Below are positions 1 through 64,000 of a stretch of 64,000 bases of DNA, piece by piece. Below the pieces are notes generated by a model. It was not told the DNA's origin. It saw only the letters and a program-made list of their open reading frames with translations, and did no database searches. A program made the position numbers and the translations under genes. This stretch comes from Gammaproteobacteria bacterium (GTDB lineage Bacteria; Pseudomonadota; Gammaproteobacteria; SZUA-140). The DNA lies in NCBI GenBank assembly GCA_020847075.1, contig JADLCS010000030.1, positions 25,105 to 89,104 of the forward strand. Direction: 5' to 3'. Each line of letters begins with the position of its first letter. The first letter of the stretch is position 1.

Positions 1-430
1 GGTTGAAACGGCCGAGGAAGCTGGCCGGCGCGCCGTCGGCCGGGCCCTCCGCCTCGCCCTCGGGGGCGGGCTCCAGCACGTGCAGCGTCCTGATGCAACC
101 CGGGGCGACGCCGACCAGCAGGCGGTCGCTGCCGGCCTGCACGATCACGATGCGCTCGCGCTGGCCCAGATTGATGCCGCCGACCACCCGCAACTGCCCG
201 TGCCCGCCCCCCGGTATACGCCCGAAGCGCCGCAGCGCCCACGCGCCGGCGAAGATCAGCGCCAGCACGGCGCCGAGCCCGGTGATCATCTGCAGCACGC
301 CGGTGAAGGAGACCGCGCTCTTGTGCGCGAGCGCGCTGTCCGCGCCCTGGGCCAGCGCCGCCGCGGGCAGCGCCAGCAACAGCGGCAGACAGGCGCGCGC
401 GACGACATGAAACGGGGAATGACTCGACAT
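1..430 (-). CDS. fliO: Flagellar biosynthesis protein FliO (3' end runs off the left edge)
   Basis: Absent from the ORF track because there is no stop inside the window. Hand translation of the minus strand from the ATG at 428-430 gives MSSHSPFHVVARACLPLLLALPAAALAQG... It has one hydrophobic segment and the block LRVVGGINLGQRERIVIVQAGSDRLLVGVAPG, typical of FliO. It lies directly downstream of fliN. Confidence 0.75.
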   Translation of the reverse strand, partial: MSSHSPFHVVARACLPLLLALPAAALAQGADSALAHKSAVSFTGVLQMITGLGAVLALIFAGAWALRRFGRIPGGGHGQLRVVGGINLGQRERIVIVQAGSDRLLVGVAPGCIRTLHVLEPAPEGEAEGPADGAPASFLGRFN

Positions 431-450
431 GGACGGGTTCCGGCGCGGGA

Positions 451-837
451 TTACTTGAGCTTCCGGACGCGCTCGGCCGCGCTGATGATGTCGGTGAGGC
501 GGATGCCGAACTTCTCGTTCACCACCACCACCTCGCCATGCGCGACCAGCGTGCCGTTCACCGTGACGTCCATCGGCTCGCCCGCCAGGCGGTCCAGTTC
601 GACGACGGAACCCTGGTTCAGCTTGAGCAGATTGCTGATGGATATCTTGGTGCGGCCGATCTCGACCGCCACGGTGACCGGAATGTCCAGGATCATGTCC
701 AGGCTCTTATCGCCCATGGTCCCGCCGGCCGAGTCGTCCTGCAGGTTCTGAAAGCTGGCGCGGGCGTAGTCCTCGCCCTGCCCCACGGCGGCCCCGGCCT
801 CCGCCGCGGCGTCCATCGTTCTCGTTGCATCGGTCAT
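451..837 (-). CDS. fliN: Flagellar motor switch protein FliN
   Basis: C-terminal SpoA/FliN block DIPVTVAVEIGRTKISISNLLKLNQGSVVELDRLAGEPMDVTVNGTLVAHGEVVVVNEKFGIRLTDI. The ATG at 835-837 overlaps the fliM TGA (TGATG); the track start at 840 is a GTG one codon upstream. Confidence 0.93.
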   Translation of the reverse strand: MTDATRTMDAAAEAGAAVGQGEDYARASFQNLQDDSAGGTMGDKSLDMILDIPVTVAVEIGRTKISISNLLKLNQGSVVELDRLAGEPMDVTVNGTLVAHGEVVVVNEKFGIRLTDIISAAERVRKLK

Positions 838-1850
838 CACGCGACTCCTGTGATAGTCATCAGTTGCCTGCCGCGCTGGTGCTGGACCAGCTCCGTAACC
901 TTGATGGCGTTCCTGCCGTCGGAACTGCCGAACACGCCGCGAAACACCGGGATGTCGTCGACCGTCGCAGTGATGGCCTCCGGGATCTCGAGCGGGATGA
1001 TGTCGCCGACCTGGAGGGCGCTCAACTGGCGCATGGTGAGCCGGGCCTCCGTCAGGATGCTGGACAGCTCCACCTCCGCGTGCATGAGCTCGTTGCGCAG
1101 CGACACGGTCCAGCGTTCGTCGAGCTCGACGCGGTCGCTCTGGATGCCCGACTCGAGCAGATCGCGGATCGGTTCGATCATCGCGTACGGCAGCGTGACG
1201 TGAATGTCGCCGCCACCGCCCTCGAACTCGATATGGAAGCTGGAGACCACCACCACCTCGCTGGGGCTGACGATGTTGGCGAAGTTCGGGTTGATCTCGG
1301 TGCTGACGAATTCGATATCGATCCCGACCACCGGATTCCAGGCCTCCTTGATATTGAGGAAGGCCATCTCGAGGATGATCTTGATGATGCGCTGCTCGGT
1401 GGGGGTAAACTCGCGCCCCTCGATCTTGGCGTTGAAACGGCCGCGCCCGCCGAAGAAATTGTCCACGAAACTGAACACCAGCTTGGGATCGACCACCAGC
1501 AGGCCCATGCCCTTGAGCGGCGGCACGCGGATCACGTTCAGACTCGCGGGCATGAACAGGCTGTGGACGTACTCGTTGAACTTGAGCATCTGCACGTTGC
1601 CGACCGCGATCTCGGCGCTGCGGCGCAGCAGATTGAAGAAACTGATGCGCAGGTGGCGCGCCATGCGCTCGTTGATCATCTCGAGCGTGGGCAACCGCCC
1701 GCGCACGATGCGATCCTGGCTGGTGAAGTCGTAGTCGGCGATGTCGCCGGGGACGACCGGCTGGTCGGTCTCCGATTCGACCTCGCCGCTGGTGACGCCG
1801 TTGAGCAGCGCGTCGATCTCGTCCTGACTCAGAATGTCATTGACTGCCAT
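837..1850 (-). CDS. fliM: Flagellar motor switch protein FliM
   Basis: 337 aa. The N-terminus ILSQDEIDALL is the CheY-P binding motif of FliM. Conserved order fliL-fliM-fliN. Confidence 0.95.
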   Translation of the reverse strand: MAVNDILSQDEIDALLNGVTSGEVESETDQPVVPGDIADYDFTSQDRIVRGRLPTLEMINERMARHLRISFFNLLRRSAEIAVGNVQMLKFNEYVHSLFMPASLNVIRVPPLKGMGLLVVDPKLVFSFVDNFFGGRGRFNAKIEGREFTPTEQRIIKIILEMAFLNIKEAWNPVVGIDIEFVSTEINPNFANIVSPSEVVVVSSFHIEFEGGGGDIHVTLPYAMIEPIRDLLESGIQSDRVELDERWTVSLRNELMHAEVELSSILTEARLTMRQLSALQVGDIIPLEIPEAITATVDDIPVFRGVFGSSDGRNAIKVTELVQHQRGRQLMTITGVA

Positions 1851-1856
1851 GGCCGC

Positions 1857-2459
1857 TCACTGCATCACGAAGCTGGTGAAATAGACGGCTTCCGCCCCGG
1901 TATTGCCCGTCTCTTCCTTGAGGATGTTCTGGATCTCGACCAGCGCCTGGTCCCGGATCTTCTGCTTGCCCTCGGCCGTGGTGAGCGAGGCATAGTCCAG
2001 ATTGCTGAACATCAGCACGAGGTTGTTCCGGATCTGCGGCAGATGGGTCTTGACCGCGTTCGCGACCACCGGATCGCGCGTCATCGCCTCGATCTTGACC
2101 TGCAGGTAGCGGATCTGGACCCCTTCGACGAAGTTGACCACGAACGGCTCGCCCAGCTCGACGTAGATGGGCGGCGCCTTGGGACCCTTCGCCGATTTCT
2201 TGTCCTTGGACTTCTTCGATGATTTGGTCTTGGCCTCGGGCGGGGCCTCGTCTTCCGCGCCGTCGTCGGCGGCGACCACCGTGTCTTCCTCCGGGTGGCC
2301 CAGCATCCCGGTCAGCAGCAGCGTCGCGCCCACGCTGGACGCGACCAGAAGGATCGCGAAAAAGACGATCAGCAGGATCTTGAGCACCCCCGACTTCTTC
2401 TTGGGCCTCGGCTTCTCGTTCTCTTCGTCTTCGTTGATTTCCTCGTCTTTCCTTGCCAT
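1857..2459 (-). CDS. fliL: Flagellar basal-body-associated protein FliL
   Basis: 200 aa with a basic/acidic N-terminus, a single TM segment (LKILLIVFFAILLVASSVGATLLL) and a FliL-type C-terminal domain. Position is upstream of fliM. Confidence 0.85.
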   Translation of the reverse strand: MARKDEEINEDEENEKPRPKKKSGVLKILLIVFFAILLVASSVGATLLLTGMLGHPEEDTVVAADDGAEDEAPPEAKTKSSKKSKDKKSAKGPKAPPIYVELGEPFVVNFVEGVQIRYLQVKIEAMTRDPVVANAVKTHLPQIRNNLVLMFSNLDYASLTTAEGKQKIRDQALVEIQNILKEETGNTGAEAVYFTSFVMQ

Positions 2460-2513
2460 CTCGCCCTCTTCCCTTGTGCACGGTGGTCGTACCGAAAGTC
2501 CTGCCCAGATTTA

Positions 2514-2528
2514 GCAAGACACGTGCCA
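2514..2528 (-). promoter_or_regulatory. Sigma54 (RpoN) -24/-12 promoter for fliL operon
   Basis: The minus strand reads TGGCAC-GTGTC-TTGC, a perfect match to TGGCAC-N5-TTGC, about 55 nt upstream of the fliL ATG (2459). An AT-rich tract follows further upstream. Confidence 0.8.
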
Positions 2529-2744
2529 CTGGAAGAGAAGGATTTTTTTACATGAATTACATCATGTTACGAAACTCCTCCGGAGACCTGCCGGCATCTT
2601 GACGCCGGCGTGACCACCCGCGGAACGGCCGCGGCGGAAAGGCGATGACGGCCCGGCCGGGCGCCGGCGGTGGGGAGACGGGAAGGGAAACGGCCCGACG
2701 GGCCGGAGGGACGGCCGCAGAGGGTGGGATGAGGGGGACCGGTC

Positions 2745-4232
2745 TCAGGCGTAGAGATCGACGAGGCCGCGAACCTCGCGCGGCCGGCCCGCGCCCGGAT
2801 CCATCGCCTCGGCCGGAGCGGCCTCCGCGCGCGACGGGGATTCCGTCCCGGCCTGGCGCGCCGGCGTGCGCCCGCCGTCCGACGGGGAATGCTGGGAGAC
2901 ATCGACGTTCACCGCGCCGAATCCCTGCTCGCTCATCAGATCGCGCAGCCGCGGCAGACTGTCCTGCAGGGTCTCGCGCACCAGCGCGTGCTGGCTGGAC
3001 AGCGTCACGCTCAACTGGCGATCGGCGTCCATGCTGACGCGCACCTCGATCGGCCCCAGTTGCGGGGGATTGATCTTCAACTCCGCGGTCTGGATCTGGT
3101 TGCCGATCGCCCAGCGGATGCGCTGGCCGAGCTCCTCGTTCCATTCCGGATGACGCAGCGGCGTATGCAGGGCGGGCCCGGACACCGGCGCCTCCCGGGG
3201 CTGGACGGAGGCGCCGGTCTGGGCGTAGGTCAAGGCGCCGGAATTCGTCGGCACGGCGCCGTCGGGGTCCCGCGCCAGGGCCTGAACGCCGTCGCCACGG
3301 GCCGCGGACGCGCCATCGGCAGACCCGAACCGCGCCAGCAGCTCCTGCAGGCGCGTCCCGCCGTCCGGGTTACCGGCCTGCTCAGACCCGCCGTCGGAAG
3401 ACGGCCTGTCGGTATGCACCGGAGACGAAGCCATCGGCTCCATACGCGCGGCCGCGTCGGGCCGCGGCGCAGTAGCATCGCGCGCCGCTCCCGTTTCCGG
3501 CGCCATGGGCGCGGCGGGCAACACGGCGCTCGAAGCCTGGGAAGTCGTCGATCCGGAGCCGGACGCCGGCGCCGTCACCGCCGGGCCCTGCGCCGGCGGC
3601 GATGCGGCGACGACGGGAACGTCATTATCCTCGGCCACGACCGCGACGGGAGCCGGGACGAGCCCAGCCGGCGGCGCGACAGGATCCTCCGGATCTTTCA
3701 CCGTCACCCGCGGCATTTCGCCGTCCGTACTTTCGACCGGTTCGTCCAGTGACACTACGGGCGACATTACCGGCACATCGCCCGCGCACGCCAGCGAATC
3801 GTCGCCGTCGGGCGTCTCCTCCGCGATCATGGCCTCATCGGCCACGACGGGCGCCGAGTCCACGACCGGCAAGACCTTGCCGTCAGGCGGCAACAACGCC
3901 TCCGTCGAAGCCGGCAGATCGGGGATGAGCCGGTCGATATCGAAGAACGCATCACCCTCCGGATCGGCCGCCTCGGCCCTAGAGACGAGCGTATCCGCGG
4001 GAATCTCAGGAGACGGAATGACGTGAGGCCCGCCCTCCACCACGTCCGCACCTTCCGGCGCGCCGGGCGCGTCGAGCAGGAAATTCATCAGGTTATCGAA
4101 GGAATCGCCCTGCGTCCCGACCTGCGCGGGCGCCGCGACCGGAGACACGCCCTCGTCCGCGCTGCCGCTCTGGGCCGTCGCGCCCGGGGCGCGGACCAGG
4201 GTAGAAAAATCCATGCCTGCGGTTACCGCCAT
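2745..4232 (-). CDS. fliK: Flagellar hook-length control protein FliK
   Basis: 495 aa, Pro/Ala/Ser-rich with low complexity. C-terminal FliK domain (LGPIEVRVSMDADRQLSVTLSSQHALVRETLQDSLPRLRDLMSEQGFGAVNVDVSQ). Lies between fliJ and fliL. Confidence 0.85.
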   Translation of the reverse strand: MAVTAGMDFSTLVRAPGATAQSGSADEGVSPVAAPAQVGTQGDSFDNLMNFLLDAPGAPEGADVVEGGPHVIPSPEIPADTLVSRAEAADPEGDAFFDIDRLIPDLPASTEALLPPDGKVLPVVDSAPVVADEAMIAEETPDGDDSLACAGDVPVMSPVVSLDEPVESTDGEMPRVTVKDPEDPVAPPAGLVPAPVAVVAEDNDVPVVAASPPAQGPAVTAPASGSGSTTSQASSAVLPAAPMAPETGAARDATAPRPDAAARMEPMASSPVHTDRPSSDGGSEQAGNPDGGTRLQELLARFGSADGASAARGDGVQALARDPDGAVPTNSGALTYAQTGASVQPREAPVSGPALHTPLRHPEWNEELGQRIRWAIGNQIQTAELKINPPQLGPIEVRVSMDADRQLSVTLSSQHALVRETLQDSLPRLRDLMSEQGFGAVNVDVSQHSPSDGGRTPARQAGTESPSRAEAAPAEAMDPGAGRPREVRGLVDLYA

Positions 4233-4320
4233 GACTCCCCTCGTTCCGTTGATGCACGCCGACGGACTTGTGCGTTCGGCCGAAATTGCAAGATCCGCGC
4301 CAGGCGAAAACCCGGGCCGG

Positions 4321-4767
4321 CTATTCCTCGCCGCCGATGCCCGGCCGCGCGCGCTGCGCGCGATCGTCGCTCTCGCGCTGCTCGCGGCGCAGCGTGCGCG
4401 AGGTCTCTTCGCGGCGGAAGCCGTCGATGACCTTGTCCAGCGCGCGCCGCTTCGAGCTCACCTCGCTCCACTGACGGTTCTGCTGCTCGAGCTCGCGCCG
4501 GCACTCCTCCAGCAACCGTTTCTGTTGCTGGATCGCCATGTCCAGGCGCTCGGTGAAGCGCCGGTATTCCTTGAAGCGTTCGATCGTTGCACCGCCGCCC
4601 TCCGTCTGGAAGCGATGCTGATACTCGCGCAGGAATTTTTCGAGGTCTTCCAGGCGGCGTTCCTGGGCGAGATAACGGCCCCTCGATTCGCCCAGCAGGC
4701 GCGTCGCCCGGGTCTCCTTGTCGCGCTGCAGGCCGGCGATGGGCTCCAGCCGTTCCGATCTAGTCAT
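4321..4767 (-). CDS. fliJ: Flagellar export chaperone/stalk protein FliJ
   Basis: 148 aa, highly charged coiled-coil (R/E/Q-rich), immediately downstream of fliI. Confidence 0.8.
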   Translation of the reverse strand: MTRSERLEPIAGLQRDKETRATRLLGESRGRYLAQERRLEDLEKFLREYQHRFQTEGGGATIERFKEYRRFTERLDMAIQQQKRLLEECRRELEQQNRQWSEVSSKRRALDKVIDGFRREETSRTLRREQRESDDRAQRARPGIGGEE

Positions 4768-4799
4768 GACCTCCCCTCCCGCTCAGCGTCCGGCCCATC

Positions 4800-6167
4800 T
4801 CATTTCTTCGCCTTCTGCGGGGCGTTCCCGCCCAGCAGTTCGCCCAGGCCGCGCAGGCCGTCGCGGAAGGTGACCCGCTCGTTCAGGCCCTGCTGGAGGA
4901 ACTGCGTCAGACGCGGATGATAGTCGACGGCCTCGTCGACGCGCGGATCGCTGCCCTTGGCGTAGGCACCGACGCTGATCAGGTCGCGATTGCGACGGTA
5001 GGTCGAGTAGAGCTGCTTGAAGCGTATGGCCTGGCGCTGATGCTCGGGGCTGACGACCTCGCTCATGACCCGGCTCACCGAGGCCTCGATGTCGATCGCC
5101 GGATAATGGCCCGCGTCGGCCAGCTCGCGGTTGAGCACGATGTGGCCGTCGAGGATGGCGCGCGCGGCGTCCGCGATCGGGTCCTGCTGGTCGTCGCCCT
5201 CCGCCAGCACGGTGTACAGCGCGGTGATCGAACCGTTTCCGTCGCCGTTGCCGGCGCGCTCGACCAGTTGCGGCAGTTTGGCGAACACCGACGGCGGATA
5301 ACCGCGCGTGGCCGGGGGCTCGCCGATGGCGAGCGCGACCTCGCGCTGCGCCTGCGCGTAACGCGTCAGGGAATCCATCAGCAGCAGCACCTTGAGCCCC
5401 TTGTCGCGGAAATACTCGGCGATGCTGGTCGCGAGCATCGCGCCGTGCAGGCGCAGCATAGGCGGCGTGTCCGCCGGCGTCGCCACCACCACCGCGCGCG
5501 CCATCCCGTGCGGCCCCAGGATGCGGTCGGTGAATTCCTTCACCTCGCGGCCGCGCTCTCCGATCATGCCGACGACGGTGACGTCGGCGTCGGTGTAACG
5601 GGTCATCATGCCCAGCAGGACGCTCTTGCCCACGCCGCTGCCGGCGAACAGGCCCAGGCGCTGACCGCGGCCGATGGTCAGCAGGTTGTTGATGGCGCGC
5701 ACGCCGACGTCGAGCGGCTCGCTGATGACGCGCCGCCGCAGGGGGTTGATCGTGCGGCCGAGCAGGGGATAGCTCTCGTCGGCGCGCACCGGGCCGCGCC
5801 CGTCGAGCGGCTTGCCGGTGCCGTCCAGCACGCGGCCGAGCAGCCCCTCCCCGACCGCAGCCTCGTAGGCCCGCCCGGTGGGGGTAACGCGCGCGTTCGG
5901 TATCAGGCCACGGATCTCGCCGCTCGGCATGAGAAAGGTCTTGTCGCCGGCGAACCCGACCACCTCGGCCTCGAGCGGATGACCGGCGGGGTTGTCGATC
6001 AGGCAGCGGTCGCCGATGGCGGCCTGACAGCCGACCGCCTCCAGCGTCAACCCGACCATGCGTGTGATCTTTCCTTCCACCACCAGCGGCGGCGCGCTCT
6101 TCAGCCCCGCCGCCCGCTCGGCGATGCGGCGGCGCCAGGTCGCGGCGCGGTCGAGCTCAGCCAGCAT
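4800..6167 (-). CDS. fliI: Flagellum-specific ATPase FliI
   Basis: Walker A GSGVGKS, Walker [11 protein letters not shown]1-ATPase-like fold. The start was trimmed to MLAELDR (ATG at 6165-6167). The track ORF extends 74 codons further through Arg/Ser-rich sequence that overlaps fliH. Confidence 0.93.
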
Positions 6168-6822
6168 CGCCGTCCTCCTGGCGCTCGCCGCCGAGCAGTT
6201 CCGCAGCCAGCGCCGCGAACTGCCGTTCGACGCTGGCGTCGATGCGCGAGTTGTCCGTCTCCACGCGGCAGCCGCCACGCGCGAGCGCGGGGTCCTCCAG
6301 GATCTTCCAGCCGGACGGCTCCTCCTGCGGGGCGACCAGATGTTCGCGCAGCGTCTCCGCGTCGGCCGGGTTGACGAACAGGCGGACATTGCGCGAGGCG
6401 ACCGGCAGGATCGCGGCGGCGCGCTGCACCACGGCGACGATCTGGCCGGGATCGGTCCTCAGTTCGCGGCGGACGACGTGGCGGGCGATGGTGAGCGCGA
6501 GGCTGGAGACCTCCTCCACCACCCCCTCGTCCAACTGGTGCAGGGGGCGCGCCAGCAGGTTCAGTATCGCCTCGATCCGGTCGGCCTTTTCGCGGGCCAG
6601 CGCCGCGCCCTTTTCCAGTCCCTCTCGCCGGCCCAGTTCGAACCCCTCCTCGTAGGCCTGCTGCTGGATCTCCTCCATGCGGGTCGCGGTGAGGTGGCCA
6701 CCGTGCGGCGCCGGATCTCCCGCCGCCGCGCCGCCGCCCACGCGGGGCAGCTCCCAGCGCTCGCAGGCCTCGGCCGCGGCGCCGCTGATGACCTTAAACG
6801 TATTCTTCTCCACCCTTGCCAC
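6157..6822 (-). CDS. fliH: Flagellar assembly protein FliH
   Basis: 221 aa between fliG and fliI with a FliH-like C-terminal region ([41 protein letters not shown]). The exact start is uncertain. Confidence 0.8.
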
Positions 6823-7810
6823 CCAATGCTATGTCGCCGGACTCGGACAGGCGCCGCGCGATGGCGAGTATCTCCTTCTGCGCCGTCTCCACCTCGCTCA
6901 GGCGCACCGGACCCTTCGCCTCCAGGTCGTCGCGCAGCATCTCGCCCGCCCGCTTCGACATGTTCTTGAAGATCTTCTCCTTGAGCGCCTCTTCCGCCCC
7001 CTTGAGCGCGACCACCAGCGTCTCGGAGGAGACCTCGCGCAGCAGGGCCTGGATCCCACGATCGTCCACCACGGCGAGGTCGTCGAACACGAACATGAGG
7101 TCCTGGATCTTCTCGCCGAGCTCCTTGTCGAACTCGTTGATCTGGTCCATGATCATCGACTCCAACGACGAATCCATGCTGTTGAGGATATTGGCGGCCA
7201 CCTTGATGCCGCCGACCGTGGACGACTTGACGTTTGAATTGCCGCGGAACTGCTCCTCGATGACCTGGTTCAGCTCCTGCAGCGCGGTGGGCTGCAGGCG
7301 GTCGAGCACGGCGATCCTGAGCAGCACGTCCGCGCGGACCTTTTCCGACAGCAGGCACAGCACCTCCGCCGCCTGGTCGTTGTCGAGATAGGACAGCACC
7401 ACCGCGATGATCTGCGGGTGCTCCATCTTGACCACCTCGTAGATCTCGTGGGAGTCCATCCACTTGAGTTGCTCGAGCCCGGAGGCCGACCCACCCAGCA
7501 TGACGCGGTTGATGATGTTGCCGGCCTTGTCCTGCCCGAGCGCCTTCACCAGCACGGTCTGCAGGTAGTCGTGCGCGGCCATGCCGAACGAGGTCTCGTG
7601 GCCGACCGACTGCACGAATTCCTTCAATACCGTATTGGCCTGTTCGGTCGAGACCTTCTTCAGGCCCGCCATCGCGGCGCTCAGACGGTGCACCTCCTTG
7701 GGCCCGATGTATTTGAACACCTCGGCGGCGTTCTGCTCGCCGAGGCTCATCAGCAGCACCGCCGCCTTCTCGACCCCGCTGATTTCGGCCGACTGTTTCT
7801 TATCCGCCAT
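6794..7810 (-). CDS. fliG: Flagellar motor switch protein FliG
   Basis: 338 aa, reading MADKKQSAEISGVEKAAVLLMSLGE..., with the C-terminal torque-helix region and the EVETAQKEI motif. Confidence 0.95.
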   Translation of the reverse strand: MADKKQSAEISGVEKAAVLLMSLGEQNAAEVFKYIGPKEVHRLSAAMAGLKKVSTEQANTVLKEFVQSVGHETSFGMAAHDYLQTVLVKALGQDKAGNIINRVMLGGSASGLEQLKWMDSHEIYEVVKMEHPQIIAVVLSYLDNDQAAEVLCLLSEKVRADVLLRIAVLDRLQPTALQELNQVIEEQFRGNSNVKSSTVGGIKVAANILNSMDSSLESMIMDQINEFDKELGEKIQDLMFVFDDLAVVDDRGIQALLREVSSETLVVALKGAEEALKEKIFKNMSKRAGEMLRDDLEAKGPVRLSEVETAQKEILAIARRLSESGDIALGGKGGEEYV

Positions 7811-7825
7811 GGTTCCCGCCCCGCA

Positions 7826-9445
7826 TCACTCCGCCGCCACCCAGTTCCGGACCACCTGCGCCGTGCGCTTGGGGTCCTGCGAGGCCAGCGTGCGCGCCAT
7901 ATTCAGATTGGAATCGTAACCGCCGCCGGCCGCCCCCGCCGGCAGCGCCGCGGGGCGCATCCCGCCGCTCAGGGTCAGTTGATCCTCCGCCATGCTCCCC
8001 TCGCCCTGCGGCAGGGCCTGCGGCGGCGCCTTGCCCTTGGCGGCGAGCTCGCGCAGCACCGGCCGCAGGACGCCGAAGATCAGGAAGAGCACGACCCCGA
8101 TGCCCAGTGCCTGCTTGGCGATGTCCCACACATTCAGCGTCGAGAGCATGGACGGCTCGGGCAGTTCCTCCGGCGCCGGCGGCAGCGTGAACGACTGGTT
8201 GATCACGTTGACGCTGTCGCCGCGCTCGGTATCGAAGCCGATCGCCTCCTTCACCAGATTGGTGATGCGCGCGATCTCTTCCTCGCTCAGCGGCTCGCGC
8301 ACGGTCTCGCCGTCCTCGTCGACCTTCGTGCGGTCGTCGATCACCACCGCGGCCGACAGACGCTTGATCGCCGCCCCGTTGCGCTTGGTGTGGCTGATGG
8401 TCTTGTCGATCTCGTAATTGCGCGTGGTGCGCTGCACCGAGCTGCCGGCCGGTGCCGCGGCCTCGGCCGCCGGCGCCGCGGCGGTGGTCGACGGCGCCTG
8501 GTTCGACAGGCTGCCGGGCACCCCGCCCGACTGCTGGGACGACAGGGTCTTTTCATCGACCGTCTGCTCGCTGCGCACCGCGGGCGGATTCGGATTGAAG
8601 CTCTCCTGGGTCTCTTCCGTCACGGTGAAATCCAGATCGGCGTTGACCTGCGCCTTGACCGCCCCGAGGCCGGCGATCGGGGTCACGATATCCTCGATGC
8701 GCTTGGTGTAATAGGCCTCGATGCGCTTGCGGTAATCGAACTGCGTGGCGGTCAGGCGCATGTCGTCGCCCGTGTCGGGCTGCGTCAGCAACCGTCCCTG
8801 CTGGTCCACGATCGTGACCTGATCGACGTCGAGGTTCGGGATACTGGCGGCGACCATGTGCCCGATCGCGGCGACCTGGCCCTCGTCCAGGCCGCGGCCG
8901 GAATAGAGGTCCACCATGACCGAGGCGGTGGGTTTCTTCTGGCTGCGCACGAAGGCGGTCTGCTTGGGGATGGCGAGATGGACCCGCGCCGCGCGCACCG
9001 AGCTGATCGAGGCGATGGTCTGCGCCAGCTCGCCCTCGAGCGCGCGCTGGTAACGCGCATTCTCCATGAACTGGCTGACACCGAAGCCCTTCTGGTTGTC
9101 GAGCAGCTCGAAGCCGGCGCCGACGCCCTTGGGCAGACCCTCTCCGGCCAGCTTGAGCCGGGCCTCGTGCACCTGGTCGGCCGGCACCATCACCGTGCCG
9201 GCGCCGTCGGCCAGTTCGTAGGGGATGCCGGACTTCTGCAGCGACTGCGTCACGGCGGCCGAATCCTGTTCCGCCAGTCCGCTGTACAGCATGCGGTAGC
9301 TCGGCTTCTGGGACCACAGCACCACCGCCACGCCGATGGCGACGCTGGCCGCGAGGCCCGCCATCAGCCCGAACTGGCGCAGCAGGGGAAGGCCGTAAAA
9401 CCCCCGCGCCGGCATCACCACATTATCCTTCGTCACTACCGCCAT
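7826..9445 (-). CDS. fliF: Flagellar MS-ring protein FliF
   Basis: 539 aa with N- and C-terminal TM segments and the YscJ/FliF lipoprotein-like fold. Position is between fliE and fliG. Confidence 0.93.
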   Translation of the reverse strand: MAVVTKDNVVMPARGFYGLPLLRQFGLMAGLAASVAIGVAVVLWSQKPSYRMLYSGLAEQDSAAVTQSLQKSGIPYELADGAGTVMVPADQVHEARLKLAGEGLPKGVGAGFELLDNQKGFGVSQFMENARYQRALEGELAQTIASISSVRAARVHLAIPKQTAFVRSQKKPTASVMVDLYSGRGLDEGQVAAIGHMVAASIPNLDVDQVTIVDQQGRLLTQPDTGDDMRLTATQFDYRKRIEAYYTKRIEDIVTPIAGLGAVKAQVNADLDFTVTEETQESFNPNPPAVRSEQTVDEKTLSSQQSGGVPGSLSNQAPSTTAAAPAAEAAAPAGSSVQRTTRNYEIDKTISHTKRNGAAIKRLSAAVVIDDRTKVDEDGETVREPLSEEEIARITNLVKEAIGFDTERGDSVNVINQSFTLPPAPEELPEPSMLSTLNVWDIAKQALGIGVVLFLIFGVLRPVLRELAAKGKAPPQALPQGEGSMAEDQLTLSGGMRPAALPAGAAGGGYDSNLNMARTLASQDPKRTAQVVRNWVAAE

Positions 9446-9498
9446 CTCGCCTCCAGAACCCGTTCTTCCCCTGACTCATCCCGATCGGTGTCGCGCCG

Positions 9499-9825
9499 TC
9501 AGATCTGCATGTTCATGATGTCCTGGTACGCGCTGACCAGACGGTTGCGCACCTGCATCATGAGCTGGAACTCTATGCTCGCCTTCTGCGAGGCGATCAT
9601 GACGCGCGAAACATCGATGCCCTCGTCGCCGCGCTGAAACGCCTCCTTGAGAGCGGTCGACTCCTGCTGGGAATCATTGACGCCGTTGATCGCCCGCGAC
9701 AGCACGTCCGAGAAATCGACCCCCGCCGCCCCGGCGCCGCCTTCCGCCGGCGGGCCGCCGGCCGCGGCCGCCATGGATCGCAGCTGGGATATGAGCTGGG
9801 TGGGGTTGATGTCCGTCATGATCAC
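9499..9825 (-). CDS. fliE: Flagellar hook-basal body complex protein FliE
   Basis: 108 aa with the C-terminus [34 protein letters not shown], typical of FliE. Confidence 0.9.
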
Positions 9826-9879
9826 CTCTCCTCGCCGCGCCTGCGCGGCCGTGAGCCTTAGTCGTCGATCCTTTGTCTA

Positions 9880-9895
9880 TGCACGTTCCGAGCCA
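9880..9895 (-). promoter_or_regulatory. Sigma54 -24/-12 promoter for fliE-fliF...
   Basis: The minus strand reads TGGCTC-GGAAC-GTGCA with canonical GG/GC spacing, about 55 nt upstream of the fliE ATG and abutting the fleR stop. Confidence 0.65.
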
Positions 9896-9896
9896 T

Positions 9897-11234
9897 TCAG
9901 CCCGGCAGTTCGATACCCGCCTCGCGCAGGCGCGCCAGCTTGTAGCGCAGCGTGCGCTCGCTGATGCCGAGCCGCTGCGCGGCCGCGCGGCGGTTTCCCC
10001 GCACGGCGCCCAGCGTATCCAGGATCAGTCGCTGCTCGCGGCCGCGCAGGTCCTCGCCCAGCGCGGCGGCCGCGGGCACGGTCGGGGCGGCGCTCGCCGG
10101 CGTGGCGCGGGGCTCTTCCATCTGCAGGTCCCCCGCGTCGATCGCGGCCCCGCCCTGCAGGATCAGCGCGCGCTGGAGCACATTGTCGAGTTCGCGCACA
10201 TTGCCCGGCCAGCCGTGGTCCAGCAGGCGCCGCTCCGCGGCGGCGGTCAGCGCCGGCGCCGCGCGGCCCTGCGCGCGCGCGCCCCGCCCCAGTATCCTCC
10301 GCGCCAGCGGGAGGATATCCCCCGTGCGCTCGCGCAGCGGCGGCAGGTGCAGCGGGAAGACGTTGAGGCGGTAGAACAGGTCTTCGCGGAAGCGGCCGGC
10401 GCTCACCTCGTCGCGCAGCGTGCGGTTCGACGTGGCGAGGATGCGCACGTCGAGCGCGATCGTGCCGCGTCCGCCCAGCCGTTCCACCTCGCGCTCCTGC
10501 AGTACGCGCAGGAGCTTGGCCTGCAGGCCGAGGTCCATCTCGGAGATCTCGTCCAGCAGCAGGGTCCCGTGCTGCGCCTGTTCGAATTTGCCCGGGCAGG
10601 CGCTGTAGGCGCCGGTGAACGCGCCCTTTTCATAGCCGAACAGGGTGGCCTCCAGCATGTTGTCCGGGATCGCGGCGCAGTTGATCGCGACGAAGGGACG
10701 CGGCGCGCGCGGCGAGTGACGGTGGACGTAGCGCGCCAGCACCTCCTTGCCGACGCCGCTCTCCCCCGTGATCATGATGGTCGCGTCGGTGACGGCGACG
10801 CGGCGCGCCAGATTCGCCGCGTAACGGCTGCCCGGGTCCAGTGCCACCATCTCGTCATCGGCGGCGAGCGCCATATGGCGCTCGACCATCTCCACGAGCC
10901 TGCCGGCATCGAAGGGTTTCACCAGATAATCCACCGCGCCGGCCTGCATGGCCCGCACGGCCTGCTGGATGGTGCCATAGGCGGTCATCATCAATACCGG
11001 GATATCGGGCCGGCTGCCGCGGATATGGTTGAGCAGGGCATAGCCGTCCATCGGCTTCATCTGCACGTCGCTGATCACCATGCCGATGCCCTCCGGGCGC
11101 TCCGCCAGCAGGCGGACCGCCTCCGTCCCGTCGTGCGCCGCCGCTACCGGATATCCGGCCAGGTCGAGCGAATCGCACAGCGCCTCGCGCAGCGCCGGTT
11201 CGTCCTCGACGACGAGTACGGTGGGATGGGTCAT
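9897..11234 (-). CDS. fleR: Sigma54-dependent two-component response regulator (FleR/FlrC type)
   Basis: Receiver domain (VLVVEDEPALREAL...ISDVQM), AAA+ sigma54 activator domain ([23 protein letters not shown]-like) and a C-terminal Fis-type HTH (AAQRLGISERTLRYKL). The start was set at the ATG at 11232-11234, preceded by AGGAGAG. Confidence 0.9.
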   Translation of the reverse strand: MTHPTVLVVEDEPALREALCDSLDLAGYPVAAAHDGTEAVRLLAERPEGIGMVISDVQMKPMDGYALLNHIRGSRPDIPVLMMTAYGTIQQAVRAMQAGAVDYLVKPFDAGRLVEMVERHMALAADDEMVALDPGSRYAANLARRVAVTDATIMITGESGVGKEVLARYVHRHSPRAPRPFVAINCAAIPDNMLEATLFGYEKGAFTGAYSACPGKFEQAQHGTLLLDEISEMDLGLQAKLLRVLQEREVERLGGRGTIALDVRILATSNRTLRDEVSAGRFREDLFYRLNVFPLHLPPLRERTGDILPLARRILGRGARAQGRAAPALTAAAERRLLDHGWPGNVRELDNVLQRALILQGGAAIDAGDLQMEEPRATPASAAPTVPAAAALGEDLRGREQRLILDTLGAVRGNRRAAAQRLGISERTLRYKLARLREAGIELPG

Positions 11235-11290
11235 GGCCGGTACCTCTCCTTTCATTGCCTCGATCATGCCGCGGGATTCCGTGCCGGTGG

Positions 11291-12478
11291 TCAGGAAGGA
11301 TCCGCCGCCAGCGGCAGGCGCACGCCGACGGTCGTCCCGTGACCGGGTTCGGATTCGATCCACAGCACGCCGCCATGCGCGTGCACGACCGCCTGGGCCA
11401 CGGCGAGGCCGAGACCGGTGCCGCGCGACTTGGTGGTGAAAAACGGCTCGAGGACGCGTTCTCTCACGGCGGGCTCCATACCGGGGCCGTCGTCCTCGAG
11501 CAGAAACTCGATGGAGTCCATGCCGGCGACCCGGCGCGCCACGAAACCGAGATGGCCGCCTCCCCGCCGCGCCGTGGACTCATCGCCGCGGCAGGCCTGG
11601 ATGGCGTTTTCCAGCAGATTCTGCAGCACCGCGACGAGGGCGTCGGGATTTCCGCGCAACCGCGCCGCGCCGCTGTCGTCGACGATCTCGAGACGGCATC
11701 CGCCCGCCCGCGCCAGGGGCTCCGACATGCGGCGAAAGGCGTCGATCAGCACGGTGGCGGCGAAGGTCTCGGTGGAAAAGGCGCCGTCGCGGGCGAACAT
11801 CAGCATGTCCCGCACCAGCTGGTCGAGATGATCGAGACAGGCGCGGATCTTTTCTATCCCGCGGCGCTGTCCCGGGGAGGTCGGCCCCCGCGCCTCGAGT
11901 TGGGAGACATACAGCAGACTGGCGGCCAGCGGGGTGCGGATCTGATGGGCGAGCGCGGCGGCCATCTCCCCCATCGAGGCGAGGCGCTGCTGGCGCTGCA
12001 CCAGGGCCTGCATCGCGCGCGAATCGGTCACCTCGTTGATCAGGATCACCTGCCCCGGCCCGTCCGCGAGGGGATTGGTGGCGAGTGCGACCAGGCGGCC
12101 GTCGGTCAGACGCAGGTCGCCGAGCCGGCACTGCGCGGCGAATGCGCGGCGGATCACCTCGAACCAGAGGGCGCCGGCCAGCGGCTCGCCGAGCAGATCG
12201 ATCGCCACCCGGTTGCATTCGGCGACGCGGCCATCGCCGTCGAGCACGACGACCCCGGCCGGCAGGGCATCCAGGACCGCCTGCAGATGAGGCGCGGAAT
12301 ACGCCCGCTCCCCGGCAAGTGTCGGGGCGGCAGCGGTCCCGGCCGCGAAGCGGCGGGTGATCTCGGCCAGATGGCGCTCCAGTAACTGATAGGAAGAGCT
12401 CAGCTGCTCCGAGACGCGATTGAAATGATTGAAGGCATCCGTCAAGCGTTGCGCTTGGCGCGTTGCGGTTTGATCCAT
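11291..12478 (-). CDS. fleS: Sensor histidine kinase (FleS/FlrB type)
   Basis: H-box SMGEMAAALAHQIRTPL, and the N/G boxes of HATPase_c (LLENAIQA, DDGPGM, GTGLGLAVA). It sits immediately upstream of fleR. The start was trimmed to MDQTATRQ. Confidence 0.88.
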   Translation of the reverse strand: MDQTATRQAQRLTDAFNHFNRVSEQLSSSYQLLERHLAEITRRFAAGTAAAPTLAGERAYSAPHLQAVLDALPAGVVVLDGDGRVAECNRVAIDLLGEPLAGALWFEVIRRAFAAQCRLGDLRLTDGRLVALATNPLADGPGQVILINEVTDSRAMQALVQRQQRLASMGEMAAALAHQIRTPLAASLLYVSQLEARGPTSPGQRRGIEKIRACLDHLDQLVRDMLMFARDGAFSTETFAATVLIDAFRRMSEPLARAGGCRLEIVDDSGAARLRGNPDALVAVLQNLLENAIQACRGDESTARRGGGHLGFVARRVAGMDSIEFLLEDDGPGMEPAVRERVLEPFFTTKSRGTGLGLAVAQAVVHAHGGVLWIESEPGHGTTVGVRLPLAADPS

Positions 12479-12549
12479 GCGCTCACGTCCCCGTCGCGGT
12501 GTCGATTCAGCGGCGGAAACGATCGCCGATTCCGCCGCCAGGACAGGGA

Positions 12550-12563
12550 GCAATAAACGTGCC
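12550..12563 (-). promoter_or_regulatory. Sigma54 -24/-12 promoter for fleS-fleR
   Basis: The minus strand reads (C)GGCAC-GTTTA-TTGC with exact spacing, about 70 nt upstream of the fleS ATG (12478). Confidence 0.75.
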
Positions 12564-12623
12564 GGATTTTATTTCTTAGGTTTTACAGAATGTTGAGAAT
12601 GATTCGGCGAGGCGACGTCAAAC

Positions 12624-14036
12624 TTACGTCACCTCGTCCGTGCGCTGCAGGCCATACTTCCGCAGCTTCTCGACGAGCGTGGTCCGGCGCAGACCCAGGC
12701 GGTTGGCGGCGTGCGCCACGATGCCGTCGGCGTCGTCCAGGGCCTGTTTGATGAGATTGCACTCGAGGTTGGTCAGGTGCTGCTTCAGGTCGAGGCCGTC
12801 GCGCGGCAGGCGCGGGATATCGAGACTGCCGACGGTGATCAGACGGTCCTCGGCGATCACCGCATCCTTCAGCTCGCCCGGCTCGGGCTGGTACTTCTCG
12901 GACAGATCGTTCATGTCAACGACGCCGTAGGGGTGCATGATGACGAGCCGTTCGATCACATTGGCGAGCTCGCGCACGTTGCCCGGCCAGTGGTACTGCG
13001 ACAGGGCCATGATGGCGGACTGGGTCAGACGCACCGAGCCCCGCTTCTCGTGCTCCAGGCGGGTGATCAGTTCCTTGATCAGCAACGGGATGTCTTCCGA
13101 ACGCTCGCGCAGCGGCGGCATCTCGATCGGAAACACATTGAGGCGGTAGTACAGATCCTCGCGGAACTTGCCCTCCGCGATCGCCTTCTCGAGATTGCGA
13201 TGCGTCGCCGCGATGATGCGCACGTCGGCGGTGATGGTCTTGTTGCTGCCGACGCGCTCGAAGGTCCGCTCCTGCAGCACGCGCAGCAGCTTCACCTGCA
13301 TGTGCATGCTCATGTCGCCGATCTCGTCGAGGAACAGCGTACCGCCCTCGGCCATTTCGAAGCGGCCCTGGCGCGCGCTGATGGCGCCGGTGAACGCGCC
13401 CTTTTCATGCCCGAACAGTTCGCTCTCCAGCAGCTCCGCCGGGATGGCCCCGCAGTTGATCGGGACGAACGGCCTGTTGCGGCGCGCGGAATGGTAATGG
13501 ATGTTGCGCGCGACCACTTCCTTGCCGGTGCCGGACTCGCCCAGGATCAGCACGGTGGCGTCGGAATCGGCGACCTGTTCGATCAGCGTGCGCACGATGC
13601 GTATCGGCCGGCTGTTGCCGACGAGACTGCGGAAAAGCTCGGGCGAATGATCGCCCTGCCCCTCGCGCTGGCTGGCGCGATAGACCGCGGCCTGCTGCAG
13701 GATGCCGGTGAGCTCCTTGTATTTAGGGGGGAATTTGAGCTGACCGATGAGGAGTGACTGGATTTCGGGGGGAAGTTTCTTGCGGGCACCATTGCCGATC
13801 AGGACGACGGGGAGCCCGGAGTCCCATTCGTGCAGGGCTCTGACCGTCTCGAGCCAGCGTTCATCCGCGGACTCCGCGGCCACCACGGCGGCGCCGACGG
13901 TGCCGGCCGAGAGCCCGGAATCCTTCCAGCTCTCCGGCTTCGCCAGATGCACATTGTCGTAGTCGATGAAACTCAGAATCGCTTTCAGACACTCGGATCG
14001 TTGTTGATCCTCGTCGACGACCAGAACGGATTCCAT
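12624..14036 (-). CDS. fleQ: Flagellar master regulator, sigma54-dependent activator FleQ/FlrA
   Basis: FleQ-type degenerate receiver N-terminus, an AAA+ domain ([28 protein letters not shown]) and a C-terminal HTH ([20 protein letters not shown]). The start was trimmed to [10 protein letters not shown]. Confidence 0.9.
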
Positions 14037-14145
14037 TCGGCCCACCCCTTCTCCCAAGCTGCGCTATGCAGGATTGTTATAGTCTTTATTATTAGGTATA
14101 GGGTCTACAAAATGACCTACAGCCTAACCCGTTTTAATTATAATG

Positions 14146-14172
14146 TCAAAAACTCGTCGCCTTCGCGGCGAT
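14146..14172 (-). terminator. Putative intrinsic terminator after the PilZ-like gene
   Basis: On the minus strand there is a TCGCC-GCGAA-GGCGA stem-loop followed by CGAGTTTTTG, about 30 nt after the stop at 14205. A TTGACA hexamer follows, in the AT-rich fleQ upstream region. Confidence 0.45.
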
Positions 14173-14204
14173 CTATTATAACCCGCTGATACTGATTGGG
14201 AAGA

Positions 14205-14816
14205 TCATGTGCGCCCCTGCTGGCGCGCATGCGCGACCTGCCTCCTGTGGTGACGGAATATCAGCTTCTCGACCCAGCTTCGCAGGGCGTCGCTCATGTC
14301 CCGGTAGCCCATCTCGATCCGGAAATCCCCGGCCTCCGGGGTCACCTTCCGCACCTCTCCGTAGAGGGTGATCGGCGTGGGATAGGCCCGGTTGAGATAG
14401 ACCTCCACGGCGAGGATGCCGCCCACGGGCGGCGCCGTGCGGGAACGCCACCGGATCCCGGCGCTGCTCATCTCGACCGGCACCGCAACGGGCATGGAGA
14501 CGTGCTCGGCCAGCAGGCGGGCCGTCATCTCGAGCAGCAGGTTCAGCTTGAATTCGAGCCGGGACAGCTCATGGGCGCCATGGCCGTGCTCTTCGTCGGG
14601 GGCCTCGGCGCGATATTCCTCGAGCGCCGCGAAGGAGCGCAGCACGCGCTCGTTGGAGTGATGCGTTCTCAATATCTCGGCGGTGGAAATGCCCGTTCCG
14701 ACTTCGCGCCAGGCGAGCGGCACACTGTCTTCGTAGACCAGTCCCGCGCCGAACCGCGAATCATCCCCGTTTTCCATGCAGGCAAAGATACTCGATCCCG
14801 CCGCCCCAGACAACAC
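14205..14816 (-). CDS. PilZ-like (atypical PilZ) candidate c-di-GMP receptor, flagellar-cluster associated
   Basis: About 190-203 aa. The central helix LSRLEFKLNLLLEMTARLL followed by a beta-rich C-terminal half resembles atypical PilZ proteins as I remember them. Canonical RxxxR / DxSxxG motifs are not obvious. An alternative start MENGDD is at 14777. Confidence 0.4.
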   Translation of the reverse strand: MLSGAAGSSIFACMENGDDSRFGAGLVYEDSVPLAWREVGTGISTAEILRTHHSNERVLRSFAALEEYRAEAPDEEHGHGAHELSRLEFKLNLLLEMTARLLAEHVSMPVAVPVEMSSAGIRWRSRTAPPVGGILAVEVYLNRAYPTPITLYGEVRKVTPEAGDFRIEMGYRDMSDALRSWVEKLIFRHHRRQVAHARQQGRT

Positions 14817-14882
14817 GGGGCGCCCGGGATCGAGACCGCACGACCATGGAAAACAGGGCGAAAGGGAGTGTACGGGGCGTGA

Positions 14883-15242
14883 TCAGCGGAGCGTGTATTG
14901 CCGATAGCGGGCGGCCGCCTGACGCTGGCGGGAGCTGTCCGACATCTCCCGCACCAGATGACGCCGCTGTATCTTGCCGAGTTCGAGGATGCGATCGTTG
15001 ATCTCCCGCAGGGCGTGCATGCCCGCGATGTCGTCCGCATCGGGATCGGCGACACGGATCGCCTCGTAGTAGCGCTCCAGCATGGCGGCGCGTCTGGCCT
15101 CGATCCCGGGCAGGTCCTCCCATGTGCCCGCCTCGGCCTTCGCCAGCATCTCCCGGGACAGGGCGAGGATGCCGTTCAGCCCGTCGGCGATCCCTTGCGT
15201 GTCGCCGTCGACTCGATGCGCCGGGCGCGCGGTGGAGATCAT
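14883..15242 (-). CDS. Putative flagellar chaperone, FliT-like
   Basis: 119-aa helical protein whose ATG overlaps the fliS TGA (ATGA at 15239-15242). This is the same position as fliT/fleP in Pseudomonas-type clusters. Assignment is by position and composition only. Confidence 0.45.
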   Translation of the reverse strand: MISTARPAHRVDGDTQGIADGLNGILALSREMLAKAEAGTWEDLPGIEARRAAMLERYYEAIRVADPDADDIAGMHALREINDRILELGKIQRRHLVREMSDSSRQRQAAARYRQYTLR

Positions 15243-15694
15243 CGACCGTAGGCCTGTCCGGTGCGGGACGCGGCCTGCTGCGCGTGTTCCCGGACGATCT
15301 CGCCCGGGATCGCGTCCCAGCCTTCCTTGATCTGGCGCAGCAGCCCCGCCACTTCGTTCAGGCCGTCGGCGTCGTTATTCAGGTTCGCCTGGGTGAGCCG
15401 GGTCATCATGTAGTTATAGAGATCGTCCAGATTCCGGGCGACCTCGCCGCCGACGGACGGGTCCAGGCTGACGCGCAGCCCGTCGATGATGGAGACCGCC
15501 CAACTGATATGGGCGCCCTTCTGCGCGGTCTCGCCCCGCTCCATGAAGCCGCGCGCCGCCGCGATCTTGTCCAGGGCGCCGTCCATCAGCATCTGGATCA
15601 GGCGATGCGGCGTGGCGTCCTCGACCGCGCTCTTCAGCCCCATGTTCCGGTACTGCTTCATCGCCTGATAATTCTTCGAACCGAACTGGTCCAT
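15239..15694 (-). CDS. fliS: Flagellin-specific chaperone FliS
   Basis: MDQFGSKNYQAMKQYRNMGLKSAVEDATPHRLIQMLMDGALDKI... is a typical FliS four-helix protein. The start was trimmed from the track ORF (ATG at 15692-15694). Confidence 0.9.
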   Translation of the reverse strand: MDQFGSKNYQAMKQYRNMGLKSAVEDATPHRLIQMLMDGALDKIAAARGFMERGETAQKGAHISWAVSIIDGLRVSLDPSVGGEVARNLDDLYNYMMTRLTQANLNNDADGLNEVAGLLRQIKEGWDAIPGEIVREHAQQAASRTGQAYGR

Positions 15695-15776
15695 CGATAG
15701 GATCTCCCGTCGTACCTTGGTTTCCGTATAACGCCCGGTCCGCGCCGGGCCTCCCTTATCGCGCCGCAGGCGCGCT

Positions 15777-17804
15777 TCAATCCGATTTGCGCGCGATGAT
15801 CTGCGACAGGCTGTCCAACTGCTGGGTGAGAAAATCGCTGGTGCTCTGAAGCTGGGCCACCAGTATGTCCATCGCCGTGAACTGCGCCCGTATCCTCTCC
15901 TCATAGGCCTGTGACCGGAGCTCGACCTGCGCGCGCTGGGTATCGACGAGATCGAGGTTGCGGTTGATACCGTCGGTCACGGAATCGAACAATCCGTCGC
16001 TCGCGAGCAGGCCGGACAACACATTTTTCAGTTGCTCGGCATATCCGCGCGAGAACGTCACGCTGCCCCGGTTTCCGGTCACGCCCCCGATCACCATCAG
16101 ATCCAGACCCAGGGCGACGCCCTGGCCGGAGAGCTTCTGCCCGTCGCCGACCGCCTCTACCCCGCCGATGGTCCCGGCGACGTCCACCCCGTCGGTAGAG
16201 GTCGGCGCCAGACCGAAGAGGCCGTTGCGGGCGTTTCCCCCGGTGACGGAGACCTGTGACTTGGAGCCGTAGGCGTCGGAGGTGATGGTCAGGACCCCGC
16301 CGGACTCGGCGACCTTGACGGTGACGCCCGACTTGGCCAGATCCGCGCTGGCATTGAGCCTGGATTGCAGCTCCGCCGCCAGCGCGGCGGCGGAGCCATA
16401 GGTCTTCGCCGACAGCGTGACGCTGGTGGAGACGCCGTCGATCAGCAGCGTCAGACCGTCGTTCACGCCCGCGGCGATGATCAGGTTCGCCGCCGCCGAG
16501 CCGGCGAAGCCGCCCTGCGTCGCGAGCCGGGTGATATCGATGTCGTATTCGCCCGCGCGGGTCACGGCGGTGGACGCCTGATACTGGATCAGAGAATCGG
16601 TGGCCGAGCCGTAGGCGGTGAACATGCCGGCGATCGCGTCGAAGTTGTCCTCGATCGCGGCCGCCAGCTTGGCGTTGTCCAGCACCAGGCTGCCATCGCT
16701 GGCGCTGCGCGTGATGCCGATGTCGGCCAGTTGCCGGTAGGCGCCGTTCAGGCCGGTGACCGTCTGACTGAAGACGCGCTTGATCTGCGTCTCGATGTTG
16801 CGCAGGACACCGTCGCCGTTGAGCAGGCCCGCGGCCCCGGTATCGGCGTCGAAGCTCGACAGATCGTTGATGGTGCTGATCAGACCGTTGTACTTTTCCA
16901 CGAAGCTGCTGACCGCGCTGGACACGTTGTCCTTATTGTAGGAAACGGTCACGGTGGAGGTGCCGGCCTCGAGCAGATCGATCTCCAGCCCGTTGATCAC
17001 GTTGGTCAGGGTATTGCTCGCACTGGTGACGGCGATGCCGTCTACGATCAGGCCGGAGACGTCCTGCGCGGTCTGGGTCTGGGCCATGTTGGTGGCGGCG
17101 GAATTGAACGCGAGCAGCGACAGGCCCGCGCCGTCGGTATCGTTGCCGTCGCTGTCCGCGACGGAGATCTCCAGGCCGTTCGCGGCCCCGGTGTCCCCCG
17201 CCGACAGGGCGAGGCGCTGATAGGCGCCGTCGTAGATGATCGACGCCGTGATGCCCATCCCGGCCCCGTTGATGGCGTCGCGTATACCCTGGAGGCTTCC
17301 GTCCGTGATCTCCACCGTGTAGCTGGGCCGCTGCGCGTTCTGCTCGAAGGCGTTATAGGTGTCGGTGCCGGCGTCATAGTCCGTGGCGCCGAACCTGAAC
17401 GTGAGCGTTCCGGTGCCGACGATATCCGTCACCGCAGTGAAGCGCGCGCCCTCCTGGCCGACCGGATCGGTGGACAGCTTGTGCTCGGTGGCGAGCGCGG
17501 AGAGGCTTACCTGGTATCTCCCGGGCGACGCGAGGGTCCCCGCGCTGGCCGTCAGCACCTCGTCGTTGCTGGAACCCGCGGTACGGCCGCGATACGTCGA
17601 GATCGAGGTCAGCCCCGACAGCGAGGTCTGCAGAGACGACAGCGCCCCTTTCAGGGTCCCGAAGGCGGACAGCCGCGCCTGTAACTCCGCCTCTTTCGTA
17701 TCCAGACGGGTGGTCTGCGGCGTCTTCTCGGCATCGACCAACTGGGAGACCAGCGAATTGATGTCCAGCCCGCTACCTATGCCTGGTGATGTGATGGATG
17801 CCAT
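15777..17804 (-). CDS. fliD: Flagellar filament cap protein FliD (HAP2)
   Basis: 675 aa with the N-terminus SPGIGSGLDINSLVSQLVDAEKTPQTTRLD and a C-terminal FliD domain (FTAMDILVAQLQSTSDFLTQQL). Confidence 0.93.
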   Translation of the reverse strand: MASITSPGIGSGLDINSLVSQLVDAEKTPQTTRLDTKEAELQARLSAFGTLKGALSSLQTSLSGLTSISTYRGRTAGSSNDEVLTASAGTLASPGRYQVSLSALATEHKLSTDPVGQEGARFTAVTDIVGTGTLTFRFGATDYDAGTDTYNAFEQNAQRPSYTVEITDGSLQGIRDAINGAGMGITASIIYDGAYQRLALSAGDTGAANGLEISVADSDGNDTDGAGLSLLAFNSAATNMAQTQTAQDVSGLIVDGIAVTSASNTLTNVINGLEIDLLEAGTSTVTVSYNKDNVSSAVSSFVEKYNGLISTINDLSSFDADTGAAGLLNGDGVLRNIETQIKRVFSQTVTGLNGAYRQLADIGITRSASDGSLVLDNAKLAAAIEDNFDAIAGMFTAYGSATDSLIQYQASTAVTRAGEYDIDITRLATQGGFAGSAAANLIIAAGVNDGLTLLIDGVSTSVTLSAKTYGSAAALAAELQSRLNASADLAKSGVTVKVAESGGVLTITSDAYGSKSQVSVTGGNARNGLFGLAPTSTDGVDVAGTIGGVEAVGDGQKLSGQGVALGLDLMVIGGVTGNRGSVTFSRGYAEQLKNVLSGLLASDGLFDSVTDGINRNLDLVDTQRAQVELRSQAYEERIRAQFTAMDILVAQLQSTSDFLTQQLDSLSQIIARKSD

Positions 17805-17871
17805 ATCCGCGCGCCTCTATCCTGCCGGTACGATGCCATTTCTGGATGCAAAATAAGGACCAATCAGACCG

Positions 17872-18201
17872 TCACCACTCCATATCCGACAAGCCCGCCT
17901 TCTGTTTCAAGATATAGAGCGGCATATCCAGAATCTCCTCCGCGGGAATCTCACGGAGGATCTCCTCCGTCTCCCGGTTATAGACCCTGACCACCACGCG
18001 GTTGAGCGCCGCGTCGACGGTGAATTCGATATTGCGATGGATGCTCTGGATATAGTCGTTCAATTGACTGACCGCCTCGTCGAGCCTGGTGTCTCCCGGC
18101 TCCAGGGGACGGTGTTCGGATGCGGCCGGCACGGCCTCGCCGCCGGAGGGAATGTCCTGCCGCATGGGGGCGTTCGCCCGGGGTGATCGGATCTGACGCA
18201 T
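17872..18201 (-). CDS. flaG: FlaG family protein
   Basis: The block LNDYIQSIHRNIEFTVDAALNRVVVRVYNRETEEILREIPAEEILDM is the conserved FlaG core. It lies between fliC and fliD. Confidence 0.85.
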   Translation of the reverse strand: MRQIRSPRANAPMRQDIPSGGEAVPAASEHRPLEPGDTRLDEAVSQLNDYIQSIHRNIEFTVDAALNRVVVRVYNRETEEILREIPAEEILDMPLYILKQKAGLSDMEW

Positions 18202-18359
18202 ACGAAGTCCTCCGCGCGATAAACAGGCGCCGCGTCCGCGGCGAACGGGAAACAGGACCCCTGAGTGGACGATCTTCCGTATTTCTACCCTCGATGTCCT
18301 TCCTCGATGAGTGGGACGCTCGGGGGCGGTCCGGTCTCCGGTTGCGACCGGGGGATGGC

Positions 18360-18387
18360 GTCCGGGGCGGTTTCATCCGCCCCGGAC
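18360..18387 (-). terminator. Strong GC hairpin between fliC and flaG (terminator/attenuator candidate)
   Basis: GTCCGGGGCGG-TTTCAT-CCGCCCCGGAC, a perfect 11-bp stem, lies about 25 nt after the fliC stop. No clear U-tract follows on the minus strand. Confidence 0.45.
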
Positions 18388-18410
18388 CACCCGTTCTTCT
18401 ACTACCGGAC

Positions 18411-20261
18411 TTACTGCAGGAGCTGGAGCACCAGCTGCGGCAGGGAGTTGGCCTGCGACAGGATCGAAACGCCGGCCTGCTGCAGGATCTGCGCCTTGGT
18501 CAGCGCGGCGGTCTCCGCGGCGAAGTCCGTATCCAGGGTACGCGAGCGCGCGGCGCTCAGGTTTTCCGAGGTGGCGGACAGGTTCGCGATCGTCGACTGG
18601 AAGCGGTTCTGGATCGCACCCAGGTCACCGCGGATGGTCGAGATCTGGGCCAGGGCGCCGTCGATGATCGAGATCGCCTTGTTGGCGCCGTCGACATCGG
18701 AGATGTCCACGGAGGCCAGCTGCGTCAGGGCCGTCGAGGCGCTCTGCAGACCGGCCGCGGTCAACTGATCGTTGGTGCCGGTGAACGTGAAGTTCTTGTC
18801 GGAGCTCAGGGTCAGCGTACCGCCCGTCACCACCGCGGTGGTGCCGGCGGCGTCCGTACCCGCCGTCTCCGCACTCTCCGCGATCACGCCCGCGCCGTCG
18901 CCGATGGTCTCGGCATAACCGATCGCCTCGGCGCCGATCTTGTCGTTGGTCAGGGTGATGACATTGGTGGCAGCCTCGGCGGAGACCGTGGTCGTACCCA
19001 GGGAACGCTGGGTGTTGATCGCATTGGCCAGGGCCGTCGCGATGTCGTTCTCCGTGCCGGTGGTGGCGACGGCCACGCCGACATTGGTACCGCTGTAGGT
19101 GCCGGCCGCATCGTAGAACTCGTAGACCAGGTTATCGACGGTCACGGTGTCGCCCACCGCGATCTCGTTGGCGGTCCCGGTGCCGGCCGCGACGAAGGTC
19201 GCGTCGGTGCTCAGGGTCAGCGTCTGGGTGTTGTTGCCGGAGGCGTTGGCCTCGGTCGCGGCATCGAGACCGACCGCGTTGAAGATGTCGGTCACGACCT
19301 GGGCCGTGCCCGCGCCGCCCGCGGAGATGGTGATGTCGCGGCCGTCCGCAGCGGTCAGGGTCAGCATGCCGGTCGACTGGTTGGCCGCGGCGGTGACACC
19401 GGTCTGGTTGGAGACCGCGTTGATCGCCGTCACGGCGTTGTTCGCCTGCTGCACCGCGGTCGCGGCGGAGGCGATCGAGCCCACGGCGATGCCGTTGATC
19501 ACCAGTTCGCCGTTACCCAGGCTGACACCCGCCACCGGGGCGGAGCCCGTCAGGGTGGTGGAGGCCGACGCGGTGACGCCCGTCTGCGAGGACACGGCAT
19601 TGATGGCCGTGACCTTGGCGGCCGCGCTGCCCGCGGTGACGCCGGCCGAGGTGGTCGCGGAGGAGGCCGCCACCGCCACGCCGTTGATGCTCAGATTGGC
19701 GCCGTCGAAGGCCGCCGCGCTGACGGCCTGCACGGAGTTCGCCTGATAGGCGCCCAGCAGGTTCGTGGTCGCGCCGGCGATGCTCAGGGAAATGGTCTGG
19801 TTCGCTTCGGCGCCGACCTGGAACTGGGCGGACGCGAACGAACCGTCGAGGATCTTCTGCCCGTTGAACGAGGTCGTCTGGGCGTTGCGCTGGATTTCGC
19901 TCAGCAGCTGCTGGGCTTCCGCGTTGAGCGCGGCGCGGTCGGAGACCGAGTTGGTCGAGTTGGCGGACTGGATCGCCAGTTCGCGGATACGCTGCAGGGA
20001 GTTGCCGGCCTCACCCAGGGCGCCTTCGGCCGTCTGCGCGAGCGAGATACCGTCGTTGGCGTTCCGGATCGCCTGGTTCAGACCGCGGATCTGCGTGGTG
20101 AAACGCTCGGAGATCGCGAGACCGGCGGCGTCGTCCTTGGCGCTGTTGATGCGCAGACCGGAGGACAGGCGCTGCAGCGACGTGGCCAAGTCGCCCTGGG
20201 TCTTGTTCAGGTTGCGCTGGGCATTCAGTGAAGCAACGTTCGTGTTAATAATTTGCGGCAT
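18411..20261 (-). CDS. fliC: Flagellin FliC (long, 616 aa)
   Basis: Conserved N-terminus [54 protein letters not shown] and C-terminus [29 protein letters not shown]. The central domain is A/T/G/S/V-rich. Confidence 0.96.
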
Positions 20262-20366
20262 TTTCCTTTCTCCTAGATTCCTGGCAGACCCGTGCTACCC
20301 GGAAGAAGTTGTTTACAGCGGATATACTTCCCATGCATTTGGCAGTATTTACCGCTCCCGACGAAG

Positions 20367-20393
20367 CTATCGGCGCTGCCGTATCTTTCTTTA
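20367..20393 (-). promoter_or_regulatory. Sigma28 (FliA) promoter of fliC
   Basis: The minus strand reads TAAA-GAAAGATACGGCAGC-GCCGATAG, i.e. TAAA-N15-GCCGATA(A), about 100 nt upstream of the fliC ATG. Confidence 0.8.
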
Positions 20394-20669
20394 AGAAATC
20401 GAACCCAGGCCACACTGAGGCGACGGGGAAACGTGACCGGCGCCCGGACAGAAGAATTTCTTCTTTGGAAACAGATCGCTAAGGAAAGGAATGGGCAGGC
20501 ATGGCCGACCGGCCCGCGATGGGGACGGGAGAACGAGGCCTGTGACGGCGGGGGAGGATCCCCTCGGAGGGCCTCGGATCCCGCCGTCGGCCGAAGCCGC
20601 AGGGTGATCGAGACCCGGAACAGGCTCTATATATATGAGCGGGACGGGCCGCGGCCCGCACGCGGGGAC

Positions 20670-23273
20670 TCACCCCGGGCGCCGGGGCCCCGGGAGGTTC
20701 GGCCCCTCGACGATCGGGGTGTCTCCGCCGGGGCCCGGACGCGCGCGCAAGTCGGTCCGCCGAGCCTCCACATAGTCGCCGCGGAATCCGAGCCCCTCGA
20801 TCAGGTCCAGCACCTCGGGCGCGTCGCCTCCGTCGTATTCCATGCGGCCGGCGAGCAGACGATCGCGCAACTCCAGCAATTGCGCCAGCACCCAGCGCGC
20901 CGGGCCTCCGGCGGGATCGATCCGTTCATATCCGGCCAGCGCCGGCAGGAACGGCTCCGACAGCTCGACGGCCTCCCCTGCCATCACGCGCTCGAGCCGC
21001 CCTTCCAGCACGGACAGGGCCTCCTGCTCCGTGCCGAGTTCGGTCGCGATGCGCAGAAAGGTCTGCGCCGCGCCGATATCCGGCCGCGTCTCCAGCCTCC
21101 GACGCATCAGGCCGAGGGCGCGATCCAGTTTCACGCGGCGCAGGGCGACGTCGTCCGTCCGCCCCTCGGCATAGAGGTCCATCGCCTGCTGGTGGAGCGT
21201 CCAGGACGCCGTGTCCGCCTGCGCCTCCAGATAGGTCTGCCACGACGGCAGCAGGCCATGGATATAGGGTTTGTCCTGTACATAGTCGACCCAGCCGCCC
21301 GCCCGCGCCGGACGCGCCTCCGCCACGCCGGTCTTCTCGTTCCACAGGGCGCGGTAGAGGTCTTCGAGCTGGTGCGTGAAGCGTGCCGGGTCGCACAGGA
21401 TCGAGCCGCGTATCGCCCCCGGGATCCGCGCCCGCAGCGCCGACAGCGCCCCGAGGTCCTGCGCCAGACGCACCGCGATCTCCGCGTATTCGGCTTCGGT
21501 CCGCGCGATCGTCTCCTCCACCCCGATATTCTTCAGGATCGAGTAGCTCACCCGCTGCGCGTGCACCTTTCCGACCAGCGTCACCACCGGCACCCCCATC
21601 CATAGCGCCTCGCAGGTCGTGGTCGTGCCGTTGTAGGGAAAGGTGTCCAGCGCGATGTCCACCTCGTTGTAGCTGTCCAGGTGAGAGTCCCGCGTCGCCG
21701 TGAAACCGCGCATCTCCACCCGCTCACGCGCGATCCCCTCCGCCGCGAAGGCCTCGTACAGATTGGCCTGCACGCAGGCCTCGCCCGCCAGGCTCGCCTT
21801 GATCAGCAGCCTTGAACCCGGCACTCGTTTCAAAATCCCGCTCCACAGCCGCACCGCCTCCGGCGTCAGTTTGCGCGTGTGGTTGAACGAGCCGAAGGTG
21901 ACCTGACCCTTGTTCACCGCCGGCGGCTCCGCCGGCCGCGGACGCTCCGCGAACGACCCGAAGCACAGGAAGCTCTCCGGCATCGCCATCAGCCGCTCCG
22001 TGTAGCGCGTCCCATCCTCCGACTCCGCGTACCGGTCCGTGATGCGATAGTCCGTCTCTTCCAGGCCCGTCGTGTTCGGATATCCCAGGTAGGTCACCTG
22101 CACCGGCGCCGGGCGGTGACGCAGCACCGCGACGCGGGTATTCAGCGTGTGCCCGCCCAGGTCCACCAGTAGGTGGACGCCGTCCGCGCGTATCCGGCGG
22201 GCCAGCGCCGCGTCGTCCAGCCCGGAGACATCGGCGAACGCATCGACCCGGCGCGCCATCTCCCGCGTCAGCGCGTCCTTCTGGCCGGAGGTCGAATAGC
22301 ACAGGATCTCGAAGCGGCCGCGATCATGGGCCGCGAGCACATGGCGCATGAACAGGCCGACCGAGTGGCCGCTGAAATCGCCCGACAGATAGGCGACGCG
22401 CCGCCGTTCGCCGGCCGCCGGCATCGGCGCGACGGGATTCGACCCCGAGCCGCCGCTGCGGCGCGCCCAGTTGCGGTGGATCTCCAGTTGTCCGGCGGGG
22501 TCGATCCCCGGGCAGGCGTTGAGCGGCAGCAACAGATCCTGCAGCACGCCGGGCTTGCCGCCGTCCGAACGCGCGTAGTCGAGCACGCGCCCGCGGATGC
22601 GCGCGACCAGCGGCCAGGCGCACAGGTTCACCGCGCTCGGAAAGATACAGGCGAGGAGTTCCGGGGAGTCGAAACGCGCCGCTGCCTCGTGCATGAAGGC
22701 GTGGGTCCGGCCGGCATCGTGGCGCTTGAGCAGATGCAGGAGATTGATCGCGGCCTCTGGCGAGGGCTGCAGCTCGAACGCCCTGCGATAGGCGGCCTCG
22801 GCCTCGTCCACGCGCCCGAGTCGGCCGGAGACGAGCCCCAGATTGTTGTGGGCGGGATGATAGTCGGGCCGGCAGGCGATGGCGCGGAGATAGGCCTCGC
22901 GCGCCTCGGCGTCGCGCGCCAGGGTACGACAGGCGTTGCCGAGGTTGTACCAGGCCATGAAGTGATCCGGCCGGCGCGCAAGCGCCTGGCGCAGATGGTC
23001 GATCGCCGCCTCCGCCGCGCCCGCGTCGACGAGCGCCACCCCGAGGTTGACGCGCGCGTTGACGTCGGCGGGCGACCTCTCGAGCACCTGCCTGAACCGG
23101 TCGACCGCCCCGGAGAAGTCCCCCTTTTTATAACGGATGCAGCCCTCCAGGAACTGCACCTCGGCGCTGTCGCGGGCCTGTCCGCGCAAACGCCCGGTGA
23201 TCTCCTCCGCGGCCTGGAGCTCGCCGCGGTCGATGTGCCTCCTGGCCTGTTCGATGGATCGCGCCACGCCCAC
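20670..23273 (-). CDS. TPR-repeat + GT41 (SPINDLY/OGT-like) glycosyltransferase with extra C-terminal domain; probable flagellin glycosyltransferase
   Basis: N-terminal TPRs. The central region RRVAYLSGDFSGHSVG...VTYLGYPNTTGL...FGSFNHTRKLTPE...DTFPYNGTTTTCEALWMGVPVVTL matches bacterial SPY-type O-GlcNAc transferases. About 250 further residues have unknown affinity. Apparent GTG start. Confidence 0.8.
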   Translation of the reverse strand: MGVARSIEQARRHIDRGELQAAEEITGRLRGQARDSAEVQFLEGCIRYKKGDFSGAVDRFRQVLERSPADVNARVNLGVALVDAGAAEAAIDHLRQALARRPDHFMAWYNLGNACRTLARDAEAREAYLRAIACRPDYHPAHNNLGLVSGRLGRVDEAEAAYRRAFELQPSPEAAINLLHLLKRHDAGRTHAFMHEAAARFDSPELLACIFPSAVNLCAWPLVARIRGRVLDYARSDGGKPGVLQDLLLPLNACPGIDPAGQLEIHRNWARRSGGSGSNPVAPMPAAGERRRVAYLSGDFSGHSVGLFMRHVLAAHDRGRFEILCYSTSGQKDALTREMARRVDAFADVSGLDDAALARRIRADGVHLLVDLGGHTLNTRVAVLRHRPAPVQVTYLGYPNTTGLEETDYRITDRYAESEDGTRYTERLMAMPESFLCFGSFAERPRPAEPPAVNKGQVTFGSFNHTRKLTPEAVRLWSGILKRVPGSRLLIKASLAGEACVQANLYEAFAAEGIARERVEMRGFTATRDSHLDSYNEVDIALDTFPYNGTTTTCEALWMGVPVVTLVGKVHAQRVSYSILKNIGVEETIARTEAEYAEIAVRLAQDLGALSALRARIPGAIRGSILCDPARFTHQLEDLYRALWNEKTGVAEARPARAGGWVDYVQDKPYIHGLLPSWQTYLEAQADTASWTLHQQAMDLYAEGRTDDVALRRVKLDRALGLMRRRLETRPDIGAAQTFLRIATELGTEQEALSVLEGRLERVMAGEAVELSEPFLPALAGYERIDPAGGPARWVLAQLLELRDRLLAGRMEYDGGDAPEVLDLIEGLGFRGDYVEARRTDLRARPGPGGDTPIVEGPNLPGPRRPG

Positions 23274-23405
23274 GGTCTCACCCCTCTCATCGTCGCTGCC
23301 GGTTCATCCGTTCGATGAATGCAATAGACGAGCCAATAGCGGATGACGCGAAACCCTGCCGGAAACGGCGCCGACGCGCCGGGGGAAACCGTGATGGAAC
23401 CGGAT

Positions 23406-23487
23406 CGTAGCCCGGAGGCCGCGTAACGGAGCCCGGGAACGGTCCCTTATTCATCCCCGGATTTCGCTACGCTGCCTCCGGGCTACG
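23406..23487. repeat. REP/BIME-like pair of inverted palindromic units
   Basis: CGTAGCCCGGAGGC (23406-23419) and GCCTCCGGGCTACG (23474-23487) form a perfect 14-bp inverted repeat. Each arm continues into a related imperfect palindrome (..CGCGTAACGGAGCCCGGG / CCCCGGATTTCGCTACGCT..). Located between flgL and the GT41 gene. Confidence 0.6.
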
Positions 23488-23514
23488 TAGGCTATGGAAG
23501 CGGAAAGGGAAAGC

Positions 23515-25077
23515 TCAGAGGTAATTGAACAGCGACAGGCCCTGGAGGCGGGCGAACACCTGCTGCGCCGCCTGCAGGCCGACCATCTGCTGAGTCAACC
23601 GGGTGATCGCGGTCGTGTAGTCCAGGTCCTCGATGCCGGAACGGGCCTCTTCGATCTGCAACGTGGAGGCCTCGTTCATGTCTTCCTGGGTGTCGATGCG
23701 GTTGAGGCGCGCGCCGATCTGGGCGCGCACCGAACGGATGTTCTCCATGCCCTGATCGATGTCGGACAGGAACTGATTGATGGAGTTGCTCAACACACCG
23801 CCGGCATTGGCCCCGGAGACGCCACCCTCGAGCATCAAGGCCAGATTCTCGATCGTGGTGAACAGATCCTGATGCCCGCTGGGGGCGATGGTGAACGTAT
23901 CGCCCGCCCGCGGCGTCCCCGACAGTGAGGTCTGGAGACCGTTGAAGGCGATCTGCACGCCGTTGGTATAGGCGCCGCTGGCCCCGATGTTGCCGCGACT
24001 GTCCTCCACGAGGAAGCGGGTCGCCTCCGCCGGGTCGTAGTGGAGCGCGGCGCTGGTGGCAGTGGCGCCGGTCAGCACCGATCCGAAGTACCCGGTGACC
24101 GTGTCGGCGTCCCCGTCGCTGGCGCCGCTCATCGATTCGGTGACCACGATGGGGGTATCGGACGGCGCGGTGCTGACCAGATAGAGCGTTCCGCCGTCGA
24201 CCACCGCGCGCGCGCCGGTGGCGGCGCTGTCGTCGTTGATCTGCCGCGCCAGCTCGTCGAGCGTGGCGGCCGGCGTCCCGCCCTCGGAGACCGAATACAC
24301 ATCGACGCCGTTGATGTTCAGGGTATAGGACAGGGTGTCGTTCGTGCCGGCCGCGTCGGAGAAGGACAGGGTCCCCGTCGCCGCCGTGGTGTGCGGGAAG
24401 GAGATGGTGTAGACGTCTCCGTCGTAGACGGCCGGGGCCGTCACGCTGCCCGGGGCGATCACCCCGTTGCCCCGGTTGGACAGGCTCGCGCTGGTGGAGA
24501 ACGTACCGTTGCCGGTGCGGATGCGCATGAATACATCGTCGCCCGAATCCCCGGTCGCGACCTGCTGGGTCGCGCCGATCTGGAGAAAGCGCTGTCCGCT
24601 GTCGCCGCTGTAGAGATATTCGCTGGTGGCGCTGCGGGAGAACGGCTGGACGCGACCCTGGTAGCCGGCGAAGATGTACTCCCCGTTGGCGTCCGTGGTG
24701 TTGGCCACGGTCATGATCTCGTCGAGATTCTGCCGCACCTCCACCGCGATGTAGCGGCGGTCCTCCTCCGACAGGGCGGAATTGTTCGCCTGCAGGGCGA
24801 GTTCCCGGATGCGGTCCAGGGTGGTGCCGACGGAGTTCAGCGAGGATTCCTCGCGCTGCAGGCGCTGGCGCGCGCTGGTGATGTTCTCCTGGTACTGGGC
24901 GATGGTGTCCAGCGACTGGCGGTACCCGATCAACGCGGCGGTGCCGGACGGGTCGTCCGAGGGCGACAGGATGCGTTTGCCCGTCGACAACTGTTCCTGC
25001 GTGCGCGCCACCCGGGTCTGCTGATCGAGGATGGATTTCGTCGCGATCAGGTTGATCTGATTGGTCGATACGCGCAT
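23515..25077 (-). CDS. flgL: Flagellar hook-filament junction protein FlgL (HAP3), long form
   Basis: Flagellin-like N-terminus MRVSTNQINL...LSTGKRILSPSDDPSG and a matching C-terminus. At 520 aa it is longer than the roughly 300-400 aa I recall for typical FlgL, because of an inserted domain. Confidence 0.9.
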   Translation of the reverse strand: MRVSTNQINLIATKSILDQQTRVARTQEQLSTGKRILSPSDDPSGTAALIGYRQSLDTIAQYQENITSARQRLQREESSLNSVGTTLDRIRELALQANNSALSEEDRRYIAVEVRQNLDEIMTVANTTDANGEYIFAGYQGRVQPFSRSATSEYLYSGDSGQRFLQIGATQQVATGDSGDDVFMRIRTGNGTFSTSASLSNRGNGVIAPGSVTAPAVYDGDVYTISFPHTTAATGTLSFSDAAGTNDTLSYTLNINGVDVYSVSEGGTPAATLDELARQINDDSAATGARAVVDGGTLYLVSTAPSDTPIVVTESMSGASDGDADTVTGYFGSVLTGATATSAALHYDPAEATRFLVEDSRGNIGASGAYTNGVQIAFNGLQTSLSGTPRAGDTFTIAPSGHQDLFTTIENLALMLEGGVSGANAGGVLSNSINQFLSDIDQGMENIRSVRAQIGARLNRIDTQEDMNEASTLQIEEARSGIEDLDYTTAITRLTQQMVGLQAAQQVFARLQGLSLFNYL

Positions 25078-25079
25078 CG

Positions 25080-27395
25080 TTACCTCCGGATCGAGTCGAT
25101 CAGAACCTGGAACATATTGTTCGCCGCCGCGATGACCTGCGCCGCCGCCGAATAGGCCTGCTGAAAACGCAGCACGTTAGCCGCCTCCTCGTCCAGATTG
25201 ACCCCGGACAGGGACTCGCGCGCCTCCACCGCCTGGGTCAGCATGCTGGCCTGCGCCAGCCCGGTGACCTCCGCCTGGCGGGTCTTGATGCCGACGTCCG
25301 CCACCAGTCCACTATAAAGATCCTGGTAGGAGGCGGTGCCGCCGTTCAGGACGCGCGCGTCCTGCAGCGCGGCGAGCGCGAGCGCATTGCGGTTGTCGCT
25401 GACGCCGTTCGTATTGGGCCCCAGCGTGAAGACGTCGCCGCTGTTCGGGCGTCCGCTCAGCACGGTCTCGATGCCGTTGAACCGGATCGCGGCGCCGTCG
25501 GCGTAGAGCCCCGCCGTCACGGTGGCCGCGCCGCCGTCCAGCACGACATAGCTGTCCGCCGCGCCGGCGAAGGTGAGGCTGCTGGAGGGGTTCGAGGCGC
25601 CTTGCAGAGTGGCACCGAAATAACCGACCGCGGTGTCCGCATCCTCCGCCGTCCCGCTCAGGGTGTTCAGCGATTCGGTGACCGTGATCGGCATCGAGGA
25701 CGACGGCACGTTGGCGAAATAGAGCGTGCCGCCGCCGGCGTCCACATAGGCCATGACGCCGGTGGCGGCGGCATCGTCGTTGATCTCCGCCGCCAGCGCG
25801 TCGAGGTCGGTCAGCGCCGGATCGGCGCTGCCCTGACTGTAGACCAGGACCCCGTTGACGCGCAGTTCGTACTGCACGGCATTGTTGCCGCCGCTCTCCG
25901 TCACCTGGCCGCGCGTCGCCCCGCCGTCGGCAACGGCCGCGGTGGCGTCCGCTGCCACGATACGGTAATCGTCGTCGTCGAACTCCGCCAGATCCGTCAT
26001 CGCCCCGGCGCTGATCGCGCCGCTGCCGGTATTGGCGAGCGACGCCGCGGTGCGTACCGGGCTCGCCGCGGCGATCTGGTTCGGGTTGGAGATGGCGACA
26101 TCGAAATAGCGCGCCCCGTTCGCGGTGGGGCGGATCAGGAAACTGTCCCCGTTCGCGATGGCGCCGGAATCGAGGCTCAGCGTGAGCCCGTCCACGGTGA
26201 CGGGGGCGGCCGGAAACCCGCTCAGGGCGGTGCTCCGGCCGTCGCTCAGCCGGATCAGGGAATAGGCGTTCCCGGCCCGCTCCAGGCGGTAATCGCTGGT
26301 GGTCAGCGCGGCGGCGTCGCTGATGACGACGCCGATCTGCGCCCCGGGCTGGCCCGAGTTGTTCGTATTGGGCAACACCTGCGCGGTCGAGACCGTGGTA
26401 TCGGTGTCGATCGGCACGAAGAAATCGCCGCCCGCCGCGCCGTTGAGATCGACGCCCATGGCGTGCTGGGCATTGAAGGTCGCCGTCACCGAGAGGGCGA
26501 GCTGCCCCAGGCGGTTCAGGGTCGGATCCAGCACCTGGGACCGGAACTGCAGTATCCCGCCGACCTCGCCGCCGCTCAACTGGTTGGAGATGGCCACCGG
26601 ACCGGAGGTGGTCACGAAGGCGACCTCCTTGCGCTCGGGATCGTAGGCGTTGGCGGCGATGGTCAGGCGGCTGGCGGTCGAGCCGGCCACCAGGGCCTGG
26701 CCGCTGCCGATATAGACATTGACGGTCCCGTCGTCCTGACCGACGGTAGTCACCGACACCTGTTCGGACAGTTGCCGGACGAGTTCGTCGCGCCGATCCA
26801 GCAGATCGTTGGCGCCGCCGCTGCCGGATACCCCGAGGTTCATAATCTGCTGATTGATGCTGGCGATCGAGGTGGCGAGGCTGTTGATCTCGTCGACGGA
26901 GGCCGTCAGCGCGTCGTTCACGTTATCGTCGAGATCGGAGACCTGCAGATAGAAGTTCTGGAAACGGCTCGCCAGGCTCTCGGCCTCGCTCAGCATGACC
27001 TGCCGCGACTCCAGCGAGGAAGGATCGTTGGCGACGGTCTGGATGGCGTCGAAGAACCCCTGCAGCGCCGACATCACGCCCGCGTCGGAATCCGACAGCA
27101 TGGTGTCGATCTGGCTCGCCAGGGCATGGAGCCTGTCCGCCTGGGTGCTGCCCGAGGTCGCCGTACGGATCTGCAGCGTATTGAACTCGTCGTAGATGCG
27201 CTCGATGCTGCTGATGCTCACGCCGGTCCCGATGAAGAAATCGCCGATCCGGTCCGGGGTCTGCGTCGTCAGGTTGACACGCTGGCGGCTGTAGCCCTCC
27301 GTGTTCACGTTGGCGATATTGTTCGAGGCCACCGACAGCGCGCGCTGCGCCGCCAGCAGACCGGAAAGCCCGTTACCCAATACACCGCTGGCCAT
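25080..27395 (-). CDS. flgK: Flagellar hook-filament junction protein FlgK (HAP1)
   Basis: 771 aa with N-terminus LSGLLAAQRALSVASNNIANVNTEGYSRQ and C-terminus GVNLDEEAANVLRFQQAYSAAAQVIAAANNMFQVLI. Confidence 0.93.
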   Translation of the reverse strand: MASGVLGNGLSGLLAAQRALSVASNNIANVNTEGYSRQRVNLTTQTPDRIGDFFIGTGVSISSIERIYDEFNTLQIRTATSGSTQADRLHALASQIDTMLSDSDAGVMSALQGFFDAIQTVANDPSSLESRQVMLSEAESLASRFQNFYLQVSDLDDNVNDALTASVDEINSLATSIASINQQIMNLGVSGSGGANDLLDRRDELVRQLSEQVSVTTVGQDDGTVNVYIGSGQALVAGSTASRLTIAANAYDPERKEVAFVTTSGPVAISNQLSGGEVGGILQFRSQVLDPTLNRLGQLALSVTATFNAQHAMGVDLNGAAGGDFFVPIDTDTTVSTAQVLPNTNNSGQPGAQIGVVISDAAALTTSDYRLERAGNAYSLIRLSDGRSTALSGFPAAPVTVDGLTLSLDSGAIANGDSFLIRPTANGARYFDVAISNPNQIAAASPVRTAASLANTGSGAISAGAMTDLAEFDDDDYRIVAADATAAVADGGATRGQVTESGGNNAVQYELRVNGVLVYSQGSADPALTDLDALAAEINDDAAATGVMAYVDAGGGTLYFANVPSSSMPITVTESLNTLSGTAEDADTAVGYFGATLQGASNPSSSLTFAGAADSYVVLDGGAATVTAGLYADGAAIRFNGIETVLSGRPNSGDVFTLGPNTNGVSDNRNALALAALQDARVLNGGTASYQDLYSGLVADVGIKTRQAEVTGLAQASMLTQAVEARESLSGVNLDEEAANVLRFQQAYSAAAQVIAAANNMFQVLIDSIRR

Positions 27396-27453
27396 CGTCT
27401 ATGCTCCAGACATCATGAGTTCGCGTTCGGAAGGCGGAATGGGGGCCGGATCA

Positions 27454-28452
27454 TCAGAGGGTAACCTCGTCGGAATCTGTTAACGGCATCACACTCGCAT
27501 CCTTGAATGCCCCCTGCGCCAGGAGGGATTCGGCGCCGAATGCTATACGGCTGATCTTGTTGGCGTATTCCGGATCCGTCGCGTATCCGGCCTGCTGCAG
27601 CCGCTGCAGGAACGCCGCCCCGTTCGCGCCCTCGGACAGGGCCGCGCCATAGCGTGGGCTGTCGCGCAGGAAGGCGGCGTAATCGGCGAAGCTGTCCGCG
27701 TAGGACGCATAGGCGCGGAAGGTCTCGCGCCGCTTCACGGCGACGCCGCCCTCGTATTCGAGCGTCTCGGAGACCACCCGGTCGCCGGACCAGCGCGCAT
27801 CGGCCTTGATGCCGAACAGATTGTGGCTGCTGCCGCCGTCCGGCGTGCGCATCACGCTCCGGCCCCAGCCGGTCTCGAGCGCCGCCTGCGCCAACAGCAC
27901 GCGCGGGGACACCCCGAGTTCGCGGGCGGCGTCCTCGGCATGCGGCGCCAGCACCCGGACGAAGTCCTCCGGAGAGCCGATCGCGGGTTCCCCGGAGACC
28001 GCCGTCTCTTTTTCCGGGGCCTTTTCCGGCGGCGTCGCGATCGCCGCGCGCGGCGGGGAGGACGGCGATGACAACGGTATCGCGCCCGCCTGCGTCGCCG
28101 GGGCGGCGGCGGCGGTTGTAGCCGCCCCGTCCGCGCCCGGTGACCGGGTCAATTGCCTGACCAGAAGATCGGCGAGTCCCAGAGCGCCCTTCTCCGACAA
28201 GTCCACCGAGAGCTGCTGGTCGAACATGTCGCGGTAGAGCTTTTCCTGGTCGCTGCCGAACAATTCATCCCCGACACCGGTCTCGCGCATGTTCTTCAGC
28301 ATCATCTGGATGAACAGCGCCTCGAACTGCTGCGCGACCTTGCGCACCGTCTCCGGCGACGGGGCCTGCGCATCGCGGCGCAGGCGCGCCAGCCCGTTCG
28401 AATCGCTGTAAACGGCCGCGGTGGAGGCCGCGCCGGAGCTCGCCTCGATCAT
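27454..28452 (-). CDS. flgJ: Flagellar rod assembly protein/peptidoglycan hydrolase FlgJ
   Basis: N-terminal rod-binding region (VAQQFEALFIQMMLKNMR) and C-terminal glucosaminidase/muramidase domain (AALETGWGRS...HNLFGIK...FRAYASYADSFADY). Confidence 0.9.
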   Translation of the reverse strand: MIEASSGAASTAAVYSDSNGLARLRRDAQAPSPETVRKVAQQFEALFIQMMLKNMRETGVGDELFGSDQEKLYRDMFDQQLSVDLSEKGALGLADLLVRQLTRSPGADGAATTAAAAPATQAGAIPLSSPSSPPRAAIATPPEKAPEKETAVSGEPAIGSPEDFVRVLAPHAEDAARELGVSPRVLLAQAALETGWGRSVMRTPDGGSSHNLFGIKADARWSGDRVVSETLEYEGGVAVKRRETFRAYASYADSFADYAAFLRDSPRYGAALSEGANGAAFLQRLQQAGYATDPEYANKISRIAFGAESLLAQGAFKDASVMPLTDSDEVTL

Positions 28453-28489
28453 GACACCCGTCTCCGGCCGCCCGCGCGCATGCCACCCG

Positions 28490-29623
28490 TCAGATCACGA
28501 TCAGCTCGGCGCGCAGCGCACCGGCCTCGCGCAGCGCCTCCAGGATGGCGACCAGATCGCCCGGGGCGGCGCCCACCTCGTTCACGGCGGTCACGATGTC
28601 GTCGAGCGAGGTGCCCGGGTCGAACTTGAACATATGGCTCGCGGTCTGCTCCACCGAGATGTCGCTGGTCGGCACCACCACGGTGGAACCGCCGGAGAGC
28701 GGCGCGGGCTGGCTGACCTCGGCGCGCTCGGTGATGGTCACGGTCAGGCTGCCGTGCGACACGGCGGCCGCGGTCACGCGCACGTTGCTGCCGATCACCA
28801 CGGTGCCGGTGCGCGAGTTGACGATCACGCGCGCGGCGGTCGCGCCCGGCTCCAGGGTGAGGTTCTCCAGCACGGACAGGAAGGAGACGCGCTGTCCCTG
28901 CTCGCGCGGCGCGTTGACCTGGACCGAGGAGCCGTCGACCGGCCGCGCGGTACCCTCGCCGATCGCGGTATTGATCGCGTCCGCGACCCGTTTGGAGGTG
29001 GTGAAATCGGGCCGGTTCAGATTGAATACGAAATAATCCTCGCCGCCGAAGCTGGTCGGCGCCGGGCGCTCCACCGTCGCGCCGTTGGGGATGCGCCCCA
29101 CGCTCGGCACATTGACGCTGATGCGCGAGCCGTCGCCGCCCTCGGCGCCGAAGCCGCCCACCACCAGGTTGCCCTGGGCGACCGCGTAGATCTGTCCGTC
29201 CGCGCCCTTGAGCGGGGACATCAACAGGCTGCCGCCGCGCAGACTCTTGGCGTTGCCGAGCGAGGACACCGTGATATCGATGGTCTGACCCGGCTTCGCG
29301 AACGCGGGCAGCTCGGCGTGTATGGTGACCGCGGCGACGTTCTTGAGCTGCGGATTCACGTCCGCCGGCAGGGTGATGCCGTACTGGTTGAGCATGTTCT
29401 TCAGGCTCTGCACGGTGAACGGCGTCTGGGTGGTCTGGTCACCGGTGCCGTCGAGGCCGACCACCAGCCCGTAACCGACCAGCTGGTTGGTGCGCACGCC
29501 CGCCACCGCGGCGATGTCCTTGATGCGCTCCGCCAGGGCCGGCGCTGCGGCGAGCGCCAGGGCCGCGGCGATCAGCAGTGCGCGGATCGGCCGGCGGCGG
29601 GTGCGAGTATGGAGTTCCAGCAT
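28490..29623 (-). CDS. flgI: Flagellar P-ring protein FlgI
   Basis: Signal peptide [19 protein letters not shown] followed by [31 protein letters not shown]. The start was trimmed to MLELHTR so that it no longer overlaps flgH. Confidence 0.93.
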
Positions 29624-29658
29624 GATTTTTTCCCGTCCCTTATCTGGCAGGCCGTCGC

Positions 29659-30357
29659 TCAGAACGGCCACCACTTACCGTTGAAGAATTTGCCCAGCCA
29701 GCCCATGTCGTTCGAGTCGGCGACGACGCCCGCCCCGCCGTAGGCGATCTCGGCGCCCGCGATCAGGGTGGAAGAGATCGTATTGTTGGCCAGGATGTCC
29801 GTCGGCCGGATGATCCCGGACAGGGTGATATGCTCGTCGCCCTGGTTGATCGAGATCACCTTCTCGCCGTAGATGCGCAGATAGCCGTTCGGCAGGACCT
29901 CGGTCACCACGGCGGTGATGTTGCCGGTCAACTGATTGCTCTGCGCGCTCGCCCCTTCTCCGTCGAAGGTCTTGGAGGATTCCAGGCCGTTTTCCAGCGT
30001 GCGGCGGCCGTTGCCCAGGGGGCCGGCCCCGAACGAGAGCGGATTGCCCAGCAGCGTGGGATTGGCGATGTCGATGCTGTTGTCCTTGCTGGTGCTGGTG
30101 CTGGCGCTCTTGCTGGCGTTGGTGCGTTCGACCAGCACCACGGTGACGATGTCCCCCACGCGGCGCGGGCGGATGTCCTCGAACAGCGGGGAAGTCAGGC
30201 CGACGCGGTAGATCGCGCCGTCCGTCGCCGGCTGGGCGGGTTCGGCATGGCGGATGATGTCCTCCGAGATGCCTGAACCGTGCTTCGGCGTCGTCGCGCA
30301 GCCCGCGGCGAGCGCGGCCGCCAGAAGGATGAACAGCGTCGTGTGGCCTCGTTTCAT
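29659..30357 (-). CDS. flgH: Flagellar L-ring lipoprotein FlgH
   Basis: Lipobox LAAGC and the conserved FlgH body ([22 protein letters not shown]...). Confidence 0.93.
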
Positions 30358-30367
30358 GGGCGCTCCG

Positions 30368-31153
30368 TTACAGGTTGTTGGTGACGTACTGCAGCATGCT
30401 GTCCATGGTCGAGATCGCCTTGGAGTTCATCTCGTAGGTGCGCTGGGCCTCGATCATGTTGACCAGTTCCTCCACCACGTTGACGTTGGAACTCTCGATC
30501 GACCCCTGCACCAGCGTACCCACTCCGTTCAGGCCCGGCGTTCCGGCCTGGGCGGAGCCGCTGGCGGCCGATTCCAGAAACAGGTTCTGGCCGATCGGCT
30601 GCAAGCCGGACGGATTGATGAAATCGGCGAGCTGCACCGTGCCGACCTGGGTCGGCGTGCTGTTGCCGGGCGTGGTCACGCTGACCACGCCGTCCTGCCC
30701 GATGGTGACGCTCTGGGCGTTGTCCGGGATCGTGATGGCGGGCTGCAGCGCATAGCCGTTGGCGGTCACCATCTGACCCTGGGCGTCGGTGTGGAAGCTG
30801 CCGTCGCGGGTATAGGCCTGGCTGCCGTCCGGCATCAGGACCTGGAAGAAGCCCCGGCCCTGGATCGCCATATGCAGGGAATTTCCGGTCTCGACCGTGC
30901 TGCCCTGGGTGAACAGCTTCTCGGTCGCGACGGTGCGGACGCCGGTGCCCAGGCTCAGGCCGGTGGGCAGTTGCGAATCCTGCGCCGACTGCGCGCCGAC
31001 CTGGCGCACGTTCTGGTACAGGAGATCCTCGAACACGGGCCGCCCGGCCTTGAAGCCGGTGGTGTTGGCGTTGGCCAGATTATTCGATATGACCGCCATG
31101 CGGGTCTGCTGGGCGTCGAGCCCGGTCTTGGCGATTCTCAGCGCGTCAGCCAT
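30368..31153 (-). CDS. flgG: Flagellar distal rod protein FlgG
   Basis: 261 aa reading [35 protein letters not shown]... with the C-terminus [20 protein letters not shown]. Confidence 0.95.
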
Positions 31154-31179
31154 CTTTCCTGCTCCTTTCGATCATGCCG

Positions 31180-31923
31180 TCAGGCGATATTCATCAATTG
31201 GGTGGAGGATTGATCGTTCTCCTCCGCGGTCTTCATCAACTGGACCTGCAATTCGAACTGGCGCGCCAGCTCGATCATGTTGACCATCGCGTCGATCGTG
31301 TTGACGTTGCTGCCCTCCAGCGCCCCGGAGACCAGCGTCACCCCGGCGTCGGGCGGCGCCACGGCGCCGTCGTTCAGGCGCATCAGGCCGTCCAGCCCCT
31401 TCTCGAGCCGGGCCGGCTCGGGATTCACGAGCTTGATGCGGTCGACTATCGCGAGCGCCTCCGGGGTCTGGCCGTTCGGCCGCACGGTGATGGTCCCGTC
31501 CGCGCCGATCTCGACCTTTTCCGAGGGCGGCAGCGCGATCGGGGCGCCGGAATTGCCGATCACCGCATGACCGGCGCCGTTGACCAGCTCCCCGGTCGGC
31601 AGCACGTGCAGGTCTCCCGCGCGGGTATAACCCTCCGACCCGTCGGCGGCGCGCACCGCGATCCACCCCGGTCCGTTGATCGCCACATCGAGCTCGTTGC
31701 CCGTCGTGAGGATCGAGCCCGGCTGCAGGTTCACGCCGGGCCGGTCGGCCGTGGCGTACACCCGGCTCGGAAAACCGGCCCCCTGCAGGCCCTCTTCGGT
31801 GAAGGCGAGCAGGTCCTCGCGGAAGCCCGTGGTGCCCGCATTGGCCAGGTTGTGCGCGTTCACGCCCTGGGCGAGCATGGTCTGGCTCGCCCCGGCCATC
31901 GCGATGTACAGCATGCGGTCCAT
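31180..31923 (-). CDS. flgF: Flagellar proximal rod protein FlgF
   Basis: 247 aa reading MDRMLYIAMAGASQTMLAQGVNAHNLANAGTTGFRED. Confidence 0.92.
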   Translation of the reverse strand: MDRMLYIAMAGASQTMLAQGVNAHNLANAGTTGFREDLLAFTEEGLQGAGFPSRVYATADRPGVNLQPGSILTTGNELDVAINGPGWIAVRAADGSEGYTRAGDLHVLPTGELVNGAGHAVIGNSGAPIALPPSEKVEIGADGTITVRPNGQTPEALAIVDRIKLVNPEPARLEKGLDGLMRLNDGAVAPPDAGVTLVSGALEGSNVNTIDAMVNMIELARQFELQVQLMKTAEENDQSSTQLMNIA

Positions 31924-31966
31924 CAGTGCATCCTCGTCACGTTACCGTGCGCGCGCCGTCGTCCGG

Positions 31967-33583
31967 TTAGCGGATATTGATGATCGACTGCGTCACGGTG
32001 TCTTCGGTCGAGATCACCTGCGCGTTCGCCTGGAAGTTGCGCTGCGCGGTGATCATCTTCACCAACTGTTCGGTCAGATCGACGTTGGAGCTCTCCAGCG
32101 CGCCCGACTGCACGTTGCCCAGGCTGGACGATCCCGGCGCCGAGACCACCGGCTGGCCGGACTCGAAGGACTCGGCCCAGGAGGTGTCCCCCAGTTGGGT
32201 CAGACCCTGCGGATTGCCGAAATTGGCCAGGGCGACCTGGGCCAGGGTGCGCGATTGTCCGTTGGTGAAACGGGCCAGGATCACGCCGGTGTCGCTGATG
32301 TCGATGCCGCTCAGCCGGCCGGTCGCATAACCGTCCTGCGACAGCGAGTTCACGTTGAACCCGCCGCCGTACTGGCTGAGCGAGGAATAGTCCATGGTCA
32401 GTGTCATGGGCGCCGCGCCGCTGCCGGGCGCATAGGGCGCCAGGATGTAGTTGGACGGCGGCGTCGTCACCCCGTTGATCGCGGACAGCTCGCCGCTGTT
32501 GCTGAACTGCAGCAGATCGGAGCCGTTGGGCTGGGCGCCGGCGATCTGGTTCCCGTCGACGAAGACATAGCTCTCCCACTGATTGGGGATGTCGGTCTTG
32601 CGATAATACACCGTCGCCAGATGGGCCGAGCCGAGCGAATCGTAGACGGTCATCGTGGTGGAGTTGTTGAAGGTGGCCGCGTCGGTCGGGTCGAAGTTGC
32701 CCTGTACCGCGCCGGTGGCGACCGCCGTGAGGTCGGTATTGCCGCCGCCGGTGGCCTGGGTCAGCGCCGAGGTGTCGAAGGTCAGATCGACAGGACTCTG
32801 CGTCCCCGCCGCGCCGTCCGGATCCCAGGTCAGCGTGACGCTGCCGGTGGTGCCGACCGTCAGCGAGGCCGTGGTGGTGGTGCCCCCGGCGCCGGTCATG
32901 GTGACATCCCAGTTGTTGCCGCCGGTATTGGTGAACTGCAACTGGGCGGTCGTCACCGGCTGGCCGTAGTTGTCGACCAGGTCGAAGGCGGCGGTGGTGA
33001 CGGGAGAATCGCCGTCGTCCAGCACCTGGGTCGTGCCGGCGCTGCCCAGCGTGATGGTGGCGGACGTCACCGCCGAGCTCGGCACCGTGGCCGAGGCGTT
33101 CAGGTTGACGCCGAAGGTCATCTGGGTGCTCGCCTGCGGGGCGATGTCCGAGGTATCGAGCTGGATGTCGCCGAGCGCGCCCGTGATGTTGCCCGAATTG
33201 TCCGCCAGATAGCCGGTCAGGCGCTGGAGCTGGGGATTGACGATGAAACCGTTGCGGTCGACGCCGAAGGTGCCGCTCCGCGTGTAGACGTTGTTGCCGT
33301 TGTCGTTCAGCACGAAGAACCCCTGGCCGCTGATCGCCAGATCCAGGTTGTTGTCGGTGAATTCGATGTTGCCCTGGGAGAACTGCTGGGTGACGCCGGC
33401 GATCTTCACGCCGCTGCCGATGGCGTTGGAGGAAGAGCCCAGGTTAGAGGTAGCGAAGACGTCGGCGAACTGGATGGTCGACTGCTTGAATCCAGTGGTG
33501 CTCGCGTTCGCCACATTGTTCGAGATGACGTTGAGCTCCGCCGCCGCCGAGTTGATTCCGCTTAATGCCGTTTGAAATGCCAT
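31967..33583 (-). CDS. flgE: Flagellar hook protein FlgE
   Basis: 538 aa reading [33 protein letters not shown]... with the C-terminus [24 protein letters not shown]. Confidence 0.95.
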
Positions 33584-33606
33584 GTGGGTTCTCCTGTGTG
33601 ATGCGT

Positions 33607-34278
33607 TTACATGATCTGGACGACGTCGGACAACGATACCTGATCGTTATTCGACAGATTGAGCATGATGCCCTGCCCGCTCTTTCCCATGACGACGCTG
33701 TTGACCTTGGACGTGACCATAGTATCGAGGGCGACCGCCTCTCCGTCGTAATCCATCTGCGCGACGAGATAATAGTCGCCGGAAGGCATCGCGGCCCCGT
33801 CGCCGTCGAGACCGTCCCAGGTAAAGGAAAGATTGCCTCCGGACTGCGGACCGAGATCGAAGCGGCGCACCAGCTGCCCGGAATCATCGACGACGCCGAC
33901 GACCAGATTGGCGGTGGACGCCGGCAGCGCCACGCCCGCGGTCATCGACTCGCCCGCGGTCAGGGTGACCGCGTTGCCCGGAATCAGGACAGAGCGCCCG
34001 ACCATCGCGGAGGCCTGCAGGCTCTGAGTGGAATACATCGCATCGGCGACCTGCTGGAAGGAGGTCTTGAGCTCCTCCACCCCGGCCACCATGCTGAACT
34101 GCGCGATCTGGCTGAAGAATTCCCCGCTCTCCATCGGCTTGGTCGGGTCCTGATTCTGCAGCTGGGTGGTCATCAGCTTGAGGAAATCGGACTTGCCCAG
34201 GTCGCCGCTGCTCTGGGTCGTCTGCGACGACAGGCTCAGGCCGAGGTTATCCAGTACTTGTGTATTTACGGTGGTCAT
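33607..34278 (-). CDS. flgD: Flagellar hook capping/assembly protein FlgD
   Basis: 223 aa with the block [19 protein letters not shown] and a FlgD Ig-like C-terminal domain. Confidence 0.92.
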
Positions 34279-34305
34279 TCGATCACTCCTCCGGTCGGGT
34301 CCGCC

Positions 34306-34713
34306 TTACTGACCCAGGCGCAGTACGTTCAGCAGCATCTGTTTCGAGGTGTTCACCACCTCGACGTTGTTCTGATAACTGCGCGAGGCGGAGATCATGT
34401 CCGCCATTTCGGAAACCACGTCGACGTTGGGGCGGTAGACATAACCCTCGGCGTCCGCCAGCGGATTGTCCGGTTGATATTCGCGCTGCGCCGGCGCCTG
34501 GCTCTCGACGATGCCGTCGACCTTGACGCCGGCGGTGCTGTTGTCGAGCGCGTCGCGGAAGGCCGAGAACACGGGATGGCGCGCGCGATAGGCCTCCGCC
34601 TCGCTGCCGCTCAGGTTGTCCGCATTGGCCAGGTTACTGGCGGTGGTGTTCAGGCGCACGGACTGGGCGCTCATGGCCGAGCCGGCGATGTCGAATATTC
34701 CGAGCAGTGACAT
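34306..34713 (-). CDS. flgC: Flagellar proximal rod protein FlgC
   Basis: [31 protein letters not shown]... The second ATG (34711-34713) lies 7 nt after GAGGAG. The track start at 34719 would overlap the flgB stop. Confidence 0.93.
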
Positions 34714-34715
34714 GA

Positions 34716-35111
34716 TCATTCTCCTCGAATCGCGCTGAGCAGATTCTTGATGGTGCCGTCAAGGAAGGTGATGCTGGTCTGGTAGCGGATCGCGTTCTGC
34801 GCGAACTGCGCCTGTTCCATCTGCATATCCACTGTGTTGCCGTCCGCGGAGGGTTGCAGGGGAACGCGATAGAGCAGTTCCCCGTTCGACAGCCCGCCGC
34901 CCGCGGTCGCCATGTGCCCGCCGGCGGTCTTCGCCAGCGGCAGCTCGTTCTTCATGACGCCACCGAGGACCGATTTGAAATCGATGTCGCGCGCCTTGTA
35001 CCCCGGCGTGTCCGCGTTGGCCATATTGCCGGCGAGCACTTCCGCGCGCCGCCCGAATGTCTCCAACGCCTTGGCATTAATCCCGAATGCATCGTCGATC
35101 CTCGAAACCAT
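34716..35111 (-). CDS. flgB: Flagellar proximal rod protein FlgB
   Basis: 131 aa reading [42 protein letters not shown]. The track ORF (341 aa) is an upstream read-through extension of junk composition. Confidence 0.9.
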
Positions 35112-35405
35112 GTCGATGTCCCTGCAGAATTCCTCTGGCAAGTAGATAGCAATCAACATGCCAAGAATGCGCTTTGCCCGCCGGGAGGCGATTCCCGCGC
35201 GCCGGACCCGGCGTCTGTGCCCCGCCCCCGGCAAAATACCTCCGCCGGGCGGCAAGACCTTTTGCCGCGGCCCGGCCCGCCGCCCCGCGCTATATATAGG
35301 TTCGAATCCCGTGCCCGAGGGCTGGGCTGCGATGGGCCCTCCGTTTGCATGGGGCAAGACGCAGACCGCCCGGACCGGCCTGACGCAGGTGGACCGCCCT
35401 GACGC

Positions 35406-35420
35406 TGGCACGCTTCTTGT
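35406..35420 (+). promoter_or_regulatory. Sigma54-like promoter upstream of flgA
   Basis: TGGCAC-GCTTC-TTGT has a perfect -24 element and correct spacing, with -12 TTGT instead of TTGC. It is about 62 nt upstream of the flgA TTG start. Confidence 0.4.
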
Positions 35421-35481
35421 ATTCATACAGGCAGGAAAAACGGCCCGTTTCCGGCCGCCACGGCACTGGAGGACAGACATC

Positions 35482-36192
35482 TTGAACAGACCGGCCATTG
35501 CCCTGCTCGCCGCATTGTCCATCGTGATCGCGGCGTCGCCGAGGATCGTCGCCGCCGACGCCGTCGAGGCGCCCGGAAACATCCTCGCGACGGCGCGGGT
35601 ATTCCTGGAGGAACAACTCGCCGCGCAGGACGCCCGGACCGAGCTGCGCCTCGGCGGGGTGGACACGCGCCTGCGCCTGCCGGCCTGCGATCTCCCGCTG
35701 CAGGGATTCCTTCCGCCCGGCGGGAAGCTCGGAGGAAACACCAGCGTCGGCGTGGAATGCCGCGGAACCCGGCCCTGGAAACTCTACGTCCAGGCCTATG
35801 TGGGCATGTTCAGGACCGTGGCGGTCGCCTCCGGCTATCTTGCGGCCGGCACCGTGCTGAACGCGGACAACGTCCGGATGGAGGAACGCGATGTCACCGC
35901 GAGCGGTTACGGCTATCTGACCGACCTCGAGCCGCTGCAGGGCATGATCGTGAAACAGCCGCTGCAGGATGGCCGCGTCATCCCGCCGCAGGCGGTGGGC
36001 AAGGCCAGGCTGATCCGGCGCGGGGACTCGGTCGTGCTCCTGTCGCGTAACGGCGGGATCGAGGTCCGCATGAACGGCAGCGCGATGATGGACGGGACGG
36101 AGGGCGACCGCATCAAGGTCAGAAATGCGAAATCCAAGCGGGTCGTCGAGGGTCGGGTCGAGGCCCCGGGCCTGGTGATGGTCTCGATGTAA
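35482..36192 (+). CDS. flgA: Flagellar P-ring assembly chaperone FlgA
   Basis: A TTG start is preceded by GGAGGA. Signal peptide IALLAALSIVIAASPRIVAADA. C-terminal SAF/FlgA domain (LIRRGDSVVLLSRNGGIEVRMNGSAMMDGTEGDRIKVRN). Confidence 0.85.
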   Translation: MNRPAIALLAALSIVIAASPRIVAADAVEAPGNILATARVFLEEQLAAQDARTELRLGGVDTRLRLPACDLPLQGFLPPGGKLGGNTSVGVECRGTRPWKLYVQAYVGMFRTVAVASGYLAAGTVLNADNVRMEERDVTASGYGYLTDLEPLQGMIVKQPLQDGRVIPPQAVGKARLIRRGDSVVLLSRNGGIEVRMNGSAMMDGTEGDRIKVRNAKSKRVVEGRVEAPGLVMVSM

Positions 36193-36214
36193 TTCCGACG
36201 CCCCGCCGGAAAAG

Positions 36215-36241
36215 TCAAAATTCCGTCACCCAGGCCGCTAA
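36215..36241 (+). promoter_or_regulatory. Sigma28-like promoter of flgM-flgN
   Basis: TCAA-N15-GCCGCTAA compared with the TAAA-N15-GCCGATAA consensus, about 30 nt upstream of the flgM ATG. Confidence 0.45.
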
Positions 36242-36269
36242 CGAATCCAAGCACAGAGGAGTAAAGGAA

Positions 36270-36599
36270 ATGGCTATCGAAATCACGGGTCAGACCACCG
36301 CCCACACCGGGACCGCCGGGGAAGGCGCATCGGTCCGGACCGCCCCGCTCGGGACCCCGGCCGGCGCCAAGGCAGGCGCGGACCGGGAGGCCGCCGGCGC
36401 GGACATGCTGAGCCTCACCGGGACCGGAACCCTGATGCAGCGGCTGGACGCCGCCGTCGCCGCCGCGCCGGAGGTGGATATGGAACGTGTCGCCCGCCTC
36501 CGGCAGGCGATCGAGGACGGCAGCTACGAGATCGACCCGGCGCGGGTCGCGGAAAAGATGCTGGCCTTCGAATCCGCGTTCCAAAGCCGCGGCCTCTGA
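36270..36599 (+). CDS. flgM: Anti-sigma-28 factor FlgM
   Basis: 109 aa with the C-terminus VDMERVARLRQAIEDGSYEIDPARVAEKMLAFE, characteristic of FlgM. Preceded by the SD AGGAG. Confidence 0.9.
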   Translation: MAIEITGQTTAHTGTAGEGASVRTAPLGTPAGAKAGADREAAGADMLSLTGTGTLMQRLDAAVAAAPEVDMERVARLRQAIEDGSYEIDPARVAEKMLAFESAFQSRGL

Positions 36600-36610
36600 C
36601 GGCGCCGGAC

Positions 36611-37102
36611 ATGAACGGAAACGGACTGCTGAGCGATCTCGCCGCCTGCCTCCAGCGCGAGATCCGCCTGGGCGAGCAACTGCTCGAGGCCATGCGGTGC
36701 GAGCACAAGGCACTGACCGCCCGCGATACCGCCCTGCTGAACGAGGCCGTGGCGCGCAAGGGCGAACTGATCGCCGCGATGCAGGCCTGCGGCGGCGAAC
36801 GCAACAGCCTCCTGCGCGAGGGAGGCCTGGGCACCGATCGCATGGGCATGGACCGCCTGCTCGGCCGGCACGATATGCAGTACCGCGGCGGGCTCCAGCG
36901 CGACTGGGCCCGGCTGCTCGAGATCGGCGCCGAGTGCCAGCGCCAGAATCTGGTCAACGGCGTCATCATCCAGGCCGGACAGCAGCAGACCCGGCAGGCG
37001 CTCGCGATCCTACGCGGACAGCCGGTCGTCGCCGGGGGAGAATACGGGCCGGAGGGGATGCGTCCCTCCGTACCAAACTCGCACCCGCTCGCCCGGGCCT
37101 GA
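36611..37102 (+). CDS. flgN: Flagellar chaperone FlgN
   Basis: 163-aa helical protein immediately after flgM, with the FlgN-like N-terminus LAACLQREIRLGEQLLEAMRCEHKALTARD. Confidence 0.8.
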   Translation: MNGNGLLSDLAACLQREIRLGEQLLEAMRCEHKALTARDTALLNEAVARKGELIAAMQACGGERNSLLREGGLGTDRMGMDRLLGRHDMQYRGGLQRDWARLLEIGAECQRQNLVNGVIIQAGQQQTRQALAILRGQPVVAGGEYGPEGMRPSVPNSHPLARA

Positions 37103-37151
37103 TATCCCCGAAGACAACCGCCCGTGCACGGAATCTTTCCGTCACCCCGGC

Positions 37152-37180
37152 TGGCCAAAGGGTGTCGGCAATGCTAGAAT
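37152..37180 (+). promoter_or_regulatory. Putative sigma70 promoter of tRNA-Ala
   Basis: TGGCCA-17 nt-TAGAAT, with the -10 hexamer ending about 40 nt before the tRNA 5' end. Confidence 0.35.
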
Positions 37181-37220
37181 CTGCCCTCCTCTCGAAGAGG
37201 ACGCGCAGTAAACCAATCGT

Positions 37221-37296
<76 letters not shown>

Positions 37297-37300
37297 CTCC

Positions 37301-37330
37301 AAGGTCCAAGGAAGTCCAAAGAAGTCCAGA
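37301..37330 (+). repeat. Three tandem 10-bp repeats next to attL
   Basis: AAGGTCCAAG GAAGTCCAAA GAAGTCCAGA, in helical phase, immediately after the tRNA. Confidence 0.7.
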
Positions 37331-37408
37331 AATCCATATTAAACATCTATTTTACAGTTACTTACTGTACGTCAAAATCCAGACTAGTCTATTGACATCT
37401 GCGCGAAC

Positions 37409-37459
37409 TGTCGGTATTTTCGACGGTATTCTATGCTCCGAAAACTGGAGATACCGTCA
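37409..37459. repeat. GACGGTATT-type repeats (candidate recombinase arm sites), left end
   Basis: TGTCGGTATT (37409-37418), CGACGGTATT (37421-37430) and an inverted ATACCGTCA (37451-37459), just upstream of the int ATG. The same motif occurs twice at 58835-58856. Confidence 0.6.
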
Positions 37460-37461
37460 AA

Positions 37462-38667
37462 ATGGCGCTTTCAAATACTACAATTAAAAACGCCAGATCC
37501 ACAACCAAACCTTATAAACTCTCCGATGAAAGAGGGCTATATTTACTCGTTTCCACGACTGGGGGAAGGTTGTGGAGATTCGATTATAGATTTGGTGGTA
37601 AACGCAAAACGTTAGCATTCGGCTCCTATCCCGATATTTCACTCAAAGATGCAAGAGAAAAACGCGACGAGGCCAGGAAGCAACTTGCAAATAACATCGA
37701 TCCTAGCGCGATAAAAAAAACGCTTAGCGGGCCACTAAACGGTGAATCTTTTGAATCAGTAGCACGTGAGTGGTATCTCAAGAATTCACTAAATTGGGCG
37801 GACACTCACGCGAATAAAATCATCCGAAGGCTCGAAGCTGATGTATTTCCCTGGATTGGTACTCGACCAATGCGCGAAATCACTGCTTCTGAGTTGCTCA
37901 CAGTACTTCGCCGAATCGAATCACGAGGTGCATTAGAGACCGCACATAGAGTCCATCAGAATTGTGGCCAAGTATTTCGCTATGGCGTTGCCACTGGCCG
38001 TGCAGAGCGAGATCCATCTGGTGACTTGAAAGGCGCCCTAGCTCCATGGAAACCGAAACATTACCCCTCGATAACTGACCCCAAAGAGGTGGGAAAACTA
38101 CTGCGAGCAATTGATGAATATGAAGGGGGTATTATAGTTCGCTGCGCACTTCAGCTTGCCCCACTCTTGTTTGTCAGACCTGGTGAACTTCGGCGTGCTG
38201 AATGGCAGGAAATTGATTTCAGCTCATGTGAATGGAGAATTCCTGCCGAGAAGATGAAAGCACGCCAGAAGCATATCGTACCCCTATCAAATCAGGCTAT
38301 TGGTATTCTCAGGGAATTACATCCGGCAACGAAATATAGTCGGCGGGTATTTCCAAGTGTGCGATCTACGGATTCTTCGATGAGCGAAAACACCATTAAT
38401 GCAGCACTTCGCAGCCTTGGCTATGAAAAGGAGGTAATAACGGCTCATGGCTTTCGCAGTATGGCGTCAACATTGCTTCATGAACAAGGATGGTCCACTG
38501 ATGTGATTGAACGTCAGCTCGCTCATGCCGAGCGCAATAGCGTGAAAGCTGCGTATAACCGCGCTCAGCATTTACCTGAGAGACGAAAAATGATGCAAAG
38601 TTGGGCTGACTACTTAGATAAGCTGAAAAAAGGTGCAGAAGTTATTACATTGAGACAGAAGTCATAG
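37462..38667 (+). CDS. int: Tyrosine integrase, P4 type
   Basis: N-terminal arm-binding (DUF4102-like) block KPYKLSDERGLYLLVSTTGGRLWRFDYRFGGKRKTLAFGSYPDISLKDAREKR. Catalytic region has R...HGFRS...LAH...Y. The gene is adjacent to the tRNA. Confidence 0.93.
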   Translation: MALSNTTIKNARSTTKPYKLSDERGLYLLVSTTGGRLWRFDYRFGGKRKTLAFGSYPDISLKDAREKRDEARKQLANNIDPSAIKKTLSGPLNGESFESVAREWYLKNSLNWADTHANKIIRRLEADVFPWIGTRPMREITASELLTVLRRIESRGALETAHRVHQNCGQVFRYGVATGRAERDPSGDLKGALAPWKPKHYPSITDPKEVGKLLRAIDEYEGGIIVRCALQLAPLLFVRPGELRRAEWQEIDFSSCEWRIPAEKMKARQKHIVPLSNQAIGILRELHPATKYSRRVFPSVRSTDSSMSENTINAALRSLGYEKEVITAHGFRSMASTLLHEQGWSTDVIERQLAHAERNSVKAAYNRAQHLPERRKMMQSWADYLDKLKKGAEVITLRQKS

Positions 38668-38925
38668 CTGTGGGATGATTCAAGCAAGAATATCAAGAGT
38701 GAAGCGGGAATTGGTTTTCACGAGCTACGGCATAGATACCCATCACTACTCGCTCAAGCCGGCGCGGACCTTCTCACAATTTCTAAGTTACTGGGTCACG
38801 CGGATACTCGAATCACCAGCCGCCATTATGCGCATCTATGCGACAAGACTTTGTCGAATACAGTCAAAAGCCTCCTCCCAGGATTCGGTCACAAACCGAC
38901 CAAGAAAGTTGTTCAGCTATATTAA
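38668..38925 (+). pseudogene. C-terminal fragment of a second, unrelated tyrosine recombinase
   Basis: Hand translation in the int frame directly after its TAG gives ...GFHELRHRYPSLLAQAGADLLTISKLLGHADTRITSRHYAHLCDKTL...QLY*. This holds the HxLRH box and the LGH...Y box of the catalytic domain. No N-terminal two thirds and no start codon are present. Confidence 0.75.
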
Positions 38926-39148
38926 ACTGATCCGATAATCGTACTTGCAGATCAGGTCAGTCTTTTTTGTCCCGGCCAAGCGCGACTTGGTATACCGACG
39001 CCTTGCTCCTGGGTTAATTCCATCTGCCTTTCGTCATATACTCTCTTTAAACACCTATAGCCCGGAGAAAATCTCACTCGGCCGGCAGTCTTGATGGGGT
39101 GTAAGTGTATATAAAGTCGTAACTTCCACTCCAGACTGTACTAATTAT

Positions 39149-39991
39149 CTAGAACTTCAACTTTAGCTCCTCTCCCATATCAGTAATAACCATTCCAATA
39201 CCAGAAGGCTTCATCCCTGGTATAACATCCATGCGGGCAAATGCTTTTTTCCCAGACGCTGAGATTACCTCGCCGGCTATATCGGCTATACTATCGCCCC
39301 TCGATATCAAGCGCCATTCCCCTCTATATTCCTCATCGTTAAGCACTAGTTGTAGTTCTCCTGATCGTTTCCCTAATTCGATTTTCATTGCTGATTTATA
39401 ATCACTGTTATCTGAATAAATAATTCCATCAACATATATGCCAGCAGCTTTCTTTGGACGTGATTTAATCTCTTGGATTACTGGCTTGGTAAGTCCGTAG
39501 TTGCCCTTTATCGTGTCAAAAAGCAGTTCGGAAGGTATCGCTTTTAATTCAGGATAGTCATCCTTGTAGTTCATGTACACAGCCACCAAGGAGCTTGAGG
39601 GAAAAAATGCCGGCAAGGATTGTCCCCCTGTTACTGTTGTATTACTGTGAACTGTTGATGTGTTTCCAAATTGGGTCACTGTTGCTGTAGTAGTAGCATA
39701 AGTGGGCATCTGAATGTTTGTACTATATCCGCCAGATTCGGCATTTGTGAAGGCAACATATTCATAATCGTTCTCAATGGCTAATTCAGCAGCCCTTAAT
39801 CGAGCAAAGTCATTTGCCCGCTGTCGATCTGTATAACCATTACCTTGAAAGTTTACATACGCAACATTATATGCAAGCCACCCTTCTGAATAACCTCCAC
39901 CTAATCCTGAAGTTTTATACGGCGTCGCACATCCGGAAAGAAAAAGAAGGAGAGATATGCATGCAATGTTAGAACCAATTTTTATTCTCAT
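39149..39991 (-). CDS. Lipoprotein of unknown function
   Basis: MRIKIGSNIACISLLLFLSGC carries a lipobox. The mature N-terminus ATPYKTSGLGGGYSEGWL...VNFQGNGYT...LRAAELA resembles a small lipoprotein family I can only vaguely place. The start was trimmed to the ATG at 39989-39991. Confidence 0.6.
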   Translation of the reverse strand: MRIKIGSNIACISLLLFLSGCATPYKTSGLGGGYSEGWLAYNVAYVNFQGNGYTDRQRANDFARLRAAELAIENDYEYVAFTNAESGGYSTNIQMPTYATTTATVTQFGNTSTVHSNTTVTGGQSLPAFFPSSSLVAVYMNYKDDYPELKAIPSELLFDTIKGNYGLTKPVIQEIKSRPKKAAGIYVDGIIYSDNSDYKSAMKIELGKRSGELQLVLNDEEYRGEWRLISRGDSIADIAGEVISASGKKAFARMDVIPGMKPSGIGMVITDMGEELKLKF

Positions 39992-40118
39992 GTTTACCGC
40001 CTTTATTTTTGTTTGGGTTGAATTCTTAATCATTAACTCCCAATTAAAATACTCCTCCTAGAATTAACATTTGCCTCTATACCCTTATGCCACTAATGGC
40101 GAATAACAGAATTTACCC

Positions 40119-42938
40119 TCAAACTGATGCATGGTTATAAACAATATCCCTAATCTGCGCTGGCTCATAAGCCACATCCCAGCACCATAAACCGAAACCT
40201 CCATTCTCATTCACACCCTTCACCCAAACGTCGAGAGCTGAGCGTTTGGCTCGGTTCTGCTCGGAGTCGACACCCTTAATCTCCAACACCAGCGTCTTTC
40301 CATTTGAAAGCCGAACTAGAAAATCTGGAATGAATCGCCGACGAGCACCGTTCCAGAGATAATAGATTTGAAATCCCAGATGATCGTTTTTGGCGTAGGC
40401 GGTAACTTGGTTGTTCTTTACGCTATCGAAAATATTTGCCGCGTACTGCTCCCAGGCGCTGTCGGCGATCATATGACTGATCTGTGACCGTTGCGTGGGA
40501 AGACAAGGCTTGGTGGTATACCAGGTCCGCATATAACGTGTGGAGCCGATGGGATTCTCTTGATCGAAAACAGGCTCGATCCGCTCCATGTTCTGCTCCT
40601 GCACGTGGCGCTGGAGATGCTGAACGATCAGATCGATATTCATGGACATCAGGATGCGTTTGCGCAATGGCTCCTGATGAAACAGGGTCGGTATGTTCAG
40701 TCTATCTGACTCGATGAACTGCTCCACCAGCTTGATGAGTTGGAATATCAAATATTCCCGTGTTCCGGTGAATCGGCCCTGCATCGCCGCATAGGCCTTG
40801 CGCGCGGCTTGAAACGTGAGTCGCTGCAGGCGAAACTCTTCCGGCAGCTTCTCCAAATCGATCACATGGATCTGATTCCAGTCGGTGGCACCGCCCAGGG
40901 CAGGCGCGATCTCGGCACTGATCGGGGTTTGCGCAGGATCGATCGTCAATGGCTCAACCTCGCCCCAGTAAACGGTCAACACCGGCCGGACGACAACATC
41001 AACCCGCAGGACGTTCGGCCAGCGTATCTCCAGCTCATTCCGCACAGGCAATGACTCAATCTGCGTGCTTGGCCGTGGCGGCGGCGGTGCCTCGCCGGCC
41101 TCGCCGACGTCCTGGAAGATAGAAAGCGGCACGCCGAAGACGTTGACGTATTCCGAGACAAACAATCCATCCTCATTGGTCTCGTACGAGACACGCCGCA
41201 AACCCCGTCCGATCACCTGCTCGCACAGTAGCTGCGAGGTGAAGGCGCGCAGCCCCATGATATGGGTAACGTTCTTGGCATCCCAACCCTCGGAAAGCAT
41301 CGCCACGGAAATCACGTTTTGCAGATCCTGCCCTGCGGCATCTCGCTTGCCGACATTGTCCACCAGATCGCGCAGCAGCTCCTCCTTTTTCAATCCGCGC
41401 AGTCGCTCCTTGCGGATCTCAGGGATGTTTGCCGCGTCTACGATCTGAGCCAATCTGGCCTCATACGCCTTGTCCGAAGCCGCCGTTGCGCCGACTTCGG
41501 CCTTTTCCAGCACCTTGGAATCGACGCGCAGGGTACGTGCGGGCGCATGCAATTCCGGCCAGTGGGCATCGCCCTGATTGAAGTAGTATTCTATGCGCGC
41601 CGCCGTCTCGGTCCGGTTGCACACGGTCAGCATAACCGGTGGAGATATGTGCCCCCGGTCTCGCCAGTCCTGCAGCGCCGCCCGCCAGTCCGCGCCCAGC
41701 AGCGTGTAGGCGTCCTGTACCAGTCTGGGCAACGCCTCGTGCGGTTCCGCGCCTCGCCGATTGAGGTCTTGGGCAACCTCGGGCTCACGGTAGATGTGAT
41801 ACAGCTTTGACCGTAGGGTGGCGGTATTGGGCAAGGCGTCGTCGCGCACAACCACACGCGGCGTTTTCACTAACCCCGCCTCAATGGCGTCGTTCAAGCC
41901 GAAATCCGACACGATCCAGTCGAACAGGCCTTCTTCTGTGCTCACCTTGCCGGTGGGCGCAAACGGCGTGGCGGAAAGGTCGAAACATCGCTGAATTCGG
42001 CGCGTCTTGTGGACCCGGTCCAGGCCTTCTATCCAGCGAGTGGCCTCGTCGAGATCCAGTCCCAGCTCTTCCGCCTGCTTCTTGCTGATCTTGACTTCCG
42101 CCGGCTTGCGGTACGCATGATGGGCCTCGTCATTGATGACAACGATGTCCTTCCACGCGGCGAGCTTACCCAGCACCCGGCGCGTAAAGGCCTCGTCGCT
42201 CTCCTTGCCCTTCTTGACCACCGACTTATTCTGGTCCTTCAGCGGCATTAGGGTGTGCCAGTTCTCGATCAGGATATCCATCTGATTGAGCTTCTGGCGC
42301 AAAGCCTCTGATGGGCACAGACAGAACAGATCATAGAAGTTATCCGGCTCGCCCGGATACAGCACCCGCAGCCGGTCCTTGACTGTCAATCCGGGCGCCA
42401 CGATCAATACGGCACGCGAAAAATCCTTGTTACGCTTCGGATAGGTGAGTGCATTCAGCACCTGCCAGGTGATGATCATCGCCATCAGCGTGGTCTTGCC
42501 CGAGCCGGTGGCCATTTTGTTACACAACCGTTCCCACGGCCCACCGTCGCCTGGGATGGCAATCCCCTGTTTGTATTGCGCCGCCGCCTCCACCCACCAG
42601 ATCAGCGTCTCAATAGCCTCGATCTGGCAGAAGTAGAACGGATACAGCCGTACCCCCTCTGCCCGGTCGTGCCAATGCTCAAGCAAGCTACGGGTGACTG
42701 AGGTAATGCCGGGATACTCCGCGGCCCGCCATTCATCAATGCGCGATCGGATCTCGTTGACTAAGGCCAGCGGCTCAGTGCGCAGGGTGTTGTTGCGTAC
42801 GTCGAAGATCTCATAGCCAGCGGATCGGCGGCCGGAAACAAGGCTAAGCGTGCCGTCGCGACGCTGCTCCCAGTGCTGTTCAGGCTTAGCGTAGGGCGAA
42901 TTGATGATAAGAGACTTCGGTGCAGTCATCGCCCGCAC
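40119..42938 (-). CDS. res: Type III restriction enzyme, Res subunit (SF2 helicase + nuclease)
   Basis: Motif I MATGSGKT, motif II VVINDEAHHAY (DEAH) and a later QxxGRGLR (EQVIGRGLRR). The C-terminal block IPDFLVRLSNGKTLVLEIKG is PD-(D/E)xK-like. Its ATG is 1 nt from the mod stop. Confidence 0.88.
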   Translation of the reverse strand: MRAMTAPKSLIINSPYAKPEQHWEQRRDGTLSLVSGRRSAGYEIFDVRNNTLRTEPLALVNEIRSRIDEWRAAEYPGITSVTRSLLEHWHDRAEGVRLYPFYFCQIEAIETLIWWVEAAAQYKQGIAIPGDGGPWERLCNKMATGSGKTTLMAMIITWQVLNALTYPKRNKDFSRAVLIVAPGLTVKDRLRVLYPGEPDNFYDLFCLCPSEALRQKLNQMDILIENWHTLMPLKDQNKSVVKKGKESDEAFTRRVLGKLAAWKDIVVINDEAHHAYRKPAEVKISKKQAEELGLDLDEATRWIEGLDRVHKTRRIQRCFDLSATPFAPTGKVSTEEGLFDWIVSDFGLNDAIEAGLVKTPRVVVRDDALPNTATLRSKLYHIYREPEVAQDLNRRGAEPHEALPRLVQDAYTLLGADWRAALQDWRDRGHISPPVMLTVCNRTETAARIEYYFNQGDAHWPELHAPARTLRVDSKVLEKAEVGATAASDKAYEARLAQIVDAANIPEIRKERLRGLKKEELLRDLVDNVGKRDAAGQDLQNVISVAMLSEGWDAKNVTHIMGLRAFTSQLLCEQVIGRGLRRVSYETNEDGLFVSEYVNVFGVPLSIFQDVGEAGEAPPPPRPSTQIESLPVRNELEIRWPNVLRVDVVVRPVLTVYWGEVEPLTIDPAQTPISAEIAPALGGATDWNQIHVIDLEKLPEEFRLQRLTFQAARKAYAAMQGRFTGTREYLIFQLIKLVEQFIESDRLNIPTLFHQEPLRKRILMSMNIDLIVQHLQRHVQEQNMERIEPVFDQENPIGSTRYMRTWYTTKPCLPTQRSQISHMIADSAWEQYAANIFDSVKNNQVTAYAKNDHLGFQIYYLWNGARRRFIPDFLVRLSNGKTLVLEIKGVDSEQNRAKRSALDVWVKGVNENGGFGLWCWDVAYEPAQIRDIVYNHASV

Positions 42939-42939
42939 C

Positions 42940-45900
42940 TCAAGTCAATGGAATGATCTTCAACGACTCGATCCCCCGATCATCGACTATCTTCACCGCA
43001 ACCTTGCGGTTTTCACCCGCCTCGAAGGGGACCGACTTGGTGCCGTGGAATTTTTCCAGCAAGCCCTCGTTCAGCTCGGCACGGATGTCCTTCTTGAGCT
43101 TCCCCCAACCCTCACCCTTGCCGGCCATGGGGAAGAACACCTGGCGCGGGAACAGCGAGCGCTCGTCGTAGTCGGTATCCAGCAACCACATGGCGATCTT
43201 GCCCTTGCCACCGGAGACCAGCTCGCCCTTGGCGGTGTCGAAGTAGTCGAAGCCGTGCACTTCCACCACATAGCGGCCGTCCTTCTGTTTGTGCACCTCA
43301 ACGTCCGGCTGTCCCATGAGCCAGAAGCTCTGGTTGCTGGTGCGGCCCTTCTTGAGGTCGTCGGTCAGCAGGTCAGCGTTCATCTTGGCCTTGAGCAGGG
43401 TCACACCCGGCCATTTGGTTTCGTCGATGTCCTTGGCCGCCTCCGGGTCGAACTCGAAGCTCGCGAAGATGATGAACTTCGGCGCTGGCCGCAGCTTCTC
43501 GGCTTCGTTCAGCGCCAACGCCACCTGCCGCTGCTCCAGAGCCGCGTGTTCGGGGCCGAAGCTCACCACCACACGCTCGCCAGTGTCGAGATGCCCGCTC
43601 ACGTGCAGGTGTGGCGAATCAGGCAAGGTTTCGAGGTCGGCGAACTTCAACATCTGCCCGCCCTTGCCGCGGATACCGGTTTTGATCAACTCGTCGCGCC
43701 ACGAATGCTGGCGCGCCGATTCGCCCGAGCGGGAGATGGCCACGTCCGCCTCTTGCGGTTGCTGCGCCTCGTCCAGCGCCAGCACCGTCGGGAAAGGAAC
43801 CGCCTCCACGGTAAACGGCCCGGTGATGCGCAGCTTGTTCTTGGAGACTGCCGGCTGGTCGTAGAGCGTTTCCTGGTCGGCGTGCGCGGCGATGGAGTCG
43901 TCCATCTTCTTCTGCATCGCCTTACGAGCAGTGTGGAAGGCGTCGAACGGTTTGCGCGTGGCTTCGGACCAATCAGCCGAGAAATCGAACGGCACTTCCC
44001 ATTCCTTCAGCTTCTGCTTTGCCGCCTTGTTCAACTCCGCTAGCGCCGCCTCAACCGTCGGATGCATGCGCTCATGGATTTCGTCGATTTCCGGATTATT
44101 GGCGATGGACTTGAGCGTGACGTGCGGCACTGTCTTGTAGATGAAGCCGCTCTTCAGGCCCTCGTTTGGATACTTGAGTTCGTAGTAGTCGTAGCTCGCG
44201 GTCATCAATCGCTGTTTTGCGAGCGTCACCGACACGCGCGACGTGTCGCAGGTGATCCAGCGCCGGCCCCACTTCTCAGCGACGAAGGCCGTTGTGCCGG
44301 AACCGCAAGTCGGGTCCAACACTAGATCGCCTGGGTCGGTGGTCATGAGTAAACAACGTTCGATAACCTTGGAAAGAGTCTGAACAACATAAACTCGCGC
44401 TTCACTGAATCCACTTGAAACTGTATCAGTCCAAACGTTTGTGTATGGCGACAATGGAAAATCGTTCAGGTAACTTACAAACTCCAGGGTGTTCGCAAAT
44501 GCAAGCAGACGGTTTGATCTAGCTGCCTTCTCTAAGCCCTGAACGGATGTCTTCCAGTGTTGACCCGAACCAGGGTGAAATTCGCGACCATAACACCCGA
44601 AAGCAACAGTTGATGTCGGGCTCGCTCCCGCCGATTTTATCGACGTATGTCGAAAAAGTTTTTCGGTCTCAGATAGCTCGACTATGGAATCATCTTTGGT
44701 AACCCTCGTGCGCCTTCCTGACGCCTCTTCTATCCAAATGTCCTGGCCTGCGAATGTCTTGCTGTCGAGCTTGTCAAACCATATTGGCCGAAACTTAACC
44801 TTAGGTCTGTCCTTTGCAAACCAGACAATGTTGTCATGAACAACTGAAAGAAGATCGCTTTGCTTCCAGCCAGTCTTTTGAAAAACGATTGTCCCGCAAT
44901 TATTTTCGGCGCCGAGTATCTCTTCACATAGTTCTCTTACATGGTGCACGTTCTCATCGGAAATCTGCACAAACACGCTCCCCGATTCGTGCAGCAGCTC
45001 CTTCGCCAACAGCAGCCGGTCGCGCAGGTAGGTGAGGTAGGAGTGGATGCCCAGCTCCCAGGTGTCACGGAAGGCCTTGATCATCTCCGGTTCCTGGGTC
45101 AGGTCTTCGTCCTTGCGGTCCTTCACGTCGCGCTTGTTGACGAAGGGCTGGAAGTTGGAACCGTACTTGATGCCGTAGGGCGGATCGATGTAGATCATCT
45201 GCACCTGCCCAGCCATGCTCTCCTTTTGGAGCAGCGAGTTCATCACCAGCAGCGAATCGCCCGCGATCAGCCGGTTGGTCCAGCCACGCTCGTGCTTGTA
45301 GAAGTCGATGGCGTCGCGCAGCGGCAGGTTCTCGAACGGCGCGGCGAAGAGGTCAGGCTGATGAGCTTTTTCGACGCCCTTACCCTTGCCTTCGTTCAGC
45401 CGCTTGCGGACGGCTGCCAGAATACTGGCCGGGTCGATGCGCTCGTGCACGTGCAGGGATACGGTGTCGATCTCGAAGCTGGTGCGCTCGGCTTTGCCGG
45501 TCCAGTTGAGATAGGGTGCGGAATGGCGCTTCAGTTCTTCCAGCGCCGCGCGCATGGCAGCCTTATCTCCATTCGCCAGCGCATCGTCGATCAACCTCTC
45601 GATCTGCGCACGGCTACTGTCGAACTGGAGAGCGGGATCGATGTGCGGATCATATTGCCAAACTGTCTGCGGCTCATCCGGATCGTTCTCCGGCCTGACC
45701 ATCCCGACCTCGGGATTGTTCTTGCGCTTGTCTTTGTGACGGTAACTTAATACGTCTGGGTTATCGCTCTTTCTTCCACCTGATGACGAATTCTTGGCGC
45801 TTCGCCTTGATCGACTCACCGCCTGCTCTGAAGGCGCAATTTGGCTCTCCAAGGAAAAATCATCGTCGCCCAATGGCACAGTGGATGTATCCTTGGACTT

Positions 45901-45954
45901 TCGGCCGGCAGATTTCGGGGTTCGGGGATTTATATTGTTTTTCTTCCGAGCCAT
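42940..45954 (-). CDS. mod: Type III-like N6-adenine/N4-cytosine DNA methyltransferase (Mod), oversized (about 1004 aa)
   Basis: Motif IV IYIDPPYGIKYG lies upstream of motif I VLDPTCGSGTTAFVAEKWGRRWI, the beta-class order typical of type III Mod. There is a basic low-complexity N-terminal extension and a long C-terminal extension. The start was set at the ATG at 45952-45954, preceded by AGGAGAAGCC. Confidence 0.88.
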   Translation of the reverse strand: MARKKNNINPRTPKSAGRKSKDTSTVPLGDDDFSLESQIAPSEQAVSRSRRSAKNSSSGGRKSDNPDVLSYRHKDKRKNNPEVGMVRPENDPDEPQTVWQYDPHIDPALQFDSSRAQIERLIDDALANGDKAAMRAALEELKRHSAPYLNWTGKAERTSFEIDTVSLHVHERIDPASILAAVRKRLNEGKGKGVEKAHQPDLFAAPFENLPLRDAIDFYKHERGWTNRLIAGDSLLVMNSLLQKESMAGQVQMIYIDPPYGIKYGSNFQPFVNKRDVKDRKDEDLTQEPEMIKAFRDTWELGIHSYLTYLRDRLLLAKELLHESGSVFVQISDENVHHVRELCEEILGAENNCGTIVFQKTGWKQSDLLSVVHDNIVWFAKDRPKVKFRPIWFDKLDSKTFAGQDIWIEEASGRRTRVTKDDSIVELSETEKLFRHTSIKSAGASPTSTVAFGCYGREFHPGSGQHWKTSVQGLEKAARSNRLLAFANTLEFVSYLNDFPLSPYTNVWTDTVSSGFSEARVYVVQTLSKVIERCLLMTTDPGDLVLDPTCGSGTTAFVAEKWGRRWITCDTSRVSVTLAKQRLMTASYDYYELKYPNEGLKSGFIYKTVPHVTLKSIANNPEIDEIHERMHPTVEAALAELNKAAKQKLKEWEVPFDFSADWSEATRKPFDAFHTARKAMQKKMDDSIAAHADQETLYDQPAVSKNKLRITGPFTVEAVPFPTVLALDEAQQPQEADVAISRSGESARQHSWRDELIKTGIRGKGGQMLKFADLETLPDSPHLHVSGHLDTGERVVVSFGPEHAALEQRQVALALNEAEKLRPAPKFIIFASFEFDPEAAKDIDETKWPGVTLLKAKMNADLLTDDLKKGRTSNQSFWLMGQPDVEVHKQKDGRYVVEVHGFDYFDTAKGELVSGGKGKIAMWLLDTDYDERSLFPRQVFFPMAGKGEGWGKLKKDIRAELNEGLLEKFHGTKSVPFEAGENRKVAVKIVDDRGIESLKIIPLT

Positions 45955-45962
45955 GGCTTCTC

Positions 45963-48143
45963 CTAATCCATCGACTCGTGCGCAAATATCGCGGTACGGA
46001 TGTTGCGCTGCGCCATGATGACTGGCCAATAAAATGGTGTACCGCGCCATCCTTGCTCTTCACGACCGTTCTGACGGATGAGCATCAAGATGGGAATATT
46101 CAAAGCCATTCTTTTGGCGACTTCGCCCTCGGTACGGGTAGTATCAGGTGCATCTGAATATACTGCGTGACTTCCCGCCGATACTTTACGGCTGAGATTA
46201 CGATCCTTTCTTACGAGACAGAGTACGCGGTTACGTTTTCCAGCATCCGGCGATGCTGAACTGAGGTATTGCAGCGCGGAGCGTGCGGCGTCCCAATCGA
46301 AGGTATATCCCTCGTCTTCTTGCATTTCCAGCGTCGGCTCTATCTTCAGCAACATATCTACCGCTACTGATAATGGAATCTCGAAGGGATCGTCGAATCC
46401 TGCGGGCGACCTATGACCTTCCAGCAGCCGATCTATTTGCTCGATGACCGGCTGAACCCGGGTTGTATAATCAGTCTGAAATCCAATCGGTAGTATGCGC
46501 TTATAAGATCGCAAGGTGGTGGTGCGGGATACCAGAATTTTATTCGGGCTGCATGGGATGACCCGGCCGCTGTCATCTCGCTGAATAAACACGATAGGCT
46601 GCTCTGCGTTCTGCTCTATCGCCTGTCTTAAGGCAACATCGCTTTCGTGCATTCGTCGCATAGCATCATAGATGGTCGGCTCGGTATAGAACCGGGTGAC
46701 TGTGAGATCTTCTATCGGACGGAAACCGAACATGCGGGAATGTTGTAATACGGTGTCTTGCTGATAGACTTGCGGCCGGCGACCGTAGAAAAACCCGATA
46801 AGGTTGGCAATCGTAACGCCTCTGTCGAGTATTTGACCGCCGATGAATATATTCAGAGGTGTGCGAAGTCGTAACTGACCTTCTGTATCCAACAGCTCCT
46901 CAACTTGCTTCTCCGAATTGACCTTGGTGATCATCAACCAACCATCATCAAGAGCCCTGAAGGCCTCATTGATCACCTCATCTCGGCTCGGCAGATAGTG
47001 CCCCATAACATTTATGGATGCGGAAAGATCGTCATAAGCGGACGACAAGAGATTACGCAATAGACCCGGAGAATTCTTTACTGCATCGGTAAGATAGTCA
47101 CGTAACGTTTGAACGACTTGTTCCTGCCAAGCATGGGCAGCTTTTCCAGCCTCAGTATGTACAAGAAAACTGAATTTCTTGAGCGGTTTGTTAGTACGCT
47201 GGTCTTGTAAGCGCCGAATACATCCACCCACAATGAAATTGCACAGGGCGCTTCGGATTGAATAAATGGCGTCACTCGTCAAACAATCCTCAGTCCTGAA
47301 TCGGCGCCGGTCTTGCTGCTTGAGAATGGATAGCTCCATCAGGGTTACCGGCTCGTATACAAATGAGGCAACAGAATTTTCCTCCTGGCTATGCCGGAAG
47401 TAATAATCGCTTCCAACATAATCCTTATGTACGGGTACTAACTCCGTAAATGAGGGACGCACCGGCTTAAACTCAGTTCCGCTGATGACTAGATTATCCG
47501 GCTGTAGGTAGAGCGAATACGGCGTGGCCGTTACTTGAAGGAAGGCAGATGAATTAATTGTTTTTCTGAGATCATCGATCTGTCTCGCCGTAACATTGGC
47601 CGTAACACCTTTCTCTGAATTGCTTCGATAACCAATGCTTGCGTAGTCAGCCTCATCATCGATTATTAATACACGCTTCCCGGCCAACATTGGGTATGTC
47701 TCGCGAAACACTGCCGCGAGTCTGTTCATGTTGTCTTGCTGTTTCTTGGCGATGAATATGAGCTTCTGATTTAGTTCGTATGGTGTAAGTCCAGACGGTA
47801 AAGTCATGATGTCGTAAATTTGCAGTAGATCCTTTGCATGAAAAGGTGCAAACTCAGTTGTAATACGTTGGTATGTCTGCCTGGTTAACGCCTTGGTGCC
47901 TTTTGTCAGAACTATCGCTATATCGAAGCTATTGTCGAACGCCAGGGCTATTATCCCGAGAAAGGTCTTAGTTTTCCCGGACTGAATTTTTCCAAGCAAC
48001 ATGCCTGGTCGAGCCGCGCTGGTCTCTACGGTTAATAAACGATTAACCGCTCTCTCAATACAGCTTTTATCTTCAATAGAGTATCGATTGCTTCTTGACG
48101 TGAAGTCCGGGTAGAACTGGCCAGCAAGGTTGAGGCTACCCAT
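45963..48143 (-). CDS. Z1-domain protein (P-loop/SF2-like NTPase + Z1 domain)
   Basis: Walker A GKIQSGKTKT and a DEAD-like box VLIIDDEADYAS. The block GGQILDRGVTIANLIGFFYGRRPQVYQQDTVLQHSRMFGFR matches the Z1 hallmark as I remember it (..LSRGLT.EGL...YDTL.QMGRWFGYR). SD AGGAGGG lies 5 nt before the ATG. Confidence 0.75.
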   Translation of the reverse strand: MGSLNLAGQFYPDFTSRSNRYSIEDKSCIERAVNRLLTVETSAARPGMLLGKIQSGKTKTFLGIIALAFDNSFDIAIVLTKGTKALTRQTYQRITTEFAPFHAKDLLQIYDIMTLPSGLTPYELNQKLIFIAKKQQDNMNRLAAVFRETYPMLAGKRVLIIDDEADYASIGYRSNSEKGVTANVTARQIDDLRKTINSSAFLQVTATPYSLYLQPDNLVISGTEFKPVRPSFTELVPVHKDYVGSDYYFRHSQEENSVASFVYEPVTLMELSILKQQDRRRFRTEDCLTSDAIYSIRSALCNFIVGGCIRRLQDQRTNKPLKKFSFLVHTEAGKAAHAWQEQVVQTLRDYLTDAVKNSPGLLRNLLSSAYDDLSASINVMGHYLPSRDEVINEAFRALDDGWLMITKVNSEKQVEELLDTEGQLRLRTPLNIFIGGQILDRGVTIANLIGFFYGRRPQVYQQDTVLQHSRMFGFRPIEDLTVTRFYTEPTIYDAMRRMHESDVALRQAIEQNAEQPIVFIQRDDSGRVIPCSPNKILVSRTTTLRSYKRILPIGFQTDYTTRVQPVIEQIDRLLEGHRSPAGFDDPFEIPLSVAVDMLLKIEPTLEMQEDEGYTFDWDAARSALQYLSSASPDAGKRNRVLCLVRKDRNLSRKVSAGSHAVYSDAPDTTRTEGEVAKRMALNIPILMLIRQNGREEQGWRGTPFYWPVIMAQRNIRTAIFAHESMD

Positions 48144-48362
48144 CGAACCCTCCTTGTCTCATTTAAATAGAACGGAATATCAGATGACTTCTGTACATCA
48201 AGTAGCGCCCCACATCGAATGCCACGTTATCAAAGTACCTATGGCTAGCAGCGGTGTACCATTTAGATTCTTAATTATTCTTGATTCTTATTATGTTATA
48301 GGTAAATCCTAACATATCGTGGTCGATCAGTGTGGGCATAATATATCCGTTATCATTGCCAG

Positions 48363-49031
48363 ATGTGCGGCCGGTACACACTCACTCCTTCGCTCGATGT
48401 AATACTTGAGCACTATGCGCTTGAGGATGTGATTGAGTCCTACAGGCCCAGGTACAATATTGCCCCTTCCCAAGAAGTCCTCGTCGTACGAAGTACAGTG
48501 GAGCCGCAGCACCGAATCCTAATCCCAATGCACTGGGGCCTGATCCCGCACTGGGCCAAAGACAGGAAAATCGGTTATCGCATGATCAACGCGGTCGGCG
48601 AAACACTCACGGATAAACCGTCCTACCGTACGCCCTTCAAGAAGCGCCGTTGCCTGATACCTGCTTCCGGATTCTACGAGTGGAAGGTCGTTGGCGAGAA
48701 GGTGAAGCAGCCCTACTACATCCGCATCAGCGGGCGTGAGGTGTTCTCGTTCGCGGGGCTGTGGGAGCACTGGGAAGGTGATGGCGGTATCTATTCCTGC
48801 ACCATCATCACGACCGAGGCGAACGATACCGCCCGATCCATCCACAACCGCATGCCGGCGATCCTCGACCCCAAGGATTACGACCTCTGGCTTAACCCCT
48901 CCGCACCACAGGACGCACTCCAATCCCTGCTCGTGCCCTACACCGCCCACCCGATGGAAACGTACCCCGTTTCCAATGCCGTCAACACGCCGAAGAACGA
49001 CGATCCCCGCCTGACCGAGCCCCTGCACTAG
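48363..49031 (+). CDS. SOS-response-associated peptidase (SRAP/YedK family), abasic-site processing protein
   Basis: Starts MCGRY (catalytic Cys2) and carries RYNIAPSQ, HWGLIPHWAKD and IPASGFYEWK, the conserved SRAP signature blocks. Confidence 0.9.
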   Translation: MCGRYTLTPSLDVILEHYALEDVIESYRPRYNIAPSQEVLVVRSTVEPQHRILIPMHWGLIPHWAKDRKIGYRMINAVGETLTDKPSYRTPFKKRRCLIPASGFYEWKVVGEKVKQPYYIRISGREVFSFAGLWEHWEGDGGIYSCTIITTEANDTARSIHNRMPAILDPKDYDLWLNPSAPQDALQSLLVPYTAHPMETYPVSNAVNTPKNDDPRLTEPLH

Positions 49032-49151
49032 CTTCAAGTCTTTGAATTAGCAGGCTGATATTTGCCCGCTTGAATGTTCTCTTTTTGTTCTCTATCGTGG
49101 ACATCAAGCGAACGTCCGTTCGCAGTCCCGAACAACCCCGATCGGTGCCGT

Positions 49152-50387
49152 ATGCAAGACCACTGCCCTGTCATTTGGCCCCGCGCCATTCTTCACGTGG
49201 ACATGAACGCCTTCTTCGCCTCGATCGAGCAGCGGGACTTCCCCCGGCTCCGGGGCAAGCCCGTGGCCGTGACCAATGGGTTAACCGGAACGTGCATCAT
49301 CACTTCGAGCTACGAGGCCCGGGCCTTTGGGATTAAGACCGGGATGCGGATCAGGGAGGCACTCCAGAAGTGCCCCAAGCTCATCCAGCGCCCGGCCCGA
49401 CCGGAAGTCTATGCCCGGATCTCCACCGGCATCATGAAGGCCCTGGAGGCCATCACCCCGGATCTTGAGATCTTCTCCTGTGACGAAGCCTTCTTGGATG
49501 TGACCCGGTGCCAGAAGCTCCACGGGACCCCAGTCCGGAGGGGGAAGATGGTCAAGCAGATCGTATTCCGTGCTTCAGGCATCCTGTGCTCGGTCGGGAT
49601 CGCCGGGGACAAGACCACGGCCAAGTTTGCCGCGAAGCTGCAGAAGCCAAACGGCCTCATCGTGATTCCCCCTTGGGAAGCGGCAGACCGCCTCAAGGAT
49701 GTCCCCGTCACTCAGCTCTGTGGGATCGCCAATGGCATCGGGAATTTCCTCGCCCAGCACGGCGTCCATGTCTGTGGGGACATGCACAAGCTCCCGATCA
49801 GCATCCTCGGCCAGCGGTTCGGGAATCTCGGCCGGCGGATCTGGCTGATGTGCCAGGGGGCGGACCCGGACAAGATCCACACCGATGTCCCGGCGCCCAA
49901 GTCGATGGGGCACGGGAAAGTGTTACCGCCGAACACTCAGGACCGCCAAACCCTCGTCACCTACCTCACCCACATGAGCGAGAAGGTCGGGCAGCGGCTG
50001 CGGAAGAACAAAATGGAAGGTCAGGAGTTTCTGATCGGGTTGCGTACACTCAACGGCTGGATCGGGGACCGCTTCAGAACGAAAGTCCCCACCAGCGACA
50101 GCCGGCCGATCCTTCAGCTTAGTCAGTTCGTGTTAACCAATCTGTGGAAGGGCGAAGGCATCTTCCAAGTGCAGATCACCGTGCTGGATCCGAAGCCGAG
50201 GCGGCAGCAGATGGACATGTTTGAGGCGCAGGATGAGGTGCGGACGCAGCTCAACGAGGTAATGGACCGGGTCAACGAAAAGTACGGTGAGTTTACACTC
50301 GCGCCCGGTTACCTGATCAACCGGTCAGAAATGCCTAACGTCATCGCCCCAGCATGGAAACCATTCGGACATCGGCAGACGATATGA
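49152..50387 (+). CDS. dinB: Y-family DNA polymerase (DinB/Pol IV-like)
   Basis: ILHVDMNAFFASIEQRD (catalytic Asp) and SCDEAFLDVT (catalytic D-E), followed by little-finger-type C-terminal sequence. The start was trimmed to MQDHCPV (ATG at 49152). Confidence 0.85.
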   Translation: MQDHCPVIWPRAILHVDMNAFFASIEQRDFPRLRGKPVAVTNGLTGTCIITSSYEARAFGIKTGMRIREALQKCPKLIQRPARPEVYARISTGIMKALEAITPDLEIFSCDEAFLDVTRCQKLHGTPVRRGKMVKQIVFRASGILCSVGIAGDKTTAKFAAKLQKPNGLIVIPPWEAADRLKDVPVTQLCGIANGIGNFLAQHGVHVCGDMHKLPISILGQRFGNLGRRIWLMCQGADPDKIHTDVPAPKSMGHGKVLPPNTQDRQTLVTYLTHMSEKVGQRLRKNKMEGQEFLIGLRTLNGWIGDRFRTKVPTSDSRPILQLSQFVLTNLWKGEGIFQVQITVLDPKPRRQQMDMFEAQDEVRTQLNEVMDRVNEKYGEFTLAPGYLINRSEMPNVIAPAWKPFGHRQTI

Positions 50388-50468
50388 TCAATAATAATCT
50401 CTCGGATGTTTCAAAGTGTATTCGGCGTGACTCCGCCGGACTATCAGCGAGCGTATCATAATGTCTGA
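50388..50468 (+). pseudogene. Remnant of the C-terminus of an AraC/XylS-family regulator
   Basis: Hand translation gives ..SRMFQSVFGVTPPDYQRAYHNV*, which matches the end of the second AraC HTH (F...FG.TP..Y). Only about 25 codons are present, directly after the dinB stop. Confidence 0.35.
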
Positions 50469-50701
50469 AATTAGCCATCACACTGTGTCTGTTGTCCCCC
50501 ACCACTTAGTGGCCATATCCATGCCTCGAGCAAACGACGGGCTGTGTGTTCCCGTTTTTTGCAGGTTTTTCTCATAATCTATCTGGAAAGAGTGTAATTT
50601 CTAATCATTTGTGCACTGACATTTATCACGCAATATCGCAAATATAAATGAGGGTGGGTGTGTCATGAAGTATAAGGCTTGTTTGAGATATCCTCGCGGG
50701 C

Positions 50702-52867
50702 ATGAACCAAGCAACCCGAACTGAAGAGGAAGTCTTCGAAGATCTGGCGGCGCTCTGCAGCCGCCCTGGCTACATCCACGCCTTAGCGGCCTTGTCCTTC
50801 CGGGACAATGTGATCCTCTATAACGGTAACATGAAAGAGGAAGACCTTAGTAGGTTATCTTCTCCTGAACGTCTAAATCGATTGGAATTTAACACTTTGA
50901 TCGGCCTGATGATCAAGGCTGAAATCGATTGGTCACTTCCTACACCAAAAGTTTTACAGGGATATTTAGATGATACTGACCGCCTTCTGATCGAATTACA
51001 CGAATGTCTGTCCAGAGAATTATTTTCAGGGTTATCTAAAGAAAAGATCAAGACCGGTTCAATAAATCCATTTGAACGGGGGAAAGCGCTCCGAGAGCCA
51101 ATCTTCTACGGTGGTGAATCTGCATATAACTTTCAATACCTTGATTTATCAATTCGGAAATATGCAGCCGATGCCCCATGGCTGTACAAAAATCTAGGCT
51201 TTAACATCGACGAAGCTACGCGTATCGCAAAGACGATTGATGAACTCTATGAAGAAAAATTAGAAGCAGTTCGAGAACTGATGCGAATGCTACATCCAGA
51301 CGAATGGACAATGCTTCCGCTATTTACTTTTAACGTGGATGAGATTGCGGCGAAACATGGTTACGCCATCGATCTAGTAAAGCGGATTCTTAGCGCGTTT
51401 ACAATATCTACCGACGAACGAAATCCAGAATTCAGAACATTACAGGACTTCAATATTGCTACAGCGAAGCCATTTCTGAGGACGCCAGATGGTGAGTTAG
51501 TATTGTTGCAATCTTATTCGTTCGCTGAGGCAATCTACGACGCCCCCTTTTATTGGATGGCTCTGGACAAGGATTATCTCCCAGTACATTCCAAGAACCG
51601 AGGTGACTTTACCGAAAATTTTGTGGCGGAGCGCCTCCGCCTGGTATTTGGTCCTGATCACGTCTATCTAAATGTCAACATCATTGAGAGCAATAATAAT
51701 CGGGTCTCTGAGATTGATGTCCTGGTCATCTGGGGTAATCGAATCATCATCACACAAGCTAAGTCTAAACGACTAACCCTGGGAGCGCGGAAGGGTAATG
51801 ACCAAATGATCCGCGACGATTTCAAACATGCAGTACAAGCGGCTTACGAACAGGGGGCCATTTGCGCCAAGTGTCTGCTCGACAAAAGTTACAAGGTGGC
51901 CACTCCGGATGGAAACGATATTAAATTGCCGCAGAAGATAAAAGAAGTCTATCTTTTTTGTGTCGTAAGTGACCACTATCCGGCGTTAAGTTTTCAATCT
52001 CGACAGTTTCTACAAGTAGTTAACATTGATCAGGTACAAGCGCCGTTAGTGATGGATGTATTTGCCATTGATGCAATGACAGAAATGCTACAGTCACCAT
52101 TACAGTTCCTGAGCTACTTAAACCGCCGGGCCAACTACAGCGATAAAATCATGGCTTCATTGGAACTGGTAATTCTTGGTTATCACCTCAAATACAACCT
52201 CTGGCTAGATCCTGAGTATGACTTCGTACAGCTTGGTGATGATTTTTCAACCGCACTTGATATTGCAATGATGGCTCGACGTAACAATATAAAAGGAGTT
52301 GATACGCCAGACGGAGTTTTAACTCGTTGCAGAAATACGACGATTGGTCAGGTAATCAAACAGATTGAGGCACGACCGGAGCCTGCAACTATAGACCTCG
52401 GCTTTATGCTTCTTAGGATGAGTGAACAAGCAATTATTGATCTTAGCCGAGTCGTAAACCATCTGGCAGCTCGCACACGAGCTGATGGTAAGGTTCATGA
52501 TGCATCTTTCAGTTTCAAGGAAGACTCAGGAATCACTTTCCACTGTACTGATGAGCCAGTTTATAATGCAGGCCCTAGGTTGGAAGCCTACTGTAATCTA
52601 CGCAAATACAGAGAGAAAGCTAGAGAGTGGTTTGGCCTCTGCATGAGTTCGAAAGGTCCAAAAGTAAGGTTTGGTGTATCATTGGTATATCCATGGGCAC
52701 ATGACGCTGAGATGGATGTGAGATCAAAGTCAATGCAGTCACCGATGCCTATTGATCAGGGCCTCCGAGCTATACGTACAAGTCGGTGCAGGAGAAAGAA
52801 GATTGGTCGGAATGACCCCTGTCCATGCGGTAGTGGACGTAAGTACAAGAAATGTTGTCTTAACTAA
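50702..52867 (+). CDS. Large orphan protein with PD-(D/E)xK/NERD-like core and C-terminal SEC-C metal-binding motif
   Basis: 721 aa. The core GDFTENFVAERL...VSEIDVLVIWGNRIIITQAKSKRL fits an E...D...(Q/E)xK nuclease-fold signature. The C-terminus GRNDPCPCGSGRKYKKCC is a canonical SEC-C motif. I recognise no other domains. Confidence 0.6.
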   Translation: MNQATRTEEEVFEDLAALCSRPGYIHALAALSFRDNVILYNGNMKEEDLSRLSSPERLNRLEFNTLIGLMIKAEIDWSLPTPKVLQGYLDDTDRLLIELHECLSRELFSGLSKEKIKTGSINPFERGKALREPIFYGGESAYNFQYLDLSIRKYAADAPWLYKNLGFNIDEATRIAKTIDELYEEKLEAVRELMRMLHPDEWTMLPLFTFNVDEIAAKHGYAIDLVKRILSAFTISTDERNPEFRTLQDFNIATAKPFLRTPDGELVLLQSYSFAEAIYDAPFYWMALDKDYLPVHSKNRGDFTENFVAERLRLVFGPDHVYLNVNIIESNNNRVSEIDVLVIWGNRIIITQAKSKRLTLGARKGNDQMIRDDFKHAVQAAYEQGAICAKCLLDKSYKVATPDGNDIKLPQKIKEVYLFCVVSDHYPALSFQSRQFLQVVNIDQVQAPLVMDVFAIDAMTEMLQSPLQFLSYLNRRANYSDKIMASLELVILGYHLKYNLWLDPEYDFVQLGDDFSTALDIAMMARRNNIKGVDTPDGVLTRCRNTTIGQVIKQIEARPEPATIDLGFMLLRMSEQAIIDLSRVVNHLAARTRADGKVHDASFSFKEDSGITFHCTDEPVYNAGPRLEAYCNLRKYREKAREWFGLCMSSKGPKVRFGVSLVYPWAHDAEMDVRSKSMQSPMPIDQGLRAIRTSRCRRKKIGRNDPCPCGSGRKYKKCCLN

Positions 52868-52899
52868 ATCTAGCTGACCGAGTATATCAGGTGCACGCT

Positions 52900-53110
52900 T
52901 CACTCAAAGGTGCCCAAGATCAGTATCGCGCCCACGAATCTCACGGGTGGTCTGTATTCGACAAGCACATCCCTCAACACCACCATCCCTCGCATAGCGC
53001 CGACGCCGATGACGGCATGACTGGAACCTTGTTGAGGATGATAGTAATTGGCGCGCGGTGGCTGGGTAATTCGCGATTAACTCGTCTTATATCCTTGTTA
53101 GTACGAGCAG
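52900..53110 (-). pseudogene. Decayed second csrA-like copy
   Basis: The minus strand from 53110 reads CTGCTCGTACTAACAAGG, matching 17 of the first 18 nt of the intact csrA-like gene. It translates as LLVLTRI*DELIANYPAT, with a CTG at the start position and a TAA at codon 8 (53087-53089). Another frame then gives RAPITIILNKV, matching APIKIKINKA of the intact copy, so at least one frameshift is present. Confidence 0.6.
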
Positions 53111-53143
53111 ATTGCCTCCTAGTCGTTATGAGCGTCAATTCTA

Positions 53144-53308
53144 CTACGGTTTTTGCCACCAATAATCTATAAACTTCTTTAGCCGAGGATGATCACGATA
53201 GAAATCGTTCACTCGATGCTTATCTAATAATCCACGCGTAATAACCCCACGCCAAGCTAAAAAGGCCATGCAGATAATGAGCCCAATGATCGCTTCTAGC
53301 AGATCCAT
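53144..53308 (-). CDS. Small hydrophobic protein (54 aa), unannotated in ORF track
   Basis: Hand translation gives MDLLEAIIGLIICMAFLAWRGVITRGLLDKHRVNDFYRDHPRLKKFIDYWWQKP*. GGAG lies 6 nt upstream of its ATG, and the gene starts 20 nt after the csrA-like stop. Confidence 0.4.
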   Translation of the reverse strand: MDLLEAIIGLIICMAFLAWRGVITRGLLDKHRVNDFYRDHPRLKKFIDYWWQKP

Positions 53309-53327
53309 TAATATCTCCAAACCGCGA

Positions 53328-53525
53328 TCATGCTGACACTATCTCCTCTCGCACAACCTTTAATCCCTGCGGCGCTTCGATACCCATGCTGACTTGTGTT
53401 TTGGCTTTATTGATTTTGATCTTAATTGGTGCATCAAATACGTCGCCGATAGGCGTAGATAGATCGAGATCGTCAGCGGGGTAAATCGAAACTGACTCGC
53501 CTTCCTTCCTTGTTAGTACGAGCAT
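53328..53525 (-). CDS. CsrA/RsmA-family RNA-binding regulator, divergent island-borne paralog
   Basis: MLVLTRKEGESVSI...IKIKINKAKTQVSMGIEAPQGLKVVREEI aligns with CsrA (MLILTRRVGETLMIGD...VRIGVNAPKEVSVHREEI). There is an insertion of about 15 aa (PADDLDLSTPIGDVFDA) after strand 1. Confidence 0.75.
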   Translation of the reverse strand: MLVLTRKEGESVSIYPADDLDLSTPIGDVFDAPIKIKINKAKTQVSMGIEAPQGLKVVREEIVSA

Positions 53526-53733
53526 GTGACCTCCTTTTGTTTTCGTTATCTATACCGCAATTACACCTTATAGTAACTCCACCCCCCTGAAATACAGTCC
53601 TATTTCCGGATTGCGTCGAAACCAACAACCCATTTTTGAAAATTTCAGGACTGGGCCCCATTGATTTTTCAATTTTAATCGGCGCTTACGCGCACTCCCA
53701 GAAGGATTGTCACTTCATCTAGGAGACAATCTC

Positions 53734-54231
53734 ATGTCAGTTCCGCTGTTCCAACTCCTCGAATCCACAGGTAAGTACCACGTTACCGCGCCAGTCTCAA
53801 AAGAGGATATTTTACATCAAGCTCGATTAATCGTTGAAGATCAGGTCTCGCCCGGAATGGTAATCACGAGTCCTGGAGATACAAAGGACTTTTTTATTAT
53901 GCAGTTCGCTGGCCTAGAACACGAGGTCTTTTCTTGCTTATTTCTCGATACTAGGCACAGGGTTCTCTCATTTCGGGAATTATTCGTAGGTACAATATAA
54001 GGCTGCTCAGTACACCCAAGGGAGGTAGTCAAGGCCGGCTTAAAGCACAACTCTGCTGCTGTCATTTTTGGGCACAATCACCCAAGCGGCGTGCCAGAAC
54101 CCAGCCAAGCAGATCAGCGGCTCACCCAGCGGCTACGTGAAGCACTCAGTCTCATAGACATACGCGTCCTTGATCACATTGTTGTCGGCGGGTCACAGGC
54201 TGTTTCGTTTGCAGAACTTGGCCTTATCTAA
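53734..54231 (+). pseudogene. radC: radC-like JAB/MPN-domain gene interrupted by an in-frame TAA
   Basis: The ORF ends ...FRELFVGTI* at 53998-54000. The same frame continues [63 protein letters not shown]... to a TAA at 54229-54231, so the JAMM motif HNHPSG lies after the stop. Confidence 0.8.
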
Positions 54232-54390
54232 CCCGATGGCGAGTCTAGCAGGCCCTCCCTGCTGGCTTGCCATTCTTTCTTGATGATCTCTCATTATTAG
54301 AGTAGCAGCCCCACTCTCGTATCCGTTAAGGTCTCACTACAACTATTTACATTTAATCCCGTCACCTATCAACGCAACAAGGAGGTTGCA

Positions 54391-55113
54391 ATGAAATATA
54401 CACACCGTGAGCTAATACTTTCTTCTTACGCGTTTCATCGCGCGCTTCAACGCATTACAAATTCTGGCTACGATGCATCCTGCCAATATTGGGGAACGTG
54501 TCTTGGTGGTAACTGGAAGGGCCTCGTGTCAGCCGCTAGTACTGTCGGGGAAGTCGACATTCACCCATCATTTAATAATCTCCAGTACTGTCTACAGGAG
54601 GAGGATATTACGGTTTCAATAAATGATGCTGCAACGTTACTCCTCGCGGGTCTTGAAGCCAGAAATGAATTGCTTACTGAAGGGCAGGCATCAAACCGTC
54701 GAGAACGAATTTGTCGTGCTGTAATATCAAGGGCTATTGAAGAATTAGAGCTTAGAAAGATCTTCGCCTGGGACCCGAACGGTAACGAGATTATCGAAAG
54801 TGGGGAATTTGTAACTCAGATAGCTGGATTACCTGCCCGCATAAACTGGGCTGAGATTGGGTATTCTGAAATAAGGTTAACGGTAATTGTCGCAAAACCC
54901 GATCACAAACTCCCAAAATCTCCCACCGACTTTGGGTTCAAGCGCGACGCAATATTTACGACCACGACTTGGCTTGAGCGACTTGAGGGCCCATACGTCC
55001 AGAAATCACGATATCTGACGTATATCAGTCAGCAAGCAAAGGGGCTCGAGCAATTAGAGATTCCCCCAGAATGCCAACGTCCCTATCGCTTTGTAAACAC
55101 AAGCTGGCATTGA
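54391..55113 (+). CDS. Hypothetical protein (240 aa)
   Basis: A strong SD (AAGGAGG, 5 nt) and coherent low-GC codon usage. No motif recognised. Confidence 0.55.
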   Translation: MKYTHRELILSSYAFHRALQRITNSGYDASCQYWGTCLGGNWKGLVSAASTVGEVDIHPSFNNLQYCLQEEDITVSINDAATLLLAGLEARNELLTEGQASNRRERICRAVISRAIEELELRKIFAWDPNGNEIIESGEFVTQIAGLPARINWAEIGYSEIRLTVIVAKPDHKLPKSPTDFGFKRDAIFTTTTWLERLEGPYVQKSRYLTYISQQAKGLEQLEIPPECQRPYRFVNTSWH

Positions 55114-55120
55114 GAGTGCA

Positions 55121-55372
55121 TTACGTAGCCATTTGCTGCAACTGTAAAAGTACGGTTATCTGATCCCGCAGTAACCGAGCGAGGTTTCTCAGCCTTCGGG
55201 TCAGGCCAGGGGCCCGACCGTTCTGTGAACTGCGCACCTTGCCTGCCGGTGTCTTAGGGCCAGTTGATCGCAACCAGGGCTTCCAGCGATGGATTGCCTT
55301 GGATTGCGCGACCCGTCGTTCTTGCGTCCAGCCTCTATTGTTCACTGCTCCCCTCCAAAGCTGCCAGTGCAT
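55121..55372 (-). CDS. Hypothetical basic protein (83 aa)
   Basis: The ORF includes WTQERRVAQSKAIHRWKPWLRSTGPKTPAGKVRSSQNG. It overlaps the upstream ORF by 38 nt in a different frame and has no clear SD. Confidence 0.35.
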   Translation of the reverse strand: MHWQLWRGAVNNRGWTQERRVAQSKAIHRWKPWLRSTGPKTPAGKVRSSQNGRAPGLTRRLRNLARLLRDQITVLLQLQQMAT

Positions 55373-55751
55373 TCAACTCGTCGTCACCCATAGCGCATAA
55401 ATCTTTCCCAATAGCTGATGTGGAGCGAGGTATCTCGGTCAGAACCTTAGCGGTTAACACAAACTGCGCTTGCGCACGCAGTGCTAGGCGCATCAACTCA
55501 GATTTAGCTAGGATCGAGCTTTCCTCGAGCGCCTCCCGGCCCAAGAGATGGAATAGGCTATCGAGTGCTGTGGCTTGTGCGCCGAGTGAAGTTCGAAGAA
55601 CTTCGCCACTCCGTACGGCGTGTGTCGCGGCCTGGAACTCCGCACTAAGTACGTCGATCTTCGTCGTAAGTACTTCGCGTCTGTGAGTATCTTTATTCAT
55701 TAGTTCCCGCTTCCGTCTAGTCCATGCCGGGCGAATATCGATTGTTGCCAA
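55335..55751 (-). CDS. Hypothetical helical protein (121-138 aa)
   Basis: An ORF with helical, A/L/E-rich composition. An alternative start MNKDTHRR is at 55700. Confidence 0.4.
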   Translation of the reverse strand: MATIDIRPAWTRRKRELMNKDTHRREVLTTKIDVLSAEFQAATHAVRSGEVLRTSLGAQATALDSLFHLLGREALEESSILAKSELMRLALRAQAQFVLTAKVLTEIPRSTSAIGKDLCAMGDDELNALAALEGSSEQ

Positions 55752-55769
55752 AATAGTGGCCCGTCGTTA

Positions 55770-56017
55770 CCTGGACCGCGCACATATCTACTAATCGATA
55801 AAATATAGTAATATCAGGATGCTGAGGCTAGGTCCAAGTTGTCCGTGTAATATGTTATGAACACACTCGAGGGGAGCAGCATGGAGCACTGACCTCGATA
55901 GTATTTATCCATAAAATGTAAAAATGGTTGGACTACCTGGACCTCTGTTATATCTCATTGTTTTCGCATATTTTTCTGTGCTCACACGCCTGGACCAGTA
56001 CCGGCCACACTTGGACC
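55770..56017. repeat. Iteron-like cluster of YTGGACC motifs (candidate replication origin)
   Basis: CCTGGACC at 55770, 55936 and 55989; CTTGGACC at 56010 and inverted at 55831-55838; GTTGGACT at 55927-55934 (TTGGAC at 55928-55933). All lie in the non-coding stretch immediately after the primase-helicase stop (56057). Confidence 0.55.
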
Positions 56018-56056
56018 TGTGACCGCGTCTCTCAGTACGAAGTACGACGTGCGAAG

Positions 56057-58318
56057 TTAAGTCGTACTTTGTACCGACGACGGCCCTTCATCCATTACGT
56101 CATTCCAATCAATATTCGCGTTCAAATACTTTTCGAAAGCCTCACGGCACTTCGCTTGAGGGCCAAACACTAAATTTCGTGTCCGCTTTTCCTCTTGTCC
56201 GACGGCCTTAAAAACGATTGATTTAGTCCTGCGTATCACAGTACGGCATTGTTTGACTTGCTCTCCAAGAACTTCATAAATCTTTTTTGCCCACAGTGAC
56301 TCTTCCATTGGTGAATACTCTTTATTGGTTTTCGAGTGGGCTTCATAGTCCTTATAAGCCTCGCGCTTTTCGATAATGAGCCCGTCTTCCTCCCAATCTG
56401 TTACCCCCGCATTGATGAATTCATGCCGACTACTGCCCATGCTCCCGCTTGCAAGGCACGTGTATAGCCACTTTTCGGGTCCTTTAAGACTCCGAATTTT
56501 CTGCTCGACTAATGCATTTGTCTTTGGGACGTTTCGTACGTTGTATCCAGAAAGGTCGTAATTCAACATATCATGTAAGAACGCTTCGATTCCTCCATTA
56601 TCGATCTCCTCATATAGCGCGTCGAAGTATTTAGTATCACCTTGGTGCTTACCTGAAACATCATATATTGCGAATCGTCTTTCATCTGGTCCAGCAGGAA
56701 CGACCCAGTCTTCATTGCTCGCCATTAGAACGCTGAGCATGTTGCGGCATTGAAATGAATCAAAACCTTTCGGTTCAACCATAAATACTGGCTCAGTGAT
56801 CAGAGCTTTAATTATGCTTTCATTCTGCTTATCTCCCGCGTAATAGGCTTCATCGGCGAAAATAAACACGCTATCTCTGAGATGTACGTTGAAGTTTCCC
56901 GTTAAGTGACGAGTATGAGATATATGTAAACCATGTTGGCCGAAAAACCTGCGGATAACATGACCTAAAGTGCCTTTTCCAACACCACGTTTTCCGCGCA
57001 GTACCAAAGCTACTTCGCCCTGCTCCCAGGGTTTTTGTACCAGTCTTGCAACCCATCCCAGAAGATAATTGAATGACTGCTCGTTACAACTACTCATAAC
57101 CTCTTTTAAGTGGTATCTAAGCAGATCCCAACTGCCTGCCTTTGGTTCAATAGCCAAACCTTTCCACAAATTTAATACTCCGGGTGGCGCTACCTTCCCC
57201 GGGCCAAAAATCACTCCTGAAGTGTATTCATGCCTTCTCGGGTGCCCAAACCAAGCATCAGCTTGATTTTTCATTATTGGTTCACCCTTCTTGCTCATAC
57301 CAACCGTTACCAGTTTGTTCTGATATAGCTTACGGAGATCCTCAAATTTATGCCGAATAAAATAATCTCGTTCCAATATCTCATCGTGTGCAGGGCTGAA
57401 TACCAAGGTTTTTCCATTCTCATTAACAACCATGTACTTGCGATTCATCTCGATTACGTACTCTGGGAGGGTCTCCTCCTGCCCCAGACATAGCCAATCA
57501 GATACCTTCTGTGTTATTTGCTGACCTATGATTTCTGAAATACGCGGCAAGCCGGTTATTGGCTCGCCTCTTCCTAATTTCATACGAGTATGCTTAACAC
57601 ATGCTACTCGGTCGGTAACTTCATCATCTCTCGCTGCCTCAGCTACTGCACTTATGAAGGCTTCAGCATCTTCATCTTTAAATCCAGATCGAAGAAGAGC
57701 ACCTGATAGTGCGAGTGCCGTTTCGTGACGTCTACCCTCTTTAGGCCAGTGGCGCGCTAGTGCTGTCGCCGCAGCTATCTTTCCCAATCTTGATAGGAGA
57801 TCATTCGGTTCTATTGAAACTGGTGAAATGTCCTCCTCCCACTCAATATACTCACCACTCGTATGAACTGAACCTGGGAAAACGGTCTGCGCGCCCGTAG
57901 AACGAAGTTCTAGGAGCATCTTTCCGTCAGGCTCAGCGTATTTTTTTGTCCCGATTTCGCAAATGTACAACCAGTGCGTCCGTGGGTTACTTCTACGTCC
58001 GAATACACTCGTTTGTGGCAGGAAAACTGGCGCGATCCGGGCGGCTTCGACCGTATCAAAATCGACATCAACCAATCCCCCAGACGGTTCGCCGAGCAGA
58101 ACCCCTATATTCAGGTCCTGCCTATCGAAATATATATCCGCCTGCCCCTCATTGATGCGCAGATCAGTCCATCTCTGGATTCGTGGTCCCTTTTCTTTAT
58201 GAGGTATCGGGATGGGCGACCAACCGCGACTGATATAGTTCAACGCGCGAGATAATGGCCTGATGCTGCCCAATGTATGTGGAACTATGCTCTCGATAAC
58301 AGCAGACATATTGTTCAC
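56057..58318 (-). CDS. Replication protein: N-terminal bifunctional primase-polymerase (Prim-Pol) + C-terminal SF3/D5-like helicase
   Basis: The N-terminus GWSPIPIPHKEKGP...NIGVLLGEPSGGLVDVDFD is Prim-Pol-like. Walker A VLRGKRGVGKGTLG with the downstream block VFIFADEA is typical of P4/D5-family (DUF5906-like) NTPases. 753 aa and intact. Confidence 0.8.
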   Translation of the reverse strand: MNNMSAVIESIVPHTLGSIRPLSRALNYISRGWSPIPIPHKEKGPRIQRWTDLRINEGQADIYFDRQDLNIGVLLGEPSGGLVDVDFDTVEAARIAPVFLPQTSVFGRRSNPRTHWLYICEIGTKKYAEPDGKMLLELRSTGAQTVFPGSVHTSGEYIEWEEDISPVSIEPNDLLSRLGKIAAATALARHWPKEGRRHETALALSGALLRSGFKDEDAEAFISAVAEAARDDEVTDRVACVKHTRMKLGRGEPITGLPRISEIIGQQITQKVSDWLCLGQEETLPEYVIEMNRKYMVVNENGKTLVFSPAHDEILERDYFIRHKFEDLRKLYQNKLVTVGMSKKGEPIMKNQADAWFGHPRRHEYTSGVIFGPGKVAPPGVLNLWKGLAIEPKAGSWDLLRYHLKEVMSSCNEQSFNYLLGWVARLVQKPWEQGEVALVLRGKRGVGKGTLGHVIRRFFGQHGLHISHTRHLTGNFNVHLRDSVFIFADEAYYAGDKQNESIIKALITEPVFMVEPKGFDSFQCRNMLSVLMASNEDWVVPAGPDERRFAIYDVSGKHQGDTKYFDALYEEIDNGGIEAFLHDMLNYDLSGYNVRNVPKTNALVEQKIRSLKGPEKWLYTCLASGSMGSSRHEFINAGVTDWEEDGLIIEKREAYKDYEAHSKTNKEYSPMEESLWAKKIYEVLGEQVKQCRTVIRRTKSIVFKAVGQEEKRTRNLVFGPQAKCREAFEKYLNANIDWNDVMDEGPSSVQSTT

Positions 58319-58324
58319 CCCGAC

Positions 58325-58531
58325 TCAGATGGCCCTTTCGGACAACTTAGCTACAAGCTCCCTGATATCCTCAACCCGCCATGCGGATGTCCGAGGGCCT
58401 AGCTTTACAGTTTTGGGGTAGATACCAGCTTTAACTCGCGCCCACCAAGTCGATCGTCCCACAGGGACAATCTGTAGGATCTGGGCAAGTCGAAGGAATC
58501 CTGTGTTAGGAATTGAATCGTGGTGTTGCAT
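58325..58531 (-). CDS. alpA: AlpA-family transcriptional regulator / excisionase-like HTH protein
   Basis: 68 aa. The block FLRLAQILQIVPVGRSTWWARVKAGIYPKTVKLGPRTSAWRVEDIRELV is the AlpA/MerR-like phage regulator signature. Confidence 0.88.
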   Translation of the reverse strand: MQHHDSIPNTGFLRLAQILQIVPVGRSTWWARVKAGIYPKTVKLGPRTSAWRVEDIRELVAKLSERAI

Positions 58532-58603
58532 TAACTTGTTCTCCTATCGTTGCTCTGAAAGAGCCTAGCAGGAACTGCCGTGGGGCTTTTTTTTATAATA
58601 CTC

Positions 58604-58638
58604 TGATAATTATGATATTATTATCAAATGATAATTAT
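58604..58638. promoter_or_regulatory. Operator-like repeats upstream of alpA
   Basis: TGATAATTAT occurs at 58604 and 58629 as a direct repeat with 25-nt spacing. An inverted ATTATCA lies between them at 58620-58626, in the AT-rich alpA upstream region. Confidence 0.45.
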
Positions 58639-58700
58639 TTGCATTTTAAGAGTATTGACGTTGAGTGTTCATTTGGAAATTGATGGCATGAGGCTATTCA

Positions 58701-58728
58701 CAAGCCGAACATATCCGAATTCGGCTTG
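58701..58728. other. Perfect 9-bp stem hairpin
   Basis: CAAGCCGAA-10 nt-TTCGGCTTG. Function unknown. Confidence 0.4.
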
Positions 58729-58739
58729 GGGCTGTTTGA

Positions 58740-58769
58740 TAGATCCAAGTAGATCTATTAGATTTCAAG
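58740..58769 (+). repeat. Three phased TAGAT(C/T) repeats
   Basis: TAGATCCAAG TAGATCTAT TAGATTTCAAG, with starts at 58740, 58750 and 58759. Confidence 0.5.
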
Positions 58770-58834
58770 CTTGAGGTGAGTGATATTAGCCCTTCACTTC
58801 ATATAGAAGCCTATGTGATGCAGGAACTTTAGTT

Positions 58835-58856
58835 CGACGGTATTATTGACGGTATT
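58835..58856 (+). repeat. GACGGTATT-type repeats (candidate recombinase arm sites), right end
   Basis: CGACGGTATT (58835-58844) and TGACGGTATT (58847-58856), about 55 nt inside attR. These match the left-end copies at 37409-37459. Confidence 0.6.
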
Positions 58857-58908
58857 AGTTCGATCTACACATTTTTATATATTAATTTATCATATAGTTA
58901 TATATTTA

Positions 58909-58930
58909 TTCGATCCTCCTCCGCCCACCA
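58909..58930 (+). repeat. attR core (partial tRNA-Ala 3' end)
   Basis: TTCGATCCTCCTCCGCCCACCA has 16 + 6 nt identical to 37274-37296, with a 1-nt deletion at the U70 position. G+C rises sharply immediately to the right. Confidence 0.85.
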
Positions 58931-58970
58931 TTCCGCAGTCCGGGCAAGTCCAGAGAAATCCGCGCAACCA

Positions 58971-58992
58971 CCCGCCCAGGCGCGGGGGTTTT
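58971..58992 (+). terminator. Putative intrinsic terminator, probably the ancestral tRNA-Ala terminator displaced by the island
   Basis: CCCGCC-CAG-GCGCGGGGG is an imperfect GC stem followed by TTTT, starting about 40 nt after attR. Confidence 0.35.
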
Positions 58993-59066
58993 ATCAGTCT
59001 TTCATTCCGGTCCTTCGACCGCCCGGAATCCCGCGCGCGCCGGACGGGGCACGTAGCCGGATATCA

Positions 59067-59711
59067 TCAGCCCCCCGCCGACAGCTCACGCGCCTCGATC
59101 CCCGCCTCCAATTGGAACAGCGGGTAATGCATCCAGCCGGTGATGATGTATTTGACCCCCGCGGTGACGACGTTGCCTCTATGGGCATGCGTCCAGTCCG
59201 CGGGCCAGATCAGGGTCTTGCCCCGCTCCGGCTTCACGTCCAGCCCATAATGGGGAAAACTCGTCCGCCCGCCCACTTCGACATCGTTCAGATACGTCAT
59301 CCACGCCAGAGCCCTGTGCATCGTCGACAGGGACGCGCGTTCGCTGTGGACCACGGCGAAATGCCCTCCCACGCCATACTTCTGGATGATGAACGGTCCG
59401 ATATCCACATCTTTCTGCACGTCATACAGAAATTTCCACTGGTCCAGGTAATCCAGATAGCATTGATGCAGTTCATGCAGATACTCCCGGAAGACGGCAT
59501 GCGTGGGCCGCCCCAGGTCATTGGGAAATATCACCAGGTCCGTCGAGTTTTTCTTGGAGCCGTTGATGCCATATTGCGTGGCGCCCGCCTCGTGCAGGAG
59601 CGGGTTGCGATCGAAATAGTCGATGATCCCGTCGCACAACCCCGGCTCCCTCATCAGCCAGCCGCCGATAAAATTCGGGGTTTTCTCGCAAACAAATGAA
59701 ATTTTTTTCAT
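59067..59711 (-). CDS. Putative 2OG-Fe(II) oxygenase family protein
   Basis: 214 aa. FAVVHSER followed by GGRTSFPHYG...GKTLIWPADWTHAHRGN fits the HxD/E...H jelly-roll oxygenase pattern of the small TIGR02466/2OG-FeII_Oxy_5-like proteins. Confidence 0.6.
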   Translation of the reverse strand: MKKISFVCEKTPNFIGGWLMREPGLCDGIIDYFDRNPLLHEAGATQYGINGSKKNSTDLVIFPNDLGRPTHAVFREYLHELHQCYLDYLDQWKFLYDVQKDVDIGPFIIQKYGVGGHFAVVHSERASLSTMHRALAWMTYLNDVEVGGRTSFPHYGLDVKPERGKTLIWPADWTHAHRGNVVTAGVKYIITGWMHYPLFQLEAGIEARELSAGG

Positions 59712-59936
59712 TCGACTCCTCTGTGGCGGTTCATCACGGCCCGAACGGATCTGGCCCGGGAATCACAAGGACACGACTGAACAAGGGGCGGCGGCCAGGC
59801 CGCGGTGGTGACAGCGGTAGTGAAAGGATCCGCGCGTTCTCGAGCCGGCCGCAAAAAGGATCTTTCCGGACCGTCGGGCATAGGTCGACTCCGGAGTCGC
59901 CGCCGCACGGGGATTTTCGCGGGACTCCGGGCCGGC

Positions 59937-60446
59937 TCAGACGGCTTTGGGGAGAGGATCGTTCTTGCCTCTCCCTTCCTGGACCGTCGAGAGGATCAGG
60001 ACTTTACCGGGAGAAAACCTGACGAAGCCCCGTGCCTTCAACATCATCTTCAAGCCGATGCCATGCCCCCCGAGCTCCTGGTGGGCCCGGGCGAGATTAC
60101 ACAGGGCGCTCGTGTAATCCGGCTTGATGGATAACGACTTGCCGAATGACTGGATCGCCTCGTCCAGCCTGCCCTGCTGCATGAGGGCAATCCCCAGATT
60201 ATTGTGCGCGGCGCAGTCGAACGGGTTTTTCTGGATCGAAGACCGGATCAATTCGACGGCGCGGCCGGACCGGCCCGTGTTCATGGCGATGACCCCCAGA
60301 CCGTGCAGGGCGACGAAATGATCGGGCTCGATCGTCAGGACCTGCTGATAGATCGCCTCCGCGTCCGCCAGCCTTCCGGACCGGAGAGACTCGTTCGCGC
60401 GCCTGACGGCGGCTTCAATATCGATGGATTGCGGGATCATGGTCAT
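59937..60446 (-). CDS. TPR-repeat protein
   Basis: At least three readable TPR units (ADAEAIYQQVLTIEPDHFVALHGLG..., AAHNNLGIALMQQGRLDEAIQSFGKSLSIKPDY...). Confidence 0.7.
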   Translation of the reverse strand: MTMIPQSIDIEAAVRRANESLRSGRLADAEAIYQQVLTIEPDHFVALHGLGVIAMNTGRSGRAVELIRSSIQKNPFDCAAHNNLGIALMQQGRLDEAIQSFGKSLSIKPDYTSALCNLARAHQELGGHGIGLKMMLKARGFVRFSPGKVLILSTVQEGRGKNDPLPKAV

Positions 60447-60840
60447 GAAGCAAGCATGCGGGAAACCCGGTCATATCGGAAAACAACCACGAAGGTTTCG
60501 TCAGTCGAATGGATGTATTCCGGAAAACACCGTGAGCATTGATCGAAATCATATCGTTACATTATGTAAACATTCGGAATCGAATGTGCATGCATGACGA
60601 AAATGAAATGATAGTGTGATCCGTGTCCGCTCTCGATACAGCGGCGGATCTTCCTGGCGGCACGGACACGATCGAGAACAGGAGTCCATTCGATGGGCGG
60701 CATCGACATGTCCGACGCCTGCCCCAGGCGGGCTTCCGGGTCGCGGGAATGCAGTGCCACGGACACCGCGAGGCCGGCCATCAGGATCTGTCTCGACATC
60801 TGCCGGAAGCCAAGAGAGAGACCCTTCCCATGAAATCATG

Positions 60841-60871
60841 GGTCGGCCCCGTGCAAGGTGCGGGGCCGACC
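60841..60871. other. Perfect 11-bp GC hairpin in an apparently non-coding stretch
   Basis: GGTCGGCCCCG-TGCAAGGTG-CGGGGCCGACC. No clean U-tract on either strand. Confidence 0.4.
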
Positions 60872-61215
60872 TTCATCACGTGGGGATGTCCGCTACGCGC
60901 GAATCGCTCCGCGTTTCCCATCAAACCGATGCGCGCATCACACGATCGCGCCTGACCGATGGCCCCGCGCCGCGCCTCCCGAATCCGTTCAGCTTCGGTT
61001 CAGCCCGCCTGGCCCACACTGATGGTGCGATGGGTCGTCGTGTGCGGCCGCCTTCATGGCCGGGCCGGTCCGCCGGGACAAGACTCTGGCGGAGCGGGAC
61101 AAATTCCGGACAAGGGGATGACACCGGCAGACAATCCACCGCCGTACCCGGCCCCTAGATTCAAGCACGTAGCAGGAGTAAAGGGGACACGCGCCACAGT
61201 CGACGGGAGGGCATC

Positions 61216-61437
61216 ATGGGAAACAGATCCAGACATGACTTCGTTTGCCTGAATGAGCGGGACCGATCGCTTCTCGAGGACGGGTACCTGGAGAATCTCC
61301 TCGATCCCGAGGGGCGCGAACATGCGCCGCTGCGGACTGCCAACGCGCGTAAATCGCTCGAACACCATCTGGAACGGCAGCGGCTGAAACAGCACATCGC
61401 CGACCTGGATATTCTCGGGGGATACGACGAGCACTGA
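61216..61437 (+). CDS. Small conserved-looking hypothetical protein (73 aa)
   Basis: SD GGGAGGG lies 5 nt upstream. The charged helical C-terminus (RKSLEHHLERQRLKQHIADLD) resembles small envelope-stress-associated proteins that I cannot name with confidence. Confidence 0.4.
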   Translation: MGNRSRHDFVCLNERDRSLLEDGYLENLLDPEGREHAPLRTANARKSLEHHLERQRLKQHIADLDILGGYDEH

Positions 61438-61541
61438 ACGCCGCTTTAATATATCCACAGTTGCCGCGCGCCGGGAGGGAATGCCAGCGCGCGGGGGTGG
61501 GCGAACCACCGGCCCGCGGGGGATCCGCGGGCCGGCCCGAG

Positions 61542-62231
61542 TCAGTCCCCCCGCTCGCCGATGCCGCGATAGATCGCCGCGCCCAGCAGCGCGCCGACGA
61601 TCGGCGCCAGCCAGAACAGCCAGAGCTGCGACACCGCCCAGTCGCCGACGTAGAGGGCGACGCCGGTGCTGCGTGCCGGGTTCACCGAGGTATTCGTGAC
61701 CGGGATGCTGATCAGATGGATCAGCGTGAGGGTGAAGCCGATGGCCAGCGGGGCGAAGCCCTGTGGCGCGCGCTTGGAGGTCGAACCCAGGATGACCAGC
61801 AGGAACATCGCGGTCATCACCACCTCGCACACCAGCGCGGACGCCAGCGAATACTTCCCGGGCGAGTGCTCCCCGTAACCGTTGGAAGCGAAGCCGGCCG
61901 AGACGTCGAAACCGGCCTGGCCGCTCGCGATGATGTACAGCACCCCGCCGGCCGCGATCCCGCCCAGCACCTGCGCGATGATATAGGGCGCGAGCTGCGC
62001 CGCGGGGAAGCGTCCGCCCGCCCACAGACCGACCGATACGGCGGGATTGAGATGACAGCCCGAGATATGGCCGATGGCATAGGCCATGGTGACGACCGTC
62101 AGGCCGAAGGCCAGTGCCACGCCGAGCAGGCCGATGCCCACATTCGGAAACGCCGCCGCCAGTACCGCGCTGCCACAGCCGCCCAACACCAGCCAGAAGG
62201 TACCGAAGAACTCCGCGCCGTACTGCTTCAT
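61542..62231 (-). CDS. aqpZ: Aquaporin Z
   Basis: [24 protein letters not shown]... with both NPA boxes (HLNPAVS and VNPARST). 229 aa. Confidence 0.95.
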
Positions 62232-62314
62232 CGTTTTTTCTCCTTGGAAAGAGGCTCGAATATCCCGGGTGCCCGCGGCCGGGTCGCCTCATCCGCCCGG
62301 CCCGCCGAAGAGTA

Positions 62315-63223
62315 TCAGAAATTCTCCGCCCGGTATTCCACGCTCAGCGTATGGTTGTCGCCGGGGGCGATCGTCACCCGGTTGTCCGCCGCGTTGGCGC
62401 TCTCCACGCACACCATGGCGCGCCATCCCTCCGGGCCGAAGTCGCCCATCCTGTCGGCCTTCTCGGTCCACGGCGTCCACACCACGGTCGAGCGGCTGCC
62501 CGTCTTCGCGATGTGGATGCGCCGGCGCAGGCGGTCGTCCTCGATGACGCACGCGGCCTTCGTGTCCACATAGATGCGATCGGTCTCGCCGGCGAAGCCG
62601 ATGGCGCCGTCCTGCCGCTTGCGCGCCCCGCCGTCCACCTTGTCGAGGTATTCGCAGCCCTCGAGGCCGCGCACGCGCGCCTGCGCGATGTCTCCGATGC
62701 GGAAATAGGTATGCAGGGCCTCGCCGATGACGACCTCCGCGTCATCCTCGTTCACGGTGGTCAGCTCGGCCCTGAACGTCTCCCCGATCACGAGCCGCAG
62801 CCCAGCGCGGACACGCCGGGGCCACATCCCACGCGCCGACGCGGTCATCACGAGCTCCAGGGCGAGTTCGACCGCGCCATCGCCCAGCACGCCCGCCGCC
62901 GCCACCCGCCACGGCACGGTGCGCGCGAAGCCGTGCGCCGGCAGCGCGCCGTCCGTCGCATGCGGCCCGAACCATGGCCAGCACACCGGCACCCCGCCGC
63001 GCAGGGACTTGCCGGGTGTGGGTTTCGCCAGGCCGGACAGCCACAGCACGGGCTCCGCCTGCGTCTTCGGACGCCACGTCATCACATGCGCGCCCTGCAG
63101 ACAGAGCGCGGCCGAGGCCTGAGGGGTGTCGATCGCGGCCACCACCAGCCCGTCCGCGGTCTCCCCGAACGTGAGCTGGGGGCCGGGGGAAAAACGTCGA
63201 TTGAGATCTTCGGAAATCGTCAT
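62315..63223 (-). CDS. D-hexose-6-phosphate mutarotase (aldose 1-epimerase family, YeaD-like)
   Basis: 302 aa. The blocks GGVPVCWPWFGPH, HGFAR, and later HTYF and ETDRIY are characteristic of glucose-6-phosphate 1-epimerases. Confidence 0.8.
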   Translation of the reverse strand: MTISEDLNRRFSPGPQLTFGETADGLVVAAIDTPQASAALCLQGAHVMTWRPKTQAEPVLWLSGLAKPTPGKSLRGGVPVCWPWFGPHATDGALPAHGFARTVPWRVAAAGVLGDGAVELALELVMTASARGMWPRRVRAGLRLVIGETFRAELTTVNEDDAEVVIGEALHTYFRIGDIAQARVRGLEGCEYLDKVDGGARKRQDGAIGFAGETDRIYVDTKAACVIEDDRLRRRIHIAKTGSRSTVVWTPWTEKADRMGDFGPEGWRAMVCVESANAADNRVTIAPGDNHTLSVEYRAENF

Positions 63224-63272
63224 GAACCGGGCTCCTGAATGTGTCGTACGCCACCCGCCCGGGCGGCGGATA

Positions 63273-63458
63273 CTAACGCGCCTCGCTCTTCTCCGCGCCG
63301 CAGCGGCTGCAACGGTATACGGTCACCAGCCGCCCCTGACGCACGTCGAACTGTTTCTCCTGCACGATGCGCCACTTGTGCAGGCCGTTTCCGCACAGGG
63401 TCCTGCCCTTGGCCTTCTGTTTCAGGTCCGGCTTCTTGAACGGAAGGATGTCGGCCAA
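63273..63458 (-). CDS. Small Cys-containing hypothetical protein (61 aa)
   Basis: MADILPFKKPDLKQKAKGRTLCGNGLHKW...VYRCSRCGAEK has a C..H...CxxC arrangement that suggests a zinc ribbon. Confidence 0.4.
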   Translation of the reverse strand: MADILPFKKPDLKQKAKGRTLCGNGLHKWRIVQEKQFDVRQGRLVTVYRCSRCGAEKSEAR

Positions 63459-63547
63459 GGGGGCGCCCCATACGGATGAATGGCGGCTATTGTAACGCGT
63501 TCGCCCCCGCGTGCTACATTGTCTCGCATGCCCACGAACAGGCCGCC

Positions 63548-63937
63548 ATGGAAAACGCGAACGATACGCTACGCATAGACAAGTGGTTGTGGGCGGCGCG
63601 CTTCTACAAGACGCGCGCGCTCGCGAGCGAGGCCGTCAGCGGCGGCAAGGTGCATGTCAACGATCAGCGCGCCAGGCCGTCGCGCCCCCTGCGCGTCGGC
63701 GACACCCTGCTGATCAATCGGGGCGAGGTCGAGTTCACGGTCGTCGTCGAGGCCCTGAGCGGACGCCGCGGGCCGGCGCTGGAGGCGCGCGCGCTGTACC
63801 GGGAGACGGAGGAAAGCCTCGCGCAGCGCGAACGGGCGGCGAGCGAGCGCAGACTCAGGCCCGGCCCCGCCCCCGCGCCGCAGGGGCGGCCGAACAAACG
63901 CGACAGGCGTTTGCTGCTCCGGATGCGGGGGAGATAG
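63548..63937 (+). CDS. hslR: Heat shock protein 15 (ribosome-associated S4-domain protein HslR)
   Basis: LRIDKWLWAARFYKTRALASEAVSGGKVHVNDQRARPSRPLRVGDTLLI is the S4 RNA-binding core of Hsp15, followed by a basic tail. The start was trimmed to MENAND (ATG at 63548). Confidence 0.85.
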   Translation: MENANDTLRIDKWLWAARFYKTRALASEAVSGGKVHVNDQRARPSRPLRVGDTLLINRGEVEFTVVVEALSGRRGPALEARALYRETEESLAQRERAASERRLRPGPAPAPQGRPNKRDRRLLLRMRGR

Positions 63938-64000
63938 ATTCAGATACAAAAGGAAAGCGACAAGACACACGGGGACGTGTCGACCTGAGGCCGACATTCA

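Follow-up and report, generated by a model that had tools for sequence, protein, structure and literature searches.

The question raised by this locus is why the gene of a Z1-domain ATPase stands in one operon with the mod and res genes of a type III-like restriction-modification (R-M) system, and whether the three products work together. The window, i.e., the whole stretch of DNA that was analysed, is 64,000 nucleotides long; the features concerned are collected in Table 1. The locus was read as a type III-like R-M operon of the BPTD_3080 family, carried on a P4-like island, with a DEAD-Z1 ATPase added at its 5' side as an auxiliary translocase; a probability of about 0.5 was assigned to this reading.

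Table 1. Coordinates of the operon and of the island features in the window.
Feature	Position	Strand	Details
tRNA-Ala(CGC)	37221..37296	+	ARAGORN; island integration site (attL)
Tyrosine integrase, P4-type domain set	37462..38667	+	Pfam Arm-DNA-bind_3, Phage_int_M, Phage_integrase
res	40119..42938	-	939 aa from GTG 42938, or 936 aa from ATG 42929
mod	42940..45954	-	1004 aa; β-class N6-adenine methyltransferase, long type III Mod family
Z1/mod spacer	45955..45962	-	8 nt with GGAG ribosome-binding site; read from sequence
Z1 gene	45963..48143	-	726 aa; DEAD-Z1-C helicase-like ATPase; homologue of the CglI/NgoAVII H-subunit
Prim-Pol/DUF5906 replication protein	56057..58318	-	Pfam
attR at the right border of the island; repeats part of the tRNA-Ala 3' end	58909..58930	+	16-bp exact match TTCGATCCTCCTCCGC

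Three ORFs are tightly packed on the minus strand in the order Z1, mod, res; the initial annotation had taken them for one unit, and its coordinates and short gaps were borne out. The Z1 stop (TAG, 45965–45963) is separated by 8 nt from the mod ATG (45954–45952), and the Shine–Dalgarno sequence said to be embedded there was located as GGAG, 5 nt 5' of the ATG. An alternative mod start further upstream (ATG, 46050) is given in the mechanical ORF list; the start at 45954 was preferred, because mod begins 8–9 nt past the Z1 stop in the homologous loci L003 and L086. The mod stop is TGA (42942–42940); the res start had been placed correctly at 42938–42936, 1 nt from this stop, but the codon, given as ATG, is GTG. 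An in-frame ATG at 42929, 10 nt past the mod stop, is an equally good or better start, since it is preceded by GAGG; the mod–res gap is 1–10 nt, depending on the start chosen. A promoter and terminator scan inside the operon gave no signal above shuffle expectation; the counts equalled expectation and the scan was uninformative. The three genes are real and not chance ORFs, since homologues number in the hundreds for each of them and the profile matches are strong.

G+C in the three 60-nt segments cited by the initial annotation (one in Z1, two in mod) was recounted, and the same values (25, 41 and 42) were obtained; GC3 is 0.51 for Z1, 0.72 for Mod and 0.71 for Res. Recent assembly of the modules, which this mosaic composition had been taken to suggest, was rejected: L003 and L086 carry the same triad at 74–84% protein identity, and the G+C of Z1 is below that of Mod in all seven triads checked.

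The operon lies on an island of 21.6 kb with integrase and Prim-Pol genes, inserted at tRNA-Ala. The P4-like context proposed earlier was confirmed by the tRNA-Ala gene, the P4-type integrase, the Prim-Pol/DUF5906 protein and the 16-bp repeat of the tRNA 3' end; the flanks have a G+C of 0.65–0.67 against 0.50 for the island, and the value climbs from 0.40 to 0.60 at attR (58909). PADLOC gave nothing useful for the remaining island genes, and the search of a phage collection returned almost no close homologues.

The Z1 call was upheld by profile search (Pfam PF10593: 83.7 bits, cut-off 25, 1.8e-23, residues 295–515); a weak Pfam ResIII match (residues 42–209) covers the N-terminal P-loop DEAD domain, and PADLOC Helicase_II was matched over residues 43–709 (8e-52). 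H.NgoAVII was aligned by BLASTP over residues 26–714 (2e-32; 23–26% identity) and by hhalign (99.8%); the alignments to this N. gonorrhoeae H protein reach residue 715 of 726, the terminal GW.G...P motif included. Motifs: QSGKT (54–58), a Walker A with Gln replacing the first Gly; DDEAD (162–166), Walker B; H329 and H337, the H/H motif of two His 8 residues apart; QHSR (467–470), with motif VI in the short QxxR register. The Gln-for-Gly Walker A and the DEAD Walker B mark DEAD-Z1 motors (PMC5861437). None of the catalytic or family-specific residues is lost, and all of them, H329 and H337 included, are invariant in 23 homologues; identity within the family is 62–84% across phyla. The search of the Z1 profile against PDB sequences gave nothing significant, the solved C-domain of H.CglI being likewise unmatched. 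The AlphaFold2 model built on the alignment of 23 sequences was weak (pLDDT 65; Z1 core <50), and Foldseek with this poor model returned SF2 helicases, i.e., the generic fold only, the fold of the C-terminal domain not being resolved. No effector domain (nuclease or toxin) was found in the 726-aa protein by Pfam, PADLOC or Foldseek. Judged by these alignments, homology of the Z1 protein to the CglI/NgoAVII H-subunit extends over the full length, probably with the C-terminal domain included, and the protein is a predicted DEAD-Z1 translocase. The H-subunit itself has been characterised biochemically as a DEAD-Z1 translocase (PMC5861437, PMC4267653), and the earlier description of Z1 proteins as merely predicted R-M components was corrected in this respect.

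The PADLOC model MTase_III PDLC03632 (REBASE-derived) was matched by Mod at positions 60–981 of 983 (5e-174), and Pfam N6_N4_Mtase at 1.5e-30; the best PDB relatives are type III Mods (6K0W_B, 7e-16; EcoP15I Mod 4ZCF_A, 9.5e-15). DPPY (257) stands before GSGTT (551) with the target-recognition region between them, i.e., the β-class order with motif IV ahead of motif I; a conserved C-terminal extension of ~400 aa follows GSGTT. The protein had been called oversized; the 983-position model is matched end to end, the relatives have 930–1145 aa with or without Z1 alike, and a long Mod is the norm of the family.

Res was assigned by NCBIfam NF046055, "BPTD_3080 family restriction endonuclease" (1149 bits, equivalog cut-off 800; residues 8–935 aligned to model positions 2–968 of 970), with a Pfam ResIII match at 1.6e-08; motifs: GSGKT (145), DEAH (270), SATP, QVIGRGLR (574) and PD...EIK (871–888). 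Res is, as read from these motifs, an SF2 helicase-like ATPase with a putative C-terminal PD-ExK nuclease, the motifs of both being complete. The N6_N4_Mtase and ResIII matches expected by the initial annotation were obtained, Mod being type III-like and Res a helicase-nuclease. The test with the classical type III Res model NF012027 failed (17.3 bits, cut-off 564), and an EcoP15I-like Res was rejected; PADLOC REase_III matches just a 46-residue stretch, and the search of PDB sequences gave no match. No experimental study of the BPTD_3080 family was found in the literature. Complete ATPase and nuclease motifs of its own are already present in Res, an observation that speaks against coupling with Z1.

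Linkage of Z1 homologues to Mod/Res, which had been set as a check, was found to be recurrent: Z1→Mod→Res occurs in the same order and orientation in at least 15 further loci, spread over six or more bacterial phyla (hosts: Gammaproteobacteria, Nitrospira, Bacteroidota, Acidobacteriota, Verrucomicrobiota, Binatia). Z1 lies directly 5' of a co-oriented Mod–Res pair in L003, L008, L009, L012, L015, L016, L017, L018, L047, L081, L086, L165, L168 and L170; L032 holds Z1–Mod alone, the contig ending before any res. The triad accompanies about half of the closest Z1 homologues; it is present in ~11 of the 20 testable loci with Z1 identity ≥57% and in 4 of 8 contig look-ups. The Z1/mod spacers are mostly 8–13 nt, with ~8–12 nt in L003, L008, L009, L016, L047, L086, L165, L168 and L170; L012 differs in that its candidate mod start and its Z1 stop overlap. 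Nine same-strand genes were seen to begin within ~25 nt past the end of a Z1 homologue, and six of these are mod. Mod and Res co-vary (Spearman 0.73), the correlation of Z1 with Mod or Res is weak (0.23–0.29), and the Z1 and Mod–Res trees are incongruent; Z1 has been reshuffled among Mod/Res subfamilies. Order and spacing of Z1 and mod are kept across three such subfamilies (~32–38% Res identity) despite this weak correlation, which points to repeated selection for the arrangement. The protein identities, the intact catalytic motifs, the tight co-oriented packing and the recurrence of Z1→Mod→Res across distant phyla are established. The locus was judged a genuine and recurrent variant that has yet to be characterised, in which an accessory DEAD-Z1 motor is added to a type III-like R-M system. 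The literature search turned up no study of Z1 in combination with type III R-M, in agreement with the initial annotation, to which no characterised pairing was known.

Functional coupling of Z1 with Mod/Res is likely on the basis of sequence comparison. The Mod of type III systems methylates the short asymmetric site that it recognises and also loads Res, which cuts unmodified DNA with ATP and its PD-ExK nuclease; the site is left hemimethylated, and two unmodified sites in inverse orientation are required for cleavage. Z1 would be co-expressed with Mod/Res and would work with them on the same DNA, where it would serve as an auxiliary dsDNA translocase driven by ATP and give processive long-range movement; higher cleavage efficiency, relaxed limits of site orientation, or restriction despite inhibition of the core enzyme may result. 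Its place would be that of an optional enhancer rather than of a core subunit, because Mod/Res is self-sufficient without Z1 in most genomes; reshuffling of Z1 makes cooperation via DNA or via a conserved docking surface likelier than a co-evolved specific interface. There is precedent in DEAD-Z1 proteins that serve as motors for a partner nuclease (PMC4267653, PMC5861437), and P0060, a Z1 homologue, even carries a fused HNH motif.

Z1 might instead be an independent neighbour, a self-contained defence or DNA-surveillance ATPase that hitch-hikes on R-M cassettes and is co-transcribed for convenience; the window would then combine an ordinary R-M system of type III-like kind with a separate system, an orphan H-like ATPase. 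This alternative survives best and is a real, if doubtful, possibility. Standalone Z1 is common and conserved: copies in Halobacillus (L064–L082) and Dehalococcoidia (L010–L020) are syntenic and apparently vertically inherited, and further ones are L167 and L169; at least 50 of 80 Z1 homologues have no methylase or helicase-nuclease within 8 kb, as counted with seed sequences chosen for this analysis. No conserved small partner gene was found downstream of the standalone copies, and no nuclease or toxin domain in Z1 itself, both of which tell against autonomy; the characterised relatives are inactive without their partner nuclease (PMC4267653). Close Mod/Res pairs are mostly without Z1, which was present in 2–3 of the 33 metagenome loci with enough upstream sequence for the test and beside Mod/Res in none of 40 plasmid records. 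The independent reading is also favoured by the decoupled phylogeny of Z1 and by its distinct G+C in every triad checked; on the other hand, the recurrence of ~8–13-nt spacing, order and orientation across phyla and subfamilies would be unusual for mere co-location. Unrelated two-gene modules (AAA_21 + DUF4276; DUF1828 + DUF5131), apparently independent, are likewise nested in Mod–Res operons of the BPTD_3080 family, and tight embedding alone is therefore no proof of dependence. Rosetta-stone fusions of Z1 with Mod or Res were not found, the sole fusions seen being P0060 (HNH motif) and P0098 (uncharacterised N-terminal extension). The candidate composite defence system of the initial annotation stands as far as the recurrent three-gene linkage is concerned; a composite function can only be inferred, because Z1 is optional for the Mod/Res family and often stands alone.

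Methylase/helicase operon genes are nearby in 30 of the 80 Z1 loci, every labelled gene being on the Z1 strand; in these operons, of type I and of other methylase/helicase kinds, the Z1 homologue stands at one end in the common orientation, a wider context that agrees with the translocase reading. The companions are of several kinds (type I, type III-like, SNF2/DUF4391, DUF6079 + methylase). Such attachment to several methylation-based ATP-dependent systems would suit a guard or back-up, in which Mod/Res holds Z1 inactive and phage anti-restriction releases it as a second line with no role in cleavage; the same logic is known from PrrC, embedded in the EcoprrI type I operon. The absent co-evolution of Z1 with Mod/Res suits such an add-on, and other ATPase modules fill accessory slots in Mod–Res operons. 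The guard is nevertheless improbable: no toxic effector domain was identified in Z1, no evidence was obtained for an inhibitor-sensing domain, and what is known biochemically of the family is that it translocates on behalf of a nuclease, which is not abortive infection (PMC5861437). That Z1 is an inactive remnant of a CglI-type system, left with no current role after loss of the PLD/B3 nuclease and the C5 methylase, agrees with the absence of an NgoFVII-type R gene and a C5 methylase from the window and is very improbable in view of the full-length ORF, the intact and invariant residues, the high conservation across phyla, which suggests purifying selection, and the recurrence of the triad in many lineages.

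Type III enzymes restrict by ATP-triggered one-dimensional sliding, and CglI-type enzymes by a processive DEAD-Z1 translocase; type III-like Mod/Res with DEAD-Z1, repeated across phyla, suggests that two modes of long-range communication can combine. As an auxiliary motor Z1 would be open to a clean test in the three-gene system, because natural two-gene relatives without Z1 serve as controls. A wider proposal, made tentatively and rather unlikely, is that the ~725-aa DEAD-Z1 clade supplies ATP-dependent, methylation-based immune systems in general with a plug-in second motor, so that two-motor restriction complexes are formed. The hosts would be BPTD_3080 type III-like, type I, SNF2/DUF4391 and BREX-related systems; a processive translocase would be joined to a "switch-and-slide" or looping enzyme, and other DNA architectures (single sites, direct repeats) would be cleaved or phage inhibitors resisted. 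If Z1 is independent, a widespread orphan H-like ATPase would have a stand-alone role of its own.

In comparison with CglI/NgoAVII, the window Z1 has the three-part layout of H, with a DEAD RecA domain, a Z1 RecA-like domain and a putatively homologous C-terminal domain; the QSGKT Walker A, the DEAD motif, the pair of H/H residues and motif VI in its short QxxR form are shared too, and both are encoded within an R-M operon. It is ~100 aa longer, and its C-terminal domain has no sequence match to the solved one. The partners differ: in CglI-type systems, a C5 cytosine methylase and a PLD+B3 nuclease that has no motor of its own (confirmed at L163); here, a type III-like adenine Mod and a Res with its own SF2 ATPase and PD-ExK nuclease in the window. 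The ATPase of H.CglI is active only with the R-subunit on unmethylated sites (PMC4267653, PMC5861437). A whole CglI/NgoAVII-type system was rejected for the window, where tblastn of N. gonorrhoeae R and M (E<0.1) found neither a PLD/B3 R nor a C5 methylase and the neighbours are Mod and Res.

With classical type III systems (EcoP15I/EcoP1I), the locus shares the order mod then res, a β-class adenine Mod whose closest solved relatives are type III Mods, and a Res with SF2 helicase motifs and a C-terminal PD-ExK nuclease. Mod is ~350 aa longer and has a conserved C-terminal extension, Res is only marginally similar, and the operon has a third ATPase gene. The BPTD_3080 pairs on Rhizobium etli pRsp8C3b and Agrobacterium pusense pAt1 (Res 73%, Mod 59–62% identical) have the same mod–res layout and long Mod, and no Z1 gene; many members of this family carry other accessory genes between mod and res.

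MZA (MzaC) and the MORC-linked Z1 helicases (Iyer et al. 2008, PMC2292703) share the Z1 domain with the DThhQxuRhFG motif, here QQDTVLQHSRMFG. MZA was rejected: the MzaC equivalog NF041933 scored 60 bits (cut-off 1500), and the scan of the island genes revealed neither a MutL/MORC GHKL ATPase nor AIPR nor a cytosine methylase. MANTIS, or a BREX-related type 2 system, was rejected as well, a DUF499/BrxC-type AAA+ ATPase, DUF3870 and a PLD nuclease or PLD-helicase effector not being found in the three proteins or the scanned neighbours. The concept of MANTIS/Gao_RL, BREX and DISARM, i.e., a specificity methyltransferase, a helicase-nuclease effector and a second ATPase (bioRxiv 10.64898/2026.09.23.753747), is shared by the window operon, in which the second ATPase is an SF2 DEAD-Z1 protein; the operon would thus join BREX, DISARM and MANTIS in a picture of methylation-based defences that often use more than one ATPase.

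Three long ORFs, Z1, mod and res, were read as one packed unit (table). By direct reading of the sequence, 8 nt separate the Z1 stop (TAG, 45965-45963) from the start codon of mod (ATG, 45954-45952), which has GGAG 5 nt 5' of it; a single nucleotide separates the mod stop (TGA, 42942-42940) from a GTG codon (42938-42936). The initial annotation gave this last spacing correctly but wrote ATG for the codon; an alternative in-frame ATG with GAGG ahead is present at 42929, and either could be the res start. The promoter/terminator scan within the three-gene unit gave no signal exceeding chance. GC3 was 0.51 (Z1), 0.72 (Mod) and 0.71 (Res); recount of three 60-nt G+C values reported previously was exact. 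Within mod, G+C drops to about 0.47-0.50 (window 44400-45000) between the DPPY and GSGTT motifs, presumed to enclose the target-recognition region; this is consistent with specificity-domain exchange.

The unit belongs to an island of about 37274-58930 (21.6 kb), delimited by the tRNA and integrase at one end and, at the other, by position 58909, where 16 bp of the tRNA 3' end recur exactly and G+C climbs back; G+C is 0.50 in the island and 0.65-0.67 in the host. The SRAP/polymerase genes beside Z1 have a Mod/Res-like GC3 (0.75-0.79). On a Rhizobium etli plasmid (L001, 14983-20660), SRAP, ImuA, Y-family polymerase and error-prone polymerase genes were located <8 kb from a Mod/Res pair; coincidence or a co-travelling mutagenesis cassette may account for this. 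The 294-aa ORF (G+C 0.41) gave no match in Pfam or PADLOC.

Features of the island and genes inserted between mod and res in Z1-less relatives
Feature	Position (window) or loci	Strand	Remark
tRNA-Ala(CGC)	37221-37296		
Integrase	37462-38667		P4-type domain set; after tRNA-Ala(CGC)
294-aa ORF	39149-40033	-	85 nt downstream of res
Z1, mod, res	40119-48143	-	three long ORFs; ORF reading
SRAP peptidase and Y-family polymerase	48363-50387		divergent, beside Z1 gene
721-aa NERD-domain protein	50702-52867	+	C-terminal SEC-C motif; further island cargo
Prim-Pol/DUF5906 protein	56057-58318		close to far end of island
DUF1828 + DUF5131 (plus 152-aa ORF)	L088, L090, L091, L118, L126		mod-res insert
AAA_21/AAA_15 ATPase + small DUF4276-like partner gene	L097, L110, L116, L128, L132, L151, L162		mod-res insert
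623-aa Schlafen AlbA_2/HATPase_c_4 protein	L121, L131, L158		mod-res insert

Mod (1004 aa), with DPPY at 257 and GSGTT at 551, is an adenine methyltransferase of the β class, and its closest relatives of solved structure are type III Mods, EcoP15I Mod among them. Its alignment to the PADLOC MTase_III model (5e-174) runs end to end, covering positions 60-981 of 983; its length is therefore normal for the family, and the former description as oversized is withdrawn. Res (939 aa; Walker A, DEAH, motif VI, C-terminal PD...ExK) scored 1149 bits against the NCBIfam equivalog "BPTD_3080 family restriction endonuclease" (cut-off 800), to which it is assigned by sequence; similarity to classical type III Res was marginal. 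The earlier type III assignment thus holds for the architecture and for Mod, but Res is outside the classical family. No paper on the BPTD_3080 family was found in the literature.

The Z1 protein (726 aa; identical to MCC6301921.1 from a Gammaproteobacteria MAG) gave 83.7 bits with Pfam Z1 (cut-off 25), which bears out the domain call. Across its full length it also matches "Type II helicase domain protein" (8e-52), a PADLOC model derived from REBASE; this model represents the H-subunit (N-protein) of CglI, NgoAVII and BceSIV, a DEAD-Z1-C dsDNA translocase whose ATPase is active solely when H and the R-subunit form a complex at sites without methylation (PMC4267653, PMC5861437). Layout of the N. 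gonorrhoeae locus L163 was confirmed as C5 methylase, NgoFVII-type PLD+B3 nuclease and Z1 protein; window Z1 and gonococcal H were aligned from residue 24/26 to 714/715 (BLASTP 2e-32; hhalign 99.8%). All DEAD-Z1 motor features listed by Toliusis et al. (PMC5861437) are present: QSGKT Walker A, DEAD, the loop following motif II, the H329/H337 pair and QxxR motif VI (QHSR), unchanged in an alignment of 23 homologues; so is the DThhQxuRhFG motif of Iyer et al. 2008 (PMC2292703). The AF2 model was of poor quality and gave an SF2 helicase fold only. Sequence criteria place the protein in the DEAD-Z1 motor family; domain and profile searches found no nuclease or other effector domain. Homologue P0060 (925 aa, 67% identity) carries a ca. 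200-aa N-terminal extension with an HNH-like motif (CAVC...H...N...CANCH), a possible nuclease-motor fusion provided the annotated start is real.

Z1 neighbourhoods were surveyed in one genome per species (80 loci returned). Mod and Res homologues adjoin Z1 in 15, and 12 of these have the order Z1→Mod→Res on a single strand; the contig of L032 holds Z1 and Mod only. In L003, L008, L009, L012, L016, L047, L081 and L086, mod starts 8-13 nt after the Z1 stop or overlaps it, and in L015, L017 and L018 the spacer is 43-75 nt; L014 and L095 have one or two genes in between. Contig look-ups of close homologues (n = 8) gave three further triads of the same spacing (L165, L168, L170), three standalone Z1 copies and one ambiguous case. 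Gammaproteobacteria, Nitrospira, Bacteroidota, Acidobacteriota, Verrucomicrobiota and Binatia are among the hosts. Linkage to Mod/Res is recurrent. By neighbour joining, linked copies form about half of one large clade containing the window protein; a second clade (mostly Firmicutes) has type I systems with Z1 directly after hsdR, SNF2+DUF4391+methylase+Res operons, Eco57I-like genes or no partner. Overall, a methylase and/or helicase-type R gene was located ≤8 kb from Z1, always on its strand, in 30/80 loci; with the seeds used, none was found within this distance in about 50. C5 methylases accompany Z1 in three or four additional loci.

Co-oriented runs of five genes (unknown 556-671-aa protein, SNF2-family helicase, Z1, Mod, Res; SNF2 end to Z1, 7-39 nt) were observed in L012 (5155-18341) and L017 (5467-18735), and would be an operon version with three ATPases; SNF2 genes also stand alongside Z1 in L021, L026, L027, L029, L040 and L048. 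In L171 (10746-18178), a second, 872-aa Z1-domain protein is in an MZA-like operon with DUF4420, DUF6339 and Vsr, adjoining on the opposite strand a standalone homologue of the 725-aa family (8001-10178).

From the Res side, 80 metagenome loci (Res 70-83% identical) were collected, 33 with ≥2.3 kb upstream of mod; two of the 33 (L086, L095) have Z1 upstream of mod, and L085, also in the survey, has it downstream of res. No close Z1 homologue was found in 40 plasmid records with BPTD_3080 Res, Rhizobium and Agrobacterium plasmids having the bare pair. Z1 is rare beside BPTD_3080-family Mod/Res. Between mod and res, family members have an accessory slot whose filling differs by locus (table); the junction looks like a recurring site for accessory or nested defence genes.

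Protein distances of 15 triads were compared (Spearman): Mod and Res correlate strongly (0.73), Z1 weakly with either (0.23-0.29), which indicates that Z1 and Mod/Res recombined several times; order and short spacer nevertheless are always the same. Mean identity was 62% for Z1 and 48-50% for Mod/Res; Z1 of L165, L168 and L015 is 69-73% identical to that of the window, their Res 36-38%, and L047 has Res at 65% and Z1 at just 50%. The compositional mosaic noted in the initial annotation is real, but it is not a mark of recent assembly here, since Z1 G+C is below Mod G+C in 7/7 triads checked and L003 and L086 have the window triad too, at 74-84% identity.

Judged from sequence, a type III-like R-M pair forms the core and is predicted to work without Z1 in most genomes, Z1 being an apparently optional, recurrent add-on. 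Functional cooperation of Z1 with Mod/Res is given a probability of about 0.5. It is favoured because the arrangement is kept across phyla and Mod/Res subfamilies, rarely so for mere island neighbours, because characterised family members are motors requiring a partner nuclease, because no effector domain was found in Z1 itself, and because P0060 is fused to an HNH motif. The likeliest role would be that of an auxiliary processive translocase on DNA marked by Mod/Res. That Z1 is instead an independent single-gene module co-travelling with R-M cassettes is the main rival, somewhat unlikely yet serious: many conserved standalone copies, the majority of Mod/Res pairs lacking Z1 and other seemingly autonomous modules inside Mod/Res operons speak for it, the conserved arrangement for cooperation. 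In Halobacillus spp. (L064-L082), Z1 homologues (44-47% identity) lie in a block of conserved gene order that also has an ATP-grasp protein, DUF1232, GGDEF/EAL protein and MerR-methyltransferase; R-M genes were not detected in the block and inheritance looks vertical, which argues for a role there independent of adjacent R-M genes. A PrrC-like guard role of Z1 is improbable, and a dead remnant very improbable.

No description of a Z1-Mod-Res triad was found in the literature, and identity with MZA or MANTIS was rejected. CglI-type identity of the whole system was likewise rejected: CglI-type systems have a PLD/B3 nuclease and C5 methylase, neither of which was found in the window. Type III R-M systems are alike in Mod/Res architecture, but differ in the Res family. 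Cooperation granted, the triad would be a natural compact candidate for a two-motor R-M system, with Z1-less two-gene relatives as built-in controls.

Follow-up and report, generated by a model that had tools for sequence, protein, structure and literature searches.

The gene under study lies in the 64,000-nucleotide stretch of DNA analyzed here (the window) and was verified by ORF calling as a complete open reading frame on the forward strand that starts with ATG and encodes 721 amino acids, as a preliminary description of this DNA had it. The positions of the gene, its domains, and the associated island features are collected in Table 1. Homolog alignments begin at residues 1 to 6 of the window protein, and conservation spans its full length, with a mean column identity of 81% in one alignment (A1) and 45% in a second (A2). 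On one side, the gene is flanked by genes encoding an SRAP protein and a Y-family polymerase (48363-50387) and on the other by a CsrA-like gene (53328-53525). The preliminary description had credited the gene with its own AT-rich upstream region; the gap and its composition were confirmed, but a promoter of its own was not, as a consensus scan of the 314 bp gave no convincing sigma-70 site. A scan downstream of the gene detected no terminator.

Two 16-nt direct repeats, the attL and attR cores in Table 1, delimit a 21.6-kb island that contains the gene. Imperfect similarity around the attR core extends over ~50 nt, and a drop in GC content at 37 to 59 kb is consistent with the limits of the island (44.6% GC in the window gene, 50.3% in the island, and 67% in the host). 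The island, which also carries a restriction-modification (RM)-like cluster, is an integrase and PrimPol island at tRNA-Ala and is distinct from the P4-like psu-int locus that houses some of the homologs described below. The Pfam assignments of the neighbors, the GC content, and the tRNA-Ala repeats thus bear out the proposed position of the gene as island cargo between a polymerase cassette and a csrA-like gene.

Table 1. Positions in the window of the nuclease gene, its encoded domains, and the features of the surrounding island
Feature	Position	Strand	Basis
tRNA-Ala(CGC), island integration site; attL core 37274-37289	37221..37296	+	ARAGORN, direct repeat, alignment
P4-type tyrosine integrase of island	37462..38667	+	Pfam Arm-DNA-bind_3, Phage_int_M, Phage_integrase
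Upstream intergenic region, presumed promoter region	50388..50701	+	314 bp, 43.9% GC
Complete gene, 721 aa + stop, stand-alone NERD nuclease with SEC-C tail	50702..52867	+	ORF call
N-terminal all-helical domain, aa 1-200, family-specific	50702..51301	+	AF2 model; no Pfam match, 68 members
Small helix/strand module, aa 205-270	51314..51511	+	Secondary structure in AF2 model
PD-(D/E)xK / NERD nuclease core, aa 293-460	51578..52081	+	Pfam NERD, AF2 model, Foldseek
Pfam NERD stretch, aa 301-392	51602-51877	+	PF08378
Predicted catalytic codons	E305 51614-51616, D339 51716-51718, Q352 51755-51757, K354 51761-51763	+	Codons checked
C-terminal alpha/beta domain of no named family, aa 465-665	52094..52696	+	AF2 model; no Pfam match
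Variable low-confidence linker, aa 666-700	52697..52801	+	pLDDT, alignment
SEC-C zinc knuckle, aa 703-720	52808..52861	+	Pfam SEC-C, PDB zinc-domain matches
attR core	58909..58924	+	16-nt exact repeat of tRNA-Ala 3' end

The structure of the protein was modeled with AF2 from 68 diverse sequences (pLDDT 91.5, pTM 0.89), and this model superseded a poor earlier one built from 25 close homologs (pLDDT 65.8). A nuclease core had previously been read into the segment GDFTENFVAERL...SEIDVLVIWGNRIIITQAKSKRL (residues 301 to 358), and this segment falls within a match to Pfam NERD (PF08378) that scored 28.8 bits (gathering cutoff, 22.1); NERD was detected at an E value of ≤0.01 in 51 of 68 relatives. 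In the model, the core follows the order alpha-beta-beta-beta-alpha-beta, and the putative catalytic residues are placed on H293-316, E334-344, and E347-354, so that the first helix supplies the acidic residue, strand 2 the D, and strand 3 the (D/E/Q)xK of a signature found family-wide. Among 256 members, a set reaching down to ~33% identity, E305 was conserved in 255, Q352 in 252 (with E in 4), and both D339 and K354 in all 256. The predicted PD-(D/E)xK/NERD active site, E305, D339, and Q352-x-K354, is therefore intact and strictly conserved. QxK is a rarer active-site variant than the usual (D/E)xK, and we assume that a site of this form would support nuclease activity.

The regions on either side of the core had been described as unrecognizable, and residues 1 to 300 and 460 to 700 indeed matched no Pfam family in the window protein or in any of the 68 diverse relatives. 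The N-terminal helical domain contains three invariant residues (E62, Y136, and D157) and is proposed to be a specificity or sensor module. The small module that follows consists in the AF2 model of H205-208, H212-219, H223-232, H252-255, and E258-260, and is read as winged-helix-like, judged by eye from the order of these predicted elements alone. The C-terminal alpha/beta domain has two invariant residues, E488 and R526. Over the final ~40 residues the pLDDT drops to 56 to 77, and the linker found there is poorly conserved in the alignment. The tail GRNDPCPCGSGRKYKKCC (residues 702 to 719) is a SEC-C zinc motif, as had been recognized, with a Pfam SEC-C (PF02810) score of 38.7 bits (cutoff, 20.4) and with PDB sequence matches to SecA and YchJ zinc-finger chains; its predicted metal ligands (C707, C709, C718, and C719) follow the pattern CxC...C(C/H). 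The tail is kept in 229 of 255 full-length relatives (~90%).

The protein had been called an orphan, which proved to be wrong. Homologs form 795 clusters (50% identity) at an E value of ≤1e-30, at least 120 are full length at 59 to 68% identity, and relatives occur in at least 255 species genomes distributed over the Pseudomonadota, Acidobacteriota, Cyanobacteria, Bacteroidota, Desulfobacterota, and Nitrospirota, with cross-phylum identity reaching 61 to 64%. The GC content of the family genes is ~7 points below that of their flanks (P = 1e-10); measured against the distant flanks, the gene has the lower GC content at 46 of 68 loci and the higher at 3, and the near flanks equal the far ones. 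Copies were found on 38 plasmid records, 22 of them conjugative (a copy on a Salmonella plasmid is a pseudogene, with a two-piece match and no annotated CDS), and a serine-recombinase module adjoins the gene in 7 to 8 of 80 loci. Many other copies are lone chromosomal insertions with no element genes within 10 kb. The family is thus large and horizontally mobile and probably travels as single-gene cargo between mobile elements. A phage origin of the gene was considered and rejected on the basis of a tblastn search against 50,697 phage records that gave no match, the lack of any BFVD structure at an E value of ≤0.001, and an IMG/VR pattern scan in which, among the matches listed, there were only ~5 full-length relatives, the other listed matches being SEC-C tails on unrelated proteins. 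Literature searches on NERD, SEC-C, defense, and DefensePredictor yielded no account of this family.

The genomic contexts of the homologs were inspected for partner genes and for known defense systems. A conserved partner gene was rejected, since the best neighbor cluster, when all neighbors were clustered, was present in only 6 of 81 loci and the flanking genes lie on either strand (median gap of 100 to 118 bp). In Escherichia coli GD33 and A20, the homolog (WP_228172888.1 in GD33; 36% identity to the window protein over the full length, E = 1e-165) is all that separates psu from int in a P4-like satellite, in the order psu, homolog, int, ssrA. The P4 psu-int interval is a defined antiviral hotspot (PMC9122126), and of eight randomly picked P4-hotspot cargos without known function, six gave protection against phages (PMC13586616). 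On Agrobacterium pAt plasmids the homolog adjoins a Mokosh system, divergent from MkoA (2e-217) and MkoB (4e-74). In seven E. coli genomes it is found among PIN, HigA, and DUF262 genes, beside a remote SEC-C-tailed paralog; the integrative element at guaA contains HigA, PIN_12, the homolog (44% identity), the paralog, and a DUF262 HEC-06/SspE-like pair. This paralog of 778 amino acids was aligned by hhalign with a probability of 99.3%, but only from profile column 212 on; the N-terminal helical domain is where it differs, and the C-terminal alpha/beta domain is common to both proteins (coverage to profile column 719). In E. coli EcPF16, the homolog is WP_049590371.1 and its 778-residue neighbor WP_038432999.1. 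Among the matches listed in a nearest-neighbor scan were AbiEi (three times), SoFic (three times), GajB (twice), and PDC-S04, PDC-S24, and PDC-S68, and integrases, transposases, and recombinases were also found near homologs. The contexts at three loci (L084, L087, and L094) were uninformative about defense. The family can accordingly be described as island- and defense-associated through the P4 hotspot, Mokosh, the DUF262 element, and AbiEi/SoFic/GajB, an association that is qualitative and was read from the individual contexts. Its occurrence in known antiphage hotspots suggests that the protein is probably a new single-gene phage defense protein.

Comparisons with known systems point in the same direction. 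Profile searches placed the window protein in no housekeeping family, and PADLOC assigned it to no named system (E ≤ 1 for the window protein; E ≤ 0.01 for 68 relatives), the only fits of a PADLOC model to the window protein being to the SEC-C tail and, weakly, to the nuclease core. When the AF2 model was searched with Foldseek, the only PDB match with an E value of ≤0.001 was Upx (9WUF; E = 3.3e-7, probability 1.0), so that the single significant structural neighbor is a single-protein defense nuclease; the match is modest, covering 610 columns with a TMq of 0.37, a TMt of 0.24, an rmsd of 10.1 Å, and 10% identity. Upx is a single-protein PD-(D/E)xK defense nuclease that is activated by phage proteins (terminase or gp16) and prefers single-stranded DNA and replication-intermediate structures (PMC13099982, PMC13601566). 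The relationship to it is seen by Foldseek alone. No sequence model joins the family to Upx: the family profile did not match chain 9WUF in a PDB sequence search at an E value of ≤10, and no Upx model appeared among the PADLOC matches at the thresholds given above. PADLOC-DB 2.0.0 may lack such a model; Upx calls from PADLOC 2.0.0 and DefenseFinder have been reported jointly (PMC12629846).

Both Upx and the window protein are stand-alone proteins without a partner gene and combine a large noncatalytic region with a PD-(D/E)xK nuclease. Upx is found in genomic-island hotspots and is sometimes located beside a second copy, much as this family is found beside its remote paralog in E. coli. However, Upx is larger (1,272 amino acids, comprising an NTD sensor, an MD, and a CTD), and its canonical nuclease is at the extreme C terminus (D1161, E1176-x-K1178), its NTD containing another, minimal nuclease site, whereas the window protein has one central NERD core with QxK that precedes a 200-residue domain and the SEC-C tail. 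The architecture of Upx is therefore not reproduced, and a SEC-C tail is not mentioned in its description.

The next Foldseek matches were the defense nucleases Can2, Card1, and VC1899 (E values of 6e-3 to 4e-2), CRISPR ancillary enzymes that have the nuclease-core fold and motif in common with the window protein. Can2 (7BDV) was also matched by the family sequence profile (E = 0.011), and PADLOC CARF_PDDEXK models matched 16 of 68 members, in the window protein at residues ~300 to 370. These proteins, however, are fused to CARF, and no CARF family was found by Pfam scans of the window protein and 68 relatives; the window protein has no detected cyclic-oligoadenylate sensor domain, is twice their size, bears a SEC-C tail, and is encoded away from CRISPR-Cas type III genes. 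A further parallel is ZwsA (Zowangsin), a stand-alone NERD RNA endonuclease acting against RNA phages in Pseudomonas aeruginosa (bioRxiv 10.64898/2026.04.06.716636). It is also a single-gene multidomain defense protein with a NERD effector, and the spacing of its E...D...ExK residues (E535, D567, E580, and K582) resembles that of E305, D339, Q352, and K354, but its architecture is VHS-DUF647-NERD-S4, and no VHS, DUF647, or S4 match was found in the window protein and 68 relatives. Compared by description only, its NERD core is located ~230 residues further into the protein, and a SEC-C tail is not described.

The tail itself has the same ~20-residue CxC...C(C/H) zinc knuckle as SecA, YecA, and YchJ, and as in SecA it ends a flexible linker, but it is the only part of the window protein that these proteins share. 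The SecA-like metal-binding domains of SecA, YecA, and YchJ are known to bind Zn or Fe and to bind SecB or ribosomes (bioRxiv 10.1101/613315). SecA-type zinc motifs recur on defense or defense-candidate proteins, namely, in this family, on the 778-residue paralog, in the PADLOC PDC-S12 and E2/E1-E2 models, and in Rugutis, a single-gene defense protein in which the SEC-C motif is N-terminal, in contrast to its C-terminal position here. The family may be a tractable case for the role of this zinc tail in defense.

The earlier proposal of a stand-alone nuclease for defense or abortive infection is thus supported computationally by profiles, PADLOC, structure, and contexts, from which we infer a defensive role. 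We consider it probable that the family is a self-contained antiphage (anti-invader) nuclease carried as single-gene cargo between mobile elements. In the mechanism that we propose, the protein would be made in an auto-inhibited form, and an infection cue would be recognized by its flanking domains, chiefly the helical one at the N terminus, by analogy with the sensor part of Upx. Recognition of the cue would open a Mg2+-dependent nuclease, which would cut phage and/or host nucleic acid (DNA or RNA) and so either clear the phage or abort the infection. The SEC-C tail, missing from ~10% of the family, would be an accessory module that, on the model of SecA, YecA, and YchJ, would either attach it to ribosomes or to SecB or serve as a metal or redox switch. 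A more specific version, a ribosome-tethered immune sensor whose tail would hold an Upx-like nuclease on SecB or where nascent chains leave the ribosome, in the way of the SecA tail, so that the flanking domains could inspect phage proteins still unfolded during translation, is speculative, and we give it only a slim chance; if it were true, the family and the SEC-C-tailed paralogs would represent a new class of translation-coupled defense nucleases.

Two other readings would also retain a nuclease. It is possible, if unlikely, that the protein is a constitutive restriction-like nuclease, type IV or solitary, whose flanking domains read a feature of invader DNA, such as modified bases or a structure formed in replication or packaging, and which cuts that DNA directly, with no protein trigger and with the cell spared; this would still be defense. 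Such a reading would fit a lone gene that lacks a methylase partner, the winged-helix-like module (as read by eye from the model) immediately before the nuclease, the preference of Upx noted above, and the DNA-targeting neighbors, which are the RM-like cluster in the window and the DUF262 GmrSD/SspE-like genes in E. coli. However, Pfam scans of 68 members revealed no modification-reading domain (SRA, YTH, DUF262, and the like), and the ~560 residues outside the core, together with a ribosome- or SecB-type tail, exceed what known type IV readers need. We find it more doubtful still that the nuclease serves the mobile element, whether by exclusion, competition, or addiction against rival plasmids, ICEs, or satellites or by stabilizing its own element. 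The copies on conjugative plasmids, in an F-type T4SS element (L081), in integrative elements, and beside toxin-antitoxin genes would be expected if this were so, but the gene is not accompanied by any conserved cognate antitoxin or immunity gene, many copies are the lone chromosomal insertions already described, and P4 psu-int cargo is typically antiphage.

The remaining readings assign the protein a cellular role. A DNA damage or repair accessory that would work with the neighboring SRAP (abasic-site cross-linking peptidase) and Y-family polymerase is suggested by the window itself, where the gene is 314 bp downstream of the SRAP and IMS polymerase genes on the same strand, by the locus of the closest homolog (L081), where SRAP and UmuD/UmuC lie no more than 4 kb away, and by a Y-family polymerase gene or fragment near three further loci (L084, L087, and L034). 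SRAP/Y-family polymerase cassettes are common cargo of mobile genetic elements, however, and among 80 independent genome loci searched by tblastn a Y-family polymerase was present in only 2 and SRAP in only 1, on which basis a general functional link to either was rejected; the distribution of the family (9 of 5,426 E. coli genomes) is also far too patchy for a repair factor, and we regard this role as very improbable. It is scarcely credible that the protein has a housekeeping function associated with the Sec pathway or with translation, as would follow from the names under which some homologs are recorded in RefSeq ("YecA family protein," "prepilin peptidase"). The tail does resemble those of SecA, YecA, and YchJ, but the NCBIfam matches are confined to residues ~697 to 720 and reach 29 to 38 bits against cutoffs of 140 to 158, so that the YecA label derives from the 20-residue SEC-C tail alone; the remainder of the protein is a predicted nuclease without a YecA or UPF0149 domain, and the family is rare, foreign in GC content, and horizontally scattered. 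Membership in YecA or YchJ was rejected because the full-length NCBIfam cutoffs were not reached and the domain tests contradict a housekeeping reading.

If an antiphage role for the nuclease is confirmed, a widespread single-gene system of ~800 clusters (50% identity) from many phyla would be added to the defense catalog; PADLOC-DB 2.0.0 (2023) has no model for this family. The structurally isolated Upx would at the same time gain a shorter relative, which could help to define a minimal sensor-nuclease unit. The E. coli homologs in P4 hotspots are directly testable members of the family.

The target protein is mobile and has no conserved partner; its nuclease site is intact, the domains on both sides of that site are constrained, and a zinc knuckle is tethered at its end. 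The position and length (721 aa) of its reading frame given in the preliminary description were borne out; the frame lies on the + strand and begins with ATG, and this length is supported by the conservation of residues 6 to 211 across homologs. A database record matching the frame (P0001) is a 510-aa version, 100% identical across 71% of it, and represents either a fragment or a gene call that is too short. The proposed nuclease core corresponds to Pfam NERD (PD-(D/E)xK) at residues 301 to 392 (28.8 bits; gathering cutoff, 22.1) and the proposed SEC-C tail to Pfam SEC-C at residues 703 to 720 (38.7 bits; cutoff, 20.4); in a PDB search, the tail also matched SecA and YchJ zinc domains of known structure. 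The flanks, described as unrecognizable, have no Pfam family at residues 1 to 300 and 460 to 700, either in the target or in 68 diverse relatives. NCBIfam models matched only the last ~25 residues of the target, far under their cutoffs, and the name "YecA family" carried by some homologs was therefore rejected as an artifact of the tail.

With 25 close homologs as input, AlphaFold2 gave a poor model (pLDDT 65.8); a second, built from 68 sequences at 33 to 68% identity, was confident (pLDDT 91.5, pTM 0.89), and its domains are listed in the table. The small module after the N-terminal domain is read, from element order only, as winged-helix-like. In an alignment of 256 full-length family members, D339 and K354 were kept in all, E305 in 255, and Q352 in 252, with E in the other 4. 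Outside this catalytic set, E62, Y136, D157, D373, Q384, D452, E461, E488, and R526 were near-invariant, evidence of strong constraint on the flanking domains. The SEC-C ligand pattern was found in 229 of 255 members, the remainder ending without it, some in basic tails; since ~10% of members do without the tail, we regard it as accessory.

The protein had been called an orphan, which did not hold. A word-indexed search returned at least 120 full-length homologs at 59 to 68% identity, and an exhaustive profile search at E ≤ 1e-30 returned 795 clusters (50% identity), nearly all of 660 to 750 aa. Relatives occur in at least 255 species genomes among those scanned, across many phyla, and on 38 plasmid records. 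Horizontal transfer is indicated by members from Pseudomonadota that are 61 to 64% identical to members from MAGs placed in Nitrospirae, Chlorobiales, or Desulfosporosinus, with MAG binning errors possible. The GC content of the family gene averages 7 points under that of its distant flanks (Wilcoxon p = 1e-10), lying more than 3 points below them in 46 of 68 loci and above in 3; near and far flanks do not differ. Open reading frames were called in 80 independent genome loci and in the window, and all neighbors were clustered. The stand-alone character of the gene was upheld, no neighbor family recurring in more than 6 of these 81 loci, and flanking genes lie on either strand at median gaps of ~100 to 118 bp. 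A large serine recombinase and a 147-aa companion adjoin the family gene in 7 to 8 of the 80 loci. In one lineage (L089; also L006, L007, L008, and L090 to L093), a minimal insert between housekeeping genes consists entirely of an AbiEi_4 gene, the nuclease gene, the 147-aa gene, and the large serine recombinase. The AbiEi_4 regulator-like gene (205 aa) precedes the nuclease gene by 66 bp on the same strand, and the AbiEi-like gene belongs to this lineage only.

In the window, the target gene lies within a 21.6-kb island integrated at tRNA-Ala(CGC), whose borders carry an exact 16-nt direct repeat with imperfect similarity extending over ~50 nt. GC content is 67% in the host, 50.3% in the island, and 44.6% in the target gene. 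The AT-rich upstream region attributed to the gene is present as a 314-bp gap of 43.9% GC; a promoter was not apparent, and pattern scans of this gap and of the region downstream of the gene turned up neither a promoter nor a terminator that was convincing. Each copy of a 60-nt repeat near the gene carries, on the minus strand, a CsrA-like gene start preceded by AGGAGG as ribosome-binding site; one of these genes is intact (53328-53525), and the other start reads LLVLTRI and then a stop, which makes that copy a truncated remnant.

Coordinates of features in the window, in the second AlphaFold2 model of the target protein, and at selected homolog loci
Feature	Location	Strand	Remark
Island	37221-58924		
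16-nt direct repeat	37274-37289 and 58909-58924		Island borders
P4-type integrase	37462-38667	+	Island gene
SRAP and Y-family polymerase pair	48363-50387	+	Island genes; SRAP, Pfam 2.5e-76; IMS, IMS_C
Target gene	50702..52867	+	Island cargo
60-nt direct repeat	53061-53120 and 53476-53535		77% identity
CsrA-like gene, intact	53328-53525	-	Island gene; Pfam CsrA, 3.8e-12
RadC-like JAB ORF, 97 aa	53707-54000	+	Island gene; matches only positions 1-45 of 121-position Pfam model; probably a truncated pseudogene
PrimPol-DUF5906 primase	56057-58318	-	Island gene
N-terminal domain	aa ~1-200		All-helical
Small module	aa ~205-270		Helix/strand
Nuclease core	aa ~293-460		alpha-beta-beta-beta-alpha-beta
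C-terminal domain	aa ~465-665		alpha/beta
Linker, then zinc knuckle	after aa ~665		Linker of low confidence
Salmonella plasmid homolog	L086 9001-11075		
A. tumefaciens pAt locus	L088 3624-8815		Family gene and Mokosh pair
Minimal insert	L089 7317-11760		
WP_038432999.1	L097 12438-14774		E. coli EcPF16

Members of the family are located in defense hotspots, and the E. coli contexts are the strongest single evidence for a defense role. A homolog was found in 9 of 5,426 complete E. coli genomes, a lower bound because the search was made at the nucleotide level and seeded with a Salmonella plasmid copy. In E. coli GD33 and A20, the homolog (36% identical to the target over the full length, E = 1e-165) stands alone in the psu-int interval of a P4-like satellite at ssrA. 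This interval is a defined reservoir of antiviral systems (PMC9122126), and in a 2026 study six of eight randomly picked unknown cargos taken from there conferred phage protection on E. coli (PMC13586616); none of the systems named there is similar to the target protein. Seven other E. coli genomes carry a 44%-identical homolog in an integrative element at guaA, with HigA and a PIN_12 protein upstream and, downstream, both a 778-aa protein ending in a SEC-C tail and a DUF262 pair matching the PADLOC HEC-06/Orf5/SspE models. The 778-aa protein (WP_038432999.1, named "YecA family protein"), immediately downstream of the family member, aligns with the family at an hhalign probability of 99.3% (E = 2.6e-20, 482 columns) from profile column 212 to the C terminus, its own D...ExK and its SEC-C tail falling within the aligned part; the first ~250 residues of the protein are left unaligned, and its PADLOC match covers the SEC-C tail only. 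By this alignment it is a remote paralog, which suggests that nucleases with SEC-C tails form a larger superfamily whose N-terminal domains can be exchanged.

On the Agrobacterium tumefaciens plasmid pAt (19 plasmid records), the gene divergently adjoins MkoA and MkoB of Mokosh type I (2e-217 and 3.7e-74, respectively) across a gap of ~90 bp and has a His-Xaa-Ser radical-SAM (HxsABC) cluster on its opposite side. Among 136 nearest neighbors of at least 150 aa, the commonest families were integrases, IS66, serine recombinases, Fic/SoFic (3), AbiEi (3), UvrD/GajB (2 to 3), AAA_15/21, DUF3800, and several PADLOC candidate families; some loci were uninformative as to defense context. The association of homologs with defense genes, which the preliminary description had put forward as a check, is thus present qualitatively, in the P4 psu-int cargo and in the Mokosh and PIN/HigA/DUF262 neighbors. 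The homolog on the Salmonella enterica IncFIB plasmid CP053577.1 matches in two pieces with no annotated CDS and is therefore probably a pseudogene; VapBC, DUF4365, NUDIX, AAA ATPase, and nucleotidyltransferase genes surround it.

The structural comparison also led to a defense protein. In the PDB, the confident model had a single match at E ≤ 0.001, the defense nuclease Upx (9WUF; E = 3.3e-7, TMq 0.37, rmsd 10.1 Å), which the poorer model had already matched at 3.2e-4; the next neighbors were Can2, VC1899, and Card1, which are CARF-fused PD-(D/E)xK nucleases, and a viral structure library gave no match to the model. A single-protein system of 1,272 aa, Upx has a sensor domain at the N terminus, then a middle domain, and its PD-(D/E)xK core at the C terminus; reportedly, phage proteins activate it and it senses terminase (PMC13099982, PMC13601566). 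By sequence and layout, the family is distinct from Upx: no Upx model was matched in a PADLOC search and no 9WUF sequence in a PDB sequence search, and the family protein is little over half the length of Upx, with a central rather than C-terminal nuclease. Judging from the model, the family may work like Upx and may be distantly related to it. ZwsA, a stand-alone NERD RNA endonuclease acting against RNA phages (bioRxiv 10.64898/2026.04.06.716636), shares NERD with the family but otherwise has a different domain set, and Rugutis, a lactococcal single-gene defense, has its SEC-C motif at the N terminus, whereas that of the family is C-terminal. Single-protein PD-(D/E)xK defense nucleases are already known; what is new is this family, for which PADLOC-DB 2.0.0, proposed earlier as a check, has no model and for which no description of a NERD plus SEC-C protein was found in the literature searched.

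The defense reading was supported by all computational tests run, and we consider the target to be, quite probably, an anti-phage/anti-invader nuclease. A constant nuclease, C-terminal domain, and tail combined with interchangeable N termini are expected of a sensor-effector defense protein, and specificity is therefore assigned to the N-terminal domain. A constitutive restriction-like enzyme is an unlikely alternative. The sensor-activated route specifically is proposed with much lower confidence than the anti-phage/anti-invader reading. The protein would be made auto-inhibited, the flanking domains would read an infection cue and bring about activation, and the activated nuclease would cleave nucleic acid in a Mg2+-dependent manner, with phage clearance or abortive infection as the outcome.

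Carriage on satellites, plasmids, and integrative elements might also be that of a factor in mobile-element competition or addiction, a reading we find improbable. In the window, the target comes directly after a SRAP gene and a Y-family polymerase gene, in that order and all on one strand; that the protein is a repair accessory is nevertheless very improbable. Near homologs of the target, a Y-family polymerase occurs in only 2 of 80 loci and SRAP in 1, the other island genes of the window being essentially absent there. A SRAP and UmuDC set like that of the window does lie near the closest homolog (L081), which is within an F-type T4SS element; this linkage is missing from at least 78 of 80 other loci. 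A Sec or translation factor, as the tail might suggest, is the least credible reading of all. SecA-like metal-binding domains bind SecB and ribosomes, and the YchJ motif is used in redox sensing (bioRxiv 10.1101/613315); we offer SecB/ribosome binding or redox sensing as two ideas of what the SEC-C tail may do.

New single-gene defense systems are now found often. This family stands out as widespread, as a possible compact relative for Upx, and as a way to probe SEC-C tails on defense proteins. Dozens of IMG/VR viral contigs (L105 to L178) encode SEC-C tails sharing 70 to 95% identity across the ~20-residue motif, on proteins with no further relationship to the family; phage-borne proteins, too, therefore commonly carry the zinc knuckle.
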